The notes under the pieces: generated by a model
Seen by the model: the letters and a program-made list of their open reading frames with translations, nothing else
Told to the model about the DNA's origin: nothing
Databases searched by the model: none
Program-made: the position numbers and the translations under genes
Assembly (NCBI GenBank): GCA_944391135.1
Contig: CALXSL010000010.1
Coordinates: forward strand, 14,225-78,224
Direction of reading: 5' to 3'
Source: an uncultured Opitutales bacterium
GTDB taxonomy: Bacteria > Verrucomicrobiota > Verrucomicrobiia > Opitutales > Intestinicryptomonadaceae
DNA length: 64,000 nt
In this document: positions 1 to 64,000 of the stretch, in pieces
How the letters are laid out: every line of letters starts with the position of its first letter
Numbering within the stretch: the first letter of the stretch is position 1

Positions 1-1542
1 GAGGAGGGGAACGAGCATGCGGGTTTCGGAAGTGGGCCGTTCGCCTTCGGGGAAAACGCGCGCGGGGTGGTCGCCGGTGACGATGATTACGGAGTTGGGG
101 TATTTCGCGCGTATTTTTTCGATGAACTTTGCAATCCGGCTGTCGGAATACCACATGTGGTTTATAACCTTTTGGTTTTCGGTATCAACCGGGTTCGGAC
201 ATCCGAAAGCTTTCAGGTCTATGTCGAAAGGCGGGTGATTCGAAACCGTGAGAATCAAATTGAAGGAAGGCTTTGAAAAGTCCGTCGCGACAATGCCGTC
301 AAAGAGCTCGTCGTCGCGTATGCCCCATTCGACGTGGCCAAAATCTTTGCTCAATTTTTCCCCGCCTACCACGTTTTTGAAGCCGTTGAGCTTCGCAAAA
401 TTTCCTATGTCGTGCCAGCTCATCTGGCCCGCATAGAAGAAGTTGGTTTCGTACCCGAGCTTTTCCATGTACCCGGCGGGCGAGAACGCGCCGTTGGAAT
501 TTTTGTAAAGGCTCTGGTTGAGTATGCCGGCGAATGGAATGCCGCTTATGAACGAGCACATGGTCGACATCGTGCCGTTGGATACGGTGAGCATGTTGTT
601 CGTGTGCACGGAGCTTTTAGAGAGCCTTTCGAATTCCGGCATCAGGTTGTATTTTTTGAGGCCGTCGAACGTCGGCCACGCCGACAGGCTTTCGCACACG
701 ATAAAAAACACGTGCTCGGGCGGGGATTTCAAAGGGGTTCCCTTGGCGGTTTTCGCAAGCGCCGCAGCGAGATTGCCGCCGCCGTCAGAGCCGAACAGTT
801 CGCGCGAAAAGCCCCTGAGGGCGGCTTTGTCTATTTTGCGGCCGTCAAACTGCACCTCTAGGCATTTTTTGAGCTCGTTTTTCAGGCAGAAAGCCGAAGT
901 GGGCACGAGGTTGTTGAGGAAGTCGGAATCGCACACGATTATGTCGCGCATCTGGAGCGGACGCCCGGAGAGCCTGCCGCCGCGTATGAGGACGACACCC
1001 GCGAAAACCATCACCAAAGCAACCGCAATTTTCGCCGGGAACTTCTTAAAGACGGCCGGAGTTTCAATGTTGTCCGTAAGTTTGAAAACCTTCGAAGTTA
1101 TGAATGCGGAAGCGACGAGCGCGACAAGAAGCCCGGCGGAAATGAGGGGAATGTTGTAGGTTTTCCATATTGTGCCGAATATGGCGCCCAAGTCGTCGAA
1201 AAACAGGCCTTGAATCCAGTAGTTGTACTGGCTGTGGTATTCGCGAAAAAAACCTATGTTGACCGACGCGATGGCGATCGCGGCGAATATTGCGAAGCTT
1301 ATGTAAAACTTTTTAAGCGCGCGCAGTTTGAATTTTGTAAAGGCGGCCAAGGCGGTCATCACAAGCGCGGGTATCGCGAAATACGTGGCAACGACAAAGT
1401 CGAATCGCGTGGACATGACAAACCACTGGAACGTGGGATGGGTGTTTTCGGGCGCGAAAACGGCGAGCAGCGCGAGCCTGCCCGCCAGAAAAACCGCCCA
1501 GACGGCGGCAAACAAATATGCGTCCCTTAAAATATTTTTCAT
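1..1542 (-). CDS. LTA synthase / sulfatase-family membrane protein (C-terminus lies beyond window edge)
   Basis: Absent from the ORF track because it runs off the edge. Own translation from ATG 1542 gives a multi-TM N-terminus, then sulfatase-type motifs FFIVCESLSAWP, EWGIRDDELF, TVSNHPPFD, IVTGDHP. The frame stays open to base 1. Confidence 0.7.
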   Translation of the reverse strand, partial: MKNILRDAYLFAAVWAVFLAGRLALLAVFAPENTHPTFQWFVMSTRFDFVVATYFAIPALVMTALAAFTKFKLRALKKFYISFAIFAAIAIASVNIGFFREYHSQYNYWIQGLFFDDLGAIFGTIWKTYNIPLISAGLLVALVASAFITSKVFKLTDNIETPAVFKKFPAKIAVALVMVFAGVVLIRGGRLSGRPLQMRDIIVCDSDFLNNLVPTSAFCLKNELKKCLEVQFDGRKIDKAALRGFSRELFGSDGGGNLAAALAKTAKGTPLKSPPEHVFFIVCESLSAWPTFDGLKKYNLMPEFERLSKSSVHTNNMLTVSNGTMSTMCSFISGIPFAGILNQSLYKNSNGAFSPAGYMEKLGYETNFFYAGQMSWHDIGNFAKLNGFKNVVGGEKLSKDFGHVEWGIRDDELFDGIVATDFSKPSFNLILTVSNHPPFDIDLKAFGCPNPVDTENQKVINHMWYSDSRIAKFIEKIRAKYPNSVIIVTGDHPARVFPEGERPTSETRMLVPLL

Positions 1543-1608
1543 GGCTTTAAAAACTCAAGGATTAGCATTTTTAGCCTGGGTTTAAAACAAAAAATGCGCG
1601 CAGCGGCC

Positions 1609-2841
1609 TCATTGCTGCTTTTTCTTCTTCTTTTTTGCAGCAGGGCCGAAAATGTCGCTCCATGCGACCGCGCCGCGGCTTATGCTTCCGCGCCCGAATT
1701 TTTCGCGCACCTTTTCCATGGCATCCTGCACGTTCTTCCTTTTCTGGCGCGTCACGTTTTCCTCGTCGAATACCGACATCTGGGTGCTGGCGCTCGACGC
1801 GGGGATAAGCCCCGTAACGGATATGCCAAGAAGCCGCACAGGGGAGTCGATATCCCATTCGCGCATGATTATCTTCATGGAGGCGTCGGCGATATCGCCC
1901 GCAAGGTTGGTCGGGTTCTCGACGGTGGTCTGGCGCGTTATACAGTGGAACTGCGGGTCTTTTATCGCAACCTGCACGACGGAGCCCTTGAAGCCCTTGC
2001 GGCGCAGGCGAGCCGACACGGTTTCGGAAAGGTCTATGACGGCCGCTCGGATTTCCTCCATGCCGGAAATGTCCCTGTGATAGGTTACGGAATTGCCCAC
2101 GGACTTCGCGTCGTCGCTCTCACCCGCAAAGGCCACTTCGCTTTCGGAAAGTCCGTTCGCGGCCTCGTAGAGGTATCCGCCATGCGCGCCGAACTTGCGT
2201 TCGAGCAGCTTTTTGTCAGTCGCGGCGAGCTCTCCTATGGTGAGCACGCGCATGCGCCGCAGGGATTCCGCCGTGCGCTTCCCGACAAACAGCAGGCTGG
2301 ACACGTCGAGCGGCCAGACTATTTCCCGGAAGTTTTCGCGCGAGATTAGCGTCGTGGCGTCTGGCTTTTTGTAGTCGCTGCCCAGTTTCGAAAATACCTT
2401 GTTGAACGAGACGCCCACAGACACGGTAAGCCCAAGCTCCTCCCTGACGGTTTTCCTGATTTTGTCGGCAATTTCCACGCCGCTTCCGAAAAGCTTGCGG
2501 CTTCCCGACACGTCGAGCCAAGACTCGTCAAGCCCGAAAGGCTCGACTTTGTTCGTAAAGCGCGAATATATCTCGTTAACCTTCTTGGAATACTCGCCGT
2601 AGACGCCGTGGCGCGCGGGCACGAGCACGAGCTTCGGGCATTTGCGCTTCGCCTGCCATATGGTCTCGGCGGTCTGTATGCCGAACTTTTTCGCCGGCTC
2701 ATTTTTGGCGAGGATTATGCCGTGCCTGTTCTCGGGATTACCCGAAACCGCCATCGGCACGCGCCTAAGCTCGGGGCGGAAAATGCATTCGACCGAGGCG
2801 TAAAATCCGTTGAGGTCGCAGTGGAGGATTGATTCGTCCAT
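1609..2841 (-). CDS. dinB: DNA polymerase IV (Y-family)
   Basis: ORF 1609..2991. The conserved N-terminus MDESILHCDLNGFYASVE starts at ATG 2841, just after the upstream stop. The rest is typical ImpB/UmuC-type sequence. Confidence 0.85.
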   Translation of the reverse strand: MDESILHCDLNGFYASVECIFRPELRRVPMAVSGNPENRHGIILAKNEPAKKFGIQTAETIWQAKRKCPKLVLVPARHGVYGEYSKKVNEIYSRFTNKVEPFGLDESWLDVSGSRKLFGSGVEIADKIRKTVREELGLTVSVGVSFNKVFSKLGSDYKKPDATTLISRENFREIVWPLDVSSLLFVGKRTAESLRRMRVLTIGELAATDKKLLERKFGAHGGYLYEAANGLSESEVAFAGESDDAKSVGNSVTYHRDISGMEEIRAAVIDLSETVSARLRRKGFKGSVVQVAIKDPQFHCITRQTTVENPTNLAGDIADASMKIIMREWDIDSPVRLLGISVTGLIPASSASTQMSVFDEENVTRQKRKNVQDAMEKVREKFGRGSISRGAVAWSDIFGPAAKKKKKKQQ

Positions 2842-2845
2842 TGTA

Positions 2846-3586
2846 TTACCTCGCCACTGAAAATACTTCCGAACCCTCTTTGGAAAGCCGCGCGTCCAGG
2901 CTTTTGGCGTTGGGCAGAAGCCTGTTGAGGAAAATCCAAAACGACACCGAATGGTCCATGAAGCGCACGTGGGCGAGCTCGTGGCAGACAATGTAATCCT
3001 GCAGTTCGCAGGGCAGCAGAACCATGCGCCAGTTGAAGGACAGCGTACCCGTGGACGAGCGCGACGCCCACCTGCTCGACTGCCCGCGCACGCTTATGCG
3101 CCCGAAGCCCATGCCGGTCTCGTCGGAATGCCTTTTGGCAAGCGCGGAAATTTTCTCGGCGGCGTATTTCAAAAAGGTCTTTTGAAGCGATCTTTCCGCG
3201 TCGGCTTCGTCGTACGCGAAAACGACCCCGCACGCATTCGCGTCCTCCACAAAAAATCCCCCCGACCTTGAGGGTTTGAGCCATATGCGGAATTTTTTGC
3301 CGTCGGCGTAAACAAACGGATTTTCCGAAAGATATCCCAGAAGCGAAAGCGGGGGCTTGAACGAATCAAGGCGCTTTTCGAGCCACGCTGCGTTGGACAA
3401 AAGGAACTCGCGCGCGGCGGCCTTTGACGCCCTCGATGGCTTTGAGACGACAACCCTGCCGCTGCCGGCAACCCACATGCGGAAATTGCGCGAGCGCGGC
3501 GAGCTTTTTATCTGCACGACAATGTCGCGCGGCCCGTTTTTGGTTTCGAGCCTCACACTTTCGTCCTCTGCGCCGCAATCCCGCAT
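2846..3586 (-). CDS. YgjP-like (DUF45/M48-type) metal-dependent hydrolase
   Basis: 246-aa ORF with the C-terminal HExxH context YIVCHELAHVRFMDHS, typical of the YgjP family. Confidence 0.7.
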   Translation of the reverse strand: MRDCGAEDESVRLETKNGPRDIVVQIKSSPRSRNFRMWVAGSGRVVVSKPSRASKAAAREFLLSNAAWLEKRLDSFKPPLSLLGYLSENPFVYADGKKFRIWLKPSRSGGFFVEDANACGVVFAYDEADAERSLQKTFLKYAAEKISALAKRHSDETGMGFGRISVRGQSSRWASRSSTGTLSFNWRMVLLPCELQDYIVCHELAHVRFMDHSVSFWIFLNRLLPNAKSLDARLSKEGSEVFSVAR

Positions 3587-3589
3587 CCG

Positions 3590-4210
3590 TTATTTTTCGG
3601 ATTCTTTCCTGATTTCTAAAATGTAGTCCCTGAGCGCGGCCTCGGGCTCAATCTTGCTTTTGGCGGCCTCGCGCACGAGCTCGAACATCTTCTTTCCAAG
3701 CTCCTTTTCCTTTGAAGTCTGTCCGCACGCCGCAACGCCGTCCAAAAGCTCCGGCGGGGCTTTTTTGGCGATGTCGTAGGCATAGCGCAGCGCGGAAAGC
3801 TGCGGAGGTATTCCGTCGAAAAGCGCTCCCACAACCCTCTCTTTTTTCTCCTTCGCCTTGACGTCCTTCCAAATTTTCAAAACGTCGTCGCTGCTCTCGG
3901 CACTGAGGCCGGAAAACACGTGCGGGTGGCGGCGCACAAGCTTGTCGTTGAGCTCGGCAATAACGTCGTCGAGGCAAAAATCGCCCTGCTCCGCCGCGAT
4001 TTCGGCGTGCAGGGCTATGTGCAAAAGAATGTCGCCCAATTCCTCGCGCATTTTTGCGGGATCTTCAAGGTCTATGGCTTCGAGCAGTTCGGCGCATTCC
4101 TCCACAAGGTGCCCGCGTATGCTCTTGTGCGTCTGCTCCCTGTCCCACGGGCAGCCGTCGGGCGCGCGCAATGCTTTGACAATTTCAACAAGTCTGTCGG
4201 CTGAATTCAT
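3590..4210 (-). CDS. mazG: MazG nucleoside triphosphate pyrophosphohydrolase
   Basis: 206 aa. LRAPDGCPWDREQTHKSIRGHLVEECAELLEAI and RHPHVF motifs. Confidence 0.85.
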   Translation of the reverse strand: MNSADRLVEIVKALRAPDGCPWDREQTHKSIRGHLVEECAELLEAIDLEDPAKMREELGDILLHIALHAEIAAEQGDFCLDDVIAELNDKLVRRHPHVFSGLSAESSDDVLKIWKDVKAKEKKERVVGALFDGIPPQLSALRYAYDIAKKAPPELLDGVAACGQTSKEKELGKKMFELVREAAKSKIEPEAALRDYILEIRKESEK

Positions 4211-4304
4211 AAGAACAGAATCTACCCCTATGCGCGGGCTTTGAAAGAATTTTTTATTAAAAATATTGCCCTATGGGGCATAAGTTGCGAAAATACTTTA
4301 ATAT

Positions 4305-5150
4305 ATGGATAAAAACGGACAGTTGAGCCCGTCGCAGACGACGGAGCTCTTGCGCGAGCTTGAGCACGCCCCTGTGAAGAAACTCGGGCAGAACTTTCTG
4401 GTGGACTCCAACATCGTCAGGAAATCGCTCGAACTCGCAGACGTCCGCGAAGGCGACAATGTCGTCGAAGTCGGCCCGGGGCTCGGAACGCTCACGGGCG
4501 CGCTGCTCGGGCGCGGGGCGAACGTTTATGCGGTCGAGCTTGACCGGACGCTTTTCGCGTTCCTTTCAAAACATTTCGAAGGCCGCGAACGCCTGAACCT
4601 GATAAACGCGGACGCTGTGGATTTCCCGCTGGCCGCGCTGCCCGAAGAAAAGGCGGCGGATTTCAAGATAGTGGCCAACCTGCCCTACGCGATAAGCACG
4701 CCATGGCTCGACAGGGTTTTGTCGGGGCCGCTGCCCAAGGCAATGTCGCTCATGCTGCAGAAGGAAGCCGCGCTGCGCTTTTCTGCGCGGCGCGACAGCG
4801 GCGAGTACTCGCCCATATCGATATGCCTGGGCGAAGCGTACGATGTCCTGCCGCCGCACAAGGTTTCGGCCGCATGCTTCCACCCGCGCCCGAACGTGGA
4901 CTCCATGCTTCTGGCGCTGAGGCTCAAACCCGACGCCTACGTTTTCTCGCCCAAGACCAAAACCCTGATGCGCAAGGTGTTTTCAAAGCGCCGCAAGCAG
5001 ATAGGCTCCATAGCCAAGAGCGCGTGCGAAGACGCCGAAATCCTTCTAAAATGGATTGAGCAAAGCCCCGGGCTCGCCCCCGAACGCCGTCCCGAAACGA
5101 TAGAGGCGGCGCATTGGAAGACCCTCGACAGAATGGGGGGCGAACTGTGA
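4305..5150 (+). CDS. rsmA: 16S rRNA (adenine1518/1519-N6)-dimethyltransferase
   Basis: 281 aa. LGQNFLVD, VVEVGPGLGTLT (SAM site), ANLPYAISTP. Confidence 0.9.
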   Translation: MDKNGQLSPSQTTELLRELEHAPVKKLGQNFLVDSNIVRKSLELADVREGDNVVEVGPGLGTLTGALLGRGANVYAVELDRTLFAFLSKHFEGRERLNLINADAVDFPLAALPEEKAADFKIVANLPYAISTPWLDRVLSGPLPKAMSLMLQKEAALRFSARRDSGEYSPISICLGEAYDVLPPHKVSAACFHPRPNVDSMLLALRLKPDAYVFSPKTKTLMRKVFSKRRKQIGSIAKSACEDAEILLKWIEQSPGLAPERRPETIEAAHWKTLDRMGGEL

Positions 5151-5953
5151 AAATCCTGCTGATGCTGGCAATAGGCTTCGCCGTCGCATACGCGCTGATA
5201 CTGCTTTTTGCGCGCTTCTTTGCGCACGTCATAATATTCCCCGCGCCCGCGCCAACATATGCCGCAGGGAGTGAAAACGTGTTTTTCAAGCTGGAAGACG
5301 GCACGGACATCGCCGGGCTATACCTTCCTGCCGAGAATTCGAAATACTGCGTGATATACAGCCACGGCAACGGCGAAGACCTAGGCATGATAGAGCCTAT
5401 TCTGCGCACATTCCAGGCGACGGGCGTTTCGGTGCTCGGCTACGACTATGTGGGATACGGCCTGAGCAAGGGAAAGCCCAGCGAGAAAAAGCTTTACGAA
5501 GCAGCCGATGCCGCATGGAAATACGCTACCGAAGTTTTGAAATTCGACGAGAATGACATTGTGCTGTTCGGCTACTCCCTCGGCAGCGCGCCCGCAACCC
5601 ACCTTGCGGCAAGGCACCCCAATGCGCGCGCTCTCATAATCTCGGGCGGCGTCGCGAAGGGCGTCTACGCCATACTGCCCTGGAACATAGTCCCGTGGGA
5701 CATCCTCAACAACGTCTCGCGCATCGAAAAGACAAAGGCGCCCATACTGTTCCTGCACGGCACCCGTGACAGGATAGTGCCGCCGCGCAACGCCCGCATG
5801 AATTTCGCGGCGGCGAAGTCGCCCGCCCGCCTCGTGTGGCTCGACGACACGGGGCATCTGGAGCTCTCGGAATCCGACGGCTACTGGACTGAAATTTTAA
5901 ACTTTATAAAAACCCCTACTGATGAAAAAAGCACTGGTAATATTGTTCGATAA
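5147..5953 (+). CDS. alpha/beta hydrolase with N-terminal membrane anchor
   Basis: ORF 5114..5953. GTG 5147 overlaps the rsmA stop (GTGA). HGNGEDLG and the nucleophile elbow GYSLGS are present. The start codon is uncertain (5114/5147/5162). Confidence 0.7.
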   Translation: MKILLMLAIGFAVAYALILLFARFFAHVIIFPAPAPTYAAGSENVFFKLEDGTDIAGLYLPAENSKYCVIYSHGNGEDLGMIEPILRTFQATGVSVLGYDYVGYGLSKGKPSEKKLYEAADAAWKYATEVLKFDENDIVLFGYSLGSAPATHLAARHPNARALIISGGVAKGVYAILPWNIVPWDILNNVSRIEKTKAPILFLHGTRDRIVPPRNARMNFAAAKSPARLVWLDDTGHLELSESDGYWTEILNFIKTPTDEKSTGNIVR

Positions 5954-6467
5954 GGTGGAGGAGCTCGAAGCGGTCGCCCCCATTGACATTTTAAGGCGCG
6001 CGGGCGTGGACGTTACGACGGCCTCGCTGCACGACGAGCTGCAAATAGTCGGAAGGAGCGGAATCGCCATGGACTGCGACGAACTTTTCGACGAGGCGCG
6101 CGGCTCCTTCTACGACGCCATAATCCTGCCCGGCGGCCCGGGAACATACGAACACATCGGCTTCGAACCGCTTTTGAAGGCGCTCAAAGACCAGCACGAC
6201 GCCGGCAGGCTTGTGGCGGCAATCTGCGCCGCCCCGCTCCTGCTTGAAGAGGCGGGAATCCTTGAAGGGCGCAAATGCACCGCGCACACTTCCGTAATTG
6301 GAAAGCTCAAAAACTGCGACTCCTCCGCGCCCGTCGTGACAGACGGAAACGTGATAACATCGCGCGGCGCGGGCACGGCGGTTGAATTCGCCCTCGCCGT
6401 ACTGGAACGGCTTGAAGGGCCCGAATCCGCGGCGGAAGTCGCCGCGTCAATCTGCTTTGGAGGCTAA
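5922..6467 (+). CDS. DJ-1/PfpI family protein
   Basis: 181 aa. AIILPGGPG and the nucleophile context VAAICAAPLLL. Confidence 0.85.
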   Translation: MKKALVILFDKVEELEAVAPIDILRRAGVDVTTASLHDELQIVGRSGIAMDCDELFDEARGSFYDAIILPGGPGTYEHIGFEPLLKALKDQHDAGRLVAAICAAPLLLEEAGILEGRKCTAHTSVIGKLKNCDSSAPVVTDGNVITSRGAGTAVEFALAVLERLEGPESAAEVAASICFGG

Positions 6468-6472
6468 CAGAC

Positions 6473-7915
6473 ATGCGCGACGAAGACGTAGTTATTAAAA
6501 CGGAACGCCACGGCAGCGAACGCCTGCTCGTATGGAACGTAGTGGCGATGGTGCTCGTGCCCTCCCTTCTTTTTTCCGGTCATTCGGCCCTGTCCGTCGG
6601 GCTTTTCATCGCCCTTGGCATTCTCGCGCCGATAAACGTGGTTGTCTACAAGCGCGTATGGCTCGACGCACCAAGGTTCAACACGCAGAAATATTTTCTC
6701 GCGCTCGTGCCATACCTTATATCTTTGGGCATCGTCTGCGTGGGCGTTGCATCCCCGTCGGTAACCGTCGAGATGATGGACGGCATGGAATATTTCGTGT
6801 TGAACACCGACAACCCCAGCCTGATAACCTCCTCGGCGATTTCGGGGACGCACGCCATACTGGGCGAGCTTGAAATACTGGCGGCGGCGGCGGGCGCGCT
6901 TTCAATATACTTTATAACCGAATCGCGCTTCGTTATGATGAAAATATTCATGATCTGCGCGATAATCGCCGGCTTTCTCGCGCTTTTCGGTTTCGCATAC
7001 GCGTTTGTGAATTCCATAGACATCCTCGAAATGCCCGCGCTCGGGCGCAACTTCTTCTCGACATTTCCAGAGTCCTCGCAGTGGACCGCTTTCGCGCTGC
7101 TGTGGATGGCGGCGTCTTTTGTCGTGGCGTCTTACACATCGCAAAGGTTTTCACCCATGACGATCCTCCTTTCGGCAAGATTCGCCGCTACCGTCGTTGC
7201 CCTGCTGCTGCTCGGGAGCGTATTCTGCTGCGCCACACCGCTTGAGAAGGCGCTGTCGCTGGGTGTCGCGGCTTTCGGTTTTGCTATTCTCGCAGCCGAC
7301 GTCCTGCCAACAAAATCGTCCATGAGGCGGCATGCGCCGGAATCAAAAAGGGTGCGCATGGCCAAAAGCCCGTCGATAATGATAGCGCCCTTTGCGGTTT
7401 ACGCCATACTCGCGGCTTCGGCGGCGGTCGGGGCGGCAGCGGTGTGGCTTTGCAACCTCAGCGGTCCTTCCGAAGAGATTCTCGCCAACGCCCAGCACAG
7501 CAGCGTCATAACCGCCCAAGAGCGCATGGCAATTCTCAGCGACATCAAAGAGCCAATGGAGATGCGTCCCCTCTTCGGCTGGGGCTCGGAATCATTTCCC
7601 ACGGTGTTCAGCTTCTACCAGGGCGTAGATCTCGGCGAAGGCGTATGGTTCACGCCGAAGTCGGATCTGATGGAAAAGCTTTTCGAAAACGGCATTGTGG
7701 GGCTGGCCCTGTCGTTCGCCACGCCGCTGTGTTTCCTGCTGCTGTGGATTTTCAGGCGCCAGTACAGCATACAGTCGGTGCTGCTTTTCGCGGCGCTGGC
7801 GGCGGTTCTTGCGATGTCGGTTTTCGGATCGCCGTTCGCGAGCACCAGCGTGCTCATAAGCTTCTGGGTCGTCATGATGACGGCGTTCAGGTGGGCGAAC
7901 GCGGAGGTACGATAA
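6473..7915 (+). CDS. O-antigen ligase-like polytopic membrane protein
   Basis: 480 aa with many TM segments and a loop PLFGWGSESFPTVFSFYQG resembling the Wzy_C/O-antigen ligase family. Confidence 0.5.
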   Translation: MRDEDVVIKTERHGSERLLVWNVVAMVLVPSLLFSGHSALSVGLFIALGILAPINVVVYKRVWLDAPRFNTQKYFLALVPYLISLGIVCVGVASPSVTVEMMDGMEYFVLNTDNPSLITSSAISGTHAILGELEILAAAAGALSIYFITESRFVMMKIFMICAIIAGFLALFGFAYAFVNSIDILEMPALGRNFFSTFPESSQWTAFALLWMAASFVVASYTSQRFSPMTILLSARFAATVVALLLLGSVFCCATPLEKALSLGVAAFGFAILAADVLPTKSSMRRHAPESKRVRMAKSPSIMIAPFAVYAILAASAAVGAAAVWLCNLSGPSEEILANAQHSSVITAQERMAILSDIKEPMEMRPLFGWGSESFPTVFSFYQGVDLGEGVWFTPKSDLMEKLFENGIVGLALSFATPLCFLLLWIFRRQYSIQSVLLFAALAAVLAMSVFGSPFASTSVLISFWVVMMTAFRWANAEVR

Positions 7916-7967
7916 AAATTTGCGCTTGAAGAAAGCTTAAAAATAAAAATAAAGAATAGCCTTTAAA

Positions 7968-8006
7968 AGCTCGGGTGGCGGAATGGTAGACGCAGCGGAC
8001 TTAAAA
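7968..8006 (+). repeat. attL: 39-bp direct repeat = truncated 5' half of tRNA-Leu(UAA)
   Basis: AGCTCGGGTGGCGGAATGGTAGACGCAGCGGACTTAAAA is identical to 41905-41943. It ends at the last base of the anticodon loop, and the sequence diverges afterwards. Confidence 0.9.
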
Positions 8007-8046
8007 GCTAAGATTCATCCCTTTATTTATGCGGCTTTTACGAAAA

Positions 8047-8068
8047 GTGTTGCAGAAGTGTTGCAGAG
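8047..8068 (+). repeat. Tandem GTGTTGCAGA(A)GTGTTGCAGAG, candidate arm-type integrase site (attL side)
   Basis: The same tandem decamer occurs at 41765-41785 in the same orientation, each within ~140 bp of an att core. Confidence 0.55.
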
Positions 8069-8081
8069 CAAAACAAATTTA

Positions 8082-8351
8082 TTACCTGCCATTTCTCGCA
8101 AATGAAGACGAACTCCGCGCGCCGGGCGGAGGTGTCTTCGCGGCGGCATTTGTGAAAAGGCTGTCATCAATGCCCAGCGCCATGCGTATATAACGGCTGC
8201 GGTTGCGCGGGGCTAATTTTTCAAGTCGTTCCCATTCGGCATCCGTCGCCCTAAACTGCCTTTGCTTGCGCGTCTCCGCCTTAAGCCTTACACCCTTTTT
8301 GTTGCCGGCGCCGACACGTGCACCGCCGCGAGTTGATTTATGCTTATTCAT
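8082..8351 (-). CDS. Small DNA-binding protein, ribbon-helix-helix / MobC-like
   Basis: 89 aa. Basic N-terminus RGGARVGAGNKKG, then FRATDAEWERLEKLA...RSRYIRMAL, typical of an RHH strand-helix-helix. Confidence 0.45.
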   Translation of the reverse strand: MNKHKSTRGGARVGAGNKKGVRLKAETRKQRQFRATDAEWERLEKLAPRNRSRYIRMALGIDDSLFTNAAAKTPPPGARSSSSFARNGR

Positions 8352-8646
8352 TTTCTAAAACAAATTCAGCGCGCCTTTCCTCGCCGTCCTTGTATCCCTT
8401 TTGGGCGAGCCAACGCCAATACGCCGAGGTGTTTAAGGTCTTAACCTCGACGGTGATGCCGTCCGCGCGCAGCGCAGCGGCGACTTTATTTACAAACTCC
8501 GTGTGTTCGGCATTAGACTTCCACCGTTCGGATGGGCGGAAATAGCTCAGGCTTTCATCGTCTTCATAGACGGCCAGAAAGCATGATTTGGACCCCGCAC
8601 AAGCCAGACGTTGCTTTATATACTCAACGTGCTTTGAAATGTCCAT
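8344..8646 (-). CDS. hypothetical protein (moron cassette)
   Basis: 100-aa ORF with ATG 8646, 2 nt after the upstream stop. Its end overlaps the next gene's start by 8 nt. Confidence 0.5.
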   Translation of the reverse strand: MDISKHVEYIKQRLACAGSKSCFLAVYEDDESLSYFRPSERWKSNAEHTEFVNKVAAALRADGITVEVKTLNTSAYWRWLAQKGYKDGEERRAEFVLENE

Positions 8647-8648
8647 GC

Positions 8649-9068
8649 TTACCTCTTTTTCGTGAAGATTTTAAGTTTACGCTCCCAAATGGCAAAACCC
8701 AATACGTTGTCAACTTTTACAACGCTCGATTCTTCGGCACAATCTGAGTATGCGACATTAATCTGCTTGGGATTCTCAAATTTCACAAGCGTAAAAGGCG
8801 CTTTCGGGTTGTACACCTGCCGGCGCGATACAAATTCGGCGTTGGCAAATTCTTCCGCGTCAACGGCGCAAACCTCCGCATTGTTGGTGCCGTCTCCGCA
8901 GAAATTGCTATAAATCTCGCCGTCAATCTTAAATGAGCCAATGTCCGACACCGTAGTAAAGCCAAAAAGCCGTTGCGATTCCACCACCTTATTAAGGGCG
9001 GCCTCCAAGCGGCGGCGTTCAGCCTGCATCTTGTTTCGCATCGAATCGAGCGCGAAGTACTTGAGCAC
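8649..9068 (-). CDS. hypothetical protein (moron cassette)
   Basis: 139-aa ORF with a GTG start at 9068 preceded by GGAGAG. First gene after the late-operon terminator. Confidence 0.5.
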   Translation of the reverse strand: MLKYFALDSMRNKMQAERRRLEAALNKVVESQRLFGFTTVSDIGSFKIDGEIYSNFCGDGTNNAEVCAVDAEEFANAEFVSRRQVYNPKAPFTLVKFENPKQINVAYSDCAEESSVVKVDNVLGFAIWERKLKIFTKKR

Positions 9069-9167
9069 TTCGTAATGCTCTCCATGCTTGCCTCCGCGCG
9101 GCGCAACGCGCGCCTTTTCGTTGAACCCAAATTTTTTTTCAAAGAACTGTTTGATTTTTATGACAAT

Positions 9168-9196
9168 ATAAAAGCCTATTATTGAAAAATTGTCAA
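9168..9196 (-). promoter_or_regulatory. Candidate sigma70-type promoter for the 8082-9068 cassette
   Basis: Minus strand TTGACA (9196..9191), 17 nt spacer, TTTTAT (9173..9168), in an AT-rich gap just downstream of a terminator. Confidence 0.35.
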
Positions 9197-9231
9197 TACA
9201 TTTTTTCTAAAAAAAGTTAAAATATTTTTCA

Positions 9232-9256
9232 CAAAAAAAAGCCCCGAAATGGGGCG
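9232..9256 (-). terminator. Rho-independent terminator ending the late (structural+lysis) operon
   Basis: Minus strand GCCCC-ATTTC-GGGGC followed by T8, about 20 nt after stop codon 9274. Confidence 0.6.
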
Positions 9257-9273
9257 GTGGAAAATTGGGGCTG

Positions 9274-9606
9274 TCAGCTGAAAAGTTTGCCAACAATTTC
9301 GAAAACGCCCGCGGATACCCCGCCGCCAGCGGCGCTGCCGGCAACAATCCAAACAAACGATACGCGCAGGCGTTCCAGCTTGAGCTTTATGTCGTTTATA
9401 GTGCCGTTCTTTACAACGCATTCCGTATTTATGTGATTTTCGACGCTCTTGAGGCGCGCGTTTATGTCTGCCGTCTTTCCAAGAAGTCCGACAATTTTTT
9501 CGCCGCGTTCTCTGCCTTCCTGCCGCTGCGTGTCGAGACTCCGGCAGATGTTCTTCAAATCCGCCCGCAACCCCGCCATGAGTGACCTTAGTTCCTGTTC
9601 GCTCAT
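9274..9606 (-). CDS. coiled-coil protein with C-terminal TM anchor (lysis cassette, function unknown)
   Basis: Internal ATG 9606 forms an ATGA overlap with the upstream stop. 110 aa, ending in the hydrophobic segment VSFVWIVAGSAAGGGVSAGVF. Confidence 0.5.
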   Translation of the reverse strand: MSEQELRSLMAGLRADLKNICRSLDTQRQEGRERGEKIVGLLGKTADINARLKSVENHINTECVVKNGTINDIKLKLERLRVSFVWIVAGSAAGGGVSAGVFEIVGKLFS

Positions 9607-9872
9607 TGTTCCAAAAGGTTTAGATATTTGCGTTCTAGTTCGCGGTAGCGTTTGTCGCTGTGCCATGTCTCGCGCGTCTGCGCGGTGTAAATGCCGTCAA
9701 CGGTCTGAACGGACGCACCGGCCTCAATCGTCAGTACGTCCGGCTGGTAGATGTTTAAGGCGGGCGTGGAGTACTTCGATGCGCAGCCGCAAAGCGTCAG
9801 CGCGCTGGTTATTGTCATTGCCGCCAGAAGCGCGCAGCTCTTCGATTTCGTTTTGCAGACTGTCGATTTCAT
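9603..9872 (-). CDS. outer-membrane lipoprotein, o-spanin-like
   Basis: 89 aa with signal peptide plus lipobox LTLCGC. The gene starts inside the upstream i-spanin-like gene in another frame. Confidence 0.55.
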   Translation of the reverse strand: MKSTVCKTKSKSCALLAAMTITSALTLCGCASKYSTPALNIYQPDVLTIEAGASVQTVDGIYTAQTRETWHSDKRYRELERKYLNLLEQ

Positions 9873-9978
9873 CTTCGTATTCCCATCGTTTGGTTAGGGG
9901 CTGGTAATCAACCCATTTGCAGAATGCGCCCGCAGCGTTGGCGAGCGCCGTAAATAACGCCGTCAACGCCGCAAGCAT
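9724..9978 (-). CDS. i-spanin-like protein (N-terminal TM + coiled coil)
   Basis: 84 aa. MLAALTALFTALANAAGAF (TM), then a charged heptad-like region. It overlaps the lipoprotein gene by 149 nt. Confidence 0.5.
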   Translation of the reverse strand: MLAALTALFTALANAAGAFCKWVDYQPLTKRWEYEDEIDSLQNEIEELRASGGNDNNQRADALRLRIEVLHARLKHLPAGRTDD

Positions 9979-9980
9979 GC

Positions 9981-10196
9981 TTATTTTGCCTCCGTAACGG
10001 CTGTAGAAGCGCCGGAGCCGTCGTCGCCGTCCTTGAAGACTTTGACAGCCGCGCCCGTGTCGTTAAGCGCCTTGTCGAGGTCGATATTGGTGTCATCCTT
10101 GCCGTCGAAAACGGCGATTAGAATGCCGCCTATGACCGTGAGCAGTATGCCCGCGCCCCATGCCCATTTGTTCTTTTTGTTGATTTTGATTTCCAT
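9981..10196 (-). CDS. holin-like small membrane protein
   Basis: 71 aa with a single TM (WAWGAGILLTVIGGILIAVF) and a charged C-terminal tail, directly upstream of the spanin pair. Confidence 0.5.
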   Translation of the reverse strand: MEIKINKKNKWAWGAGILLTVIGGILIAVFDGKDDTNIDLDKALNDTGAAVKVFKDGDDGSGASTAVTEAK

Positions 10197-10199
10197 AAC

Positions 10200-10433
10200 T
10201 TACCCTTCGTTTGTGTTGAAAATTTTGTCTGCGACCGCCTGCACGGGCAGTTCCAGCCCCGCAAGTTCCGCGCCCGTGAGTTCTATGATGCTGTCTGGAG
10301 ACTGCGTGAAGCCGTCACGTTCGAGCATGTTGCCGTCCGCGTCGGTGATGTCGCAGACGACTGTTACTTTTTTTACGCGGCAGAATCTGCCGCCGCCCAT
10401 GTCTATGAGTCCGAGTGTGTCTTCTTGAGCCAT
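10200..10433 (-). CDS. hypothetical protein
   Basis: 77-aa ORF tightly packed between the fibre and holin-like genes. Confidence 0.45.
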   Translation of the reverse strand: MAQEDTLGLIDMGGGRFCRVKKVTVVCDITDADGNMLERDGFTQSPDSIIELTGAELAGLELPVQAVADKIFNTNEG

Positions 10434-10434
10434 A

Positions 10435-12453
10435 TTAAAGCCTTTCGATTGTTAAATAAGTTTCGATGCTTCCAGTGTAGGCCGCCGATGGCTGAACGCT
10501 GAACGCGCCTGAAGCCTCGCAAAGCCACGAGCCGATTTCAGTGAGCGTGTTCGCCGCGAGTTCCTTTGACTGTGCAGTATTCGCGCCCGCCTTGAAGCTG
10601 GCCGTTAGCGCGCCCGTAGCCTTGGCGTATGCCGTGACTTTGCTGTTCGCGGGAATTGCCGCATCGCCGCAGACATTTTGAAGCGTCGATGTTCCCGCCC
10701 AGCTTATTGTCTGCGAGCACCGCGCGGGATTGTTGTTTTTGGACGGCAGCACCGTGCCGCTCATGAGCGCGTGGTTGCCGTTGCCGCTTTTGTCGCGGAT
10801 TTGCGAGGCGTCGGCGGCGTCGGACAATGCGAGAACTGCGCCGTTGCGGCGAATTGTGAGTTGCGATATGTTCAACGTCGTGGTCGTGCTCGTCAGCATT
10901 ATGCCCAAATGGGTCAGCCGCTTGCTTGCCGCAAACGAATACTTTCCATTTGTAGGATTAATACTCCCAAATCGTTCGATATCCGCCGAAACGTAGGTTG
11001 CCGACGGAAGCAATCCTACCAAATAAGGATTTGTATCCGTAACAAGGATCAATTCTACAGTCTCTCCGGGGTCAATCGCGCCGGATAAAGGAAAAGTTAC
11101 ATATGCGACGCTTCCCGCATTTTTTACTATAGTCATGATGCCGTCGGCAACCGCGCAAGACGTTATCGTTGTGCTGTTGTACGAACCGAACAGGGACAAA
11201 TCGTAAAACACGCCTCCGCGCATAAACGCCGGACTCGGCTCTATGCCCGCCGCGTAGTCGGCCACCGTGTACGGCGCGCCTTCGGCTGTCATGTCGAAGT
11301 TGAAGATTTTGACGCGCGAAAGCGCATAGCCCGAGCCGTTGCCGACATAAAACGTGCGGGGCGTGGCAATTTCCGAAGCCGATATGCCAGTCCATGAGCC
11401 CGAAGAAAACGAAACAGCCAAGCCGTCAATGTACAACGAAAGTTTGTCCGTAACAATCACGACAACCGAGTGCAGCTTGCCGTCCAGTAGAGACGTGTCG
11501 TTGAAATACCCTTGGGAAAGAGTGCCTCCGCTTTCTGTGCGAAGCTGCACAACAGAAGTGTTGCCGTTATTTTTGGCAATGCAAATGCCCGCATTTGACG
11601 CATTGCCGAGCGCGTTGTTGCCCGCGTAAAGTGTGTAGTTGGCAATATCGCCTGTCTTCTGAAACATGAAGGCCATAGACAAAGGCAATGACGATATTGC
11701 TTTTGCAAGCGCGGCATTTCCGCCGTCGAATTGGAAGAACCCGACATTCGCCGCGCGCCTGCAAAGCGCGGCTAGGTCTGTTGCGTTTACAGCAGTTCCG
11801 GCGGCGGCTTCGGCGGCGGCGCGGTCTTGGGCAACCTGTTTCGCGGTGTTGTCGATTTGGGTTTTCGTGTTCTCCACCGAAGTTTTCATTTCGGAAACGG
11901 CGCTTTTGTCTTGGGCGGCCTGTTGGGCTGACGCATCGGCGGATGAAGCGGACGAGGCCGCCGCACTTGAGGAATTTCCTGCCGCCGTGGCCGAATCGGC
12001 GGCGGCTTCGGCGGCGGCTTGCGCCTGATTCTTTGCGTCCACAACTTCGTCGCGGAAATCCTCCGAGGGCTGGTATATGCCTGCGTAGCCGTTTTCGAGA
12101 AGTTCGAATTTTATCCCCTGCGCGGTTACGACGGTCTCGCCTTTCATTAACATTACCGTCATGAGATAGTAGCCCGCGTCTCCCGCCGTCTGAGTGCTGC
12201 CGAAAGACGCCTTTGTTATTGGGTCGGTGAAATCGGCGGCAAAAAGCGGCTGCGCGTCTTTGTCAACATCCCCTCCGGGCATTATGCGCTTGGCGAAGAC
12301 GCGCAGCTTGTCGGCATCGGTCGGCGGGATGTCGGTTCCGTTGCCCTTGAACGTAAAATTAAACACGACGGAGTCGCCGCGCCAGATTTTAAAACAGTTT
12401 CCGGGGTCGACGGGCTTGTAGACGTCAAGCGTCAATGGGATTGTCTTGTCCAT
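10435..12453 (-). CDS. tail fibre / receptor-binding protein with LamG(concanavalin)-like domain
   Basis: About 672 aa from ATG 12453 (or TTG 12474). Ala/Ser/Gln-rich coiled stalk (AQAAAEAAADSATAAGNSSSAAASS), then KLHSVVVIVTDKLSLYIDGLAV, typical of Laminin_G_3-type domains. Confidence 0.65.
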   Translation of the reverse strand: MDKTIPLTLDVYKPVDPGNCFKIWRGDSVVFNFTFKGNGTDIPPTDADKLRVFAKRIMPGGDVDKDAQPLFAADFTDPITKASFGSTQTAGDAGYYLMTVMLMKGETVVTAQGIKFELLENGYAGIYQPSEDFRDEVVDAKNQAQAAAEAAADSATAAGNSSSAAASSASSADASAQQAAQDKSAVSEMKTSVENTKTQIDNTAKQVAQDRAAAEAAAGTAVNATDLAALCRRAANVGFFQFDGGNAALAKAISSLPLSMAFMFQKTGDIANYTLYAGNNALGNASNAGICIAKNNGNTSVVQLRTESGGTLSQGYFNDTSLLDGKLHSVVVIVTDKLSLYIDGLAVSFSSGSWTGISASEIATPRTFYVGNGSGYALSRVKIFNFDMTAEGAPYTVADYAAGIEPSPAFMRGGVFYDLSLFGSYNSTTITSCAVADGIMTIVKNAGSVAYVTFPLSGAIDPGETVELILVTDTNPYLVGLLPSATYVSADIERFGSINPTNGKYSFAASKRLTHLGIMLTSTTTTLNISQLTIRRNGAVLALSDAADASQIRDKSGNGNHALMSGTVLPSKNNNPARCSQTISWAGTSTLQNVCGDAAIPANSKVTAYAKATGALTASFKAGANTAQSKELAANTLTEIGSWLCEASGAFSVQPSAAYTGSIETYLTIERL

Positions 12454-12470
12454 ATATATTGCCCCCTGCG

Positions 12471-12908
12471 TCAACCCGCATTCGGCATGGACTCCGCCCC
12501 AAGCGCTTCAGGAAGCCCGCAACCGCGCCCTGAAAGATACCAATAGATACGGGAAATGCGCCAGTCCCCCGCCCCGGAAGTTTCGGAATGGAATTTTTGG
12601 GCGGCAACACGCCGGCCATTGAAAACGCCTTCGATTTGCGCGTCCGAGGGGGACTCGTCTTGGGTCAAGTTCTGCGCTATGACAATCCTGATGCACCGCG
12701 TTTCGGCTGCAAGCGCTACCGAATAATGGCCGTTCGAAGGCTCAACATCGACAAGGGCACCGTATTCGTCGCAGATGACGGCAGGGAACGCGTTGCTCGG
12801 GCAGTTGATGACAAAAGACTTCAGCGCGGGATAGCGGCAAAGGCGCAGTACGGCTAGAATGTCGAAGCCGCGCCCGATAAGGAAATCTGCGAGGGCCTTC
12901 TTGGTCAT
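12471..12908 (-). CDS. hypothetical tail-associated protein
   Basis: Internal ATG 12908 of ORF 12471..13325 forms an ATGA overlap with the upstream stop. The Arg-rich upstream part of that ORF overlaps the 342-aa gene and looks spurious. Confidence 0.5.
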   Translation of the reverse strand: MTKKALADFLIGRGFDILAVLRLCRYPALKSFVINCPSNAFPAVICDEYGALVDVEPSNGHYSVALAAETRCIRIVIAQNLTQDESPSDAQIEGVFNGRRVAAQKFHSETSGAGDWRISRIYWYLSGRGCGLPEALGAESMPNAG

Positions 12909-13915
12909 TGTGAAAACACGAAAGGCGTTACTATCTGGTAAATATTGCCCATCCAGCGCGATATTGTGCTGTCGGCAAACTGGTAGGGCCTTTTGTTCCT
13001 TGTCCACTCCTGGTATTCGGTCACGGTCGGAGATGTGCTTGCGGTCAAAATGTTGTTCGGCGGCGCGACTTTCGTGCCGACAAGACTGATCAGCGGGTTT
13101 GTAATGGAATCCGACGGTATGTGGGCATAAGTATACTGGTTGAAGCCGTCGGCGTTCGCGGCGTACGGGTCTCGGTCGGCCACGGCTTGGATCAGCGTGG
13201 CGGTCGTTCCGGTTGTGCGGTGATTCCATTCGGAAAAGGTCGCCGACAGTATCTTCGACACTCCGCCGAATATGGTGCCGTAAACGATAACGTCGCCGGA
13301 TTTTTTGTGCCCTCCGGTCACCCAATACTCATATGAATATTTTACAGATATGCGCGCGCCGTCCTGCCAGCTGTCGGGGAAACCTGTCACCGTAAAATAT
13401 GGATTGCCCTCCGTAACTGTACAGGGCGATGTGGCTGAATTGCCCGTTCCCGCCCCCGAATATCCGAAGAATGTCACGCTCTGAACGGCTCGCTCGTTGC
13501 GGGGCTGCGGTATTGTCGCGTAAGTGCGCGTTACCCTCGCAATGCCGCCGCCCACGGGCTGCGGGGCGCCCTGCGACACCAAAATGGCCTTTGCCGCATT
13601 CGGCGGGAGGCTGACGGTCGCACCGTTGAGGGCTGCCAAATTTAGCGGAAGGTCGACGGGCCATGACGCACCCGACCCGAAATCGAAAGACGGGTCTTCG
13701 TATTTGAGGTCGAGGATTTCCGGCAGATTTATCTTGGAGTCGAGCTTAAGCGGCGTGTAATATTTGTCCTTTACGAGGTAGTCGCGCGAAATTGTCAGCG
13801 TAGTGGTGTCGCCGTAGTCGGCGAACGGAAAATCTATTTTTATGGGGCCGTCGGGCTGTCCCGAAGAGTACAGCGCCGGAATGTCCATGCGGTTGTAATA
13901 TGTCCTGTTAGCCAT
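12905..13915 (-). CDS. distal tail / baseplate-like protein (by position)
   Basis: About 336 aa immediately downstream of the tape measure gene. ATG 13915 overlaps the tape-measure stop by 8 nt. Confidence 0.5.
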   Translation of the reverse strand: MANRTYYNRMDIPALYSSGQPDGPIKIDFPFADYGDTTTLTISRDYLVKDKYYTPLKLDSKINLPEILDLKYEDPSFDFGSGASWPVDLPLNLAALNGATVSLPPNAAKAILVSQGAPQPVGGGIARVTRTYATIPQPRNERAVQSVTFFGYSGAGTGNSATSPCTVTEGNPYFTVTGFPDSWQDGARISVKYSYEYWVTGGHKKSGDVIVYGTIFGGVSKILSATFSEWNHRTTGTTATLIQAVADRDPYAANADGFNQYTYAHIPSDSITNPLISLVGTKVAPPNNILTASTSPTVTEYQEWTRNKRPYQFADSTISRWMGNIYQIVTPFVFSQ

Positions 13916-15755
13916 CTTTAAGCCCCCCGACAAGCTCTTCCATAAGTTCCTTAAGCTTCGTCGTGTTGTCCAGATTTTCCTTTAAAATTTCGGCCTGATC
14001 TTCCTTGGGATTTTGCGTCCCGAAACCCTCTTTGCTGTATTCTTCCTTGAGGCGGTTGTAGGTTTCCATGTCGCCCTTTTCGAGGGCGCGCGCGCCCTTG
14101 TCTTCGAGCATCCCCTTGCGGTCCTGAGCGGCGCCTTCGCGCAAGCCCTTTGCGCGGTCGCTGTATTTGAAATAGTCGTTCATGCGTCCGTCGGCGAGCG
14201 CCTCTTCGGCAAGCTTGTCGGCGTCTTCGGCGCGCCTCATTTTGCTGCCAACCTTGCCGCTCCCCTTTTCGCCCGCAAGCTTGAGCGTGGATTCCGTAGC
14301 CTCCTTGGCCTTGTCTGCAATCTCCTTGAAGATTCCCTTGCGCTCCTTATAAAGGTCTTGAAGCTCTTTTTCGGCGTTTTTGGCGTCGTCGCGGCGCTTC
14401 TGCATTTCGTCGTCGTGCTCCTTCTGGAGTTCGGCAATCTCTATGAGCTTGTCGGCGTACTTCTCCTGCGCGTCGGCCTGTTCCTGCAGCGATGATGCGG
14501 AAGACATTTCCTCGGATATTTCGGCAAGCTCCCTTTCAGCTTCGAGCATCTTCTTTTTGAAGCTCCAGCCCTGTTTTTCCAAATCGAGAATTTTCTTTTC
14601 GGCGGCGGAGATTTTGGCAACCGCCTTGGTGCGTTCTGCGTCCATCTCTTTTTTTACGGACTGTTCGAGCTGGAGGCGCTCGACCGTTTTCTGCGCGAGC
14701 TTGTTGTATTCTTTGGCATATTCGGCTGTGCCTTCGTCCAAATCGGCCATATCTTTTTTGATGGCGGAGATTTCGAGAAGCACGTTTTTGAGCTTGTCTT
14801 GTGCCGAAAGATTTTTGTTGAGGGCATCGGTAACGGTCTTTTGCGATTTCAAGATTGAATCATGGTATTCAATCTCCGCGGCCTGCGCTTTCTTGGCGGC
14901 CTCGGCCTGCGCGCGCTCGCGCTTCTTGATGTTTTCGAGCGCTTCCTTGTTTGCGCGCTGGACAGCCCTGTTAAGCTGGATTTCATGGAGCTTTTTGAAA
15001 TTGAACGTCAGCCCCGTTATGGAAAATTCCGCAGACTTTGCCATGTCGATCATCTGGCTGAAGCCCTTGACCGACCTTGCGCCGATTTTGCCCAGTGCGG
15101 CGGTGACATTGTTCAGCGCCTCGTTGAGTTCCGCCGCCGAACGGCTTGCGTCGTTGTAAACTTCGAAATCGGCTGCCTGGCTTTTGAGGGCGCTGCTGCC
15201 TTGTTCGAGAAGCCTCGCCATTTTCAGCGACGAGCCGCCGAAAAGGTCTGCCGCAACCTTTGCCGTTTCCGCGCCGGCGGCGTCCGCCTTGAAAGCGTCT
15301 GCGACGTCCATAAGAAGCTGTTCGGTTGTCTTGAAAGTTCCGTTGACGTCTTTGGCGCTTACGCCGAGCTTTTTGAGGGCGTCGGCTTCCGTGCCCGTGC
15401 CTGACGCGGCCGCGCCCATCTTTTCGGCAAAGGTCTTCATGGCGTCGTCGAATTCGGACATTTCCATGCCCGCGTCTTTGGCCTCTTCGCCCATGGCTTT
15501 GAGGGCGGCGGCAGACACGCCCAAATCTTTGGCCCTCTTGCCGAGCGCGTCGAGGTCGTTTATAAACTCCTTGGCCGCGCCTATGGTGAAAGCCCCGGCG
15601 ATCATGCCGCCAAGCCCCTTGAATGCGGCCGACATTGCCTTGCCGCTTTTTACGGCTTTGGCTTCCGTTTTTTGGATTTCCGAACGCGCCTCCTGCGCGC
15701 CCTTTGCAAATCCCTCCGTGCTCAAGCCGAGCTTGGCTTCAAGCTTCGATGCCAT
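13908..15755 (-). CDS. tail tape measure protein
   Basis: 615 aa, Ala/Lys/Glu-rich and long-helical. The N-terminal pattern (GLGGMIAGAFTIGAAKEF, LGVSAAALKAMG, LKKLGVSAKDV) is typical of TMPs. Confidence 0.8.
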   Translation of the reverse strand: MASKLEAKLGLSTEGFAKGAQEARSEIQKTEAKAVKSGKAMSAAFKGLGGMIAGAFTIGAAKEFINDLDALGKRAKDLGVSAAALKAMGEEAKDAGMEMSEFDDAMKTFAEKMGAAASGTGTEADALKKLGVSAKDVNGTFKTTEQLLMDVADAFKADAAGAETAKVAADLFGGSSLKMARLLEQGSSALKSQAADFEVYNDASRSAAELNEALNNVTAALGKIGARSVKGFSQMIDMAKSAEFSITGLTFNFKKLHEIQLNRAVQRANKEALENIKKRERAQAEAAKKAQAAEIEYHDSILKSQKTVTDALNKNLSAQDKLKNVLLEISAIKKDMADLDEGTAEYAKEYNKLAQKTVERLQLEQSVKKEMDAERTKAVAKISAAEKKILDLEKQGWSFKKKMLEAERELAEISEEMSSASSLQEQADAQEKYADKLIEIAELQKEHDDEMQKRRDDAKNAEKELQDLYKERKGIFKEIADKAKEATESTLKLAGEKGSGKVGSKMRRAEDADKLAEEALADGRMNDYFKYSDRAKGLREGAAQDRKGMLEDKGARALEKGDMETYNRLKEEYSKEGFGTQNPKEDQAEILKENLDNTTKLKELMEELVGGLKDG

Positions 15756-16368
15756 CTTTTTCCCTCCGTTTTCTCCTTAAAATTTCCGCGCCCGTCCAGT
15801 CGGTGAGCTGCCGCCACGAATATTCGGGGTTGGCGTGGGTGCGCCCCAAGTGCAGGTATGCAAAGACCCGCGGCAGTTCCATTGCGAGGATTTCGCCCTC
15901 CGTCCAACGGTAGCGCAATGCGAGTTCGGCCACTATGCGCGCGGCGTAGGCGTATTTTGGCGGCTTGCGTTTTTCGTGCTTTTCTTCCTCGGGGGCGGGC
16001 CACACGCCGGAGTCCAAAAACATGTCGTCGATGAAGTTTTCTGCGGCGCGGATGATTTCGGCGCCGCCGTATTTGGACGCGAGTTTTTTGGCGAACGCCG
16101 ACGCCTTGGCAGGGTCTGCACAGTAGCCCTCCGAACACAGCCAAAGCACCTGCATGGCGTGTTCGACGTCGGGAATGCCGCCGCGCATGTGCGGGTTGCC
16201 GAAAGCAAACAGCGTATTAACGTCGGAAAGCGTGAGCGCGCGAAGGTGCATGCCGAGAAATTCGTACTTGAATTTCAGGGGCAAAAACGACATGTGCCTG
16301 ATACGGCTCTGCCTGTTGACGGCGGCCGCCATCAGGCGCTCCTCGTCCGGCTGCATAGGCATTCCCAT
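15739..16368 (-). CDS. tail assembly chaperone (by position)
   Basis: 209-aa ORF between the putative tube gene and the tape measure gene, overlapping the TMP start by 17 nt. Confidence 0.4.
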   Translation of the reverse strand: MGMPMQPDEERLMAAAVNRQSRIRHMSFLPLKFKYEFLGMHLRALTLSDVNTLFAFGNPHMRGGIPDVEHAMQVLWLCSEGYCADPAKASAFAKKLASKYGGAEIIRAAENFIDDMFLDSGVWPAPEEEKHEKRKPPKYAYAARIVAELALRYRWTEGEILAMELPRVFAYLHLGRTHANPEYSWRQLTDWTGAEILRRKRREKDGIEA

Positions 16369-16386
16369 TGCTTCGGCGGGCGGGGA

Positions 16387-16752
16387 TTAATTGGATGCGG
16401 GGAACGTGGAAGCGTCGTCGCACTCAAGCGCGTAGGTTGTCTCGGTGCCCGCGCCGCCCGATACGGTGGGCTTGGCCACTATGACCCACTTATTGTCCTT
16501 GAACGTGAATTCCTCGTACTGCTGCGGGTCGGGGTCTTTGCCTTTGACCTTCCTGACAGTCAGCGAAAGCGTCGGCTTGCCGGTGACGTACCAAGAGCCG
16601 CGCACCACACCTTTAGAGTCGGTGGAGTCGTTCTTTACGTCGGTCGGGTTCTTCGACCAGCTGTCGACAATGTATTCGATTTCGCCGATGGTGACGTTTT
16701 CCGTTGATATGTCTATTTCGTGCGGGTTGTAGAAGTCCGGTATTTCGGGCAT
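16387..16752 (-). CDS. putative major tail tube protein
   Basis: ATG 16752 is preceded by AAGGAG at -8. 121 aa, beta-rich, positioned upstream of the chaperone/TMP genes. Confidence 0.4.
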   Translation of the reverse strand: MPEIPDFYNPHEIDISTENVTIGEIEYIVDSWSKNPTDVKNDSTDSKGVVRGSWYVTGKPTLSLTVRKVKGKDPDPQQYEEFTFKDNKWVIVAKPTVSGGAGTETTYALECDDASTFPASN

Positions 16753-16772
16753 GTCTTTGTCTCCTTTTCTTT

Positions 16773-17270
16773 TTAAGATACTGCATCCCACGCTTCGGGG
16801 CGTATGGCTGCGATGAACGAGTATGAAAGTTCGGAGCGGCTCGCCGACTCTTCTATGGAGTCGGAGCGACCGCTGAAATTTACCGGGCCGATGAGGTAGT
16901 CCTTCATGCCCGTGATTGCGCTGCTGCGGAAAAGCATGCCGCGCGTCATAAGGCCGCGCAGTTTTGCGACGGTCAAGTCCAAGTCGCGCTTGTCGCGGTT
17001 GCGGCGGCGCGAAGTGACGACGATGGAAAGCTGGCAGTCGAAGCGCCCCTGCTCCCTGTAGCCGCCCGTGAGCGGCGCGTTGCGGCTTTCGCCCTCGGCG
17101 CGCCCGGCGCCCTCGCTGAAAAAGATTGCGATGCTGTCCTCCTTGACGTCCTCCTTGTCGAAGGTGGACACAATCTGCCAGTCGAAATGCGCCTTGAAGT
17201 ATTCCTTGAAGGCGCTTTCGAAAAGCTCTCGCTGGTTGAACAGCTCTGTGAGGCGTTCGATGTCGGTCAT
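16773..17270 (-). CDS. head-tail connector / tail terminator-like protein (by position)
   Basis: Internal ATG 17270 forms an ATGA overlap with the upstream stop. The Arg/Pro-rich N-terminal extension of ORF 16773..17426 looks spurious. Confidence 0.45.
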   Translation of the reverse strand: MTDIERLTELFNQRELFESAFKEYFKAHFDWQIVSTFDKEDVKEDSIAIFFSEGAGRAEGESRNAPLTGGYREQGRFDCQLSIVVTSRRRNRDKRDLDLTVAKLRGLMTRGMLFRSSAITGMKDYLIGPVNFSGRSDSIEESASRSELSYSFIAAIRPEAWDAVS

Positions 17271-17602
17271 ATCTTTGAAAGTGTCAGGGTGAAGCATCCG
17301 TCGCCGTCGAGGCTCTGGACGTCGATTATGTCGAACTCTTCCGCCGCGCCGTCGGGGGACTTGCGGAAGATTGTGTCGCGCCCGGATTCGGGGGCGGCGT
17401 CGCCTGCGTCCAGGGCAATCATGCACTCGAGCGCGTCGGTGACGTTGAGCATGCCCGCAAGCTGCATCTGCCTTGAACGCGACGGAAGGGAGAAGCGGGC
17501 CTTGAGTTCCCTTCCCCTGAAAACGGCCGGCGACGGCCTGCGGGCGATGTTGTTAAGCACCCGCAGGCGCGCGATGTCGGACGGATATTCGGGAATGCCC
17601 AT
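17267..17602 (-). CDS. head-tail adaptor-like protein (by position)
   Basis: Internal ATG 17602 (MGIPEYPSD...) overlaps the upstream TAA by 1 nt (TAATG). 111 aa. Confidence 0.45.
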   Translation of the reverse strand: MGIPEYPSDIARLRVLNNIARRPSPAVFRGRELKARFSLPSRSRQMQLAGMLNVTDALECMIALDAGDAAPESGRDTIFRKSPDGAAEEFDIIDVQSLDGDGCFTLTLSKI

Positions 17603-17823
17603 TACTTGGAAGGCTTCTTCTTCGTCTTTTTTGCGGGCGCGGCGGGGGTTTCCCGTCTGCGCCTCATTACGATGCCGCCGCTCGACGACCAGAGGCGCGC
17701 CTCTTTCGTGCCGTCGGAGCGCAGCGCCTTGACAAATTCGCCGCGGGCGTTCGCGCCGGGGGCGACAAGGCTTATCTCGGCCTTGCCGTCCAGCGTTATG
17801 CGCTGTATTATGTGCTCCCTCAT
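17602..17823 (-). CDS. small head-associated protein
   Basis: 73-aa ORF directly after the capsid gene, with a Lys-rich tail. Confidence 0.4.
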   Translation of the reverse strand: MREHIIQRITLDGKAEISLVAPGANARGEFVKALRSDGTKEARLWSSSGGIVMRRRRETPAAPAKKTKKKPSK

Positions 17824-17826
17824 GGC

Positions 17827-18741
17827 TTAGCCTCCGACGCCCGCGCTGGTTACGAGGCGCTTGATGGCGTTCTTGTTTACGAGCGCGCGGCCGTAGTACA
17901 CTTCGAGCACCGTCTTGACGCGCTTGAGGTCGCTGTCGTACCAGCGGCGGTAGACGAAGGTAAGCCCCGTCTGCGGGTCGGGGATGTACTGGAGGTCTTC
18001 CACGAGCGCGGCAGCCTTCGGGTCGGCGGGCGCGCACGCCTTTGACGCAAGGGCGATTGCGCTGGGGTGAATTGCGTAGCCGACGAGGTTTTCGCTGTTG
18101 GCGGGAAGCTGCGCGGCCTCATAGACGTCGAACCCGTAGAGCTTGCCTATTGCGCCCTCGCGGATGACTTCGTCGCTTCCGAGGGCCGACGCGGTCTTGA
18201 GGGCGTCGTCGTTGAAGAGCGGTTCGGTCAGGCTGGAGTCGAGCACAAGGCCCCTAGGCATGAGAGGCCAGCTTGCATCGGTGCATATGCGGCGCAGCTT
18301 GTTGACTTCGGAGGCGTCGAAGGTGTCGAGCGCCACGGTTGTGCCGTCGTCGCCGACGAGCGCCTTGGTGACGAGGCTGTTGACGTCCTTGAACACCGCA
18401 AGCCCGAGAATCATGCCCATCTGTTCGAAGTAGCCCTCAAGGGCGTTTTCGGCCATCTCGGACATCTGCTTGTCGGTTATCGTGAGCGGCACGCCCTTGT
18501 TCTTGTCGAGGGCGACGTCGACGCCGGTGGAGTCGAACTCCTTGAAGGTGTAGCCCGTGCCGGCGACGAAGTCCTGCGCTTCGGTCTGGAGGTCTACAAA
18601 GGGAACCTTGATTTTGTCGCCGGGTTCAGAAACGCCCTCTTCGAATTTCGTCGAGATGATAGAGAGCGCAGGGAAGCCGCGCTTGAAGCCCTGTATGACT
18701 TTTTTGGCGGCGATTGTAAGCTGCAAGTTTGTAAGTGCCAT
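17827..18741 (-). CDS. major capsid protein
   Basis: 304 aa, immediately downstream of the protease/scaffold gene. Strong C-ending codon bias suggests high expression. Position is that of lambda E or the HK97 MCP. Confidence 0.7.
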   Translation of the reverse strand: MALTNLQLTIAAKKVIQGFKRGFPALSIISTKFEEGVSEPGDKIKVPFVDLQTEAQDFVAGTGYTFKEFDSTGVDVALDKNKGVPLTITDKQMSEMAENALEGYFEQMGMILGLAVFKDVNSLVTKALVGDDGTTVALDTFDASEVNKLRRICTDASWPLMPRGLVLDSSLTEPLFNDDALKTASALGSDEVIREGAIGKLYGFDVYEAAQLPANSENLVGYAIHPSAIALASKACAPADPKAAALVEDLQYIPDPQTGLTFVYRRWYDSDLKRVKTVLEVYYGRALVNKNAIKRLVTSAGVGG

Positions 18742-18748
18742 TGTTGCG

Positions 18749-19804
18749 TTATCCTTTCTTGTTGATTTTTACGCTTAACAGGCGGCGGATTTCCTTTGTG
18801 TCGCCGCTTTTCTGCGCCGCGGCCATCTTGGCCTCGAATTCATCGTCGCCGGGACCGTCCTTGCCGGAGCCCCCGGTGGAGAAGTTTTCCGCGCCGCCGA
18901 ACTTGGCGAACTTCGCGGCAAGCTCTTCGGCCTTTTCTTCAGCGGCTTTCTTTTCGGCCTCCGCCGTTTTCTTCCCCTCTTCGGCGGCTTCGAGCTTGCC
19001 GGAGAGCTCCTCGACGCTCTTCTTTAGGGTGTCTATTTCGTCCTTGAGGACTTTGATTTCGTCCTCGCGCTCGACCTCGTCGGCGATTTCCTCGGCGACG
19101 GGCTTCTTTTCTTCCGCCTCGCCCTCCGCAAACTTCGCGGCGGCAAGCGCGTATTTCGGCGTTCCGGCGCCGAACCTTTTGGCAAACAATTCCAATGCCT
19201 TTTTCATCTGCTTATTCCTTGTTTTTTGGTTTTCGTTGAAAGCCTCGCCGCCGCGCGGTTCGGCGTTAAACAGTCCTCCGGCGTTCGCGGCCGGGTCTGA
19301 GACAAAGTCGGCGCTCCATATCCGCGTGAAGCGGGCGCACGGGTTTTCGCGCGAGCAGCCCTCGGGGCGCTGCGGCGAGAACGGAACTTCACTGCCGTCG
19401 TCCATAACCCACACGGCAAAAAGGTCGGCGTTGAGCGAGGTGCCGAATACGTCGGGATGCGTCTGGGCAAGCTCAAGCAGGCGTTCGCGCACGCCGGCGT
19501 CGGCGGTCTTGAGAAAGTTGAAGTTGCGGGCCTTTAGCTTGCCTGCGGCGGCGTCTATGTACACGCCGCTGAAAGTGCCTATTATGTCCGTCGGAGCGGG
19601 GCACCATCCGTGGTTGTTGTAGGATTTGACGGAGCGCCCCGACACGGCTTCAAACGCCGTCTGAAGGCTCTTTTCGTCAATGTCGAGCCCGTGGCCTATG
19701 GCCGGGCCCACGCTCAGCAGCGAAACGTCCGACATATCCGCGCTGTTTCCCTGTTCGGGAGGCACGGCCTCGAATTTAGTGAAGAAAACTTTTCTTTCGT
19801 CCAT
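18749..19804 (-). CDS. prohead protease-like N-domain fused to scaffold-like coiled coil
   Basis: ATG 19804 lies 1 nt after the portal stop. The N-domain has an HK97/S78-like layout (SVKSYNNHGW...IGTFSGVYID). The C-terminus is EEKKPVAEEIADEVEREDEIKVLKDEIDTLKKSVEEL... plus an Ala/Glu/Lys-rich helix. Confidence 0.5.
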   Translation of the reverse strand: MDERKVFFTKFEAVPPEQGNSADMSDVSLLSVGPAIGHGLDIDEKSLQTAFEAVSGRSVKSYNNHGWCPAPTDIIGTFSGVYIDAAAGKLKARNFNFLKTADAGVRERLLELAQTHPDVFGTSLNADLFAVWVMDDGSEVPFSPQRPEGCSRENPCARFTRIWSADFVSDPAANAGGLFNAEPRGGEAFNENQKTRNKQMKKALELFAKRFGAGTPKYALAAAKFAEGEAEEKKPVAEEIADEVEREDEIKVLKDEIDTLKKSVEELSGKLEAAEEGKKTAEAEKKAAEEKAEELAAKFAKFGGAENFSTGGSGKDGPGDDEFEAKMAAAQKSGDTKEIRRLLSVKINKKG

Positions 19805-19805
19805 A

Positions 19806-21350
19806 CTATACGCCCCCCTCGTCAACCTTCGGCGCAAGGGGCGCGCCTTTGGACGTGAGAAGCGGCATTACGTCGGCGGCGTCAATGCCGTGTTCGGCGG
19901 ATATTTCGCGCGCGGTCTTTATGAGGTTTACGGCCTCGAGCACGCGCTCCCTGTCGACTTCGTCGGCGTACCTGCCGTCGCGCCCGACAATTTCGGTTTT
20001 CGAGCGCAGCCCCTTGTCGTAGAGCGATATGTTTGCCTGCGCAGCCTTGGTTTCGTCGATTTCGCGCAGCGGCGGGTATATCCAGTCTATGCGCTCGCGC
20101 ACGATTTCCTCGGGGACGTCGAGTTCGCCCAAAAGTATCCCGCGCATGATGAGCCAGTACTGGATCTTGTCGGCGAACGACGTCCACATGAGGCGCTCGT
20201 CGGTGACGGCGTCGTGCCAGCGCAGCTTGTCGGCGCGCGCGCTGGAATAGTTTGAGTTGCGGTAGCCTATTATGGCCTCTTCGGTTGGCATTTGCAGGCA
20301 GCCGCAAATAAAGTCGCAGTTGGTTATGGCGAACTGCGTAAAGTCGGACGCGTTGAACTTGGGCTCTATCATCTCGATGTCTTCGCCTGTTTCGAGGTAA
20401 TGGTTCATGCCCGCCGTCAAAGCTTTGTATTTCGTGCGCGCCGTAATGAAGTCGCCGAAATCGGGCGCGTCCGGGTCGCTGTTGAAGCTTTGGGCGAGTT
20501 CGGCCGCGATTTCGGGCGCGATGTTCTTTTTCGTAACCGTGGCGTAGCATGACTGCGCCTTGATTTGCGCCGTCTTGGCGCTCATGATGTCCTTCAAGTC
20601 CTGTATGGCGCACATGGCCGGAGCCAGTTTTGGCGAATAGCGCTGCTCTTCGTCGCGCGTCGGCGTGCCGAGGTGGTGGACGAACTGCGCCGGCACGACC
20701 GCCGTGTGCTTTTCGTCGAAGCTTATGCACCCGCCTATGCGCCTGCCGAAGCGGTACGCGCGTATTGCCCCGCTTTTCCAGTAGATTATGCCGTCTTCCT
20801 CGACGCGGGCGCCGTCGGCGTCGTACACGTCTTTGGGCGAGCCGCAAAATTCCGACGGAATGAGCCTTATCTGGCCGTTGCGCATGAACACCGCGAAGCA
20901 TTCGCCGCCTATGACGCTCTCGGTCTGCGCAACGGAAATGAGGCGGTGGAATGTCGCAGCGTAGGAACTGACGCCAAAGCGAAGATTCTCGAATTTGCTC
21001 TCCAGAAAACGCTCTATTTTGTCGTTTGTGTCGGTGTCGGCGTAGGAAATTCTCGGGCTGGGCGTGCCGACGCCAAGCGTGTAGCGCCTGAGTATGCCCG
21101 CAACTATCGGATTGTTGCGCATTGCGTTGCGAAGCCATGCAATGACCTTGACGCGGTCGTTGTACGGAAGCATCTGCGACTCGGTCTGGCTCCACGAATA
21201 GCCGTACATCCGGCGCATGAGCGTGTTGTCGGCGCCCTCGTAGTTGTGCCCCCACAGCATCTGGCGGTGGCTCTGCTCGAGCTTGTTCTTGTAAGGGTTG
21301 CGGGGCGTGGCCGACGCCCGAAGCGTTACTTTTGCGGCTCTCTTTTTCAT
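19806..21350 (-). CDS. portal protein (lambda family-like)
   Basis: 514 aa, between the gpW-like and protease genes. Size and sequence style resemble lambda gpB-type portals. Confidence 0.75.
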   Translation of the reverse strand: MKKRAAKVTLRASATPRNPYKNKLEQSHRQMLWGHNYEGADNTLMRRMYGYSWSQTESQMLPYNDRVKVIAWLRNAMRNNPIVAGILRRYTLGVGTPSPRISYADTDTNDKIERFLESKFENLRFGVSSYAATFHRLISVAQTESVIGGECFAVFMRNGQIRLIPSEFCGSPKDVYDADGARVEEDGIIYWKSGAIRAYRFGRRIGGCISFDEKHTAVVPAQFVHHLGTPTRDEEQRYSPKLAPAMCAIQDLKDIMSAKTAQIKAQSCYATVTKKNIAPEIAAELAQSFNSDPDAPDFGDFITARTKYKALTAGMNHYLETGEDIEMIEPKFNASDFTQFAITNCDFICGCLQMPTEEAIIGYRNSNYSSARADKLRWHDAVTDERLMWTSFADKIQYWLIMRGILLGELDVPEEIVRERIDWIYPPLREIDETKAAQANISLYDKGLRSKTEIVGRDGRYADEVDRERVLEAVNLIKTAREISAEHGIDAADVMPLLTSKGAPLAPKVDEGGV

Positions 21351-21610
21351 TGCGGAATAAATACGGAGAGGGTTACGGACGGGTCGCCGCCTATGGGTTC
21401 GCCGCTGATTTGGGCTTCGAGCCTGTCGCGGAGGGCGCGCAGGCGGTCGAGGCGCGACGTCCAGTATTTGTTGTCGCTGAAAGTGCTGGTTATGCCCTGT
21501 GCGCTGTTGCTGTCGCCCAGCCCGTGCGCAAGCGCAAGGCGGCCCTCTATCTGCGAGATTTCCGTTTCAACCTCGGTAAGCCGTTTCTTAAGTTTGTCCG
21601 ATGTGCCCAT
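21347..21610 (-). CDS. gpW-like head-tail joining protein (candidate)
   Basis: About 87 aa from ATG 21610, helical, ending in an overlap with the portal start. Same position as lambda W. Confidence 0.4.
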   Translation of the reverse strand: MGTSDKLKKRLTEVETEISQIEGRLALAHGLGDSNSAQGITSTFSDNKYWTSRLDRLRALRDRLEAQISGEPIGGDPSVTLSVFIPQ

Positions 21611-21760
21611 ACATATGGCCACACACGTCAACCCTGCGATATTGAAAAATGAATTTTCCTATGTTTCCCGCTTGACATTGCCCCTTAAAAGTTGAGACTG
21701 AAAGGCAGTTAGAAAAGCATTTAGTCCGCTTTTTCGGTTCGCCGTCAAGCGGGCTTTTTT

Positions 21761-21973
21761 TTAGTTTTCGCCCATTCCGTTTTTTACGGTGCAAGCCTCA
21801 AGAAGCTTTTCGCAGTCGCTGCGGCGGTATCTGATGCATTGTTGGCTAAGCTTTATATAGGGTATTTTCCCGGCCCTGCGGAAGCGATCAAGCTGCGTTA
21901 AGGAGACGCCCAATATTCCGGCGGCTTCCTTGCGTTTTATGATTTCCTTTGCGTTGTTGTTCGTATTTGTCAT
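21761..21973 (-). CDS. excisionase/AlpA-type helix-turn-helix protein
   Basis: 70 aa. EAAGILGVSLTQLDRFRRAGKIPYIKLSQQCIRYRRSD resembles the HTH_17 family. Confidence 0.6.
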   Translation of the reverse strand: MTNTNNNAKEIIKRKEAAGILGVSLTQLDRFRRAGKIPYIKLSQQCIRYRRSDCEKLLEACTVKNGMGEN

Positions 21974-22036
21974 TTGTTTCCTTTTTTATTTTGTTTGATA
22001 GAAAGGCGCATATATGCAGTGCACCCGTCAACCACG

Positions 22037-22831
22037 CTATGCGCGGCGCACATACGGAAAGCGCTTTGCAAGCTTCTCAAAGCTCCTGCCGACGCCCTTG
22101 TCCATGGCGACAGTAATGGCCTTTTCGCGGCTGCGCACGGCGCGCCCGAGTTTGCCCGTGTCAGTCTCGTAAGCAACGCGGCTTAGGTTGCGGATGTAAA
22201 GCGTGATTCGGTATGGTTTGTTCTCCCATGTGGAACGGCCGAAATCAATAAGGCCGCGGTCGAGCGCAAGGGCTTCGATTTTCTTTGTGATGCCGCCTTT
22301 GGGGGAAATCTGCCTCGCCTCTTCCATAGAATAGCGGAGACCGTGGACTATGACTTGCAGCCATGACGCTTTTGTCATGCCGCTCATTTTCTTTTTGTCG
22401 GACAAGATTGAACGGTAATCGGACTTGATGCCTCCCCACTCGCGCAGAAATTCATTCCAACGCTCCTTTTTTAAATGAAAGCCGCCTGTTGGAATTTTGA
22501 ATGTGCCATATTCGGTGTAGCCGACATCATGGTATGTGTGATTAAAAGTTGTAAAGACGCGGCCGGGAACGCCGCCCCTGCGCCCGGAAGTAATGCGGAC
22601 GGGGTACGCATAGCCGTTGAACTCACCGCCGCCTGCCAGAAAAGCTTCGCGGTAGGCGGAAAGCTTTAGCGTTTTCTCCTTAGGCGGGCTTGGCGACCAT
22701 TTGAGGCAGGTTTTGGCGACGGCCGCCCCTTCGCCTCGGACAACTTCGCGCATTTCTATCGCGACGTGTTTCTTGGCGGCATCAAGGACGCGGTACAGCG
22801 GCGCCGGGTCGAATGTCATTGTTATTTCCAT
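22037..22831 (-). CDS. hypothetical protein between terL and portal
   Basis: 264-aa ORF with ATG 22831, 3 nt after the terL stop. No motif recognised. Confidence 0.5.
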   Translation of the reverse strand: MEITMTFDPAPLYRVLDAAKKHVAIEMREVVRGEGAAVAKTCLKWSPSPPKEKTLKLSAYREAFLAGGGEFNGYAYPVRITSGRRGGVPGRVFTTFNHTYHDVGYTEYGTFKIPTGGFHLKKERWNEFLREWGGIKSDYRSILSDKKKMSGMTKASWLQVIVHGLRYSMEEARQISPKGGITKKIEALALDRGLIDFGRSTWENKPYRITLYIRNLSRVAYETDTGKLGRAVRSREKAITVAMDKGVGRSFEKLAKRFPYVRRA

Positions 22832-22834
22832 CTT

Positions 22835-24706
22835 TTACCTTTGGTCTATGGGGATGTATTTTTTTTTGGCGGGCATTGGCTGCGCGGGCGTCTGCGGCTG
22901 CGCGCCGGCGGAAGCGGCGGGCGGCGTGTGCTGCGCTTTGGCGATTTTCGGCGTGAACCTTATGGCCCCGTATTTGTGCAGGCGCAGGTAGTGCGCCATG
23001 GCAAGCTGGTAGCATTCAAGGTCGAACTGGTGGTTGTCTTCGCTGTGTACTTTCCACTCGCGCACGCGGCGGCCGCGGACGTACTTCTCGACCGGGCTTT
23101 CCGCGAAAAGCTCGCGCACGTAGCCGCGCTCGACAAAGCGGTACACGTGCCAGTCGCTTCGCGTGCCGCTGCGCCGCGCGGCGATTTCGCCCTTGTAAAG
23201 CGAGCTTTTTATCGTGAGAAGATTTATGCCCGATTTTACGAATTTCATTTGCCGCTTTTTGCCCGTGAAGGGGTTGAAGGTCGTTTCGGTGAAAGGCTTT
23301 AGCTGCGCGCTGTCGCCCGCGCCGACTATTGCCATCCAGCCCTTGGCGCGGCGCGTATAAATGACTTCGTAGACCTCGCCCTGACGCTCGCGGTAGTTGA
23401 TGTCGACGCCGACGTAAGAGACGCCGTAAAGCTCCTGCTTGGCGTCGGCGTCTTCCCATGTGGAGAGAGTGCCCCAGTCGATAAGGTAGGACTTCTCGCC
23501 GTCATAGCCGCGCACGTTGAAGCGGAGGTCGCGCCGCTGGACGTCGACGGTCATGACGCGCACGCTTCCCATCTTGTCGCCCCGGTTGTAGTCGAGCTCG
23601 CAGCCCTTGAGTTTCTTGGGGTCGGAGTCGAAAGTTTCCTCTTCCCACGGTTCGGCGAGCCACGAGTTGATAAAGTTTTGAAGTTCGCCGGGCGTCTCTT
23701 TGGCTTCGATGAATTTTGCGGCAACGGCGCCGAAGCCCAGCGTTGGCGAATACATTGAATTGAGGTGGTAGCCGCGGTGCCCCTTGCGCGCTTTCGGGTT
23801 TGTCGAAACCCACTCGCCGCCGCCGCGCGAGCCTATCATTTTCTGGCGGTCGCGCTCGGTTACGGCGCCCCCGCATTCAGGGCAGACGTAATGCGCGGTG
23901 CGGCGGACGCGTTCAACATCCCACGCGTCTTCGCCCTCGGGGCGTTCGTACCATTTAAGGTTGGCAAACTCAAAGCGGATGGGCTTGCCGCAGCGCGGGC
24001 ACGGCATGAAGTAATAGCGCCGGTCGGACTTTTCAAACGACTTGCAGATGTTGCCCGTGCGTGTGGTCGGGGTGGAGCTGCGGAAAATCAGGCGGTCGAC
24101 GAAGCTTTTGACGCGCTCTTCCAGCAGGCTGCGGGCGTCGCTCTCCCTTTCCGTCTCGGCCGGGAATTTGTCGATTTCGTCCTCGAAGAGAAGCGCGATA
24201 GGTTCGCTGGAAACTTTCCCCGCGCTGCCGACGCCCGTGAAGAAAACCGAGCATGTGTCGAAGTTCTGGTCGAAGTTCGTCATCTCGTCGGAGTTCTCCG
24301 GCTTGTGGCGGCGTATCGCCTCCGCAGAATCGACAAGCGGCAGCCAGCGGTTCTTCACGAAGCGCCGCGCGATCTCGTCGGTGGGCAGCGCGAACATCGT
24401 GCGCCGCGGGTTGTTCTCGATGGAGTACGCAAGCCCAACAAGCGCGATTGTCGTCTTGCCCGTCTGCGATCCGAAGCATAGGTCGACCTCGTCTACGTCG
24501 ACTTCCTTGAAGCATTCCAAAGGCTCGCGCATGTACGCGCAGTCGTCCGTGCTGAACATCCCCGCGCGCTCCGTAACCTTCGGCGACATGTACAATTGCG
24601 ACTCCGCCCACTCAACCACTGACGGACGCACAAGCCTCCGGAACATCTCCGCAGCGGCTTCAATCAGGCGAGTGACGTTATCCGCGCTTTCAACTGCTCC
24701 TGCCAT
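22835..24706 (-). CDS. terminase large subunit, GpA family
   Basis: 623 aa. P-loop FGSQTGKTT and paired zinc-ribbon motifs CPRCGKPIRFEFANLKW / YVCPECGGAVTERD, characteristic of lambda gpA-type terminases. Confidence 0.85.
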   Translation of the reverse strand: MAGAVESADNVTRLIEAAAEMFRRLVRPSVVEWAESQLYMSPKVTERAGMFSTDDCAYMREPLECFKEVDVDEVDLCFGSQTGKTTIALVGLAYSIENNPRRTMFALPTDEIARRFVKNRWLPLVDSAEAIRRHKPENSDEMTNFDQNFDTCSVFFTGVGSAGKVSSEPIALLFEDEIDKFPAETERESDARSLLEERVKSFVDRLIFRSSTPTTRTGNICKSFEKSDRRYYFMPCPRCGKPIRFEFANLKWYERPEGEDAWDVERVRRTAHYVCPECGGAVTERDRQKMIGSRGGGEWVSTNPKARKGHRGYHLNSMYSPTLGFGAVAAKFIEAKETPGELQNFINSWLAEPWEEETFDSDPKKLKGCELDYNRGDKMGSVRVMTVDVQRRDLRFNVRGYDGEKSYLIDWGTLSTWEDADAKQELYGVSYVGVDINYRERQGEVYEVIYTRRAKGWMAIVGAGDSAQLKPFTETTFNPFTGKKRQMKFVKSGINLLTIKSSLYKGEIAARRSGTRSDWHVYRFVERGYVRELFAESPVEKYVRGRRVREWKVHSEDNHQFDLECYQLAMAHYLRLHKYGAIRFTPKIAKAQHTPPAASAGAQPQTPAQPMPAKKKYIPIDQR

Positions 24707-25164
24707 TTGTCGGTTTCCTCCGTCAGTATTTTTATCGCCTCCGCAGCGCTGCCAAGCCCAACCATCTTCGGCGCGAGCCTCTGCGGCAGCACGCGTATCG
24801 CTGTCGCCGTCGGCTGGTACACTTTCCGCACGGCCTCCAACGCCTCGCCAAACGGCACCAGCCCGCGCTTGCGGCTCTCAAGGTCAAGCACGGCACACTC
24901 GGCATCGGCCTCCGCACGCTTGATTTTCGCGGCAAGGTAGCGCTCGTTGCCGTCTTCAAGCTTCTTCTTGAAAAGCACGGGAAGCACCTCGTAAAGATTG
25001 TAGCCCGCCGCACCCTTGCGGATAAGGCCGTCCTTCGTTATTTTCGAAATATAGGCCGATGTGCACCCGAGCATCTTGGCAAGCTCGGTTTGGTTTACAC
25101 AGAACCCGGCCCCGTCGGACTTTGGGCTTGCAGGTTGGGCGTCCTTTTTTTTGATAGTAGCCAT
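24664..25164 (-). CDS. terminase small subunit (HTH)
   Basis: ATG 25164 (track start TTG 25176). NQTELAKMLGCTSAYISKITKDGLI is an HTH. The gene overlaps the terL start. Confidence 0.7.
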   Translation of the reverse strand: MATIKKKDAQPASPKSDGAGFCVNQTELAKMLGCTSAYISKITKDGLIRKGAAGYNLYEVLPVLFKKKLEDGNERYLAAKIKRAEADAECAVLDLESRKRGLVPFGEALEAVRKVYQPTATAIRVLPQRLAPKMVGLGSAAEAIKILTEETDKWQEQLKARITSLA

Positions 25165-25172
25165 TACTATTT

Positions 25173-25775
25173 TCAATTAACCCTGATTTTTTTTTGCCCG
25201 CTCAAAAACGCGGGGCTCGGCAGGTCACCTCCTTGGGGTTGCCCGCCTCCGGAAGTACCTACGCAAGGTATGCGTATGAAGTCCTTTCCTCTTTCCCGAA
25301 AGGCGTCCATAGCATCGCCTCCAACAAATGTCCTTATAGAGCGCCTGAAGCGTTTTAATCGAGCACCGACAGCCTGTTTTGATATCCCCACACACAAGGC
25401 GATCTCTTCAAGGCTAGCGGAGCTAAGTCCTAATTCTCTTTCCAGCAGCAAACAGTTTATAGGAGTTATGTGCAGCCCTCCTGCTGCGCCTAGCAAAGCA
25501 CAAATCAACGATAATGTAGTCTCTCTAGCCATAGTCATTGCCATGTTTTCGATTATTCCATGAACAGCGTTAAGTGCCTGCGGAGAAGTCTTTATCCCCA
25601 ACGATGTAAGAGCCTCCTCCAATTTGTCGAGTTCGTCTCCGGGAAGATCAGGAATGATAGCGGTGCGATGTTCGATCCATCTAGCGGAGTCGAATAGGAT
25701 ACCGCGCTTTTTCAAGCTAACACTCTTAGTCTTTGCCGCCTGCCTTGTCTTCTGGAGTTCGGAGTTCTTCACCAT
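25173..25775 (-). CDS. sigma-70 region-4-like HTH protein, candidate late-gene regulator
   Basis: 200 aa. LGLSSASLEEIALCVGISKQAVGARLKRFRRSI resembles a sigma region 4/LuxR-type HTH. Sits immediately upstream of terS. Confidence 0.5.
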   Translation of the reverse strand: MVKNSELQKTRQAAKTKSVSLKKRGILFDSARWIEHRTAIIPDLPGDELDKLEEALTSLGIKTSPQALNAVHGIIENMAMTMARETTLSLICALLGAAGGLHITPINCLLLERELGLSSASLEEIALCVGISKQAVGARLKRFRRSIRTFVGGDAMDAFRERGKDFIRIPCVGTSGGGQPQGGDLPSPAFLSGQKKIRVN

Positions 25776-25859
25776 GCCCCGATTTTATTTCAAAGAACGA
25801 AACGTGCGACAAGTTTTCAGCGACCTAAAAAAGCCTAAGAAAACCTAAAAAGACCTAAA

Positions 25860-26057
25860 TTATTCAACCCACGCAAACCAACCGCCATCTTTGCGCGTTT
25901 TCACCTTTAGGCCCATCCCCCGTACAACCGCGCGAAAATCCTCCATATCGGCTTTTTGCTCGAAGAAGGCACACTTATCCCTCCCGCGAATCTCCAAAGC
26001 CTTTTGGCGGTATTCTTCGCGCTTTTTGGCGGGTTTCTGTTTCGAGACTATGCGCAT
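25860..26057 (-). CDS. hypothetical small basic protein
   Basis: Internal ATG 26057 of ORF 25860..26141 (MRIVSKQKPAKKREEYRQ...). 65 aa. Confidence 0.35.
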   Translation of the reverse strand: MRIVSKQKPAKKREEYRQKALEIRGRDKCAFFEQKADMEDFRAVVRGMGLKVKTRKDGGWFAWVE

Positions 26058-26206
26058 GATAAAATGTCTCCCGCATTCATTCCCATGACCCATAGCAGGA
26101 ACAGGCAAAGAACATAAACGAGCAAGGCAAGTTTTAGGCAAAACATAACCGGCTCAAAGAACGTTCCGAGCGCGTAAGCCAGCAAGCAAAAATTTATCAA
26201 TCCCAT
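26048..26206 (-). CDS. small hydrophobic membrane protein
   Basis: Own translation gives MGLINFCLLAYALGTFFEPVMFCLKLALLVYVLCLFLLWVMG... (52 aa). ATG 26206 is preceded by AAGGA. Below the track's size cutoff. Confidence 0.35.
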   Translation of the reverse strand: MGLINFCLLAYALGTFFEPVMFCLKLALLVYVLCLFLLWVMGMNAGDILSCA

Positions 26207-26393
26207 TTCAATTTTCCTTTCGTTTTAAAACTCTTTGCATTTGGGCGTGCACAGATGGCAGCGAGCGCCCCGCAAGGGGGCAGCGCGAAGCGTAAGCCAT
26301 CTGTGGAAAGCCCGTTGAAATTATTTTTTCCTTACTATTTTTTTTCTTCTCCCTTAAGGGAGAAAAAAAATAGCGCGCGCGCGTGAAGCACAC

Positions 26394-26587
26394 CTTCGCA
26401 CACTTTGAAAATCCTTTAAAATAGCGGGCTTGCACATTTCCGCACATAAGTAATGTGCGAAGCGTTTTTTTGTTGGTGTGCGGAACCTGTGCGCAAATGT
26501 GCAAATAATGATTTTCAACAACTTGTGAATTGCGCGCAAATGTGCGGAAAACATCTCCGCACACTCCGCACACATACAGTGTGCGAA
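26394..26587. repeat. Iteron cluster (TCCGCACA / TGTGCGGA), candidate phage replication origin
   Basis: Perfect 8-mers at 26439-46, 26556-63 and 26565-72 (forward) and at 26477-84 and 26541-48 (reverse). Degenerate copies (TGTGCGA, TGTGCGC, TTCGCACAC) lie at 26394-403, 26454-60, 26489-95 and 26579-87. Confidence 0.5.
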
Positions 26588-26598
26588 ATTCATTTATA

Positions 26599-28617
26599 TT
26601 ATTTTTTATTAACATAATCATAATAACGGCCTTTATATATGTTATTTCCGTGTTCATCTTTTTCCTTAACGAGCGAACCATTTCGTATAAATGTGAAGCG
26701 TAAATTATTTGCCTTATCTTCAGAAATTTCCTTTTCAAAATGCTCTTTATGTAAGCTTTGAATTTTTTTAATAATTTCCCTGTACGTCATAGGCTCAAAC
26801 ATCTCCCATCCAAATACATCGCATTTGTGCTTAGGACGTTTTTCACCCTTCACAACCTCGCCCGGCTTCTCCGTCCGCTCCCAAAAGATATTGCCGTTTT
26901 CGCCCTGCCTGAGATATACCACGGGCTCACATTCAGCCCGCTTGCCGCGCTTGCTGTAAACGAAATCAAACACCTTTCCGTCGTCCTTGTTCTGGAAGAT
27001 GGTCGATGTGGCTCTCACATAATTTGTGAGCTCGCTTGACCCAGTTCCGGCGTAAGAAAGCGCGTTGCCAGACTGTTCTTCATCCTTTGAGCGCGGCTTG
27101 CCTGTGTGGTGCATGATAATAAGGCCCAACTGGTACCGCTGGATGATAGGATGCACCGTGTTGCGCAGAAAGGCCGAACACGTTTCCTGCTTCGAGATGT
27201 CGCCGCCTATGTATGAAAGCAGCGGGTCGATAATCACAATGTCCGGCTTTTTCGTCTTGGCGACGCGCTCAAGCAGCCGCCCGAAGTTCTTGCCGCACTC
27301 CGAACTGTTCGGAAATACCGAAAAGTTTTCGTTGAGGATTTTCCTGTCGGCCGCGCTGAGTTCCAAATTTTCGCAAATGGAATGCAGAGGCTCCACCAGG
27401 TCGAGCTTGTTGTTTTCGGCCTGTATCATAGCAATCCTAAGCGGCTTGACTGGCTTCAGGCCCCACAAATCGCGCCCGAGAGAAAAGGATATTCCCATTT
27501 GCATTGCAAGCACCGACTTTCCGACGCCCGACTGCGCCACGACAAGCCATGACCCCTCGCGCGTGAGAAATCGGTTGCCCAAAAGGTTGTCGCTCTTGTC
27601 TTCGGCCGACGTGTTGAACAGGTCGTTGAACGTAAGCTCCGTGAACTCAAAATCGTTGGCCTTGATTTCGGCCTCCCATTCGGCCCAGGACGCGCAGCCC
27701 TCGTTCACCGACACAAGGAACTGCTTTCTGCCGCCGCGGAACACGCCGGGCATGCGCGAAAGCCTCGCCTGGTTTTTGCAGGCTTTGTCTACTATGAATT
27801 TTTCCTTTTGCAGCCTGTCGAACAGAAATGCGACGCGCTGCTTGTAGAGCTTCCAATCCTCGCCCGCCTCGATTTTCACAATGGCATGGACGCTCTTTCC
27901 GCCGCTGTTGACAATGGCCGCGCACGGCAAGCGCAGACGCCTTATAGTCGCAAGCTGCTCGTCAATGCCCATGCCGTCAGACTCGACAAGCACATGCCGG
28001 CAGTCGGCGATGTCGTCGTTTTTCGAGCCGTCTGCGCCGGGTTTTACCGGATTGAAGCGAATCCACGCCCCTGCGTCCTTCTTGTAATCGCCGACGGCAA
28101 AGGTTATGTCGTCATACTTCTGGAGGTCTGCCAGCAAGTCCGCAACCGGGCGAACCGTGCCCTTTGAGGCAGGAAGCCACTTGCCGTCGCGCTCATAGGC
28201 GTCCATCACATAGTTGACGTGCTCGCCGTCCTTGAACACCGCTTGGAGATAACGGATAAGGTCGGTGTTGCTGAAAATCTTTGCGATTTCCCCCGCGTTC
28301 GCCGAAATCGGCACAACGTCGTCCCAGTCGTAGGCGTGCCCCGCATACGGGTCGAAGCCGTCCGCGCGGGCCCACTCGACAAGCGAGCCCATACCGAGCG
28401 TCGAGCCCGACAAGGAAAAGGTGCGCCACTTTTCGGCGCACGCCCCCTCCTTGTATTTTGCCGACTGCCTGCTCCACGAATCCCAGGCGTCGCACGGCGC
28501 CCCCGCATGGTACAGTGCCATGCCGACGGCAAGCCAATCCTCATAAGAGTCCGCCCGCCCCGATGAAAGGCGCGGGAGGATTTCGTTTATCAAATCCAAA
28601 TCTGTTGTAGCTGTCAT
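26599..28617 (-). CDS. primase-helicase (PriCT-type primase region + RepA/DnaB-like AAA_25 ATPase)
   Basis: 672 aa. N-terminal YEDWLAVGMALYHAGAPCDAWDSWSRQSAKY (PriCT-like). Central P-loop VVAQSGVGKSVLAMQMG and IIDPL Walker B. Confidence 0.75.
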   Translation of the reverse strand: MTATTDLDLINEILPRLSSGRADSYEDWLAVGMALYHAGAPCDAWDSWSRQSAKYKEGACAEKWRTFSLSGSTLGMGSLVEWARADGFDPYAGHAYDWDDVVPISANAGEIAKIFSNTDLIRYLQAVFKDGEHVNYVMDAYERDGKWLPASKGTVRPVADLLADLQKYDDITFAVGDYKKDAGAWIRFNPVKPGADGSKNDDIADCRHVLVESDGMGIDEQLATIRRLRLPCAAIVNSGGKSVHAIVKIEAGEDWKLYKQRVAFLFDRLQKEKFIVDKACKNQARLSRMPGVFRGGRKQFLVSVNEGCASWAEWEAEIKANDFEFTELTFNDLFNTSAEDKSDNLLGNRFLTREGSWLVVAQSGVGKSVLAMQMGISFSLGRDLWGLKPVKPLRIAMIQAENNKLDLVEPLHSICENLELSAADRKILNENFSVFPNSSECGKNFGRLLERVAKTKKPDIVIIDPLLSYIGGDISKQETCSAFLRNTVHPIIQRYQLGLIIMHHTGKPRSKDEEQSGNALSYAGTGSSELTNYVRATSTIFQNKDDGKVFDFVYSKRGKRAECEPVVYLRQGENGNIFWERTEKPGEVVKGEKRPKHKCDVFGWEMFEPMTYREIIKKIQSLHKEHFEKEISEDKANNLRFTFIRNGSLVKEKDEHGNNIYKGRYYDYVNKK

Positions 28618-30090
28618 TTAGTATGCTTTCGCGTAATAAGGTTTTCTAAAGTTGTTTGCATAAATCATGCTGATAGTCGCGCTCGCCGCATCGCGGCTCC
28701 ATCCGCCCGCATTTTTGTATCCGTACCTCTGGAGGAACTTCATCTGCTTGGGCGTGCAAAGCCCCGCCTTGTAGCGCTGGTCCATACGGTCGATAATCTT
28801 GCTGGCATAGCCCTTGTTCGGAATTGTCGAACGGTCAAAGCCGTTTTCTTCTAAAAGAGCGAGCTGCTTTTCCGTCGGCGGCTCGGACTCCCAAGGCATT
28901 TCAGGCTCGTAATCATATAAATCGTCGTCATTGAGCGACAAGGCGTATTGAAGAGGGTCAAGCAACTTGCGGCTGCGAGTCGAAAGAACTTTCAGCCTGT
29001 CGGCTATCGCGCCCTCACGCTGCTTCCTGATGTCCTTGTCGGCGGTGTCTTCAAGCTCCATCAAATCAAGCTGCTTCCCGGCTCCCTTCTCCTCGGAAAT
29101 CTTGCGCATCTTCGCCGCGATTTCCGCCTTCGGCGCGATAAGGTGCGCCGCATGGCAAAGGTCGTGCTTCGCGGAATGCCAAAGGAAATCGAGCACAAGC
29201 AAGTTTTCCTTGCCCTCGCAAAGGCGGGTTCCACGCCCGACAATCTGGCTGTAAAGCGCCCTGCCCTTTGTCGGCCGCAGACAGACAACACAGTCAATAG
29301 ACGGTTCGTCAAAGCCTTCGGTAAGCAACATGGAATTGCACAACACGTCGATTTTTCCGTCTTTGAGACGCCCGAGAATTTCCCTGCGGTCTTCGCTCTT
29401 GCCGTCGATATGCTCCGCCCGGAATCCGCGGGCCTTGAGCAGTTCGGTCATGCGCTTGGAAGTCGCAATTAGCGGCAGAAATATAAGAGTCTTTCTGTCG
29501 CGCGGAATGTTCCCTGCGATTTCCTCCAGATAGGGCTCAAGAGCGGAACCAATCTCCCCTGCATCGTAATCGCCCGCCTTCACATGGACGTTCGATAGGT
29601 CGATTTTTAAAGGTATAGTCTCGCAGACAATCTTTGAGAGATAACCCTGCTTTATGGCGTCGCGTATCGAATACTCGTATGCGACCGACTCGAACACCGC
29701 TCCGAGGTTTTTCTTGTCGCCCCTGTCGGGCGTGGCTGTGACACCCAGCACCTTCGCGCCGTTCCAGTAGTCGAGAATATTCCGATAGCTGTCCGACAAG
29801 GCATGGTGCGCCTCGTCAACGATTATGGTGCCGTAATAGTCGCGCGGGAAACGCTCCAAACGGCTTTGCCGCATGAGGGTTTGCACGCTGCCGCAAGTGA
29901 TATTGTAAAAGCTGCCAAGGGCGGTTTCCTCAGCCTTTTCGACGGCGCACGTTAAGCCGCACGCCATTTGAATCTTGTCGGCGGCCTGCCTGATAAGCTC
30001 GTCTCGATGAGCGAGGACAAGAACCCTCCCCGTCTGCGACCGTTGCGCGGCAATATTTGCAAATACGATGGTTTTTCCGGTTAACCACAC
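28618..30090 (-). CDS. SF2 (DEAD/ResIII-type) helicase, main ORF lacking its native N-terminus
   Basis: 490 aa. LTGKT P-loop at the extreme N-terminus (GTG start only), DEAHH, TATPDR, and a helicase C domain. Confidence 0.75.
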   Translation of the reverse strand: MWLTGKTIVFANIAAQRSQTGRVLVLAHRDELIRQAADKIQMACGLTCAVEKAEETALGSFYNITCGSVQTLMRQSRLERFPRDYYGTIIVDEAHHALSDSYRNILDYWNGAKVLGVTATPDRGDKKNLGAVFESVAYEYSIRDAIKQGYLSKIVCETIPLKIDLSNVHVKAGDYDAGEIGSALEPYLEEIAGNIPRDRKTLIFLPLIATSKRMTELLKARGFRAEHIDGKSEDRREILGRLKDGKIDVLCNSMLLTEGFDEPSIDCVVCLRPTKGRALYSQIVGRGTRLCEGKENLLVLDFLWHSAKHDLCHAAHLIAPKAEIAAKMRKISEEKGAGKQLDLMELEDTADKDIRKQREGAIADRLKVLSTRSRKLLDPLQYALSLNDDDLYDYEPEMPWESEPPTEKQLALLEENGFDRSTIPNKGYASKIIDRMDQRYKAGLCTPKQMKFLQRYGYKNAGGWSRDAASATISMIYANNFRKPYYAKAY

Positions 30091-30182
30091 CCCGTCGGAA
30101 GTACCAACAGGGTGCGATTAAATCCTTTCCATTCTTCGTTTATTCTTGTTATAGCCTCTTCCTGATACGGCCTAAGTTTCAT
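30081..30182 (-). CDS. N-terminal fragment of the same SF2 helicase (33 codons, other frame)
   Basis: Own translation gives MKLRPYQEEAITRINEEWKGFNRTLLVLPTGCG-stop. ATG 30182 forms an ATGA overlap with the upstream gene's stop. Confidence 0.6.
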   Translation of the reverse strand: MKLRPYQEEAITRINEEWKGFNRTLLVLPTGCG

Positions 30183-30397
30183 AAAAGTCCTTTCATTCTC
30201 ATTCTCCTCGCCCTTCGCCTGCCCTCCCGGACGGCTAGGCCGTGCCGATGGTCCACGACACGCTCGGGCATTGGGGCAGGCTTTTTAAGCAAGCCGCGCT
30301 TTAGGCCCCACTCGACGGACGCCCTCGCCTCACGGTAATCGAGGCGCGACATGGAGTCCTCCTTAGATTCGAGAAGCCTGATGATATCGCTATTCAT
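30179..30397 (-). CDS. hypothetical small protein
   Basis: Internal ATG 30397 (MNSDIIRLLE...) forms an ATGA overlap with the upstream stop. 72 aa. Confidence 0.45.
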   Translation of the reverse strand: MNSDIIRLLESKEDSMSRLDYREARASVEWGLKRGLLKKPAPMPERVVDHRHGLAVREGRRRARRMRMKGLL

Positions 30398-31059
30398 TTC
30401 TGCGCTCCTTTCAGCATGGCGTCGCACTTGGCTATGATTGAATCGGCAACAGTAACACCCATAAATTGTGCTATCTTTCTAATCGCTTCGATTTCATCCG
30501 CCGTGAACTGCGGCGTTGGATTTCCCATAACAGCGCACTCGGCCACAAGCTTGTTTAGCCAGTCTTGGGCCGCTTGCTTGGCTTCCTCCATCGTTAAAAA
30601 CCTCTTTACGCACTCAAGAGTAATATACGCATTAGAGTGATAGTCGCCGTAGTAAATATCAAAAATAAATGGCAGTTCTTTCTCTTCTGGCTTATTATTT
30701 TCCCACGCTTCATATACTTGAATTTGAAACTTACCTATTTTACCAAATTCTACCAATTGTACCTTTTCCCACACAATCGGCTTTGCGACTGGCGCGACGT
30801 TTTTAAACGCTTCATCAAAATATCCTTCGGCAACGCCTATAACATGAGACTTGCCGTCTTTGAGTAGCGTCAAGTCCGCTTCCAGCTCCGCAATGCGCTT
30901 GTTGGCTTGCTCAATCTCCTGCTCTGGCGTGATGCCGTTGCCGTGATAGTACGTGCAAAATATCCATTTCTCAACAAACGCTTCGCTTCTTTTGCATTTG
31001 TAGCCGTTTTTGTCGCACCACTCACAATTCGCGCAACACGCCTTCGGTTTACTTTCCAT
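30394..31059 (-). CDS. Cys-motif (CCxNCEW) protein, paralog 1
   Basis: 221 aa. N-terminus KACCANCEWCDKNGYKCKRSEAFVEKWIFCTYYHG, followed by a coiled coil. Confidence 0.55.
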   Translation of the reverse strand: MESKPKACCANCEWCDKNGYKCKRSEAFVEKWIFCTYYHGNGITPEQEIEQANKRIAELEADLTLLKDGKSHVIGVAEGYFDEAFKNVAPVAKPIVWEKVQLVEFGKIGKFQIQVYEAWENNKPEEKELPFIFDIYYGDYHSNAYITLECVKRFLTMEEAKQAAQDWLNKLVAECAVMGNPTPQFTADEIEAIRKIAQFMGVTVADSIIAKCDAMLKGAQK

Positions 31060-31492
31060 CCTCGCCCTCGCTTTCTCCGCGCAACAGGGCGCGCGCTTCG
31101 TCTTGCAAAGGATTATCTATCGCGAGCACGATACCCCCATGGTTGTACACCAGCTCGTCGCTCTCTGCAATATGCGCGATAAAGGCCGTAAGCTCGTCTA
31201 GGCGTTCTTTCATTAGTTTTTGATAAATACTCCCCGCTGTATCATCCCGTTGCGTATGATTTGCGACTTGGTCGATTAGGTCGCCTACATAATCAGCCTT
31301 GAAAAGACCGCCCGTTTCTAAAATTTCCTTTTTTATCGTTTGAGCATACCAAAGTTCAGACTGATTAAGAAATTCATGATAATATTTACAATTTCTTCCG
31401 GAATCTATAACCTCGGGGATAAAGCATCTTCCGAAGTTATCCCACTCACAGTTTCCGCAACACGGTTCCATTTTTTTTGATTTCCCGCTCAT
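31049..31492 (-). CDS. Cys-motif (CCxNCEW) protein, paralog 2
   Basis: 147 aa. N-terminus EPCCGNCEWDNFGRCFIPEVIDSGRNCKYYHE. ATGA overlap with the upstream MazG-like gene. Confidence 0.55.
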   Translation of the reverse strand: MSGKSKKMEPCCGNCEWDNFGRCFIPEVIDSGRNCKYYHEFLNQSELWYAQTIKKEILETGGLFKADYVGDLIDQVANHTQRDDTAGSIYQKLMKERLDELTAFIAHIAESDELVYNHGGIVLAIDNPLQDEARALLRGESEGEDGK

Positions 31493-31797
31493 CTGTCGTC
31501 GCCCTCCCCGCTTATCGCGTTTCTCTGGCGCCTGTCCTCAAGCTTCGCAAGGTTAACCCGCGCAACATCCTCAAGCGTATAGCCAAGCTGTTCGGCGCAC
31601 CCGGCAACGTACCACAGCACGTCTCCAAGCTCCTTGAGTGCGGCGCGCTTGTCGAACTCCCCGTCGCGGATAAGCTTCTTTACCTTGCCCGCCACTTCGC
31701 CCGCTTCGGACGCCAATCCAAGCGCCATGTAGTTCAAATTTTTCGATTCCTCCATGCAGGTCTGCATGGCTTTTGTCTGATATTCGTTTAATGTCAT
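31489..31797 (-). CDS. MazG-like nucleotide pyrophosphohydrolase (phage type)
   Basis: 102 aa. LNEYQ...LGLASEAGEVAGKVKKLIRD...ELGDVLWYVA. Confidence 0.8.
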   Translation of the reverse strand: MTLNEYQTKAMQTCMEESKNLNYMALGLASEAGEVAGKVKKLIRDGEFDKRAALKELGDVLWYVAGCAEQLGYTLEDVARVNLAKLEDRRQRNAISGEGDDR

Positions 31798-31809
31798 ATT
31801 AAAAAATCT

Positions 31810-31947
31810 TTAAAAAGTGACGGACGCGGTAAGCACTGCCGCCGCAATCCAATAAATGAACCTCCGCCAATCGCCGTCCTGAACCGCGTAAACGAGCGCG
31901 GCCAGAACGTCGAGGGCGATTAAAATGCAAGGGAACAGCCTACTCAT
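31810..31947 (-). CDS. small membrane protein
   Basis: Own translation gives MSRLFPCILIALDVLAALVYAVQDGDWRRFIYWIAAAVLTASVTF (2 TM). It overlaps the RuvC-like stop by 8 nt and is below the track cutoff. Confidence 0.3.
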   Translation of the reverse strand: MSRLFPCILIALDVLAALVYAVQDGDWRRFIYWIAAAVLTASVTF

Positions 31948-32389
31948 TCCGAGCCCTTCCGTAATCCGCTATCAAAATCGCGTCGCAGGTCTTCAGCGTC
32001 GGCTTCAACTGCGGGAACCTCTGCTGCGCTAGATTATGCAGCGCACGCTTCCTCTGCGCGTAAACCTTTATCGAGGCGATACCCGGGAGCCCCTGCTGCC
32101 ACGCCTTCGGACGCACTGTCTCAAATGGAATTTCAAGGGCCATAAGAAGGCCCTCAATAATCCCGACGTTGCGCCCAAGCTTGAAGGAACTCGGAGGCGT
32201 GATGGGAGAGCCCGCTACAGTTCCGGTAAGCTCCTCGACATACGCCTTGACATCTTCGCCCCGAAGCACGGACAAAATATCCAAATATCCCGCCGCAGTC
32301 TTGAACGGCGAAGCCGACGCCCCGCTGGGCGAAATTATGCAAAGCCCGCCGTTTACGCCGGGGTCTATGCCGACAATAAACCTGCTCAT
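31940..32389 (-). CDS. RuvC-like Holliday junction resolvase
   Basis: Internal ATG 32389 (ATGA overlap). MSRFIVGIDPGVNGGL catalytic Asp context, and a C-terminal DAILIADYG. Confidence 0.7.
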   Translation of the reverse strand: MSRFIVGIDPGVNGGLCIISPSGASASPFKTAAGYLDILSVLRGEDVKAYVEELTGTVAGSPITPPSSFKLGRNVGIIEGLLMALEIPFETVRPKAWQQGLPGIASIKVYAQRKRALHNLAQQRFPQLKPTLKTCDAILIADYGRARNE

Positions 32390-32637
32390 AATTCGGCCCT
32401 CGCAATGCAAAGCTCGGCTTTGTCGAAACATTCGCCACGTGAAGAATCATCGGGATTAAAGCACACATACGGAAAACCGTCATAATCTTTGCCTCCGCAG
32501 AAATGCCAAAACACTCGTTTCACGCGCTTACCGTCGTCATTCTCGACTCCGAGCCATTTTATTATCTGCCGCCTTTCATTTTTGGTCGGCTCAAAATCCT
32601 TGAGGCGTTCAATAATTTTTTCTATTGTCTTTTCCAT
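32386..32637 (-). CDS. hypothetical protein
   Basis: 83-aa ORF in the tightly coupled replication operon. Confidence 0.45.
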   Translation of the reverse strand: MEKTIEKIIERLKDFEPTKNERRQIIKWLGVENDDGKRVKRVFWHFCGGKDYDGFPYVCFNPDDSSRGECFDKAELCIARAEL

Positions 32638-32650
32638 ACCGTTCTCCCCA

Positions 32651-33418
32651 TCAGCAAAAATCCGTTATTTCAACTGTTGCAGGAACGTTAAGCATCTTTT
32701 CGGCCACGGCCCAGGTCGCCCGAAGGTCGCAAAGCAGATACTCTTCCGCGCACTTGCGCATCACAGGGTCGCCGCCCTCAAAATGCTGCGCGAAATTCTC
32801 GCCCGTAACCTCGCCCTCGTATTTGCCGGGGACGCCGAAAAACTTTGCGGCATTGTCGAGGCTCAGCTTGTAGCCGTATTCTCCGCAGGCGAATTTCTCC
32901 ATGAGGTCGATAAAATCTACCGACAAAAAACGCCCGTTGTAGATTGACGTGGGGAACTGCACGCCGCGCATCCACGAGCGGCGGACAAGAAACGGAACGT
33001 CGAAGCCCGCGATATTCCAGCCGACAAAGTTGTCGCCGTGCGTGCCATAGAACTCCCAAAACTTTTTAAGAATGTCGGCCTCTTCTCCGGAAAGGATTGT
33101 CTCTTCGCTTTCGGTCTTTATGCCGATTGCGACAACCCGCCCGCAAAGGGCGTTGAGGGCCGCCTTTGACACTACTTTCGCTTGGTATTCAAGCCTGGCC
33201 TTTTCATAGGCCTCCTCGTGCTCCTTAACGCGCTGCGGATACTCTTCCTCTGCCTCACGGATTTTCTCGGTAATCTTATCGGGATTTTTCAGGTTGCCCA
33301 CCTTAACCGCCTTCGGGTCGAAGGGCGGCAGGGGCTCGAAATTCCTGAAAGGCTCGGCAAGCTCAAGGGCCTTGTCCCTAATGCCCGCAGTTTCAATGTC
33401 GAATACGATGAATTTCAT
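32651..33418 (-). CDS. 3'-5' exonuclease related to PolB exonuclease domain
   Basis: Internal ATG 33418. MKFIVFDIETAG (ExoI DxE), GWNIAGFDVPFL (ExoII). Confidence 0.7.
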   Translation of the reverse strand: MKFIVFDIETAGIRDKALELAEPFRNFEPLPPFDPKAVKVGNLKNPDKITEKIREAEEEYPQRVKEHEEAYEKARLEYQAKVVSKAALNALCGRVVAIGIKTESEETILSGEEADILKKFWEFYGTHGDNFVGWNIAGFDVPFLVRRSWMRGVQFPTSIYNGRFLSVDFIDLMEKFACGEYGYKLSLDNAAKFFGVPGKYEGEVTGENFAQHFEGGDPVMRKCAEEYLLCDLRATWAVAEKMLNVPATVEITDFC

Positions 33419-33437
33419 AATGCGAACCTTTCTTTGG

Positions 33438-33923
33438 CTAGAATATGTCCTCGTCCTCGACAGCTGCCGCCGGTACATTGCCGCCCTCGGCTTTCAGGAA
33501 CTGGTCGATTTTGTTTGTATAATATACAATCGGTTTGCCGTCCGCATCCGTCTTGTTGCTCTCCCACGAATCAACCTTGAGCTTCGCCCTGCCCCGGCGG
33601 CCTATGGCCTCTTCTACAAGCCTGCCGAAGTTCTTGCCTTCGCCGACAAGGTTAATCGCGGCAAAGAATCTGTTTATGAAGTATTGCGCCTTGCTGTGCA
33701 GGCTTATCGTCTCATAAACATTGGTTACGCCGCAGTCGGGATTGGTGCATTTGAGCTTGGCCTCCATCATCGGGCAGTTCCATTTCTTGTTGTGCTTCTT
33801 GTTGATTTCGACCACTTCGAAATCGACAATAGTGCCCGCAGGCATCAGGTTGTATGTGTACTCGTTTTCGACGATTTCCACTTCGTCGTCCCAGGAATAT
33901 GCGCGTTCTATTTTGTCTGACAT
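33438..33923 (-). CDS. SSB-like protein (DUF669-type) with acidic C-terminal tip
   Basis: 161 aa ending AAAVEDEDIF, reminiscent of the SSB DDDIPF tail. Positioned between the AAA_24 ATPase and the exonuclease, as in Sak4-type recombination modules. Confidence 0.55.
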   Translation of the reverse strand: MSDKIERAYSWDDEVEIVENEYTYNLMPAGTIVDFEVVEINKKHNKKWNCPMMEAKLKCTNPDCGVTNVYETISLHSKAQYFINRFFAAINLVGEGKNFGRLVEEAIGRRGRAKLKVDSWESNKTDADGKPIVYYTNKIDQFLKAEGGNVPAAAVEDEDIF

Positions 33924-33949
33924 TTTTATAAATCTTTCTGTTTTTAAGG

Positions 33950-35107
33950 TTATTTGCTTGTGCGGTTGTTATTCAAAGACGCCTCTATTTTCTCCCAGTT
34001 GGCGTCCTTAGTCATCTTGGCGATAAGGTCGGCGGGAATGTCCTTGAACTCTGTGCCGGGCTGGACGTAGGCCGTTTTCTTGGCGTTTTTGCCGTAGAGA
34101 TAGGCCAGCAATTCGGCTTCGGTGAACTGCCCGAGCGCGAGCAAGTCGGAAAGCTTTTCATGCGGAGTTCTTTCGACATTTGCCGGAGGCGGCGGTGTTT
34201 CGTCTTTCGGAGCTTCCTGTTTCGGTGCCCCGTCGAGCTTTTGGCCGCCCTGCGGCAGATACGGAAGTATTGCTTTGATGTCCGCGTCGAACTCATCCGC
34301 AACGCCTGTCCAGCGGCTTTTGGCGAGGCAGAAAGACGCCGAGTTTGCACATATCACGCGCTTCTTGCCGCCGCTTGCCTTGCCCTTGCCGTTGTCTTTC
34401 GTCTCGACGTAGGTCTTGCGGAACATGAAAAGCAGCGCGTCGCACCACTCCACTACAATGGGGTTGATTTTCTTTGTAAGCTTCGGCTCATAGCGGTCGA
34501 ACGCTATGCCTTCGTCCGGCGGCTCGATTTTGCGCAAAGTCTGGTGCGCGAGGAATACGACGTTCTTTCCTGCGGCGATGCAGGCGTCGGCAAGCTTTAA
34601 CAGCTTCCTGAACTCTTCCTCAAGATAAGTGTAGCCTTTGCCGTAGCCAAATTCCTCGATGCCGCCTTTCTTCCATTTTGCGCAAATATACTCGGCGCAT
34701 TTCATTTCCGCCCAGTCGGCAGTGTCGAGCACGATGGTGTCGAACTCGCACGCCGCGGCTTCGGACATGACGGACAAAAGGCCCTGCCAGTCGTCCACAA
34801 ACACGCGCGGCGTGTCGATGTGCGTTGACGACCTTTCGGCATCGACTATTAGAGCGTTAGGGAACTGCGAGCCGAGCGTAGTTTTGCCGACGCCGCTTTC
34901 CCCGTAGCAGACAATTTTCTGCGGTTCTATGATTTTTCCGGTGATAATATTCATATTGTATAATCCTTGTTTTTGAAGGTTGTAAATTTCCACGGCGCGC
35001 TCATGCGCCTGGGCGTGGGTGAGGTTGTTTTTCGGGTCTTTGGAATCTCCCATGCAAATTGCGCGGAGTTCCAAAAATTCATAATTTGCCGGGGTTTTGT
35101 CCTCCAT
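33950..35107 (-). CDS. AAA_24 / Sak4-like RecA-fold ATPase
   Basis: P-loop IVCYGESGVGKTTLGSQFPNALIVDAE. ATG 35107 lies 2 nt after the upstream stop. An alternative start is ATG 34954. Confidence 0.7.
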   Translation of the reverse strand: MEDKTPANYEFLELRAICMGDSKDPKNNLTHAQAHERAVEIYNLQKQGLYNMNIITGKIIEPQKIVCYGESGVGKTTLGSQFPNALIVDAERSSTHIDTPRVFVDDWQGLLSVMSEAAACEFDTIVLDTADWAEMKCAEYICAKWKKGGIEEFGYGKGYTYLEEEFRKLLKLADACIAAGKNVVFLAHQTLRKIEPPDEGIAFDRYEPKLTKKINPIVVEWCDALLFMFRKTYVETKDNGKGKASGGKKRVICANSASFCLAKSRWTGVADEFDADIKAILPYLPQGGQKLDGAPKQEAPKDETPPPPANVERTPHEKLSDLLALGQFTEAELLAYLYGKNAKKTAYVQPGTEFKDIPADLIAKMTKDANWEKIEASLNNNRTSK

Positions 35108-35109
35108 TG

Positions 35110-35301
35110 TCAGCCGTTTACGTATTCCTCCATCGCAGAGAGCGGCATACAGTTGCACCACATCAGCAGTTCGCCCTCATCTTGTTCCCTGCACAGCTTG
35201 TGGGCAAAAGCCTTTAAAAGCCTGATGTCCGAAGCATCGGACATACTAAGCCTGATTTTTCTTGTTGACTTCCTTGTCTGTTTTTCCTTTTGTGTTTTCA
35301 T
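35110..35301 (-). CDS. hypothetical small protein
   Basis: 63-aa ORF, basic N-terminus. Confidence 0.4.
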   Translation of the reverse strand: MKTQKEKQTRKSTRKIRLSMSDASDIRLLKAFAHKLCREQDEGELLMWCNCMPLSAMEEYVNG

Positions 35302-35329
35302 AATTTGACTTGCTTTTTAGTTTTACTTG

Positions 35330-35365
35330 AGCCGTTCGGTTGCAGCCGAACGGCTTATTTTTTTT
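35330..35365 (+). terminator. Perfect 10-bp hairpin + T8 (terminator-shaped only on plus strand)
   Basis: AGCCGTTCGG-ttgcag-CCGAACGGCT-TATTTTTTTT. On the coding (minus) strand the run is A8 upstream of the hairpin. Confidence 0.35.
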
Positions 35366-35677
35366 CTATGCATCGCCATAGCCATAGCCATCGCCATCGC
35401 CATAGCCATAGCCATCGCCATCGCCATAGCCATCGCCATCGCTAGAGCCATCGCCATAGCCAGAGCCATAGCCATAGCCATAGCCATCGCCAGAGCCATA
35501 GCCATAGCCAGAGCCAGAGCCAGAGCCATAGCCAGAGCCAGAGCCAGAGCCAGAGCCATAGCCATCGCCAGAGCCATCGCCAGAGCCATCTCCATAGCCA
35601 TCGCCATCGCCAGAGCCATAGCCAGAGCCATCGCCAGAGCCATTGCCAGAGCCAATTTTTACGATTTCATCGTCCAT
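35366..35677 (-). CDS. (Gly-X)n low-complexity acidic protein, X = Asp/Ser/Tyr
   Basis: 103-aa ORF: MDDEIVKI, then Gly at every second residue. ATG 35677 lies 19 nt inside the upstream gene. Same strand and packing as the surrounding early operon. Confidence 0.5.
   Translation of the reverse strand: MDDEIVKIGSGNGSGDGSGYGSGDGDGYGDGSGDGSGDGYGSGSGSGSGYGSGSGSGYGYGSGDGYGYGYGSGYGDGSSDGDGYGDGDGYGYGDGDGYGYGDA
35372..35655. repeat. ~47 tandem hexanucleotide units (GGC-GAT/TAT/TCT on minus strand)
   Basis: Uninterrupted period-6 array on the plus strand (gccatc/gccata/gccaga), with only single-base variants. Confidence 0.95.
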
Positions 35678-36045
35678 ACCGGCACGCTTTCTATGCTCTT
35701 TTTAGCGGTCTCTGTTACCCGCAACACCTCTATAACCTCCGTGAGCTCCACCTGCGGAACAGCTACGGGGAACTTGCAACTTGACGGTGTGCTTGTCCCG
35801 CTTACGGCAAGCTCAGAAAGACTTGCGGCGCCTGACCAATACCAGATTCGGCGGGCATTCAAAAGCATCGCCTCTTTGCCATTGCGCTCTTTTAAATATC
35901 CGGCAAATACGCCGGCAGAATATGTGCGCGCAATTACGTACGGCATCCCGTCAATATTTTGCGCTAATGCGGAATTTTCCGCCGACGATTTTTTGACGTA
36001 TTTTTCGCCGTTAACTTCAATCTCGTTCATGTTGATTTCGCTCAT
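35659..36045 (-). CDS. conserved phage protein of unknown function
   Basis: 128 aa. YVIARTYSAGVFAGYLKERNGKEAMLLNARRIWYWSGAASLSELA looks like a globular conserved phage family. Confidence 0.55.
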   Translation of the reverse strand: MSEINMNEIEVNGEKYVKKSSAENSALAQNIDGMPYVIARTYSAGVFAGYLKERNGKEAMLLNARRIWYWSGAASLSELAVSGTSTPSSCKFPVAVPQVELTEVIEVLRVTETAKKSIESVPVWTMKS

Positions 36046-36078
36046 GTTTTTTCCTGTTTTTTTGTTTTAGGTTCAAGT

Positions 36079-36261
36079 TTAATACGTTCCGTATAGGCTT
36101 GGCTCGCTTAGCCACATAAGCAGGCTGTACACCATCATCAGAACAAAGCCGCCTACAATCAGCACCCCGCCAATAAATTCCCAACGGGCCGCACTTACAT
36201 GTTTTCTTGCCTCGGCAGCGCACTCTTCGGGCGTTTTGAAACGTTGAGCGTAGTCAATCAT
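36079..36261 (-). CDS. small membrane protein
   Basis: Internal ATG 36261 (ATGA overlap). 60 aa with one TM (FIGGVLIVGGFVLMMVYSLLMW). Confidence 0.45.
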   Translation of the reverse strand: MIDYAQRFKTPEECAAEARKHVSAARWEFIGGVLIVGGFVLMMVYSLLMWLSEPSLYGTY

Positions 36262-36506
36262 GCCGAGACCCTCTTTTTTCTGACGGCTGCCAAACGCAGG
36301 CATGCCGCACGGCTGTAAAGGTGCGCGCCCTTGCCGCCGGGCTTGATTTCAGGATATTTGCGCGCGATATTAAACAACGCGCGTTTCGACCTAATGCCCA
36401 AAATGCGCATGGCGTCGTCGCTCCTGATGTCGTCCTCGCCGCTTTTGTTTAACGACAGGCAAACCGCGCAGACGATAGCGTCAATATCCTCTTGATCGAG
36501 CGTCAT
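36258..36506 (-). CDS. HTH (excisionase/AlpA-like) protein, first gene of leftward early operon
   Basis: 82 aa. AMRILGIRSKRALFNIARKYPEIK...HLYSRAACLRL. An SD-like GGAGAGGAAA lies upstream. Confidence 0.5.
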   Translation of the reverse strand: MTLDQEDIDAIVCAVCLSLNKSGEDDIRSDDAMRILGIRSKRALFNIARKYPEIKPGGKGAHLYSRAACLRLAAVRKKRVSA

Positions 36507-36598
36507 TCTATTTCCTCTCCGGCTTGTTTTGAGTTGCCCTCTTCTATTGGGGTTTTTAATTGGTTTGATTCTTCACAAATATATGCTTTTGTGTGCTT

Positions 36599-37039
36599 AT
36601 GATTGCCAATATCGCCTTGAATATTAAGGACTTCTTCTTTGAAAATAGTGAAACCATTGCCGCCGGCATTATTACAAGCGTTACGGTTGCCTTTTTTATT
36701 TTCGTCGTAAGGAAATGTTGTATTGGCGTGAAAAAGCGGACAAGAAGGAGCCTCAAATGCAAACAAGCCAATATTGTCAAAAAAATCAGCACCCTCACCT
36801 CCGACGAAATCGGCCTGCTCAAAGCCCTTTGCAAAAGCAGGCTCGTGCAATACCCCTTGAGAGAGAAACAGCTTACTGAAGTCAAGCACCTCCAACGCTT
36901 GGGGTTGATAGAATGCCTCACTCCTGAGACCGAACTCGTAAAGCATGTTGCTACCTACACCATTCCCGCCGAAATTAGAAGCCATGTCGGAAATGCGATT
37001 CTCTATATTTCCAACAAAAATCATGATGATTGCCAGTAG
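36599..37039 (+). CDS. SieB-like superinfection-exclusion membrane protein, paralog A (strand assignment uncertain)
   Basis: TM SETIAAGIITSVTVAFFIFVV, then ISTLTSDEIGLLKALCKSRLVQYPLREKQLTEVKHLQRLGLIE...YTIPAEIRSHV. This matches the recalled SieB C-domain pattern (LSxxExxxLxxF...GII...Y.I.P). An in-register antisense ORF exists. Confidence 0.4.
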   Translation: MIANIALNIKDFFFENSETIAAGIITSVTVAFFIFVVRKCCIGVKKRTRRSLKCKQANIVKKISTLTSDEIGLLKALCKSRLVQYPLREKQLTEVKHLQRLGLIECLTPETELVKHVATYTIPAEIRSHVGNAILYISNKNHDDCQ

Positions 37040-37095
37040 CGTTATTTTTATAAAATCCATAGCTACTTACCCTCCTGTGCGGATTTTGAATTTAT

Positions 37096-37545
37096 TTGCC
37101 TTTCCCTTTTAACCAGAGTTGGCTTTCTTTTGTGATTTCTGAAATTATTGCCATGACCGTTTCGGCGATTATCTCCTCCGGCATTGCTTTCGCAGCTGGC
37201 AGGTGTTGGGAGCGCCGCAGCGCAAATATCTTCCGAAAGAACATTGCGCAAGACATATACGCGTTTATAGATTCCTGCACGGACTACCAAAAAAGCTTCA
37301 TCGCCTATATCGCGAAAGAACCGAAAGGCAGCGTCTTTTCGCCCAGATGCTTTGAGGACAAAACATTCATTTCCTTTGCCGTCAGCCGAGAGTTTCTTGT
37401 ATGCACAAATACGGACTCCAAAATATATGCGCTGACGCCTCTTGTTCTTAACATACTCCAAAACGAAGGCAAAGAGCTTGTAAGCGGCATACCCTGCACC
37501 AAAGAAGAATATCAGGAAAAGAAGAAGAAATTTTATAGTGTCTAA
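37096..37545 (+). CDS. SieB-like membrane protein, paralog B (strand assignment uncertain)
   Basis: TTG start. SEIIAMTVSAIISSGIAFAAGRCW aligns with the paralog A TM. It is followed by FIDSCTDYQKSFIAYIAKEPKG...YALTPLVLNIL and a Lys/Glu tail. Confidence 0.4.
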   Translation: MPFPFNQSWLSFVISEIIAMTVSAIISSGIAFAAGRCWERRSANIFRKNIAQDIYAFIDSCTDYQKSFIAYIAKEPKGSVFSPRCFEDKTFISFAVSREFLVCTNTDSKIYALTPLVLNILQNEGKELVSGIPCTKEEYQEKKKKFYSV

Positions 37546-37650
37546 TGCATCCATAGCTACTTCCCCTCCGGCTTGTTTTCAGGTGTCTTTGTGGTAGGGC
37601 GCCTTGCCTCAACCGCTTGACTTTTAATAGTGCGTTGGAAAAATACATTC

Positions 37651-37989
37651 ATGGAAATCAGCAAATTTGTATCCGAGGTTTTAGTTGGAATTTTCGAGGG
37701 CGTTTCCGACGCCCAAGTCAAAATTGAAGAGAAAGGTGGAATAATTAATCCGCCCGCGCACACCGACACGCGCGGCGAAGTTTTTGCCAATGTCAGCAGT
37801 GCAACCAGCCAGCGCAAATTGTGCGTCGCAGAATTTAACGTCGCCCTTTCGGTCACGAACAACGAACAAAAGGGCGGGAAGATTGGAGTTTTGTTCGCAA
37901 GTCTCGGCGTCGGCGGGAAGCTCGAAAGCAGCGTCGCCGCATCCAATGTTACAAGCGTCAAGTTCTCCGTTCCGTATGTACTGCCTTAG
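37651..37989 (+). CDS. trypco2-like small beta-rich protein
   Basis: 112 aa. MEISKFVSEVLVGIFEGVSDAQVKIEEKGGIINP ... EFNVALSVTNNEQKGGKIGVLFASLGVGGKLESS...VKFSVPYVLP matches the recalled trypsin-co-occurring-domain-2 family pattern. Confidence 0.5.
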   Translation: MEISKFVSEVLVGIFEGVSDAQVKIEEKGGIINPPAHTDTRGEVFANVSSATSQRKLCVAEFNVALSVTNNEQKGGKIGVLFASLGVGGKLESSVAASNVTSVKFSVPYVLP

Positions 37990-38129
37990 CTCATCTTCAT
38001 CGTAGGGCTCCACTAGTTGCGGCGCGGTTGTATCGCGCGCAATATACACATTGCCTTCATTGTCCGCAGATATGCCGATTATCGCATCAAGCAATATAGC
38101 GGCTCGTTTTACGCAGATAAATGTTTTCA

Positions 38130-38318
38130 TTACTTTATTTCCCCTTTTGCGGACTTTACGCATTTAAATGCCTTGCTTTTATTGCAAAAAAAAGAAGATA
38201 CTTTTTCCCTTATCGCTTCCCTGACAATATCAGATTCGCTTAGCTCGCGTTTCTTGGCTATTGCCTTTAAAGCAGCCCTTGTCTCGGGCTTTAATCTGAA
38301 TGTTAATTGTTCTGACAT
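38130..38318 (-). CDS. ribbon-helix-helix (Arc/CopG-like) regulator
   Basis: 62 aa. LTFRLKPETRAALKAIAKKRELSESDIVREAIREKV. Confidence 0.7.
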   Translation of the reverse strand: MSEQLTFRLKPETRAALKAIAKKRELSESDIVREAIREKVSSFFCNKSKAFKCVKSAKGEIK

Positions 38319-38333
38319 GCTTATTCCTTTTTA

Positions 38334-38360
38334 TAAACGCAATTAAATGCCATGCGTTTA
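38334..38360. promoter_or_regulatory. Candidate operator: inverted repeat TAAACGCA-N11-TGCGTTTA
   Basis: Perfect 8-bp arms in the 116-bp AT-rich gap between the divergent RHH genes. TGCAAAA direct repeats at 38379 and 38389 are 10 bp apart. Confidence 0.45.
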
Positions 38361-38434
38361 ATGTGTCAATAAAAATATTGCAAAATAATGCAAAAAATAT
38401 TTGGTTTTAAGAATATTTTTAATTAGAGAAACTT

Positions 38435-38665
38435 ATGAATCCTAAAGGCAGACCAAAAGTTGCCCCCGAAAATAGGGGAGAAAACGTCACCATCAGAATT
38501 TCATCCACATTAAGAAAGAAAGTAGATGAACTTGCTGAAAAAGAAGGAATGGCGGCGTCAGCACTCATTCGAAAAGCAATTCAGGAATACATTAGGAGAC
38601 ATAAGCCTCTCCTTGATAATTTAGATGATGTTCTTGATGCGATTGAGCGCAATCAAGAAAAATAA
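38435..38665 (+). CDS. ribbon-helix-helix (CopG/Mnt-like) regulator, candidate prophage repressor
   Basis: 76 aa. ENVTIRISSTLRKKVDELAEKEGMAASALIRKAIQEYI. Confidence 0.7.
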   Translation: MNPKGRPKVAPENRGENVTIRISSTLRKKVDELAEKEGMAASALIRKAIQEYIRRHKPLLDNLDDVLDAIERNQEK

Positions 38666-38899
38666 AGGCCGTTCATAGCCGTCTGGGATACTTTTTACCC
38701 ATTGCCGGGCCTGCTTCTTGTTTCTGATTTGGTTAAGCTCATCAAATAATAACTTAGCCTCATCAGCAATGAATTTTACATCTATCTTTCCCATATCATT
38801 AGAAGCGGCATGGGAGCGAGCGTGAGTAATTTTATTCGTCATGATATTAGTTTTCAACCCCTGCTGGGGCTGCCTTTTGTGATGTGATTTATAGCTCAT
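38621..38899 (-). CDS. hypothetical protein (second gene of coupled pair)
   Basis: ATG 38899 forms an ATGA overlap with the upstream stop. 92 aa. The 3' end overlaps the convergent RHH gene by 45 nt. Confidence 0.4.
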   Translation of the reverse strand: MSYKSHHKRQPQQGLKTNIMTNKITHARSHAASNDMGKIDVKFIADEAKLLFDELNQIRNKKQARQWVKSIPDGYERPLFFLIALNRIKNII

Positions 38900-39189
38900 T
38901 TCCACTGCCAGAGCTTGTCGGCAGGGTTAAGTCGCCTCACGAACGACTGCGCTCTCCAGAAGAGAGTGGGCGGACGGCTCACGCGGTGCCCGCCAACGGA
39001 AAACTCTTTCATTTTCTGATTCGATATTTTTACCCTGCTCGATAGTTTGTAAACAACAAAATTTTGAACCGCCCCGTAGGGCTTTTGAACACTGAGAAAA
39101 ATTTTTCCGTCCGCCTTTAAAGGCGCATTATAGGCCGATTTAGACAGTATATTAAGCTTAAGCTCCCTTTGGATACGCAGATTATTCAT
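38896..39189 (-). CDS. hypothetical protein (first gene of coupled pair)
   Basis: 97-aa ORF with ATG 39189, AT-rich codon usage and no recognised motif. Confidence 0.45.
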   Translation of the reverse strand: MNNLRIQRELKLNILSKSAYNAPLKADGKIFLSVQKPYGAVQNFVVYKLSSRVKISNQKMKEFSVGGHRVSRPPTLFWRAQSFVRRLNPADKLWQWK

Positions 39190-39377
39190 GCTTTCATTTT
39201 ACTAAAAAACAGATTCCTGCGCAAATCGCCGTGATCGTTGTGGTCGATAATGCTGATTTTTTTTATAAAAATTTCAAACCTACAGAAAATTTAACATATT
39301 AAAATGCATACCTTAGAGGGAATATTTTTGACTTTTTATACTTAAATATCAAAATAATTTCCATAAAAAATGGCATC

Positions 39378-40556
39378 ATGACAAGTAGGCAACGTAATTT
39401 TATAATTTCGCTAGGAGGAACACCAAATCCGGACATGACCGTCAAAGAGGCGTCAGAATTAATTGACGTACTAATTGACAAGAGAGATATCGCAATAGGT
39501 GACATCGCATCCGAGAAACAAATAGCTCATATAATTGCTCTCGGCGGAAAACCAGAATTCCCTATGAGCGTTTACAAAGCATCTCGACTCATCGATTCTC
39601 TCTATCAAAAGAAAATAGACGAAGACGAAACAAACGTCAAAATAAGGGATCGTCGTTCCGCAGAAAGAGCAAAAAAAAGAGCAGAAGAAAAAAGAATTGA
39701 AGAAGAGTTTTTGAACTTCAAAGTCAAAATCTCTGACGAGGACATTGATAATATAATATCCCAAGTTCCAGACTACCACCGCAAGGCGACACCGATTCAG
39801 AAAGAATCAATCACAAGATATTTAGGAGAATCGGAAAGAACATCGGCATTATTGACAAAGTTGAATTCCAAGCAGGCCAAAGAACTAATCAAAAAGCTTG
39901 AAGAACTGCGCTATATTCAATCGGGAGAAGCGGAACGCGATAAGCTTGAAGCACAACGCGAAGCGGAAGAGGAAGCCCGCGAAGCCGAAGAAGCGCTATT
40001 AGAAGAAATAGACGACGCATTTTATATAGATAAAAGCAATCCGGAATGGGAAAAGCTTCCGCCAACAGCGGAACAGGAATGTTTTTTGCGGTTTAAGAAA
40101 AAATATTCCGAAGATGACAGTCGCGGCGATGCTTTAAAAAAAATAATTGAAATCAGAAGACGTGAATTGAAAAGAGATCCCCTTTCGGAACTTAACATGG
40201 GGCCGCTTCGTCCATGGGCGAAAATAAAATGGCTGCATGCAAGTCTTCTTATGGACGAATTAATGATGGGAGGGTTTGATTATGAAGGCGATTACAAATG
40301 GGGCGATATTGACACTGTCTTAGCTGAATTGAACGATGTTTACGGCAACTGGGAAGCTGAGACAAAATACCGCGAATTTCTTGCGGAAAATTCAGAATTG
40401 GAAGAACCGGAAATGTTGAGGATACTAATAGAAGGGTATAAGAAAAAAATCCGAGGGAAAAAAGTAAAAAAAACGAATGCAAATGAAGCTTCCGGTTGTT
40501 TATCCATGCTTATTATTGCAGTTGCTCCATTCTTTATTTTTCAAATTATCGCTTAA
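39378..40556 (+). CDS. tail-anchored membrane protein with triplicated N-terminal helical module and acidic coiled coil
   Basis: 392 aa. Repeats at residues 3-33 and 45-76 (QxxFIxSLGGxP...MxVxxASxLIDxL) plus a third degenerate copy. EAQREAEEEAREAEEALLEEI. C-terminal TM CLSMLIIAVAPFFIFQIIA. Confidence 0.6.
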   Translation: MTSRQRNFIISLGGTPNPDMTVKEASELIDVLIDKRDIAIGDIASEKQIAHIIALGGKPEFPMSVYKASRLIDSLYQKKIDEDETNVKIRDRRSAERAKKRAEEKRIEEEFLNFKVKISDEDIDNIISQVPDYHRKATPIQKESITRYLGESERTSALLTKLNSKQAKELIKKLEELRYIQSGEAERDKLEAQREAEEEAREAEEALLEEIDDAFYIDKSNPEWEKLPPTAEQECFLRFKKKYSEDDSRGDALKKIIEIRRRELKRDPLSELNMGPLRPWAKIKWLHASLLMDELMMGGFDYEGDYKWGDIDTVLAELNDVYGNWEAETKYREFLAENSELEEPEMLRILIEGYKKKIRGKKVKKTNANEASGCLSMLIIAVAPFFIFQIIA

Positions 40557-41718
40557 TAAGCATCGAATCCGGCACAATGCTGAAATAGGCCTTGGAATCT
40601 TCCTCCGTTGCCACGGCCTTGTAAAATTTTTTGTAGACCTTGTAATCGTGCCCAAGTATTTCGACGGACTTTTCCACGCCAAAGACGTGATACGCGTATG
40701 AGGCAAAGCTGTGGCGCAATACATCCTGAGACATGGAATACGGAAGCGTTTTCTTGCTTTGAATCCATTGCTGATAAACGTTTTTGGTTGTGGTGCGTTT
40801 GCCAACAGGCCGCAACATGTTCATTTCGGAGGGGTAAATCGCCCTCCATCCCTTTATCGGCTCAAGCCACGGCCAAATATTCGCCAGCCCGGTTATAATC
40901 CGCGTTTCCCTAGTTTTTGCCACAGACGCGCGCACAATAATCCGTTTGCGCTCAAAATCAATGTCCGAAAACTTGAGGCAGTCGCTTTTTGCGTTTTTAT
41001 CCGACTTGTCGTAAATGAGTTCCTCGGGGCGAATCCCCGCAAAAGCCATAAGGGCATACAAGGGCTTAAATTCCGGACGCATCGCATTGATATTCGCCTC
41101 GGTTTCCTTGGGGGTCATGATTTGAATTTCAGCCTTATCACCAAGTATTTTGGGGATTTTCACTTTTTTAAACACATTTTCGGCGGCATAACCGGAATCG
41201 CATAAAAAAGACCAAAAAGCGCGCAAGGCGCGTTTTGCCTGCGGCTTGCTCCTAACAGCATCCATATACATTTGCGCGCTCTCAGCGGAGAAATGCGACG
41301 CTTCTTTGAAGCCGCAAGCCTTGCACCATTTTAAGAACCTTTTTATATGATCCTCATAAAAGCCATAAGTACGCGGCCGAACCTTTTTTGCTTCAAGAAA
41401 GGCAAGAAATTTGGCTTGCGCATCAGGGAATAAGAGAGTCGGCCGCTGCGAGTCCTTTAAGAATTTTTGGAACATGGGTACAGCATCATGCAAAGAAAGT
41501 CCATATTCTGCACACAACTTTTTTATTTTTGCAACATCGCCCCTCTCGACGCCGTCGATTTGAAGCTCCGACGGCATCTTTTTTTCCGCCTTGTTGGAGA
41601 GCTCGAATTCTTCAGCCTCGGTACGCGTGGCAAAAGTCGCCGAAATGATTTTGCCGTCTATGTTCTTGCAGCGCACCAAAAATGGCTTTGACTTGCGCTT
41701 AATTTTTTGGATACTCAT
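40546..41718 (-). CDS. int: tyrosine recombinase / phage integrase
   Basis: ATG 41718 (track TTG 41733). The catalytic region is VLRHSFASYAYH...ILGHDYKVYKKFY. Adjacent to attR. Confidence 0.85.
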   Translation of the reverse strand: MSIQKIKRKSKPFLVRCKNIDGKIISATFATRTEAEEFELSNKAEKKMPSELQIDGVERGDVAKIKKLCAEYGLSLHDAVPMFQKFLKDSQRPTLLFPDAQAKFLAFLEAKKVRPRTYGFYEDHIKRFLKWCKACGFKEASHFSAESAQMYMDAVRSKPQAKRALRAFWSFLCDSGYAAENVFKKVKIPKILGDKAEIQIMTPKETEANINAMRPEFKPLYALMAFAGIRPEELIYDKSDKNAKSDCLKFSDIDFERKRIIVRASVAKTRETRIITGLANIWPWLEPIKGWRAIYPSEMNMLRPVGKRTTTKNVYQQWIQSKKTLPYSMSQDVLRHSFASYAYHVFGVEKSVEILGHDYKVYKKFYKAVATEEDSKAYFSIVPDSMLIKR

Positions 41719-41764
41719 TTTTCCGAAAATCAAAAGGTTCTTTTAAGGAATATTACGGCAAAAA

Positions 41765-41785
41765 GTGTTGCAGAGTGTTGCAGAG
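41765..41785 (+). repeat. Tandem GTGTTGCAGAGTGTTGCAGAG, candidate arm-type integrase site (attR side)
   Basis: Same decamer pair as 8047-8068, in the same orientation. Confidence 0.55.
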
Positions 41786-41814
41786 TTTACAACAAAAAAT
41801 GCCGATTTTTGCAC

Positions 41815-41836
41815 GAAAAGTCGGAAAAGTCGGAAG
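41815..41836 (+). repeat. Tandem GAAAAGTCG x2 (+GAAG)
   Basis: Direct 9-bp tandem repeat between int and attR. Possibly an accessory-factor binding site. Confidence 0.35.
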
Positions 41837-41904
41837 TTAAAAAACAAAATGCAAGATTTGTAACATACTAAAAAACAGCTAAATGCCCATAAAATAAGGA
41901 ATTT

Positions 41905-41943
41905 AGCTCGGGTGGCGGAATGGTAGACGCAGCGGACTTAAAA
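41905..41943 (+). repeat. attR: 39-bp direct repeat (inside intact tRNA-Leu)
   Basis: Identical to 7968-8006. Confidence 0.9.
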
Positions 41944-41990
41944 TCCGCCGGTGATGAGCCGTACGGGTTCGAGTCCCGTCCCGAGCACCA
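41906..41990 (+). tRNA. tRNA-Leu (anticodon UAA), type II with long variable arm, encoded CCA
   Basis: Acceptor stem GCTCGGG/CCCGAGC, anticodon stem-loop GCGGA-CTTAAAA-TCCGC, T arm GGGTTCGAGTCCC, 3' ACCA. Confidence 0.9.
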
Positions 41991-41996
41991 AATCGA

Positions 41997-42034
41997 AAGC
42001 CGCTTAACACTGCGTTTAGGCGGCTTCTTTTATT
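41997..42034 (+). terminator. Rho-independent terminator after tRNA-Leu
   Basis: AAGCCGC...GCGGCTT stem followed by CTTTTATT. Confidence 0.6.
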
Positions 42035-42214
42035 GATAAACAAAGAAGTTGAGCGGGCTTAGTGAGTCGCAATTCATTCATGCTTAATCGCAATTTTGCT
42101 TGAAAAATTCGCGATAAGTTGCGCATGATTGAGTAAAGACACATGCAAGGTCAACGGACAAGATCGGGGCATCCTAAACTATTGCGTTGAGGTTAAAACT
42201 AAATCAACAAACCA

Positions 42215-43279
42215 ATGAAAATAACTAATGTATTGGCAATTTTGGTACTGGTTACCGGTATTTGCGCCACCGGCTACGCCAAAGACGGCTCCGTGACAAC
42301 TCCCAAAACCCAAAAAAAGGTTCCCGTAGTGAAAGAGACCGGTTTTGCCCGCGGCGCCGACGTAAGCTGGCTCACACAGATGGAATTTGAAGGCCGCAAG
42401 TTCTACACTCCTGGCGAAGACCGCAAGGAAATGGAGTGCATGGAGCTGCTGCGCGACTACTGCGGTGTGAATGCCATTCGACTGCGCGTGTGGGTCAACC
42501 CCACTGAAGAACCCTGGAACAGTATTGATGACGTTGTTGTGAAAGCGCGCCGCGCCGAGCGTCTGGGCCTGCGCATTATGATCGACTTCCATTTCTCCGA
42601 CACCTGGGCCGATCCTGGCAAGCAGATAATCCCCAAAGATTGGGAAAACCTCAAATTTGACGCCCTCAAAAAGGCGGTGGCAGCCCACGTGAACAAAACC
42701 CTCATCGCCCTGAAAAAAGCCGGCGCGACGCCCGAATGGGTTCAAATTGGCAATGAAACTACCCACGGAATGTTGAAGCCTGCGGGCTCGGTGGACAACC
42801 CATCGCAGCTTGTCGAACTCAACAATGCCGCCTACGCCGCCGCAAAAAAAATCTTCCCCGACGTCTTGACGATTGTGCATCTCGATTGTGGCAATAACCC
42901 CTGGATCTACAACCGCATGTTCGACTTCTTCGAGCAGTTTGGCGGCAAATACGATATGATAGGCATGTCGCTCTATCCCGACATGATTGTGCGCAGAGGC
43001 GAAGCCGACAGTTGGCAAAAGGTGGCTGACGACTGCATTGCCAATATCAACGCCTTGAAGGAAAAATATGGCAAACCCGTGATGATTTGCGAGATCGGCA
43101 TGCCTTACGACCAGCCCGAAGCCTGCCGAGATCTCATCACCAAAATGATGTCGGCCGACGTGAAAGGCATTTTTTATTGGGAACCGCAGACCTCCGGCAA
43201 CTACTACGGATATACCCTTGGCGCCTTCGACAACGACGCTCCCACCGCTGCTCTCGATGCATTCAAAAAGCACAAATAA
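42215..43279 (+). CDS. arabinogalactan endo-beta-1,4-galactanase (GH53), secreted
   Basis: 354 aa with a signal peptide. GADVSWLTQME, NAIRLRVWVNP, MIDFHFSDTWADPGKQ, IGNE. Confidence 0.85.
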   Translation: MKITNVLAILVLVTGICATGYAKDGSVTTPKTQKKVPVVKETGFARGADVSWLTQMEFEGRKFYTPGEDRKEMECMELLRDYCGVNAIRLRVWVNPTEEPWNSIDDVVVKARRAERLGLRIMIDFHFSDTWADPGKQIIPKDWENLKFDALKKAVAAHVNKTLIALKKAGATPEWVQIGNETTHGMLKPAGSVDNPSQLVELNNAAYAAAKKIFPDVLTIVHLDCGNNPWIYNRMFDFFEQFGGKYDMIGMSLYPDMIVRRGEADSWQKVADDCIANINALKEKYGKPVMICEIGMPYDQPEACRDLITKMMSADVKGIFYWEPQTSGNYYGYTLGAFDNDAPTAALDAFKKHK

Positions 43280-43360
43280 TCTTATACGGCGAAGAAAGCT
43301 CATTCTTCAAAAAATACAGTCAAATAAGCGTTAATCAAAACGTCCTGAGCACCAATTTAA

Positions 43361-43390
43361 GTTAACGCGAACCCGCGTTAACTTTTTTTT
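43361..43390 (+). terminator. Rho-independent terminator
   Basis: GTTAACGCG-aacc-CGCGTTAAC followed by T8. Confidence 0.75.
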
Positions 43391-43582
43391 GCTTATACGG
43401 ACTGATTTTTCTTATAGTTTTGATTGCGTTTATTGCTTCAAATCCAGCCGGAACCTTACTTGGCAAAGTGATAAATTCGGGCAATAGTCTGACAGGAACG
43501 TACATTTACCTTCCATGTGCCTCGTGTTAAAATTTGGGCATTCAAGAATAGACTATTAAACGCTCAAAAGAAAGGCTGCAAA

Positions 43583-44335
43583 ATGGAAAATATGAAAAAC
43601 AAAATCGCGCTCGTCACAGGAGCCGCGCAGGGGATAGGATTGGCATGCGCCGAAGCCTTTGCAAAGGCCGGCGCTACTGTTGTGGTCTCCGATATAAACA
43701 ATACGGAAGAACAGGCGCAAAAAATCATTGACGCCGGTTTTAGCGCCGTTTCATACAAGTGCGACGTATCTGACGCCAAAGCCGTTGATGGCATGGTCGA
43801 CTGGATTGTCCGAAAATTCGGGCGTCTCGACGCGGCAGTCAACAACGCCGGAATCCAGACCCCGCAACGCCCAATGGCGGAAATCACGGACGAAGAATTT
43901 GACAAAACCGTAGCCGTCGACTTTAAGGGGGTTTGGAACAGCATGCGCGGCGAAATTCTGCAAATGCTCAAGCAAGGCGGCGGGTGCATTGTCAATATGT
44001 CGTCACAAGGCGGCGTTACCGGATTTGCCGGGCAGGCTGCCTACATCGGCTGCAAGCATGCAGTGATAGGGCTTACGCGAACCGCCGCCATTGATTACGC
44101 TTCAAAGGGAATCCGCATTAATGCGGTCTGCCCCGGCGTGATATTGACGCCTATGGCGGAATCGCTTATACGCCGCAATCCCGGCGTGGAGGCGAAATTA
44201 GTCAAAGACATACCCATAGGGCGGTTGGGCCGGCCTGATGAAATTGCCGATGCCGCATTATGGCTGTGCAGTTCCGGCGCAAGTTTTATGACGGGACACG
44301 CCCTGCTTGTGGACGGCGGTTTTACAATTCACTAA
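43583..44335 (+). CDS. SDR family oxidoreductase
   Basis: Internal ATG 43583. ALVTGAAQGIGLA (TGxxxGxG), NNAG, and YxxxK in AYIGCKHA. Confidence 0.85.
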   Translation: MENMKNKIALVTGAAQGIGLACAEAFAKAGATVVVSDINNTEEQAQKIIDAGFSAVSYKCDVSDAKAVDGMVDWIVRKFGRLDAAVNNAGIQTPQRPMAEITDEEFDKTVAVDFKGVWNSMRGEILQMLKQGGGCIVNMSSQGGVTGFAGQAAYIGCKHAVIGLTRTAAIDYASKGIRINAVCPGVILTPMAESLIRRNPGVEAKLVKDIPIGRLGRPDEIADAALWLCSSGASFMTGHALLVDGGFTIH

Positions 44336-44422
44336 CCTCGGCAGGTCATACAGGACGCTGAAATTTAAAGTTGCCGGACATTCAACAAAAATGCACCTTT
44401 AAAGGCAGGAATCCCCGCATAT

Positions 44423-45301
44423 ATGGAAGTTGAGGAAATCAACAGAGTTCTAAAAGAAAAAATGCTCCGCAAAATGCCGAAGACCGGAGATTATTCCCTC
44501 GGCTTTGGCGGCGCGGGCGTTTACAGGCGCGACGAATCGGACGTTGCCGAAAACTGCTTCTACAGGCCCCTGGTTACGGTAACCATACAAGGCGCAAAAT
44601 GGTCGATTGTCGGCGGCGAAAAAGTTTACCTCGGCGAGAACGAATATCTTGTTGCGGCCGTCGACATGCCGGCGCAGAATTACGTTGTTGGCGCAAGCCG
44701 CGACAAACCCTTTTTGTCAATTGCTTTGGATTTGGACAAACGGACAATTTCGGAACTGCTGTCGGAAAACCCGTCTTTAATCTCAAAAAACGGTTCGGGA
44801 GGCAAGGGAGTAGGCGTTTCAAAAATCGACCCATCTTTATTAGACGCCTTTTTGAGGCTTTATAAACTTTCCGAAAGGAAAGAGGAAGCCGCCATGCTCT
44901 CTCCGATTGTGCTGAAGGAAATACACCTCCGCCTGCTTATGGGGCCTTTGGGAAGGCACCTTTGCGGCGTCAACACGCCGGGAAATTCAGGAGCCCAAAT
45001 TTCAAAAGCGGTTTCGTGGCTTCGCGCACACTATAAAGAGCCGCTGGAAATGGACGGACTTTCGTCCATGGTTAACATGTCTCCCGCTTCTTTTTACCGG
45101 CACTTTAAAAGGATTACCAGCCTGAGCCCGCTGCAATACCAAAAAAGGCTCAGATTATACGAGGCAAACCGCTTGATGCTTGTGGAAAATGAAAATGCGG
45201 CAAACGCAGCCTATGCCGTCGGCTACGAAAGCCCAAGCCAGTTTAGCCGCGAATACAAGCGCATATTCGGAGATCCGCCCAAGCGCAGCCTGAAAAGCTG
45301 A
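44423..45301 (+). CDS. AraC family transcriptional regulator
   Basis: 292 aa with a C-terminal dual HTH (SPASFYRHFKRITSLSPLQYQKRLRL...GYESPSQFSREYKRIFG). Confidence 0.85.
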   Translation: MEVEEINRVLKEKMLRKMPKTGDYSLGFGGAGVYRRDESDVAENCFYRPLVTVTIQGAKWSIVGGEKVYLGENEYLVAAVDMPAQNYVVGASRDKPFLSIALDLDKRTISELLSENPSLISKNGSGGKGVGVSKIDPSLLDAFLRLYKLSERKEEAAMLSPIVLKEIHLRLLMGPLGRHLCGVNTPGNSGAQISKAVSWLRAHYKEPLEMDGLSSMVNMSPASFYRHFKRITSLSPLQYQKRLRLYEANRLMLVENENAANAAYAVGYESPSQFSREYKRIFGDPPKRSLKS

Positions 45302-45513
45302 CACCACAGGATGGCAGACCAAAGCGCCTTGAGCGTCCTCATCAAAACATGTCAATCACACTTGCTGCGCTGCCGCTTTCGGCGAGACTCTCAGAAGCCT
45401 CGCATTATTGATCCTTGAGCGCCTTAAAAGCTCCACAGAACGGGTTCGGGCTGAATTATGCCCGAAACCGGAAATCTCCCCCGCGAAAGGGCGCATGAAA
45501 GACCGCTTCAGCT

Positions 45514-46227
45514 TTAAACGTTGAAGCTTTCCCTTAAGGCGGCCTGATCCCTCAAAAACCGTTTTTCAATAGCCCTGTCGAAAAAAAGGTTCAGCGGATG
45601 CATGATTTTAAACAATGCGGCCGCTTTTTTCACAAAATCGGGCGACATGGTTTCGGCGTCCGAAACCGGCGCATGAACGTAAAAATGCTTAAGCTTAAGG
45701 TATTCCGCGGCCGGAGACTCCTTGTCGAAACCCGCCGGCACGCGCTTGAGGGCGTTTTCGTCGCGAACAAGGCCGCCCACCCTGCGCTTGAAGTCCTTCC
45801 GCGAGAGTATGCCTTCAAATTCTTCAAAATTGCCGTCAATCGCTTCGCGCAGTGTTTTTACGGTTTCCGGTTCGGCTGCGTACACCCCGGCGGAGACCTG
45901 GCAGTTGCCGGGCTCTATGTGGACATAATAGCAGGAAAACGGGCTGTGCACGCTGCCTGCCGCGTTAAGGATCAGGCCGAAATTCGTCTTATAAGGCGAT
46001 TTGTCTTTTGAAAACCTCGTATCGCGGGCTATGCGGAAAAGGCATTTCCGGGGGTCGGGATACCCAAGCCTTTCATCGAACCGATTGATTGACACTGCCA
46101 GCTTCGCGGCGAGGTCGAACATGTTTTGCCTGGCTTTATCGTAGCTTTCACGGTTCAGGTGAAACCATTCCCGTGTGTTGTTTTTTGCCAGTTTGCGCAA
46201 AAAGGCGAATGTTGAAGGCTGTATCAT
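45514..46227 (-). CDS. TIGR02453 (DUF2461) family protein
   Basis: 237 aa. FAFLRKLAKNNTREWFHLNRESY, typical of the family N-terminus. Confidence 0.75.
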   Translation of the reverse strand: MIQPSTFAFLRKLAKNNTREWFHLNRESYDKARQNMFDLAAKLAVSINRFDERLGYPDPRKCLFRIARDTRFSKDKSPYKTNFGLILNAAGSVHSPFSCYYVHIEPGNCQVSAGVYAAEPETVKTLREAIDGNFEEFEGILSRKDFKRRVGGLVRDENALKRVPAGFDKESPAAEYLKLKHFYVHAPVSDAETMSPDFVKKAAALFKIMHPLNLFFDRAIEKRFLRDQAALRESFNV

Positions 46228-46542
46228 ATTATTTGAGTATTTGAATTATACGGAACCTTTGGCGATTGTTTAAGGGTTGTCCATTCCATATTTTCGCTTA
46301 TGGGCATTTCAACGCATACGGACAAAAAGCCCGCACCTTCACTTTCCCGAACGCGCGGACAAATCTGCCGCATGAAAGATTTGAACAATGCGCCAATGGC
46401 GAAAGCCGTCCCGCTTCCGACAAATTTCCGCGCACATGCCCCTCAAAAGCTTCTTGACCTGTTTTTTCACATAGTATTAAATGTAATGCCTTATGCGGCA
46501 AATCAAACGCCGCGCAAAAACATATAAAACAGAGCTATAAGA

Positions 46543-47595
46543 ATGTTCAATCCATTAAAAATTTCAAATTTAACAATCAGCAAGCCAATAGTACAGGGCG
46601 GAATGGGTGTGGGCATTTCACTGTCCGGACTTGCGTCGGCCGTCGCAAACGAAGGCGGCTGCGGCGTAATATCCTGCGCGGGACTTGGCCTGATACACCA
46701 TAACCTGTCGCCAAACTACCTTGAGGCGTCCATTCTGGGGCTCAAGGAGGAAATACGCAAGGCGCGCGAAAAGACCCGGGGCGTAATAGGCGTAAACATC
46801 ATGCAGGCCATGAGCAATTTTTCGGACATGGTAAAAACCGCGATTTCCGAAAAGGCCGACATAATTTTCGTCGGGGCGGGCCTTCCCATGGACTTGCCAG
46901 GCTATATAACCGAAGGGTGCGCCACAAAGCTCGCCCCCATCGTTTCTTCCGCAAAGGCTTTTAAGGTTATCGCCCAAAAATGGATGAGCAAATACCGCTA
47001 CGCGCCCGACGCGGTGGTGTTGGAAGGCCCCAAAGCCGGAGGGCACCTCGGCTTTAAGGGAGACCAGATTTTTGACGAGAATTTTTCCCTGGAGAAAATA
47101 CTGCCCGAAGTTTTGAATGAAACGGAAGCCTTTGAGGAAAAATACGGCAGGCATGTTCCCGTAATTGCGGGCGGCGGCCTTTCTTCGGCGGAGGACATAA
47201 AAAAGATTCTGGACATGGGGGCCGAAGCGGTGCAGATGGGAAGCGTTTTTGTCCCCACCGAGGAATGCGACGCCGACACGGCTTTCAAGCAGGCATATTT
47301 GGATTCCGCGCAATCGGATATAACTATAATAAACAGTCCTGTCGGCATGCCGGGGCGCGCCTTGCTGAACGACTTCGTCCGGCAGGCAAAATCGGGCAGC
47401 AAAAAGCCGAAGATGTGCTCTTACAAATGCCTCAAATCGTGCGATTACACAAAGGCGGACTATTGCATAATGAAAGCCCTGTATTTCGCCTTCAAAGGCA
47501 GGCTGGAAAACGGATTTTCTTTCATAGGGGCAAACGGATACAAGGCAAACAGGATAGAAACCGTAAAATCCGTATTCGAAAGGCTGTTTAAATAA
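46543..47595 (+). CDS. nitronate monooxygenase-family flavin oxidoreductase (FabK-like)
   Basis: 350 aa. PIVQGGMGVGIS, AGGHLG, IAGGGL. Confidence 0.65.
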   Translation: MFNPLKISNLTISKPIVQGGMGVGISLSGLASAVANEGGCGVISCAGLGLIHHNLSPNYLEASILGLKEEIRKAREKTRGVIGVNIMQAMSNFSDMVKTAISEKADIIFVGAGLPMDLPGYITEGCATKLAPIVSSAKAFKVIAQKWMSKYRYAPDAVVLEGPKAGGHLGFKGDQIFDENFSLEKILPEVLNETEAFEEKYGRHVPVIAGGGLSSAEDIKKILDMGAEAVQMGSVFVPTEECDADTAFKQAYLDSAQSDITIINSPVGMPGRALLNDFVRQAKSGSKKPKMCSYKCLKSCDYTKADYCIMKALYFAFKGRLENGFSFIGANGYKANRIETVKSVFERLFK

Positions 47596-47663
47596 GCAAC
47601 CTTCGCTTTTCAATATCGCAGCAGTAATGAAAAACGCAAATTAAGCGGCATTTTAACAAAGCG

Positions 47664-47700
47664 CAAAAAAAACGGCGGAACAATACCCGCCGTTTTTTTG
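47664..47700. terminator. Bidirectional terminator between convergent genes
   Basis: A8-ACGGCGG-aacaatac-CCGCCGT-T7. Confidence 0.7.
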
Positions 47701-47737
47701 CATTGCGGAACCTGCCCGATGCGCCGGCCCACGGAGG

Positions 47738-48841
47738 CTATGCTTTAACAAGCTCGTATTCAATCGTTCCGAGACCGAGTTTCTGGGCGTGCTCCAGCGC
47801 AGACATCCAGTTTGTGTCGGGCGAGACGTCGGCAAAGTGGTCTCCGTGCGAGTGGCCGTGTTTTTCCAATATGCTCCCCGCCACGGCGGGCTGCGCGTTG
47901 ACGGCGTCGGCGCAGGCCTTGTCTATGGCGACCGGGTCGAAAGACGCGAACATGCCTACGTCCGGCACAATCGGGATGTCATTTTCGGCATGGCAGTCGC
48001 AGAAGGGCGAAACGTCTATGGCGAGGCTTATGTGGAAGCTCGGGCGGCCGTGCAGAACGGCCTTGGTGTATTCGGCCATCTTGCGGTTCATGACGTCGTT
48101 GGCCTCGTCGAACGGGGGCTGAACGGCGTCCTTGGGGCACACGCCTATGCACCTGCCGCATCCGACGCACTTGAGGTGGTCTATGCTGGCCTTGCCGTCC
48201 TTGATGACAGGGGCGTCGTGCGCGCAGATTTTCCTGCATTTGCCGCAGCCTATGCAAAGCCTCGTCACGACGTGCGGCTTGCCCGCGCTGTGCATTTCCA
48301 TCTTGCCCGCGCGCGAACCCGATCCCATGCCGATGTTCTTGATGGCTCCGCCGAAGCCCGCCATCTCGTGCCCTTTGAAGTGCGAAAGAGAAATCACAAT
48401 GTCGGCGTCCATGATGGCGGAGCCAATCTTGGCCTCTTTCACGTACTCGCCGCCCTCGACGGGCACGAGGCGTTCGTCAAGGCCCTTGATGCCGTCGGCG
48501 ATAATCGTGTGAACGCCCGTTGCGAACGGGTTGTAGCCGTTCGCATATGCGCTGTCGAGGTGGTCGAGCGCGTTCTTGCGCCCGCCCACATACAGGGTGT
48601 TGCAGTCGGTCACGAAAGGCCTGCCACCAAGCCTTTTGACGTAGTCGCACACGGTGCGCGCATAATTGGGCCGCAAAAACGCAAGATTGCCCGGCTCGCC
48701 GAAGTGCAACTTTACGGCCACGAATTTGTCCTTGAAATCGATGCTTTCAAAACCGGCTTTCTTCATGAGGCGCTCCAGCTTTTTCAGCAGGTTCGCCTCC
48801 GCCGTCGCATGCATGTCGGTGAAGTATACTTTTGAACTCAT
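47738..48841 (-). CDS. DUF362 domain protein with two 4Fe-4S ferredoxin motifs
   Basis: Internal ATG 48841 (MSSKVYFTD...). CIGCGKCRKIC and CVGCGRCIGVCP. Confidence 0.75.
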   Translation of the reverse strand: MSSKVYFTDMHATAEANLLKKLERLMKKAGFESIDFKDKFVAVKLHFGEPGNLAFLRPNYARTVCDYVKRLGGRPFVTDCNTLYVGGRKNALDHLDSAYANGYNPFATGVHTIIADGIKGLDERLVPVEGGEYVKEAKIGSAIMDADIVISLSHFKGHEMAGFGGAIKNIGMGSGSRAGKMEMHSAGKPHVVTRLCIGCGKCRKICAHDAPVIKDGKASIDHLKCVGCGRCIGVCPKDAVQPPFDEANDVMNRKMAEYTKAVLHGRPSFHISLAIDVSPFCDCHAENDIPIVPDVGMFASFDPVAIDKACADAVNAQPAVAGSILEKHGHSHGDHFADVSPDTNWMSALEHAQKLGLGTIEYELVKA

Positions 48842-48989
48842 AGTTATAGCAATAGCAGTAAGCGGCCGCCAAATGGCGGCTGATAACAAAAGAGTTGCGC
48901 TTCACATGCGCGCAATCAACAAAAAAATGACCGCAATTGAAGAAAAACCGTTTAACCGATGCGCTTCCGGCAGCACGGCACAAACCGAG

Positions 48990-49481
48990 CTATCCGCGTG
49001 TAATCTGGCGCATGGCCTCGTATGCGGCAATCCCCGCCGACGTCGACAAATTCAGCGAGCGCAGCTTCGGCGCGAACTGCGGAATTTTGACGCGCTTCTG
49101 CGCGATGTCGTCGTGGACGCATTGCGGGCAGCCCTTGTCTTCCGAACCGAACAAAAGGCCGTCGCCATGCTCGAATTTTGCGTCCCACATGCAGGCGTCC
49201 GACTTCGTCGTGAACAGCCAAATGCGTTCGAGCTGCGGCGCCAGCGGAGACTTCTTGAAAGCCTCCCAGTCGGCGTGGTGCGCGATGTCGAGCTCGTGCC
49301 AGTAGTCCATGCCGCTGCGCTTGAGCTTGGAGTCGGTAATGATAAACCCCAGCGGATGAATCAGGTGCAATCTGGCTCCTACAATAGCGCACATACGGCC
49401 GATATTGCCCGTGTTTTGCGGAATCTGCGGATTGTGCAAAATGACGTGGACCGGAGGGTTCTCTATCCTGTTTTCGCCCAT
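48990..49481 (-). CDS. trmL: tRNA (cytidine/uridine-2'-O-)-methyltransferase TrmL
   Basis: 163 aa. NPQIPQNTGNIGRMCA, SLNLSTSAGIAAYE (SpoU/TrmL). Confidence 0.85.
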   Translation of the reverse strand: MGENRIENPPVHVILHNPQIPQNTGNIGRMCAIVGARLHLIHPLGFIITDSKLKRSGMDYWHELDIAHHADWEAFKKSPLAPQLERIWLFTTKSDACMWDAKFEHGDGLLFGSEDKGCPQCVHDDIAQKRVKIPQFAPKLRSLNLSTSAGIAAYEAMRQITRG

Positions 49482-49487
49482 ACCAAA

Positions 49488-49958
49488 CTAGCGCCTGAAC
49501 GACATCGCCCTGCGGGCCTCGCGCATTGCCTCGTCCTTCTTTATGGACTCGCGCTTGTCGTAAAGTTTCTTGCCCGTGGCGAGCGCGATAAGAACTTTCG
49601 CCAGACCCTTTTTGAAGTACATTTTAAGCGGGATTATCGCCACGCCCCCCGAATCGGTCTCCGACTTGAGCTTTAATATTTCCTTCTTGTGCAGCAAAAG
49701 CCTGCGCACGCGCGTCGGGTTGTGGTTGTTGAGGTTGCCAAAATCGTATTCTGATATGTGCGACTGGTACATGTTGGCCTGGCCGCCCTCTATGCGGATG
49801 AACGCGTCGTTTATCTGGGCCTTGCCCTGACGCATGCTCTTGACTTCCGTGCCTTTGAGCACTATCCCGGCCTCGAAAGTCTCGCCCACAAAGTAGTCGT
49901 GACTCGCCTTTCTGTTGCGAATCTCAACGACCCTAGGAGCTGTCTCTTTCTTCCCCAT
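49488..49958 (-). CDS. smpB: SsrA-binding protein
   Basis: Internal ATG 49958. NRKASHDYFV, GTEVKSMR, LLLHKKEI. Confidence 0.9.
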   Translation of the reverse strand: MGKKETAPRVVEIRNRKASHDYFVGETFEAGIVLKGTEVKSMRQGKAQINDAFIRIEGGQANMYQSHISEYDFGNLNNHNPTRVRRLLLHKKEILKLKSETDSGGVAIIPLKMYFKKGLAKVLIALATGKKLYDKRESIKKDEAMREARRAMSFRR

Positions 49959-50216
49959 CTTTTGTAGTTTTTCCCACTCGCGTATTGCCGCAGGCAATGC
50001 GCTCCGTTCTTTTCTAATGTTTATGCGGCAAGATTGCATTTGCAATCCGCCTCTATTTTGTTCCGGTCATGCGATTGCCATAGGCTATCGCGCCTCTTAT
50101 TTTTTCTAAATTCAAATTCCGCTCCGCAAAAACGCAAGCCGGAATATTCCCGCAGTATCCGATAAAAAAGCCGCGCCGCAAAAATGCCGCGCGGCGAAAG
50201 CCGTAAAAGTTAAAGG

Positions 50217-50435
50217 CTATTCCGTCTCGTCGTCGGACGCGGTGTAAAGCTCGTACTTGAGCTTTCCCTTGATAACTTCAAGGAGGGCGATGTCTTCCAA
50301 AGACAGCTTTTCGAGCGATTCGACCGTGGGCCTGCTGCCGTACTTAAGCTGCTTTACCCGGCGCGACACGACATTGATGAGTATGTTCGGGTCGGTGATG
50401 ATTTTCTGTGCCTGTTTCAAATAATCTTCTCTCAA
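50217..50435 (-). CDS. rpoZ: DNA-directed RNA polymerase omega subunit
   Basis: 72 aa. INVVSRRVKQLKYGSRP is an omega-like core. Confidence 0.6.
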   Translation of the reverse strand: MREDYLKQAQKIITDPNILINVVSRRVKQLKYGSRPTVESLEKLSLEDIALLEVIKGKLKYELYTASDDETE

Positions 50436-50535
50436 GGTGTCCTCCTTGTTATTAAAAATGAACCTTGCAATATGAGGCGCCGCGAAAAAAATGCAACTAT
50501 TTTTTCGCCTCCGCCGATTTTGCCTAAAAAAACGG

Positions 50536-51414
50536 TCAAATTATCGTCTGATACTGGTCTTTGGCGAAATTCCTGAGGTTCGTGAGCGACTTTTTCATCT
50601 CCATCTCCTCCAGAAATTTTATGATTTCGTCAAAATCCGGCCGCCCGTGCGTCGGCAGCTCGACATCAAGCGCCGTGTCAAGCGTCACAAGCTGCAGGTT
50701 GCGGCGCAAAAGCCCCTCGCTTTCCTTCACTATCGCGCGGAATTTTTCAGGCTTTAGCCAGTCGTACCTGCGGATGATCGTCTCAATGTCGCCAAAATCC
50801 TTAAGCCACTTCGCCGCGGTCTTGGGCCCCACCCCGTTTATCCCGGGAATGTTGTCGGCGCTGTCGCCCACAAGCGCGAGGTAATCGGGGATCTGCGCCG
50901 CAGAGACGCCGTATTTTGCGCGGACGCCCACGGTGTCGAGCACGCACCAGTCCTTGACGCGCGGCTTGGGCGGCAAAAGCTGGCGTATCCCCGGCGAAAT
51001 CATCTGCGCAAAGTCCTTGTCGGCACTCACAATTGTGGCAGTGCCGCCGCTGCTTTTTATTTTGAGCGCGGTGCTCGCCAAAAGGTCGTCCGCCTCAACG
51101 CCCTCGCACTCGACGGGCGTAAATCCGAAAATCTCGCACAAGTATTTCATGTGCGGCACCTGCCGCCTGAAACTTTCGGGCGTCTCAGCCCTGTTCGCCT
51201 TGTACTCTGGGAAAATTTCAAGATGCCTCGCCGACCCTCCCTTGTCGAAAAATACCGACGTGGCATGCGGCGTGTCCATCGACGCCAGCTTCAGCAGGCT
51301 CGCGAAAAACGCATGCAAAGCCCCCGTGGGAAAGCCGTCCGAACGCGACAGATCGGGCATCGCGTAATAACACCTGAAGCCCAAATTGTAACCGTCTATC
51401 AGAAAGGAATCCAT
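50536..51414 (-). CDS. 5'-3' exonuclease (FEN / Pol I N-terminal domain family)
   Basis: ATG 51414. LIDGYNLGFRCYYA, EADDLLAS, SADKDFAQ, LVGDSADNIPGINGVGPKTA. Confidence 0.85.
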   Translation of the reverse strand: MDSFLIDGYNLGFRCYYAMPDLSRSDGFPTGALHAFFASLLKLASMDTPHATSVFFDKGGSARHLEIFPEYKANRAETPESFRRQVPHMKYLCEIFGFTPVECEGVEADDLLASTALKIKSSGGTATIVSADKDFAQMISPGIRQLLPPKPRVKDWCVLDTVGVRAKYGVSAAQIPDYLALVGDSADNIPGINGVGPKTAAKWLKDFGDIETIIRRYDWLKPEKFRAIVKESEGLLRRNLQLVTLDTALDVELPTHGRPDFDEIIKFLEEMEMKKSLTNLRNFAKDQYQTII

Positions 51415-51573
51415 TTCCACAAAACGTCTCAAAATTAATCGAAACGGGCAACATTTTTCTTCCGGAATCAGCTTTATAATGCAATAAGCCGCTTAAAAAA
51501 AGAGGCGGGAACCGTTTCAGCCCTCACCGTCCTGAGGATTGAAGCCCACGCACCAAAGGAAGCCCCCTCCCCG

Positions 51574-53268
51574 TTATGCTTTGGGGAAAGATTCTTTCAG
51601 GGTTACGGTCCGGTTGAACACGGGCTTGTCTTGCGACCACAGCTTTTCGTCGGCGACAAAATATGCGTTGCGTTCAAACTGCAGGGGCTGGCCGGCCTTG
51701 GCTTCGAGAAGCGCGGGTTCACCGTAGAACTCGGTTTCTACGAGCGAATCCTTGTTGAAGAAGTCCATGAAGTCGGTGCCGTCTGGCAGGTCGGCCATGT
51801 CCGCGCGCGTAAATAGGACGTCGAGCAGGCGCGCCTTCATCATGACGGCGTAGTCGGCGCTGACCCAGTGGATGGTGCCCTTCACCTTTCTGCCGTCGGG
51901 GGCGTTGCCGCCGCGGCTATCGGGGTCTACGGTGCAAACGAGCTTCACAACATTGCCTTCAGCATCCTTGATAACTTCCTTGCACTTGATTAGATACGCG
52001 TAGCGCAGGCGAACCTCGTTTTCGGGCGAAAGCCTGAAGTACTTCTTGGGCGGATTTTCCATGAAGTCGCCCTTCTCTATGAAAAGGCGCTTCGTAAATT
52101 TGATTTTCCGCGAGCCTGCGGATTCGTCTTCGGGGTTGTTTATCGCGTTGAGCTCGTCAACCTTGCCTTCCTCCCAGTTTTCGATTTCCACTTCAAGCGG
52201 GTCGAAAACCGCCATCCTGCGCAACGCCACCTTGTTTAGGTCCTGGCGCACGCAATGCTCAAGCAGCGCAAGTTCCGTGAGGCTGTTGAATTTCGTGACG
52301 CCGACCGCCTCGCAGAAGTCGCGTATGGATTTCGGCGTGTATCCGCGGCGGCGCATGCCCGAAAGCGTTGGCATTCTCGCGTCGTCCCAGCCTTCCACGA
52401 TGCCTTCGGCCACAATCTGCTGGAGCTTGCGTTTGCTCATCATGGTGTGCGTAAGGTTCAGGCGGGCAAACTCGTACTGGCGCGGCTGGACTTTGTTTAA
52501 ATTCTTCGCACTGGTGTTGTCTATAAACCAGTCGTAAAGCTCGCGGTGGACTTCAAATTCGAGTGTGCAAAGCGAGTGCGTTATGCCTTCTATCGCGTCG
52601 GACAGGCAGTGGGCGAAGTCGTACATCGGGTAGATGCACCAGTCGCCGCCGGTGCGCCAGTGCTCGGCCTTCTTGATTCTGTACATGGCGGGGTCGCGCA
52701 TGTGCAGGTTGGGCGAGTTCATGTCGATTTTAGCGCGTAGAACGTACGCGCCCTCCTCGAATTCGCCGGCCCGCATCCTGCGGAATATGTCGAGGTTTTC
52801 CTCGACGGGGCGGTTCCTGCCGGGAGCCTCCTTGCCGGGCTGCCCGGGAACGCCTCGGTATTCCTTGAATTCCTCGGCCGACAGCGTGCACACATACGCC
52901 TTGCCGGCAAGGATCAGCTCTTCGGCGTAATTGTAAAGCTTCTCAAAATAGTCCGACGCGTAATACTCCCTGTCGGCCCAGTCAAATCCGAGCCAGCGGA
53001 CGTCCTCTTTGATAGAGTCTACAAAACGCGTATCCTCCTTGTCGGGATTCGTGTCGTCGAAGCGGAGGTTGCACTTGCCGCCGTTTTCAAGCGCCATGCC
53101 GAAGTCGAGGCAGAAGGCCTTTGCGTGCCCTATGTGCAGGCAGCCGTTCGGCTCCGGGGGAAAACGCGTATGCACGGCCGAAGGCTGCAAACCCGCGGCG
53201 ATGTCGTTGGCGATTATCTGCCTGATAAAGTGCATGGACCTGTTTTCCGTTTCTTCGCTCATATTCAT
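51574..53268 (-). CDS. glnS: glutamine--tRNA ligase
   Basis: Start at MNMSEETEN (53268 or 53262). [13 protein letters not shown] (HIGH) and MMSKRKL (KMSKS). Confidence 0.9.
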
Positions 53269-53790
53269 AAAATTATCATAAAAAACTACTACAGACAAAA
53301 TACGCGTCAATATAAAACAAAAGCCTCCACGCACCAGCCTAGGAAGCAAAGCTTCCATTCATTGTAACATTGTATCAGGCGCATCTTCCGCATTGCTTCA
53401 CAATCGCTGAACTATTCATTTCTCATATTTTCTTTTATAAGAAAAATATATTTCCTGCTCATTCACTAACGTTCTTTAGCATTGCTGTTAAAGAATGTGC
53501 AGTAATACACCCCCGACACAATATCGCCCGTATTCATCACCCCACTGAGGAGCGCACCCGCGCTCCGAACATGATGCGCCGTTTATCGCGTGTGCATTGC
53601 ACACCGATAAACGGTGAAGCTGCCGTAGTAAGTTCGAGTTTCTGCGTGTATGCAAATAGGCAAAAATCAGCAGCGACAAATATTTCAGCCATGGCGAAGC
53701 AATAGCGGAAGATTCAGAACAACCAAGGTCACTATGCCACGGCGCGGCTCGCGCCTAGGCAGGGAGCGGGGCGGCTATGAGCCCCGCGTT

Positions 53791-54786
53791 CTACAGCACT
53801 TCTTTGAGGAAGTGTTCTTCGGTTACGAAGGCGGCGCGGCCGATTTCCAGGGCGGCATCGATTTTGGCGCCGTACTCGTTGTATTTCCATGAGGGGGAGC
53901 GGCGGCTGCCGACGACGACGTAGTCGGTTTCGAAGTTTACGCCGCGCTGGACCTTGCCACCCTTGTAGAGAATGAGGCCTTCGACGTCCCGGCGGGAAAG
54001 CTCTTCGAATTTTCCGGATACTACGAAGCTTTTCGAGAAGTCTATGGGGGAGTAGTCGAAAACGAGGTCCTGCTGGGGGGAGGCCTGAACGGAGGAAGCG
54101 GGGCGTTCGGGCTTTGTTTTGGGAACGCCGATGAGGTTGAGCTCGTTGAAAAAAGTTTCCTGGCAGGAGGAAATTTTGATTTCATGGCGCTCCTCGATAA
54201 TAATCGTCTTTCTGATTTCCTCGATGCGGGGCTTTGGGCGGGAGGGGGCGGCCCTCTTTTTGGGCGGCGCGCCGAAAGGCTTTTTCATGGAAGACACGTC
54301 GGTCTTTTCGGAGAGAACCTGAAAGAGGCGGGCGCACGCGAGGGCGTCGTCAAGGGCGTTGTGGTGGCGGAAGCTTTCAAGACCGTAATGACGCACGAGC
54401 GCGTCGAGTTTGTGGCTGGGCAGCGAGCAGGTTTTGCGGCTGATACAGAGCGTGCAGAGGTATTCGAAGCTTGGGGGCTCGAGGCCGTAGAAATCGACGG
54501 AGGCCTTCAGGCATGAAATGTCAAAGGCGGCATTGTGGGCCACGACGACATCGGTAAGAAAGGGACGCATTTCATCCCAATACTCGGCGAAGCGCGGGGC
54601 GTTGCGCACGTCGAAGGCGGTTATGCCGTGGATGGAAGTATTGAAAGAATTGAACGGGCTGTCGGGCTTTATAAGCTGGTGGACGGACTCGACAACCTTG
54701 CCGTCCTCGACGCGCACCATGCCGACGGAGCATATGGAAGTGCGCATGCCGTTGGCGGTTTCGAAATCGAGGGCGGTAAAATTCAT
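53791..54786 (-). CDS. DEDD 3'-5' exonuclease fused to C-terminal BRCT domain
   Basis: 331 aa. FTALDFETAN, VVAHNAAFD, HNALDDA. The C-terminus FVVSGKF...VVVG is BRCT-like. Confidence 0.75.
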   Translation of the reverse strand: MNFTALDFETANGMRTSICSVGMVRVEDGKVVESVHQLIKPDSPFNSFNTSIHGITAFDVRNAPRFAEYWDEMRPFLTDVVVAHNAAFDISCLKASVDFYGLEPPSFEYLCTLCISRKTCSLPSHKLDALVRHYGLESFRHHNALDDALACARLFQVLSEKTDVSSMKKPFGAPPKKRAAPSRPKPRIEEIRKTIIIEERHEIKISSCQETFFNELNLIGVPKTKPERPASSVQASPQQDLVFDYSPIDFSKSFVVSGKFEELSRRDVEGLILYKGGKVQRGVNFETDYVVVGSRRSPSWKYNEYGAKIDAALEIGRAAFVTEEHFLKEVL

Positions 54787-54942
54787 GCAAAAAACTTATT
54801 TTAAGTTTTTGAAGCATGTCAAATTTATAGAGCCTTTTCTGTTTAAACGGCGGCAAACCAGATGAAACATTCAATTCAGATAAAAACCCATTTGGCCCAG
54901 CAAGTTTGCGCGCACAACAAGGCATGCGAAGCCTCAAAAGCA

Positions 54943-54954
54943 GGGGGGGGGGGG
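54943..54954. repeat. G12 homopolymer in divergent promoter region
   Basis: cagggggggggggga at 54941-54955, between exonuclease start 54786 (-) and transporter start 55166 (+). Confidence 0.9.
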
Positions 54955-55165
54955 ATTTTTCATGGTCTGTTCTTTGCTGCGCAAATTCATTATTTTTGCG
55001 GCAGAGCAAACGCAGGCAGGCGCCAAAATCGCCTGCCAAATGTCGCCATTTAAAAAGAAAAGGCTATAGATGCAAAAAAGATTGCGCGGGCATGTTGAAA
55101 GGTCTTTATGTATGCAATAAACAAAGAGCGCATAGCCGGAAGGCGGCGCAAGGGGAAACACCGGG

Positions 55166-56164
55166 ATGAAATTTTTAAGGAGAATAGGGCTGGAGCCGTT
55201 CGTGCTGATGCTGTTCGGCTCGATATTCGTGGCGTGGCTTGCGCCGTCCATCGGCATGGACAGAGAGCCTATATCGCTGGGCGACATCGCCACATGGGGC
55301 GTGTCGCTGATATTCCTGTTTTACGGGCTGAGGCTGGACTGGTCGGGACTGAAGGCAGGGCTCGTCAACACGAGGCTGCACATTTTAATACACGTGTCCA
55401 CATTCGTGCTGTTCCCGCTTATCGTGCTGGCCGCCATGTGGCTGTTCGGAGGGTTCGGCGCGGAGGGCAACAGGCACTACCTATGGATAGGGACATTTTT
55501 CCTCGCCGCCCTACCCTCCACGGTTTCATCGTCGGTCGTGATGGTGAGCATCGCTGGCGGCAACATGCCAGCCGCGATTTTCAATGCCAGCATATCGAGC
55601 CTGCTGGGGGTGTTTCTCACGCCGCTTTGGATGGGCATTTTCATAAACAACATAGACGGCATGCACGGGCTGGGCGACGTAATTTTAAAGCTCGTTATAC
55701 AGGTGATAGTGCCGGTCTGCGCGGGCATCGCGCTCAACCCTAAGTTCGGGGCATTCGCGCAGAAGCATAAAAAGAAGCTCAGGCTATTCGACGAGGCCGT
55801 GATTCTGATGATAGTTTACACGTCGTTCTGCAATTCGTTTGAGAAAAAGATGTTCGACGGCTTCGCGCTGTCGGAACTTGCGGTGCTTTCGGCCTGCATG
55901 ATCGCGCTTTTCATTGCGGTATTCGTGATTATCTGGAAGCTTTCGCACGCGATGGGCTTCAGCCGCGAAGACTCCATAACCGCGACATTCTGCGGCTCTA
56001 AAAAGTCTCTGGTGCACGGCTCGGTTATGAGCAAGGTGCTGTTCGACAACGCCGCGGCGGTGGGCGTGGTGCTTCTGCCCACAATGCTGTACCACGCATT
56101 CCAGCTCATCATAGTTTCGATAATCGCCAAGCGCATGGGCGAAAAATCAAAAAACGCGCCCTAA
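55166..56164 (+). CDS. bile acid:sodium symporter (BASS/SBF-like) family transporter
   Basis: 332 aa, about 9-10 TM. LPSTVSSSVVMVSIAGGN is typical of YfeH/SBF-like proteins. Confidence 0.7.
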   Translation: MKFLRRIGLEPFVLMLFGSIFVAWLAPSIGMDREPISLGDIATWGVSLIFLFYGLRLDWSGLKAGLVNTRLHILIHVSTFVLFPLIVLAAMWLFGGFGAEGNRHYLWIGTFFLAALPSTVSSSVVMVSIAGGNMPAAIFNASISSLLGVFLTPLWMGIFINNIDGMHGLGDVILKLVIQVIVPVCAGIALNPKFGAFAQKHKKKLRLFDEAVILMIVYTSFCNSFEKKMFDGFALSELAVLSACMIALFIAVFVIIWKLSHAMGFSREDSITATFCGSKKSLVHGSVMSKVLFDNAAAVGVVLLPTMLYHAFQLIIVSIIAKRMGEKSKNAP

Positions 56165-56198
56165 AAAAGGCGCGTTTTTGTGCTTTATAGAATCTCAA

Positions 56199-58013
56199 CT
56201 ATTTTCTTTTGCGGTATGCCGCAATGCCGAGCGCAAGCGCGCCGATAATGGCCGCAACAGTCGCCGGTTCGGGAATCTGGTAGGTAAATACGAGATAGCC
56301 TTCGGTGTCTATTTCGGCCGCCCAGTTGGTGTCGTCGTAACCGTCAATTATGATGGCCACGTCCGTAACCGGGTTGAAGCCCTGGAAGATGTGGTATCTG
56401 TTGCCCGACTGGGTTGCGAGGTCGCCCTCGAAGCCCGAGAAGCCGTCGAGCACAAGCGTGCCGCCGATGAGGTTCACGTTTCCGGAGTTGCCCACAATCT
56501 TGTCGAACTCGCCCAGCGAAAGGATGTCGATTTCATAGAAGCCGCCGCTGACGGTGAAGTCGGAAGTCAGCGTAAAGACCGTAGCGAAGCCGTCGGCCAG
56601 GTCGAGTCTGCCGTTGGAAAGGTCCACGGAGCCCGTGCTGATTGCGGTTTCGGTCGTGTTGACGGTACCGCCGGTTATCGAAAGCTTGCCTGTGCCAAGC
56701 GCGGTGGCATTCGAAACGATGAGCTCGCCGCCCTTGACGTCGGTACCCGCCGCGTGCGCGTTCGCGCCCGTCAGGGTGGTAACGCCGCCCGCGAGGCGCT
56801 CGACGTTCGTGCCCGCGCCTTCAATCTTGTTGGCAAAAACGAGATTGCCCGAGTGGCTGAAACGCACCGTGCCCAGACCCGTGGCGTTGCCGCCCTTGAT
56901 GGCCGCAAGCCCCGTGCCGTTTTTGAGCGTCAGGGAAAACGACGTGCCCTTGATGTCGAGAAGGCCCTTGCCGCCGCTTCTGCCAAGGTATATGTTGCCC
57001 ACCTGGATGTTCGCGCCGTCATAGACGTTTATCGTGCCGAAGCTGTTGGCCGCATAACCCGCGTAAATGCTGGTTGCGATAAACGAGCCGCCCGTAGCGT
57101 TGATTTCGCCGCTGGAATATGAATTCTTGCCCATGTAGACGGTGCCGGTGTTGATTGTGCCGGTGCCGCTTATGTTGAACTCGCCGTGGTTCATGTTTTC
57201 GAGGCTTATGCCCGCGGTTCCTTCGCCGCCGATGGTCGTGCCGAGCGACGCGGTTATCGTGCCGCCCGAAAGGTTGACCGTACCCTTGGGTGTGACCGAA
57301 CCCGACGCCTGAGAGGCGAGGTACAGGTACCAAGAATTCATCGTGCCGCCGGTCATGTTGAGGGTGCCGGTCGCGCCGATGTTGCCTACGTGGACTGTGC
57401 GCGTCGCGCTAATCGTGCCCGACGAGAGATTGAGAACGCCGACGCCGCCGGTCTGGTTGCCCAAACGCAGGTTGGTGCTCTTAACCGTGCCGCCAACGAC
57501 GTCGAGCTGACCGTAGCCGTTGTTGCCGACATGGATTAGCCCCTGGTTGTTGTTTGTGCCGTTGGTCTTGGCCTGAAGCAGGCCGCCTTCCTCGACAGTG
57601 ACATACCCCCTGCTGTTGACGTCATGGCCGATCAAAAACATGCGGTTGTTCGAAAAAACGATGCCGCCGCCGTCCTTGATGTTTAGATAGGTGCTGCCGG
57701 AAGTTCTGCCCGCAAGAATGGTGTCGCCGGTCTGCGACCCCGTTATGATGCCGTTGGAAATGTTGACAGTGCCGAGGTCGAAGCCTATGTCGGTCAAAGA
57801 CGAATCCTGCCCGTCGTAATTGACGACGTAGTCGCCGTCAATTTTCGCCAGTTCGGCATTGGGAACCGTGCCAGTGTCCCAGTTGAGGGGGTTGAACCAA
57901 TTGCCGTCTCCGGCGGCCCCCGTCCAATTTGCGCCTTGGGCCGTCAAAACGGCCGAAGCCAGCAAAGCTGTCGCGAGCCCCTTGGCCCGCAATCCGGTAA
58001 GATTGTATTTCAT
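56199..58013 (-). CDS. autotransporter-associated beta-strand repeat protein with PEP-CTERM anchor
   Basis: 604 aa with a signal peptide and repeated G-T-(L/V)-x-L/N...GG motifs. The C-terminus is IPEPATVAAIIGALALGIAAYRKRK. Confidence 0.8.
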   Translation of the reverse strand: MKYNLTGLRAKGLATALLASAVLTAQGANWTGAAGDGNWFNPLNWDTGTVPNAELAKIDGDYVVNYDGQDSSLTDIGFDLGTVNISNGIITGSQTGDTILAGRTSGSTYLNIKDGGGIVFSNNRMFLIGHDVNSRGYVTVEEGGLLQAKTNGTNNNQGLIHVGNNGYGQLDVVGGTVKSTNLRLGNQTGGVGVLNLSSGTISATRTVHVGNIGATGTLNMTGGTMNSWYLYLASQASGSVTPKGTVNLSGGTITASLGTTIGGEGTAGISLENMNHGEFNISGTGTINTGTVYMGKNSYSSGEINATGGSFIATSIYAGYAANSFGTINVYDGANIQVGNIYLGRSGGKGLLDIKGTSFSLTLKNGTGLAAIKGGNATGLGTVRFSHSGNLVFANKIEGAGTNVERLAGGVTTLTGANAHAAGTDVKGGELIVSNATALGTGKLSITGGTVNTTETAISTGSVDLSNGRLDLADGFATVFTLTSDFTVSGGFYEIDILSLGEFDKIVGNSGNVNLIGGTLVLDGFSGFEGDLATQSGNRYHIFQGFNPVTDVAIIIDGYDDTNWAAEIDTEGYLVFTYQIPEPATVAAIIGALALGIAAYRKRK

Positions 58014-58325
58014 TAGTATAGTTGGTTGAAGTTGATGGTTGCGATGTAACCAAAAGGGTTATCGGCGTGTCAACAAAAAACTCAAAGGGCTATGGCGCTG
58101 ACAGTTCCATAAAAAAGCGCGAGCTTAAAAAAAGCGCTTTTCGCAGCGGCCCCTCATCCCTTTATTTATAAAGGATGAGCCGCAAACGGAAATATATGCC
58201 TTATTATATAAGAGGGCCTTTTTTAAAGAGCATATTTTTTGCAAAAAATAAATTTTTCGCAAAAACCAAAAAAAACAGTTGACGTTGAGGAGGCAAGGCG
58301 TAATCTCGCAACTTTTCTTTAAATA

Positions 58326-58754
58326 ATGAATACGACAATAGCAAAGAAACAGGAGCAGAAGCAGGAATGGTACGTGATCGATGCCACCGATCAGGTACTT
58401 GGACGCCTCGCTGTAAAAATAGCGAACGTGCTGCGCGGCCGCCATAAACCCATATACACTCCGAATGTGGACTGCGGCGATCATGTTGTTGTAATCAACG
58501 CGGAAAAAGTCCGCGTTACAGGCAAAAAGGAAGAGCAGAAGGAATACATGTTCTACACCGGCTTTGTTGGCGGCGAAAAATATGTAAAGCTTTCCGAATT
58601 CCGCCAGCGCAAGCCCGAGTATCTCATCGAGGCGGCCGTACGCGGAATGCTTCCCAGGAACAAGCTCGCCCGCGACATGTTCCTGAAATTGCATGTTTAT
58701 GCAGGTACAGAGCACCCGCATTCTGCTCAGCAACCCAAACCCTTTAAATTCTAA
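58326..58754 (+). CDS. rplM: 50S ribosomal protein L13
   Basis: 142 aa. WYVIDATDQVLGRLA, HVVVINAEK. Confidence 0.95.
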   Translation: MNTTIAKKQEQKQEWYVIDATDQVLGRLAVKIANVLRGRHKPIYTPNVDCGDHVVVINAEKVRVTGKKEEQKEYMFYTGFVGGEKYVKLSEFRQRKPEYLIEAAVRGMLPRNKLARDMFLKLHVYAGTEHPHSAQQPKPFKF

Positions 58755-58760
58755 TCTGAC

Positions 58761-59150
58761 ATGAGCGAAGTATTTGTTTCAGTAGGACGCCGCAAGACCT
58801 CAGTAGCCCGCGCACGCGTGGCCAAGGGCAGCGGCAAGATCATGGTAAACGACAAGCCCCTGTCCGATTACTGCTACACGGACCAGCTGGCCAATTTGGC
58901 CATGCGCCCCCTCGTTGCGACCTCTTTGGCCGCCGACGTGGACGCGGACATCAACGTCAAGGGCGGCGGCCCCGTCGGTCAGGCGGGCGCTATCAGCCAC
59001 GCTTTGGCCAGGGCCCTCGAAAAGATGGACGCGTCTTTGCGCGCAGTCCTCAAGAAGGAAGGCCTCATGACCCGCGACCCGAGGGCGAAGGAACGTAAGA
59101 AGTCCGGTCAGCCGGGCGCGCGCAAGCGTTTCCAGTTCTCCAAGCGCTAA
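58761..59150 (+). CDS. rpsI: 30S ribosomal protein S9
   Basis: 129 aa. GGGPVGQAGAISHALARAL, ending KRFQFSKR. Confidence 0.95.
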   Translation: MSEVFVSVGRRKTSVARARVAKGSGKIMVNDKPLSDYCYTDQLANLAMRPLVATSLAADVDADINVKGGGPVGQAGAISHALARALEKMDASLRAVLKKEGLMTRDPRAKERKKSGQPGARKRFQFSKR

Positions 59151-59176
59151 TCGCGGAGATTGTTTTTTTCACTGGA

Positions 59177-59211
59177 GCCCTTCCGCGAATGCGGTGGGGC
59201 TTTTGTGTTTT
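59177..59211 (+). terminator. Rho-independent terminator after rplM-rpsI
   Basis: GCCCTTCCGC-gaat-GCGGTGGGGC followed by TTTTGTGTTTT. Confidence 0.7.
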
Positions 59212-59493
59212 GGAGGTCGAACGTTTTTTGACAGGTGTTTTTGGCAAATTCTTCCGCGTTTTCGCGGCGATTGCTTTGACTTCAAAACGGGGAATGCACT
59301 TCAGGTGCCATCTCCGCCTTAAAGCCTTCGCAAGCCTTGCGAATTCCGCAAAATAATTAAGCCAAAAAGCGCTTAGGGCAATGAGAATGAAATTCGAACT
59401 AACCACCAGTCAAAAACCGTTCGGCCCCGGAAAAATTTTTACGATATAATTTGTTAATAGAGGCGCAATGCGCGCCGGAAAGAACTATAAAAG

Positions 59494-60516
59494 ATGAAGC
59501 TTAAAGCTGGAATAGTGGGCGCGTCGGGGTACGCGGGAATAGAACTTGTCAGGCTGCTTGCCAAGCATCCGGACGTAGAGCTTGCATGCGTTACGTCGCG
59601 CAGTCTTGCCGGCACGAAAGTTGCCGACAATATGCCCGCCCTGCGCCACCTGCTGGCCGACGACATGAAGTTCACGGAATCGTCTCCCGAAGCGCAGGCC
59701 AAGATGGACGTGGACGTGTGGTTTCTGGCCCTGCCCCACGGCGCGGCGGCGGAATACGCCAAGCCGCTCATCGACGCGGGAAAGACAGTCATAGACCTTT
59801 CGGCCGACTTCCGGCTGAACTCGCTGGACATTTACAAGTCTTACTACAAGGAAGACCACCGCGCGCCCGAGCTTCTGAAGCTCGGCAAATACGTAATCGC
59901 GGAACTCTTTCCCGTGTCGAAGGGCGACAAGCTGATCGCATGCGCGGGCTGCTACCCGACTAGCATACTCACGCCGCTCATCCCGCTCCTGCGCGAGGGG
60001 GCCGTGGGAACCGAAGGCATCGTGATAAACAGCTACAGCGGGGTTTCCGGAGCGGGCAAAAAGGCCGACCTCAACCTCATTTACTGCGAGCGCAACGAGA
60101 GCGCGAAAGCTTACGGCCTCGTGTCGCACAGGCATCTTTCGGAAATCGAGGAGGAGCTGGGTATAGCCGCAGGCAAAGACGTCGTGGTGCAGTTCAACCC
60201 GCACCTGGCGCCCATGACGCGCGGCATACACACCACGATCACCCTGCCCGCCAAGGTTGAGGGCGTGGAAAAGATTTACGAAGTCTGGAACAAATACTAC
60301 GCCGGCAGGCCCTTTGTTAAAATCCTCAAGGGCTACCCCGACACCCAGCATGTAAGCAACACGAACCGCTGCGACATTTCGGCGTTCTACGACCCGCGCA
60401 CGAAGAACATAATCATATGCTCGGCCATCGACAACCTCATCAAAGGGGCGAGCGGCCAGGCGGTGCAGATTATGAACCTCATGTACGGCTTTGACGAAAC
60501 CGCCGGGCTTGCGTAA
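59494..60516 (+). CDS. argC: N-acetyl-gamma-glutamyl-phosphate reductase
   Basis: 340 aa. GASGYAGIELVRLL, and the catalytic Cys context ACAGCYPT. Confidence 0.9.
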   Translation: MKLKAGIVGASGYAGIELVRLLAKHPDVELACVTSRSLAGTKVADNMPALRHLLADDMKFTESSPEAQAKMDVDVWFLALPHGAAAEYAKPLIDAGKTVIDLSADFRLNSLDIYKSYYKEDHRAPELLKLGKYVIAELFPVSKGDKLIACAGCYPTSILTPLIPLLREGAVGTEGIVINSYSGVSGAGKKADLNLIYCERNESAKAYGLVSHRHLSEIEEELGIAAGKDVVVQFNPHLAPMTRGIHTTITLPAKVEGVEKIYEVWNKYYAGRPFVKILKGYPDTQHVSNTNRCDISAFYDPRTKNIIICSAIDNLIKGASGQAVQIMNLMYGFDETAGLA

Positions 60517-60756
60517 AATGCAAAGCGCAAAAGAGAAAAATCTTTCACTTTATTGCGCGCGCAACGCGCGCTCTATTGGCGCGTCAAAATGCGCCTCAGG
60601 CGAGGCTTTGAAATAGTGCGGCGGTGGGAGCGTACTTACGTACGTGACCAGTGGCGCACTGTTTCAAAACGAAGCATCAGGCGTATTTTCACGCGCCCCA
60701 CCCCCAAATAAATGATTGATATATACGAATCTTAAGACATTATATTTCCTTTTAAA

Positions 60757-61995
60757 ATGAAGAAGAACTTTACAGTCCATACCACCGAAGACGTCCCCGG
60801 GCTGGGGATGGTAGGCGGATTCAAAGTTGCGGGCGCCGCGTGCGACATCCGCAATAAAAACGACCTCAAAAGGCTCGACGTAGCCCTCATAGTTTCCGAG
60901 ACCCCTGCGACGGGCGCGGGCGTGTTCACCACGAACGACGTCAAGGCGGCCCCCGTGCTCACGGACATGGCGCATCTTTCTCGCTCCGAAAAAATAAAGG
61001 CTATAGTGGCCAACAGCGGCAACGCCAACGCCTGCAACGGCGAACGCGGCATGGCGGACGCCATGGCCATGTGCAAGGCCGTCGCCGAACTTGTAGGCTC
61101 CAAGCCCGAGCAGGTGCTCGTGTGCTCCACGGGCCGCATCGGCGAATTCCTGCCCATGCAAAAAATCGAAAAGGGCGTAAAAGACGCCTTTGAAAAGCTT
61201 TCCGACTCCGAAGAGCAGAGCCGCAACGCGGCGGCCGCCATACTCACTTCAGACACGCGCCCCAAGACGGTGCTCGTGAAAGTCGAGTTCGCCGGCAAGA
61301 CCATAACGCTCGCCGGAATGGGCAAGGGCGCGGGCATGATAGAGCCCAATATGGCGACAATGCTCGCGTTCATAGCGTGCGACGCCTCCATCTCGCAGAA
61401 GCTTCTGAAGGAATGCCTGCGCTTTGCAGCGAACAAAACTTTCAACCGCATTACGATAGACGGCGACATGAGCACCAACGACACCGTCCTTTGCCTGTGC
61501 AACGGCTCCAGCGGCGTTGACGTTGACGAATCCGACGCGGCGGCGATTGAGGCCTTCAAGGCCGGGCTGCTCGAAGTTTGCAGGATTCTCGCGCGCAAAA
61601 TGGTAAGCGACGGCGAAAAAATCACGAAGGTGATCGAAGTTAAAGTAACGGGCGCGCGCGACGAGGAACAGGCGGAGAAAATCTGCCGCGCAATAGGCAA
61701 CTCGCTTCTTGTGAAATCGTCGTGGTTCGGCGGCGACCCCAACTGGGGGCGTCTCGCGGACGCCGCAGGCTACGCGCGCACAGGCCTCGACTTCTCAAAG
61801 TTCGACCTTTTTTACAACGACACTGCCGTGCTCAAGGGCGGCGAGCAGGTCGTGGAAAACAAGGACGAATGGAGGCGCATAGTGTCCAACAAGACATTTA
61901 CAATCACGATAAACCTGAACCAGGGCTCGGCCGAAGAAGTTATCCTTTCGACAGACCTCACCGACGGCTACGTGAATTTCAACAAGGGCGAGTAA
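60757..61995 (+). CDS. argJ: bifunctional glutamate N-acetyltransferase / amino-acid acetyltransferase
   Basis: 412 aa. GKGAGMIEPNMATMLAFIACDA (autoprocessing ATML site). Confidence 0.9.
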   Translation: MKKNFTVHTTEDVPGLGMVGGFKVAGAACDIRNKNDLKRLDVALIVSETPATGAGVFTTNDVKAAPVLTDMAHLSRSEKIKAIVANSGNANACNGERGMADAMAMCKAVAELVGSKPEQVLVCSTGRIGEFLPMQKIEKGVKDAFEKLSDSEEQSRNAAAAILTSDTRPKTVLVKVEFAGKTITLAGMGKGAGMIEPNMATMLAFIACDASISQKLLKECLRFAANKTFNRITIDGDMSTNDTVLCLCNGSSGVDVDESDAAAIEAFKAGLLEVCRILARKMVSDGEKITKVIEVKVTGARDEEQAEKICRAIGNSLLVKSSWFGGDPNWGRLADAAGYARTGLDFSKFDLFYNDTAVLKGGEQVVENKDEWRRIVSNKTFTITINLNQGSAEEVILSTDLTDGYVNFNKGE

Positions 61996-62054
61996 CGGAA
62001 GCCCAGACGGGCATCCCCGCAAAAAAGCGTTAAACAATTCAAAAAAACTCCACC

Positions 62055-62951
62055 GTGACAAGCATCGAAGAAGTAACAAAAAAGGCGTCCATACTCATCG
62101 AGGCGCTTCCCTACATACAGCGCTTCAGGGGCTCCATATTCGTCGTCAAATACGGCGGCGCGTTCATGGACGACCCGAATCCGCAGATACGCTCGATGGT
62201 CGCCCAAGACATCGCGTTCCTCGTCTCGGTGGGCATAAACGTTGTCGTGGTGCACGGCGGCGGCAAGGCCATTTCGCGCGCAATGGCGGGCTCGGGGCTG
62301 GAACCCAACTTTAAGAACGGCATGCGCGTCACCGACGAAAAGACGGTGAAAATCGTCGAGCATGTTCTGAACGAAGAAGTAAACAGGGAGATTGTGGATT
62401 TGCTCAAGTCGCAGGGCTGCGAAGCCTGCTCCCTGCCCGGCAACGATGTGCTCTACTGCGAAAAGCTCTACTCAAGCGACGAAAACGGCGCGCCCATAGA
62501 CCTTGGCTACGTGGGCAAGATAAAGTCGGTTAAAACCAAGCTTATCAAGAAGGCCATTTCCGAAGGCAAAACGCCCGTAATTTCGCCCATAGCGCTCGGC
62601 GCGGAAGACATGCACCCCTACAACACGAACGCCGACGTGGCTGCGGCCGCAGTCGCCAGCGCGCTCAAGGGGCGCCGCCTCGTGTTCCTATGCGACGTCC
62701 CCGGCCTCATGCTCGACCCCAAAGACCCCAAGACGCTCATATCGCACCTGCGCGTGGACGAAGTGGAAAAGCTCAAGAAGGACGGCATAATAGGCGGCGG
62801 CATGATGCCCAAAGTGGACAGCGGCGTCGAAGCCATACAAAACGGCGTGCGCCGCGTGCACTTCGTAGACGGCTACATGCCCCACAGCATGCTGCTCGAA
62901 ATTTTCACAGACAAGGGCATAGGCACGGAAATCGTGCGGATAACCGACTAA
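62055..62951 (+). CDS. argB: acetylglutamate kinase
   Basis: 298 aa, GTG start. [29 protein letters not shown]. Confidence 0.9.
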
Positions 62952-62984
62952 TGGCCAAATACGGGCCAATATAAAAAATTTGAA

Positions 62985-64000
62985 ATGAAAACCGCGAACG
63001 AAAAAAAGAACAAGATGACGACGTCCGAAAAGACCTCCAAATACCTGATGCCGAATTTCGGCGTCCGCGACTTTGTTGTGTCGGGCGGCAAAGGCAGTTG
63101 GCTCTTCGACGACAAGGGCGAAAAGTACCTCGACTTCGGCGCGGGCATCGCGGTGACATGCCTCGGGCACGCACATCCGCGCTGGGCGAAAGCCGTCGCA
63201 AAGCAGGCGGCGGAAATCGCGCACTGCAGCAACCTTTACATGACAAGGCAGCAGGCCGACCTCGCCGAAAAGCTCGTCGAAAAGCTGGGGCCGGGCAAAA
63301 TGTTTTTCTGCAACAGCGGAACCGAGGCCAACGAGGCGCTCATCAAGGCCGCGCGCCTCTACGGCAAAAAGGTCACGGGCGCAGAGGGCAAAAAGTTCCG
63401 CATTGTAAGCGCGATAGACGGCTTCCACGGCAGAACGCTCGGGGCCTTGGCGGCGACCGCGCAGGAGAAAATCCAGAAGGGCTTCGCGCCGATCCTGCAG
63501 GGATTTTCGTACGCAAAATACAACGACCTCAAAAGCTTTGAAGAGCAGATGGGCGACGACGTCGCGGCCATCCTTATCGAGCCCGTACAGGGCGAAAGCG
63601 GCGTGACGCCCGCAGACCCGAAATTTTTGAAAGGCCTCAAAGCCCTCTGCAAAAAGCACGGCGCCCTGCTCCTATTCGACGAAGTGCAATGCGGCATAGG
63701 GCGCGGCGGCGCGTTCCTCACTTCGCAGAAAATGGGCGTGAAGCCCGACGGCGTGTCGCTCGCAAAAGGCCTCGGCGGCGGCTTCCCCATCGGCGCGGTG
63801 TGGCTTGCAAAACCCGTGCAGGACATTTTCACGCCCGGCACGCACGGCACGACGTTCGGCGGCAACCCGCTCGCATGCGCGGCGGCGCTCGAAACCCTCA
63901 ACGTTATCGAGAAGGAAAAGCTCTGCGAAAACGCGTCGAAGATGGGCGAAAGGCTCGGCAGGGGACTGGAGAAAATCGCGAAAAAATATCCGGGGAAAAT
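62985..64000 (+). CDS. argD: acetylornithine aminotransferase (3' end beyond window)
   Basis: Absent from the track (no stop in window). Own translation from ATG 62985 gives LMPNFGVRDF, FCNSGTEANE, GFHGRT, DEVQCGIGR, SLAKGLGGG. Confidence 0.85.
   Translation, partial: MKTANEKKNKMTTSEKTSKYLMPNFGVRDFVVSGGKGSWLFDDKGEKYLDFGAGIAVTCLGHAHPRWAKAVAKQAAEIAHCSNLYMTRQQADLAEKLVEKLGPGKMFFCNSGTEANEALIKAARLYGKKVTGAEGKKFRIVSAIDGFHGRTLGALAATAQEKIQKGFAPILQGFSYAKYNDLKSFEEQMGDDVAAILIEPVQGESGVTPADPKFLKGLKALCKKHGALLLFDEVQCGIGRGGAFLTSQKMGVKPDGVSLAKGLGGGFPIGAVWLAKPVQDIFTPGTHGTTFGGNPLACAAALETLNVIEKEKLCENASKMGERLGRGLEKIAKKYPGK

Follow-up and report, generated by a model that had tools for sequence, protein, structure and literature searches.

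A family of DUF6948-linked phage (Gly-[Ser/Tyr/Asp])n proteins, represented by an overlapping gene in a prophage of an uncultured Opitutales bacterium

Sequence comparisons indicate that a prophage of roughly 34 kb has a genuine protein-coding gene at positions 35366–35677 on the minus strand of the window, i.e., the whole 64,000-nucleotide stretch of DNA that was analysed. They further indicate that the gene product belongs to a large, unnamed phage family of DUF6948-linked (Gly-[Ser/Tyr/Asp])n proteins, which is defined here. The repeat gene appears in these comparisons as the near-obligate downstream partner of DUF6948, usually with an overlapping start. This is the most informative fact about the gene, and it had been missed by the original prediction, which was made from the letters of the window. 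The window gene shows all three features of the family: DUF6948 lies directly upstream, a leader is followed by Gly alternation, and the start codon is placed on a Trp codon of the upstream gene.

The coding sequence (35366..35677, minus strand, stop codon included) specifies a (Gly-X)47 protein of 103 aa. It extends from an ATG at 35677 to a TAG at 35368–35366. Its translation in the ORF list, MDDEIVKIGSGNGSGDGSGYG...GYGDA, consists of an eight-codon leader (MDDEIVKI) and 47 GGC-NNT hexamers, and ends in ...GDA. Tandem Repeats Finder detects one uninterrupted period-6 array of 47 GGC-KMT units at 35371–35654 (minus strand, score 330), with periods 12 and 18 as multiples of 6, and this is by far the strongest repeat of the window. 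The first codon of the hexamer is GGC in 45 of the 47 units, and GGA and AGC occur once each. The X codons are TCT (16), GAT (15), TAT (15), and AAT (1), plus a GAT after the AGC, so that X is Ser, Tyr, or Asp in 46 of the 47 units. The period-6 array and the Gly-X ORF proposed originally are therefore confirmed by the ORF list, by direct reading, and by Tandem Repeats Finder, and hexamer parsing recovered each of the single AAT, AGC, and GGA variants.

The 103-aa product contains 46 Gly, 17 Ser, 17 Asp, 15 Tyr, a single Lys, and no Arg, with a computed pI of 4.05 and a charge of about −17.5; 15 GYG triplets are found within 94 residues. Standard tryptic proteomics would be blind to a protein with one Lys and no Arg. 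An RTX-type calcium-binding repeat (GGXGXD) was considered and rejected: the RTX Asp lies two residues after a Gly, a position that is always Gly in strict Gly-X. The codon homogeneity of the array is far above that of the neighbouring phage genes. These neighbours had been said to prefer C-ending codons; in eight of them this is true of Asp (61 GAC versus 25 GAT) but not of Tyr, for which the two codons are used equally (26 TAC versus 29 TAT), and the preference is thus not uniform. TCT accounts for 10 of their 71 Ser codons.

Relatives were collected by a search seeded with the upstream gene, DUF6948 (PF22253). Arrays are present in 97 loci and complete in 82, with a median length of 78 aa and a range of 24–192. 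Over 3,548 units, X is Ser in 1,344, Tyr in 1,081, and Asp in 828, i.e., 92% for these three residues, and about a quarter of X residues across the family are Asp. Lys and Arg together occupy X only 17 times. Gly is encoded mainly by GGC in 76 loci, by GGG in 14, and by GGT in 7, and the X codons are TCY, TAY, and GAY with a single third base per array. This use of one Gly codon and one X third base by each phage indicates that the array DNA evolves in concert. Between phages, the variable sites are the synonymous sites of the Gly-X frame, and codon positions 1 and 2 are fixed. Ala (GCY) is observed 40 times, compared with 365 expected if positions 4 and 5 were independent, and Ala codons are absent from the window array. 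This roughly nine-fold depletion is not explicable at the nucleotide level.

The remaining frames behave differently from the Gly-X frame. The +1 frame gives peptides that differ by phage (MALAMA, TATAPA, GTGPGP, or VTVPV), stops occur in the +2 frame in 18 of the 82 complete arrays, and one reverse frame contains stops in 71 of the 82. As judged from these comparisons, the Gly-X frame is the coding frame and the only conserved one, and the amino-acid pattern, with Gly at odd and Ser/Tyr/Asp at even positions, is held by selection. The frame chosen in the original prediction is hence borne out by its conservation in about 100 related loci, in which the other open frames yield unrelated peptides; in the relatives the Gly-X frame stays open, and the array has a tightly packed coding context on the same strand. 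The accompanying view that the array is a microsatellite of recent expansion and not an optimised gene was not upheld. Although the array DNA is homogenised within each phage, the sequences point to an old, widespread, selected gene family and not to a one-off microsatellite. At this locus, purifying selection at the protein level appears to act on DNA with the evolutionary behaviour of a microsatellite.

Among close relatives that share leader and flanks, the assembled arrays have 14, 22, 46, or 47 units, always in frame. Their sequences indicate a length polymorphism in which whole hexamers are gained and lost, and the length variability that had been anticipated for the array is thereby observed in near-identical relatives. 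Six independent contigs of another lineage encode an identical 108-aa protein; the arrays are therefore not assembly noise. Exact-pattern scans of metagenome and viral collections revealed no further alleles of the window's leader. One relative, L025, contains an internal out-of-frame stretch. The number of units would be a heritable and quickly adjustable parameter.

The partner gene (35659..36045, minus strand) encodes a 128-aa DUF6948 protein (Pfam PF22253, E = 2e-30) with a predicted Sm-like β-barrel. Its stop codon is located at 35659–35661, and the repeat gene starts with its ATG 19 nt before the end of the DUF6948 ORF, so that the two genes overlap by 19 nt at 35659..35677 on the minus strand. 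This ATG is formed where a Val codon meets the conserved C-terminal Trp codon (GTA TGG), with one base from the former and two from the latter. In 59 of 82 non-redundant loci, the base preceding this TGG is A, versus a background of 25% (p = 6e-19), indicating that the start codon is under selection. Among the 76 DUF6948-seeded phage and prophage loci with at least 150 nt downstream, at least 73 (about 96%) have a period-6 array directly 3′ of DUF6948, with a median gap of 8 nt. An ATG with a leader of at most 12 aa is present in most loci. The leader is not conserved where there is no overlap with DUF6948 (MKRWHKPS, MSRLVNNKN, MTATASNK), and consequently no docking motif is visible. The overlapping start codon implies coupled, co-ordinated expression of the two genes. 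The repeat ORF is in the −1 frame relative to DUF6948 in most loci. In locus L034, it lies in the frame of DUF6948, after its stop, and in Ralstonia phage NK-7, a 4-nt spacer separates DUF6948 from a repeat ORF in another frame. A variant repeat protein with an extra N-terminal domain (P0017) also directly follows DUF6948. Culturable carriers of the gene include Ralstonia phage NK-7 (XCO36015), Pectobacterium phage Ymer (WCD42787), and Iodobacter phage phiPLPE, in which it falls into an unannotated gap behind gp84. At least 5,595 sequence clusters homologous to DUF6948 are present in public data.

Directly after the stop codon of the repeat gene, a terminator scan and RNA folding identified an A-run followed by a 13-bp GC-rich hairpin (35328..35365). 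On the plus, antisense strand only, this element has the form of a canonical intrinsic terminator (hairpin plus T8), and the minus-strand RNA of the region folds with −22.5 kcal/mol (z = −4.2). The same layout with a different stem sequence is found in L002, L102, and L103. The recombination/replication module starts with a Sak4-like ssDNA-annealing ATPase (33950..35161, minus strand; phrog_124, E = 1e-47). What follows the array is not constant among close relatives: the window has Sak4, L102 and L103 have RecT, and L002 has an RHH gene. Across the loci, the downstream neighbours include DnaB, helicases, Sak4 (AAA_24), DUF2800, SSB, YqaJ, HNH, and methylases. The Gly-X repeat is also found fused to three kinds of small domain: DUF7666; a domain of ~50 aa with a GAC..G..W motif; and a 150-aa domain that can stand at either end. 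At least one DUF7666-repeat example has no DUF6948 neighbour. Since the repeat is fused to unrelated domains, it may work independently of DUF6948.

Database searches with the repeat protein against PHROGs, Pfam, and NCBIfam returned only sub-threshold composition matches. The window protein matched TrAA12 (PF22807) with 24.3 bits, below the cut-off of 30.9, and its relatives matched the Sulphur globule protein (PF17228) and Keratin_2_head (PF16208) below the Pfam cut-offs. The literature yielded no relevant account of DUF6948, of DUF7666, or of fibroin-heavy-chain-like or Gly-X repeat proteins of phages. In agreement with the initial impression that no such phage protein had been described, no family of this kind was found in Pfam, PHROGs, NCBIfam, or the literature, and the gene pair of DUF6948 and the repeat appears to have been studied by nobody. 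No GenBank phage matches positions 33000–38000 of the window at near-identity on the DNA level. A tblastn search of phages with the repeat protein found nothing, since low-complexity filtering masks such a query. An exhaustive phmmer search against 1.84 billion representatives gave 296 matches at E ≤ 1e-3, a number that, owing to the composition correction, is unusable as a family count. An exact-protein look-up found no record of the 103-aa product; either it is left uncalled by gene callers or this exact allele is unique.

The AlphaFold2 model of DUF6948 is confident (pLDDT 88.4). Its best 50 Foldseek matches in the PDB are all Sm/LSm proteins, and they are weak (E = 5e-3 to 3e-2), with TM-scores of up to 0.68 when normalised to the target and of 0.35–0.46 when normalised to the query. 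Neither single DUF6948 sequences nor a 36-sequence profile had a sequence match to LSM/Hfq families or to Sm chains of the PDB (PDB and Pfam, E up to 10). On the basis of the model, DUF6948 is probably an Sm-like, ring-forming, nucleic-acid-binding β-barrel. The DUF6948 protein of the window is nearly neutral (pI 6.3), so an electrostatic attraction to the repeat protein is not obvious. For the repeat protein itself, AlphaFold2 predicts no secondary structure (pLDDT 35.6); a confidence this low is not proof of disorder, and the protein is probably intrinsically disordered.

We favour the explanation, to which we give an even chance, that DUF6948, which is probably Sm-like, receives the repeat protein in trans as a disordered, polyanionic, aromatic tail of low complexity. 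The aromatic GYG "stickers" and the dispersed Asp residues would bind multivalently to the Arg- and aromatic-rich surface of the partner, and the number of units would set the valency. The bound tail could be a competitor of RNA or ssDNA, in the manner of the acidic C-terminal domain in the autoregulation of Hfq. Alternatively or additionally, it may link DUF6948 rings into a higher-order assembly as the replication/recombination programme of the phage begins. A broader reading, which is speculative and for which we see only a modest chance, is that the two genes form a cassette spread among phages from numerous bacterial phyla. Its Sm-like ring protein and its separately encoded Gly-X protein, studded with Tyr and Asp, would together form a condensate that contains nucleic acid, or would mimic nucleic acid in a tunable way, when replication and recombination begin; in-frame expansion and contraction of the hexamer array would set the valency.

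The closest likeness is to the C-terminal domains of Hfq, in which a small Sm-type barrel is likewise combined with a long, Gly-rich, aromatic, disordered, and acidic repeat; for the window pair, the barrel fold and the disorder are predicted. In Escherichia coli, the C-terminal tip of Hfq is acidic. In Acinetobacter baumannii, the Sm core of Hfq is extended by a long, disordered C-terminal domain that is built of GGFGGQ repeats and has an acidic tip, and the number of these repeats affects RNA binding, autoregulation, and fitness (PMC11617691). Several differences are present. The repeat of the window is a separate polypeptide from an overlapping ORF and is not covalently joined to the core, its unit is a Gly-X dipeptide with Tyr, Ser, and Asp rather than a hexapeptide with Phe and Gln, and its acidic residues are spread through the repeat instead of being gathered at a tip. 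In addition, DUF6948 has no sequence similarity to Hfq.

Strict dipeptide repeats are also known from eukaryotic SmD1 and SmD3, whose covalent (Gly-Arg)n C-terminal tails are methylated and read by Tudor domains. A strict Gly-X repeat is associated with an Sm fold, here a predicted one, in both cases. However, Arg takes the place of the Asp, Tyr, and Ser of the window protein, so the charge is opposite, and no evolutionary link is implied. Of the three likenesses proposed originally, to silk, to FUS-type domains, and to DNA-mimic proteins, each appears to depart from its model in at least one defining trait. FUS-type low-complexity domains share the dense GYG triplets, the Gly/Ser spacers, and the predicted disorder. 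Unlike these domains, which are nearly uncharged, the window protein contains 17% Asp and is not rich in Gln/Asn (it has no Gln); its alternation is strict where their spacing is irregular, and the family consists of bacterial-viral proteins of only 37–200 aa.

Other explanations place the function outside the partnership with DUF6948. The repeat protein may be a stand-alone nucleic-acid decoy, in which a chain of phosphate-like Asp and base-like Tyr would fill the DNA- or ssDNA-binding clefts of host proteins such as SSB, RecBCD-type nucleases, restriction enzymes, or ssDNA-sensing defence proteins and protect recombination and replication intermediates, DUF6948 being merely co-expressed. We regard this as unlikely. 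The high negative charge, the 15 Tyr residues, and the near absence of Lys and Arg throughout the family are in its favour, as are the position of the gene at the head of recombination/replication modules in many phages and the finding that DUF6948 is not the only partner of the repeat. Binding to ssDNA-binding clefts is a property of the acidic, aromatic tails at the C-termini of T7 gp2.5 and SSB proteins. The DNA-mimic anti-restriction proteins T7 Ocr and ArdA are, similarly, acidic products of early phage genes, but they are folded and rigid and carry the charge pattern of B-form DNA, whereas the repeat protein is predicted to be unstructured and its charge density is well below that of characterised mimics. 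Moreover, the fact that the gene accompanies DUF6948 in ~96% of cases, with an overlapping start codon, speaks for a function bound to this partner, and the Pfam, PHROG, and NCBIfam searches gave no family match. A self-assembling material of the silk type, in which one face of a β-strand would consist of Gly and the opposite face of Ser, Tyr, and Asp, is less probable still; cross-β fibrils or a gel would then serve as a scaffold in the infected cell, independently of nucleic acid. Gly at every second residue and the presence of Ser and Tyr among X recall the fibroin heavy chain of Bombyx mori (GAGAGS/GAGAGY), the period-2 alternation is maintained in phages of very different hosts, and the weak matches to Sulphur globule protein and to the head of type II keratin point in the same direction, as does the label "fibroin heavy chain-like protein" that the depositor gave to the homologue of Ralstonia phage NK-7. 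Yet Ala, the main X residue of silk crystallites, is essentially absent and selected against, and the abundant Asp would bring like charges onto the packing face. The window protein has no signal peptide or terminal domains and is ~100 aa long, compared with ~5,000 for fibroin. AlphaFold2 predicts no strands, and growth by whole hexamers gives period 2 automatically, so no structural requirement is needed to account for it.

The array might also act at the level of DNA or RNA, with incidental translation, as a recombination or mosaic hotspot, as an mRNA binding array for the upstream protein, or as a device for ribosome pacing that times the downstream recombination genes. The near-identity of codons within each array and the stable hairpin after the stop codon fit such a role, and the change between Sak4, RecT, and RHH genes downstream shows that the array and hairpin coincide with a mosaic boundary. 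We consider it very improbable: variation between phages falls exactly on the synonymous sites of the Gly-X frame, the Ala depletion has no nucleotide-level explanation, the start codon is under selection, and in other proteins folded domains are joined to the repeat in frame. Least credible of all is a different product, either the (Ala-Met/Leu)n frame or a fusion of DUF6948 with the repeat that arises by ribosomal frameshifting or by readthrough of the stop codon. The MALAMA reading stays open for 110 aa, with a TTG start two codons past the DUF6948 stop and in the same frame; the (Ala-Met/Leu)n frame is annotated in Chlorobiaceae phage CV-1-33 and called in L003, and phrog_18306 weakly matches both DUF6948 and a Gly-X segment. 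Nevertheless, the +1 peptides are unrelated among phages, and the +2 frame and one reverse frame are interrupted by stops as given above. Fusion with DUF6948 by frameshifting was rejected, since the ORFs are separate with their own starts and their frame relation varies (L034, NK-7); the overlap has no conserved slippery site.

With a repeat gene after almost every DUF6948 examined, the two would be among the commoner uncharacterised gene pairs of tailed phages. They also mark a gap in annotation: the repeat gene is systematically overlooked, assigned to a wrong frame, or truncated during assembly, and about one in seven seeded contigs ends inside or beside the array. If the Sm-like partnership holds, the pair would offer a simple two-component system for studying how tails of low complexity adjust the activity of nucleic-acid chaperones or nucleate condensates in bacterial cells. 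Should the broader cassette reading be true, it would be a bacterial-virus counterpart of the eukaryotic Sm/LSm proteins with low-complexity domains in RNP granules, and, among prokaryotic viruses, the repeat protein would be the first natural protein of strict dipeptide repeats to have a defined role in the cell.

The Gly-X repeat gene is a genuine open reading frame, as the original prediction held. It occupies 35366..35677 of the minus strand, starts with ATG, ends with TAG at 35368-35366 and, according to the ORF list and the sequence, encodes 103 aa, i.e., MDDEIVKI followed by Gly at every other position. Tandem Repeats Finder reports a single array there (35371-35654, minus strand), and its score of 330 makes it the strongest repeat of the 64-kb window. 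Hexamer parsing gives 47 units, of which 45 begin with GGC, one with GGA and one with AGC. The codons for X, the residue after each Gly, are TCT (16), GAT (16, including the unit after AGC), TAT (15) and AAT (1). The protein contains 46 Gly, 17 Ser, 17 Asp, 15 Tyr, one Lys and no Arg, with a pI of 4.05 and a net charge of about −17.5. A preference of the neighboring genes for C-ending codons had been claimed; it holds for Asp (GAC vs. GAT, 61 vs. 25) but not for Tyr, where TAC and TAT are equally used (26 vs. 29), and TCT is a minor Ser codon of these genes (10 of 71). Two other long ORFs run through the array, an (Ala-Met/Leu)n ORF of 110 aa (35323-35655, minus strand) and an antisense (Ile-Ala)n ORF of 247 aa (35327-36070, plus strand) that continues through the upstream gene. 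Both are spurious and could misdirect gene callers, for the repeat composition alone keeps them open.

The gene directly upstream (35659..36045, minus strand) encodes a DUF6948 protein of 128 aa (PF22253, E = 2e-30), and the repeat-gene ATG lies 19 nt inside this ORF. Using the DUF6948 protein, 80 related loci were collected from viral contigs and 14 from species-representative genomes, and a period-6 array directly follows DUF6948 in nearly all of these 94 loci. Of the 76 seeded loci that extend 150 nt or more downstream, at least 73 carry a Gly-X array (L017, one of the three apparent exceptions, is a script artefact), which begins a median of 8 nt past the DUF6948 stop. Thirteen of the 94 seeded contigs (L006, L010, L014, L029, L038, L045, L056, L069, L071, L073, L081, L082, and L092) stop less than 150 nt past DUF6948, the expected product of assembly breaks in the repeat, and L001, from the window's own lineage, ends five units into the array. 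Short-read assemblies evidently break within the array; thus, the family is truncated and under-represented in metagenome gene catalogues. Hosts, judged by genome-bin names, range from Moraxellaceae, Acidobacteria, and Polyangia to Bacteroidales and Bacillota. The pair is also carried by cultured phages, namely Ralstonia phage NK-7 (where the repeat product is named "fibroin heavy chain-like protein"), Pectobacterium phage Ymer (hypothetical), Iodobacter phage phiPLPE (an unannotated gap between gp84 and gp83, L099:about 1175-1409), and Chlorobiaceae phage CV-1-33 (gene 25, L100:2843-3088, annotated in the wrong Met-Ala-Leu-Ala frame, as is the gene call at L003:972-1085). Public records of the family are labelled hypothetical, given a wrong name or frame, or left unannotated, and no model in Pfam, PHROG, or NCBIfam covers the repeat protein. 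That the repeat gene belongs to a conserved family with DUF6948 as its partner can be stated with high confidence.

When all three forward frames were translated across 35 divergent loci, the one constant reading was Gly-X with X = Ser, Tyr, or Asp, whereas the +1 frame is phage-dependent (MALAMA, TATAPA, GTGPGP, or VTVPV). Over 97 arrays, X is Ser 1,344, Tyr 1,081, and Asp 828 times; Asn, Phe, Ala, and Glu occur 40–60 times each, and Lys and Arg together 17 times. Within an array, Gly is encoded by essentially one codon (GGC in 76 loci, GGG in 14, GGT in 7) and the X codons share one third base (T or C), so that differences between phages fall exactly where the Gly-X frame is synonymous; in these arrays, positions 1, 2, 4, and 5 are constrained. 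If K (G/T) at position 4 and M (A/C) at position 5 are taken as independent, about 365 Ala codons (GCY) are expected across the family vs. 40 observed, and about 5 in the window vs. none. The p-values of this depletion are inflated, as units are not independent, but the depletion nevertheless recurs across lineages, and the pattern points to selection on the protein and not on the DNA. It is very improbable that the array is a DNA- or RNA-level element whose translation is incidental. Stops occur in the +2 frame of 18 of 82 arrays and in one reverse frame of 71 of 82; no other frames acquire them, most remaining open automatically because of the array composition.

At most loci, the repeat ATG combines the TG of TGG, the codon for the conserved C-terminal Trp of DUF6948, with the third base of the preceding codon (GTA TGG in the window). 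The synonymous site before TGG is A in 59 of 82 non-redundant loci, vs. 25% A at third positions of the same genes (p = 6e-19), and 14 further loci have G or T, leaving a GTG or TTG start. Loci lacking the overlap have a repeat ORF with its own ATG past the DUF6948 stop. A frameshift fusion was rejected, since the repeat ORF of L034 lies in the same frame as DUF6948, past its stop, that of NK-7 follows a 4-nt spacer in a different frame, and both have their own ATGs. That the true product is another frame or a frameshift fusion is scarcely credible. Separate ATGs and a varying frame relation indicate two separate polypeptides with coupled expression.

Length variability, which had been predicted, is found among close relatives that share leader and codon flavour and whose DUF6948 proteins are identical or nearly so (98%): L102 has 14 units, L002 22, L103 46, and the window 47, although short-read collapse could exaggerate these differences. 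All four arrays are in frame, and three end in ...GDA. L037 and L042 differ by internal rearrangement at constant length and L033 and L055 by unit substitutions; in another lineage, six independent contigs encode an identical 108-aa product, i.e., complete stability. Relative to L024, which has the same flanks, L025 leaves the Gly-X frame for an internal stretch of about 30 codons (SRVRVRV...) and then returns, reflecting either misassembly of the repeat or two indels that compensate each other. The evidence does not support viewing the array as newly expanded instead of as an optimised gene: an old gene is here made of young array DNA.

The repeat gene is immediately followed by a hairpin with a 13-bp GC-rich stem and T8 (35328-35365), which forms a canonical intrinsic terminator on the antisense (plus) strand only; on the sense strand, an A-run precedes the hairpin and there is no U-tract. 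This layout is kept in L002, L102, and L103 with a different stem sequence, and its candidate roles are antisense terminator, 3' stabiliser, or mosaic junction. Past the array, the window encodes Sak4 and a phrog_2698 protein, L102 and L103 RecT and DUF2800, and L002 an RHH-like gene. As these modules differ among phages otherwise near-identical in DUF6948 and leader, the array and hairpin coincide with a mosaic boundary.

The gene is carried by a ~34-kb prophage. At 7968-8006, about 34 kb left of the intact tRNA-Leu(taa) (41906-41990), 39 nt from the 5' part of this tRNA are exactly duplicated, and this copy is probably the att duplication bounding the prophage. A motif, AAGTGTTGCAGAG, is common to 8045-8067 and 41764-41786. 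Between the tRNA copies, the minus strand encodes a terminase, a portal, a tape-measure-like protein, a primase/helicase, and an SNF2 helicase; a 3'-5' exonuclease and a Sak4-like annealing ATPase are also present. Small regulator-like genes near 38 kb lie on one side of the repeat gene and the Sak4 module on the other, and the label "early operon" is therefore fair.

A search with the window protein also revealed fused forms, in which the Gly-X repeat is joined to several unrelated small domains, including DUF7666 and a segment presumed to be TIGR02996-like. One partner domain, of about 50 aa, is marked by a GAC..G..W motif (proteins P0001, P0007, P0017, and P0096); P0017 is encoded directly after DUF6948, upstream of AAA_23 and YqaJ genes. 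Another, of about 150 aa, occurs in phages of gut Bacteroidales and Bacillota, always just after DUF6948, and has no match in Pfam or PHROG. It carries the motifs CYIAKVG..FAHG and WH.LTGSC.GR..FC, and its C-terminal motif resembles GAC..G..W. This domain is C-terminal to the repeat in L094:4246-4962, L095:594-1298, L091, and L093 but N-terminal in L088:4309-5052 and L090; thus, the working of the repeat seems not to depend on its position, as would suit a tail or linker. One DUF7666-repeat protein has no DUF6948 neighbor, so the DUF6948 link is not absolute.

The AlphaFold2 model of the repeat protein (25-sequence alignment) has a pLDDT of 35.6 and no secondary structure, consistent with, though not proof of, intrinsic disorder. 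The DUF6948 model is confident (pLDDT 88.4) and shows a helix and then bent strands, with an inserted helix. Its best 50 PDB matches are all Sm/LSm proteins (E = 5e-3 to 3e-2, probability ~1.0, TM-score to target ≤0.68), and "Sm-like domain" proteins follow the DUF6948 proteins themselves among matches in a viral structure library. Since sequence comparison gave no support for this link, an Sm-like fold is considered probable but unproven. Arg and aromatics abound among the nearly invariant DUF6948 residues (R40, R65, R66, W68, Y69, W70, K91, and F92), which is compatible with binding of nucleic acid or of a Tyr/Asp peptide.

In the best-supported reading, which is tentative, the repeat protein may serve as a disordered, polyanionic, Tyr-rich tail in trans for its putative Sm-like partner. 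It might compete with nucleic acid (autoregulation or mimicry), or bridge partners multivalently into a higher-order assembly or condensate, with 15 GYG triplets as stickers and Asp keeping the chain soluble. The nearest studied analogue of such a pair is Hfq. In Escherichia coli Hfq, the acidic C-terminal tip and RNA compete for the basic ring rim. Eukaryotic SmD1 and SmD3 bear (Gly-Arg)n tails. In Acinetobacter baumannii Hfq, the Sm core is extended by a long, disordered C-terminal domain made up of GGFGGQ repeats with an acidic tip, and shortening the repeats alters RNA binding, autoregulation, and fitness (PMC11617691). The same acidic chain could be a free-standing nucleic-acid decoy, an unlikely role for a gene so regularly paired with DUF6948. 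A silk- or amyloid-like self-assembling material, as the fibroin name in NK-7 would have it, is improbable for so highly charged a protein. The overall explanation, a Gly-X gene family supplying a tail in trans to an Sm-like partner, has about an even chance of being correct, and the specific mechanism, taken by itself, a clearly lower one.

DUF6948 and DUF7666 are absent from the searchable literature, and a literature search with literal repeat strings returned no relevant paper. Because the function is a proposal, the finding is not considered categorically new: the low-complexity tail of an Sm-type protein is a known kind, here apparently split off from a predicted Sm-like partner as its own gene with a strict dipeptide repeat. 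Across loci, the downstream neighbors encode DnaB, helicases, Sak4, DUF2800, SSB, YqaJ, and RecT, i.e., replication and recombination functions, which would place the action of the repeat protein at the onset of phage DNA metabolism.

Follow-up and report, generated by a model that had tools for sequence, protein, structure and literature searches.

A Pepco/Trypco2-family gene without a linked protease and its antisense early-operon partner: a candidate conserved overlapping pair in a prophage immunity region

The definition of Trypco2 comes from PMC7159879. The characterised Pepco protein pre-assembles as a 9-10-mer beta-barrel and permeabilises membranes after a protease strips its C-terminal tail (bioRxiv 10.1101/2025.11.14.688446). 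That Pepco/Trypco2 is a pore-forming death effector licensed by a protease was demonstrated only recently. Another described system that bears on the present locus is sieB of lambda and P22, in both phages a plus-strand gene inside the minus-strand PL operon. The locus lies in a prophage within the 64-kb stretch of DNA analysed here, which we call the window, and an earlier note had read it as a plus-strand module of three genes, two of them SieB-like membrane paralogs and the third Trypco2-like. We arrive at a different unit. With a probability of roughly 0.5 for the full model, we propose that what is conserved is the third gene, C, together with an ORF antisense to it, m149, and not a three-gene plus-strand island; C would be a lysogen-expressed effector that is shut off by the early operon.

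The three consecutive plus-strand ORFs are present in the ORF list, at 36593/36599-37039 (A), 37096-37545 (B) and 37630/37651-37989 (C), and the island is AT-richer, as had been noted, with a GC content of 0.46-0.47 against 0.55-0.60 for the structural genes. The description of a plus-strand island in an otherwise all-minus region holds only by half, however: the plus ORFs exist, but minus-strand ORFs (m185, m163 and m149; Table 1) cover the same DNA, running codon-for-codon antisense to A, B and C, and the supposed 86-bp gap at 36507-36592 lies inside the 3′ end of m185. Each of the three minus ORFs has a Shine-Dalgarno-like motif and stop/start coupling, and in a collection of 15 billion proteins these three are found while A, B and C are absent. 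Antisense shadow ORFs of full length occur frequently in this genome.

Around the island, C has as neighbors the RHH regulators, an unassigned 392-aa ORF and the integrase. The candidate repressor is on the same strand as the plus ORFs, as the earlier note had it, and a homolog sits at the equivalent position in the related phage L022. Searches for the island as a whole returned little. PADLOC-DB v2 gave no match for seven ORFs of both strands or for the 392-aa neighbor, and NCBIfam and PHROGs gave none for any of the six island ORFs; with 35000-41000 as query, blastn gave no match in the phage collection, and 80 viral loci with the neighboring DUF6948 gene held zero relatives of A, B, C, m149, m163 or m185.

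Table 1. Features of the island and its surroundings (positions in the window)
Feature	Position	Strand	Evidence and remarks
m82, next early gene	36258..36506	-	Single-coding control; variant substitutions 2/3/8 on codon positions 1/2/3; codon ratio +23
m185, 185 aa, antisense to A	36503..37060	-	Called by pipelines; AGGAGG 10 nt upstream of ATG; in protein collection
ORF A (putative), 146 aa	36599..37039	+	TM residues 19-37, basic linker, possible winged-helix-like C-domain; codon ratio, weak SieB similarity
m163, 163 aa, antisense to B	37063..37554	-	Called by pipelines; GGAGG 10 nt upstream of ATG; in protein collection
ORF B (putative), N-terminal TM	37132..37545	+	137 aa from GTG 37132 or 149 aa from TTG 37096; codon ratio
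Candidate promoter of C, TTGACT-16-TGgAAAAAT	37617..37644	+	Consensus scan, no enrichment over shuffles; -10 ends 6 nt before ATG
Gene C, stand-alone Pepco/Trypco2-family protein, 112 aa	37651..37989	+	Homologs, Pfam, substitutions; ends ...VKFSVPYVLP, no C-terminal tail
m149, early-operon ORF, 149 aa	37681..38130	-	TAATG stop/start overlap with minus-strand RHH gene; weaker GGGGAAA motif upstream
RHH (CopG/Arc-like) gene, cro-like position, heads leftward early operon	38130..38318	-	RHH_1 E 3.1e-6; PHROG CopG-like repressor 2.2e-6
Perfect copy of operator-like palindrome, GCATTTAAATGC	38160-38171		Direct repeat family D2
Operator-like near-palindrome GCAATTAAATGC, divergent promoter region	38339..38350		Direct repeat family D2
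RHH gene, candidate prophage repressor, divergent from early operon	38435..38665	+	RHH_1 E 1.4e-6; PHROG 'transcriptional repressor' 5e-8
Integrase, prophage end	40546..41733	-	Read from sequence motif R..H..RHSF.S; no profile match behind assignment
tRNA-Leu adjoining integrase	41906-41990		tRNA call

Comparative evidence places C in a large family. An exhaustive search returned 1103 full-length homologs at E<=1e-3, of which 29 were at <=1e-10, and linked C to homologs at E values down to 1.6e-27. Against the Pfam Trypco2 profile (PF19631), C itself gave E 0.004 (17.5-17.8 bits over profile positions 17-75 of 78), which does not reach the gathering score of 24.2; 18 of 60 aligned C homologs matched Trypco2 at E<=0.01, the best at 5.2e-7. 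The family consensus reads MELKEF...EFDVAL...GGIGV...RIKFSVP..LP. Substitutions accumulate at the third positions of C codons, with 19/14/40 on positions 1/2/3 in the comparison with L004 and 39/35/65 in that with L022, and identity to L004 is 79% for C versus 60% for the overlapping part of m149. The codon log-likelihood ratio also favors the plus frame (+13). On these comparisons, C is a genuine plus-strand gene without a linked protease, and its homologs place it in the Pepco/Trypco2 family. That C is a chance ORF was considered and rejected, given the full-length homologs and the third-position substitutions. Its absence from annotation and from the protein collection is explained by the pipelines, which call the longer antisense ORF.

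An AF2 model of C built from 86 sequences (pLDDT 75.6) has a helix at residues 3-26 and strands at 36-38, 44-46, 55-67 and 100-110, and the Gly-rich stretch at 73-98 is floppy and without structure in this monomer model. The size of C and its N-terminal helix followed by beta strands agree with the published description of Pepco. A PDB search with the C profile gave no sequence match and a Foldseek search with the C model no fold match. At the other end of the protein, C and its nearest relatives finish in ...VKFSVPY(V/K/C/I)LP, and in the wider family the motif is VPI.LP, with 0-30 residues beyond it. At the position of the wider family's Ile, which in SsPepco precedes the cleavage site, C carries Tyr, and three residues come after it. 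As for a protease, the trypsin motif GDSG[GSA] is absent from all six frames of the window, in keeping with the earlier statement that no trypsin-like protease is present, and at 24 other loci with C homologs no protease was noticed within about 2.5-3 kb, few of the neighbors there having been scanned with profiles.

One can envision that a protein with neither a cleavable tail, nor the conserved Ile, nor a protease partner acts against defense: C would be a tail-less Pepco mimic that blocks abortive infection, either by co-assembling with a host Pepco-protease system or by titrating its protease. The family is phage-borne in 14 viral contigs, and the 9-10-mers of Pepco could hetero-oligomerise, the co-assembly step being our own extrapolation. 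We consider such a role very unlikely. C is encoded on the other strand from the early lytic operon, next to repressor genes or behind them, which is the wrong place for an early anti-defense gene; C homologs also occur in many bacterial MAG loci with no obvious Pepco-protease system near, and the host DNA in the window shows no such system.

The position of C-family genes elsewhere fits expression in the lysogen. In 6 of the 24 other loci, the C homolog adjoins a Peptidase_S24 cI-like repressor and is co-oriented with it. Here, a candidate promoter precedes C (Table 1); it is identical in L004, and L029 has TTGATA-17-TCTAAT, ending 6 nt before its own ATG. No Shine-Dalgarno sequence is found ahead of C, and judging from the position of the candidate -10, its mRNA would be leaderless. 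The flanking host genes mostly lack Shine-Dalgarno sequences as well, so the host may perhaps do without sigma-70-type promoters.

What, then, of the ORF on the other strand? The last ~100 codons of m149 are the exact antisense of C, and their being open is weak evidence by itself because of the frequency of antisense shadow ORFs in this genome. The first 47 codons (37990-38130), however, extend beyond the stop of C. Between this N-terminal extension and that of L022 there is 52% nucleotide identity and 21/47 amino acid identity, a value reached by 0 of 5000 column shuffles. Here, m149 is the sole open frame, and its pN/pS is 0.53, versus about 1 in other frames. Antisense ORFs like m149 are found in L004 (two copies), L022 and L029, with E values from 4e-63 to 1e-4, and coupling to the upstream gene is seen both here and in L004. 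A PDB sequence search with m149 found no match. Taken together, the sequence comparisons indicate that m149 is a real gene, under purifying selection at least in its 47-codon N terminus. The possibility that m149 is a shadow ORF only was rejected on the N-terminal selection, the coupling and the homologs in L004, L022 and L029.

The C/m149 pair is present in four phage lineages, directly downstream of a cro-like gene, and it moves between phages as a unit. The order of plus-strand RHH gene, minus-strand RHH gene, m149-like ORF and C recurs in L022; L029 has a plus-strand XRE gene and a minus-strand HTH gene instead of the RHH genes. In five clade copies the frame antisense to C is free of stops except for the m149-like ORF's own terminator near the 5′ end of C, with one further antisense stop near the start in the C2 copy of L004. 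In 20 more distant C homologs that were tabulated, the antisense frame has 1-13 stops; the C family does not need an antisense ORF, since these relatives lack one.

So strict a sense/antisense arrangement, kept in four lineages around a member of a small membrane-active family, could also belong to a device for addiction or timing, along the lines of a holin or a type-I toxin-antitoxin system. C would then be the toxin, neutralised by the antisense early transcript or by m149, and the outcome would be stabilisation of the prophage or help with lysis. Given that more distant homologs do without the antisense ORF, and that a long distance separates C from the structural genes and the lysis genes, we regard this as very unlikely, much as for a counter-defense role.

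That leaves A and B and the ORFs opposite them. In the related phages that keep C and its antisense partner (L004, L022 and L029), A and B are missing, which contradicts the idea of a three-gene module; by this comparison, A/B (or m185/m163) is a lineage-specific insertion between the C/m149 unit and the next early gene. Which strand of the insertion codes is less clear, and the lines of evidence diverge. Composition suggests that the plus frames of A and B are coding. The codon log-likelihood ratio of plus over antisense is +15.0 for A and +21 to +24 for B, in each case the best of six frames, and the minus frames m185 and m163 come out at -15 and -21, while every correctly stranded chunk among the controls exceeded +10. 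A mononucleotide-shuffle version of this test was too noisy and was set aside. Ribosome-binding sites, in turn, suggest that the minus frames m185 and m163 are translated. Beyond the motifs listed in Table 1, m185 starts 2 nt after the m163 stop and has an ATGA overlap with m82, and the m163 ribosome-binding cassette is shared with the start of the m149 paralog in L004, the start cassette being repeated (D3, D4). A scan of metagenomes with the conserved cassette, AAAACAAGCCGGAGGGGAA, gave 8 chance matches and no relatives.

Variation among close relatives does not separate the two frames. Substitutions on codon positions 1/2/3 number 4/1/5 in A and 7/5/7 in B, few in count and with no frame preference, and they give no sign of purifying selection in m185 or m163 either. 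Of 7 variant contigs that were compared, 3 have lost the start of A along with about two thirds of its length. A 372-bp variant deletion is in frame for m185, leaving a 61-aa ORF with its coupling intact. In L008 a nonsense codon at 37121, upstream of 37132, cuts off the TTG start of B, and codon 37132, GTG here, is ATG in five variants; B, if real, more likely starts there than at TTG 37096, to judge from these starts.

For A, no homolog was found in 5.8 billion proteins, nor by tblastn against phages at E<=10; B has one close partial relative, a 90%-identical fragment (P0164), and no distant homolog. No relative of m163 was found in viral contigs or outside this lineage, m163 and m185 show no significant similarity to each other, and both have tails of low-complexity sequence. 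PDB sequence searches with A and B were without a match, neither has a Shine-Dalgarno sequence ahead of it, and an AF2 model of A from its single sequence was uninformative (pLDDT 41.5).

The earlier note had likened A and B to the exclusion protein SieB. Each does have one TM-like segment, as claimed (Kyte-Doolittle 19-residue maxima of 2.38 and 1.92). The proposed paralogy of A and B was rejected, there being no BLASTP alignment between them at E<=100. Neither matches Pfam SieB (PF14163) at E<=1, with lambda SieB as positive control at 1e-29, and B bears no resemblance to SieB in pairwise, hhalign or HMM comparisons. For A the signal is marginal: BLASTP against lambda SieB gave E 0.046 over 92 aa, hhalign against a three-sequence SieB profile gave P 0.0067 with a probability of 5.7%, and the 8.4 bits scored against the SieB HMM were equalled by 3 of 3000 shuffles; P22 SieB alone was not significant. 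The profile stayed at three sequences, as SieB sequences in the phage database are nearly all >80% identical and offered no useful enlargement. On these scores, A could be SieB-like, if only very distantly. Pfam searching leaned toward the Trypco2 assignment of the third ORF, at a sub-threshold score for C itself, and the SieB model matched neither of the other two.

These observations allow the insertion to be read as ordinary minus-strand DNA, with m163 and m185 as early genes for small membrane-anchored proteins and A and B as shadow ORFs. The AGGAGG and GGAGG motifs 10 nt upstream of both ATGs, the starts 2-4 nt from the preceding stop, the overlap with m82 and the repeated start cassette all agree with this, as does the deletion variant that stays in frame and keeps the coupling; m163 and m185 are also in the protein collection from which A and B are absent, and it is A and B that lack Shine-Dalgarno sequences and homologs, in a genome where shadow ORFs are common. 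We nevertheless think it somewhat unlikely, because the plus frames rank first of six by codon composition, with the minus frames at the negative values given above, and because these pipelines, and ribosome-binding evidence of this type, likewise preferred m149 to C, and yet C is real. The low-complexity tails and the lack of purifying selection in the minus frames count against it too.

The opposite reading, that A, B and C form a lysogen-expressed operon and the three minus ORFs are annotation artefacts, draws on the codon ratios, on the verified status of C, on the TM segment followed by basic residues in A and B, and on the weak similarity of A to SieB. It seems decidedly unlikely to us. 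In the minus frame, the N-terminal extension of m149 shows purifying selection, and it is conserved in four lineages; coupled ribosome-binding sites are found at every minus start. A and B, for their part, are absent from all related phages keeping C and have no homologs, and A is deleted in three variants.

Returning to C with its antisense m149 as the conserved unit, we imagine that in the lysogen, where the early operon is repressed, C is driven by a promoter of its own, with an mRNA that may be leaderless, and that the C product might act in exclusion or abortive infection by permeabilising the membrane. Once the phage is induced, C would be shut off by early transcription running toward it and by the translation of m149. 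An exclusion or abortive-infection role is plausible, given that C-family genes beside cI-like repressors fit expression in the lysogen. The trigger of C would have to differ from that of canonical Pepco, because C has neither the inhibitory tail nor a linked protease; with Tyr in place of Ile, three residues after it and no protease, the activation and toxicity of C are not to be read off from SsPepco.

A more far-reaching version is that the whole 1.6-kb island codes on both strands, as the pairs A/m185, B/m163 and C/m149. In the lysogen the plus strand would be read, for a Pepco-like pore former and membrane proteins that serve exclusion, and in the induced phage the minus strand, so that convergent transcription and translation silence the toxin in the phage's own lytic cycle. 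More broadly, a large protease-less Pepco clade might be a repressor-linked prophage defense; in prophages with a cI-like Peptidase_S24 repressor beside the gene, that repressor or a protease of an invading phage might be the activator. We offer this as speculation, and as unlikely in its entirety.

That prophage immunity regions hold a large clade with no protease and almost no tail raises the questions of how such a pore former is controlled and whether it is used for exclusion. The locus also exposes an annotation blind spot, in that a gene with family support is missing from a collection of 15 billion proteins. Antisense overlaps rarely have comparative evidence on both strands, and C/m149 is a clean candidate for a functional antisense overlapping pair in a phage; it is mutationally separable, since either frame can be given stops that leave the protein of the other unchanged.

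Among known systems, Pepco (Trypco1/Trypco2, PF19631), as represented by SsPepco of Streptomyces subrutilus with its Avs4 trypsin-like protease, is like C in size (about 110-120 aa), in an N-terminal amphipathic helix followed by beta strands and a Gly-rich hairpin, in a profile-level sequence relationship and in conflict-related genomic settings. C differs in that no trypsin-like or caspase-like protease adjoins it, nor any STAND or vWA-MoxR sensor, and in lacking the ~2 kDa inhibitory tail of SsPepco. Its place is also different, in a prophage immunity region, antisense to the early operon and overlapped by another gene.

With sieB of lambda and P22 the island shares an opposite-strand gene inside a leftward early operon, beside the immunity region. 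Expression of P22 sieB in the lysogen comes from a promoter of its own; for the island genes only the position is analogous. A and SieB have in common an N-terminal TM, a basic linker and a 46-residue stretch, 'LT.E...L..L......KQ.....L..LG(I/V)'. The minus strand here, however, is fully open and has ribosome-binding sites, whereas that opposite lambda and P22 sieB has no annotated ORF, and A is dispensable in natural variants. Lambda rexAB offers a further parallel, since in other prophages C-family genes lie directly beside cI-like repressors of the Peptidase_S24 type in the same orientation, and RexB is also a membrane-permeabilising effector, as is proposed for C. There is no sequence relationship with rexAB, though, and C, which sits on the far side of the divergent promoter and runs toward the early operon, does not share a transcript with the repressor. 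Finally, C/m149 resembles the antisense overlaps and shadow ORFs of bacteria and phages in its codon-for-codon register, position 2 opposite position 2, the typical frame of long shadow ORFs. It departs from them in that C and m149 each have independent evidence, C in its family and third positions and m149 in N-terminal selection and coupling.

The three ORFs lie at a prophage end (see table), in DNA with a GC content of 0.46 to 0.47, versus 0.55 to 0.60 in the structural genes; structural and early genes on the minus strand extend as far as 36506. The three plus-strand ORFs claimed by an earlier note are indeed present (here A, B, and C). The minus strand opposite them carries three ORFs of its own, which it missed: m185, m163, and m149, open across the same DNA, all with codon position 2 opposite position 2 of the plus ORFs. 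The minus-strand starts are preceded, 6 to 12 nt upstream, by AGGAGG, GGAGG, or GGGGAAA. A TAATG overlap couples the m149 start to the stop of the minus-strand ribbon-helix-helix (RHH) gene, 2 nt lie between the m163 stop and the m185 start, and an ATGA overlap joins m185 to the next gene. By exact look-up among about 15 billion predicted proteins, all three minus-strand ORFs were present and A, B, and C were absent, with every start tried.

Features of the A/B/C region and the adjoining prophage end
Feature	Position	Strand	Remark
ORF A	36593/36599-37039	+	ORF list
ORF B	37096-37545	+	ORF list
ORF C	37630/37651-37989	+	ORF list
m185	36503-37060	-	open over same DNA as plus ORFs
m163	37063-37554	-	open over same DNA as plus ORFs
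m149	37681-38130	-	open over same DNA as plus ORFs
RHH regulator gene	38130-38318	-	divergent from 38435-38665 (+)
RHH regulator gene	38435-38665	+	divergent from 38130-38318 (-)
Integrase	40546-41733	-	prophage end
tRNA-Leu	41906-41990		prophage end

Other elements of this region deserve mention. A perfect palindrome, GCATTTAAATGC, lies at 38160-38171, within the 3′ end of the minus-strand RHH gene and just upstream of the m149 start, and a near-copy, GCAATTAAATGC, at 38339-38350, in the divergent RHH intergenic region; the two look like putative operator sites of the immunity switch. Inside the early operon is an array of about 47 CATAGC hexamers (284 bp, 35371-35654; reported period 12 and 18), open in three frames: the minus strand has a (GY/GD/GS)n ORF (103 aa) and an (AM/AL)n ORF (110 aa), and the plus strand an (IA/RA)n ORF. 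Between the plus-strand RHH gene and the integrase, a 392-aa ORF (39378-40556, plus strand) contains repeated 'GG(T/K)P..M.V.EAS.LID.L' units; its long middle part is E/K-rich and coiled-coil-like, and a TM segment lies at its C terminus. It has no match in Pfam, NCBIfam, or PADLOC and is a candidate for a further lysogen-expressed membrane protein.

C is a real gene, as the earlier note proposed. When 1.84 billion representatives were searched exhaustively with HMMER, C had 1,103 homologs at E ≤ 1e-3 (29 at ≤ 1e-10), all of them proteins about 110 to 120 aa long that align over their full length, with the consensus MELKEF..ETL.QI..GV..AQ....G..INP...EFDVALT....GGIGV....G.GG...V.RIKFSVP..LP; the antisense m149, in contrast, has only four close relatives. 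In the related phage contig L004, which carries the same locus at about 70 to 80% protein identity, C is 79% identical but the overlapping part of m149 only 60%. Differences at C codon positions 1/2/3 number 19/14/40 against L004, with the same third-position bias against two other related contigs, L022 (39/35/65) and L029 (48/37/74), so that selection within the overlap acts on C.

That does not make m149 a mere shadow. Because this genome has many full-length shadow ORFs, the openness of the m149 frame by itself is weak evidence; the case for m149 rests on its N-terminal extension and its coupling. The extension reaches 47 codons past the C stop (37990-38130). Over this stretch the window and L022 have only 52% nucleotide identity, yet the m149 frame keeps 21 of 47 residues unchanged, a number reached in 0 of 5,000 column shuffles; the nonmirror frames give 8 to 12. 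This frame is the only one open in both, and its pN/pS is 0.53 (pS saturated at 0.77), versus about 1 for the two remaining frames on the same strand. Thus, m149, like C, is a real ORF. ORFs of this kind, 148 to 162 aa long, lie antisense to every C-like gene of the clade (window, L004 with two copies, L022, and L029; E 4e-63 to 1e-4). Their frame contains no stop except the ORF's own terminator near the C 5′ end and, in the second L004 copy, one more near the start; 20 more distant C homologs tabulated have 1 to 13. The pair holds the same place in different phages, the order being RHH(+), RHH(-), m149-like, C, and a KilA-N gene in L022 and XRE(+), HTH(-), a 169-aa gene, m149-like, and C in L029. 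We conclude that C and m149 form a conserved antisense overlapping pair, adjoining the immunity switch, with m149 a translated-looking early gene.

The second L004 pair (10729-11085, minus, and 10579-11067, plus) is strongly diverged (about 31 to 34% identity both to C and to the other L004 copy); it fills the slot held by A and B in the window, and its start shares the ribosome-binding cassette of m163. Elsewhere, full-length antisense shadow ORFs of near-equal length cover the host-side genes at 42179-43303, 46543-47613, 47738-48889, 59485-60516, and 60732-61995. For the first (minus strand), codon usage points to the shorter plus-strand ORF at 42215-43279 as real; this genome may have many strand mis-calls.

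The reading of A and B is less clear. In a codon log-likelihood ratio of sense versus exact antisense, for which 32 window genes served as the training set, control chunks of 140 codons averaged +36.8 and every correctly stranded one exceeded +10, the two negative chunks coming from an ORF taken on the wrong strand. A scored +15.0, B +21 to +24, and the verified C +13.0. The plus frame ranked first of six and its exact antisense second in all three regions, with a first-to-second margin about half that of single-coding controls. Coding on a single strand only is the rival to consider for A and B: the codon ratio favors the plus frames, whereas m185 and m163 are favored by their ribosome-binding sites, by the coupling, and by a start cassette that recurs, ATCCATAGCTACTT(A/C)CCCTCC. 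A natural 372-bp deletion (about 36582-36951) in three variant contigs (L001, L002, and L007) takes out the A start together with two thirds of that ORF; m185 stays in frame and still overlaps the next gene. Substitutions pooled over seven close variants and counted per codon position (A, 4/1/5; B, 7/5/7; neighboring control gene, 2/3/8) speak neither way. A stop at B codon 9 in one variant and GTG-to-ATG at 37132 in five suggest that B, if real, starts at 37132.

A had no homolog among 5.8 billion proteins and B only one 90%-identical fragment; viral contigs, a metagenome scan, a phage collection, and 80 loci with the neighboring DUF6948 gene held no relative. Both are absent from related phages that retain C and m149 and are thus a lineage-specific insertion rather than partners of C. 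The single three-gene module proposed earlier thus falls away, as does the paralogy of A and B, which give no alignment to each other. A 960-bp metagenome contig (L006, 1-960) matches the B/m163 region (37050-37382) at 97.6% identity and past 37382 runs into an ORF for a dnaB-like helicase. It is either an assembly chimera or another genomic junction. A direct repeat, ATGATTGCCA(A/G)TA(T/G)CG, occurs at 36599-36614 and 37026-37041, 427 bp apart, at the start and stop codons of A.

Both had been called SieB-like. B gave nothing against SieB, and neither matched the Pfam SieB model, which lambda SieB matches at 1e-29. A aligned with lambda SieB over 92 residues (E 0.046) and with a three-sequence SieB profile over 'ISTLTSDEIGLLKALCKS..YPLREKQLTEVKHLQRLGLIE' (hhalign P 0.0067, probability 5.7%), and only 3 of 3,000 shuffles attained its HMM score. 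It was not significant against P22 SieB alone, against which m163 reached an equally 'significant' score by chance. The relationship of A is best taken as a lead, not membership.

The assignment of the third ORF fared better. C itself matches Pfam Trypco2 below the gathering score (E 0.004), while 18 of 60 aligned relatives match it (best, 5e-7), which identifies C, by homology, as a Pepco/Trypco2-family gene. Trypco1 and Trypco2 were defined as neighbors of trypsin-like peptidase genes in NTPase conflict systems (PMC7159879). A 117-aa Pepco representative preassembles into SDS-resistant 9-10-mer beta-barrels with amphipathic basal helices, and an Avs4-linked protease cuts an ~2-kDa C-terminal tail after Ile97 to give a lethal pore (bioRxiv 10.1101/2025.11.14.688446). 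C had no PDB sequence match and no fold match; its AF2 model (pLDDT 75.6, 86 sequences) has a helix at 3-26, strands at 55-67 and 100-110, and a Gly-rich segment (73-98) that is unstructured, as a barrel-forming hairpin would look in a monomer.

No Shine-Dalgarno sequence precedes C. In L004 and the window (TTGACT-16-TGgAAAAAT), in L029 (TTGATA-17-TCTAAT), and less distinctly in L022, a -10-like hexamer ends 5 to 6 nt ahead of the C ATG, which suggests a leaderless mRNA from a predicted promoter. The promoter call is no better than chance in the control of that scan, and the host may not use promoters of this type. We propose that C would be produced in the lysogen under repression of the early operon, acting as a membrane-permeabilizing exclusion or abortive-infection effector, and that convergent early expression would silence it after induction. 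Alternatively, C might be a counterdefense mimic or an addiction or timing toxin. The finding reveals an annotation blind spot as well.

Compared with SsPepco, C lies in a 64-kb window with no GDSGG-type protease motif anywhere, in agreement with the earlier note on trypsin-like proteases. C and its nearest relatives stop at VPY.LP, whereas the wider family has VPI.LP and then a short tail. Homologs are found as stand-alone genes in MAGs spanning many phyla and in 14 viral contigs, often close to contig ends. In 6 of 24 loci (L013, L014, L023, L028, L033, and L035; immediately adjacent in L028, L033, and L013), a co-oriented Peptidase_S24 cI/LexA-like repressor is a neighbor. This may reflect merely a place in the lysogeny operon; alternatively, this 'peptidase co-occurring' family could have an S24 peptidase as its partner. 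Repressor-linked homologs resemble lambda rexAB, a lysogen-expressed accessory gene set, in their position, whereas C of the window's clade occupies the same kind of place as sieB of lambda and P22, antisense within the early-left operon.
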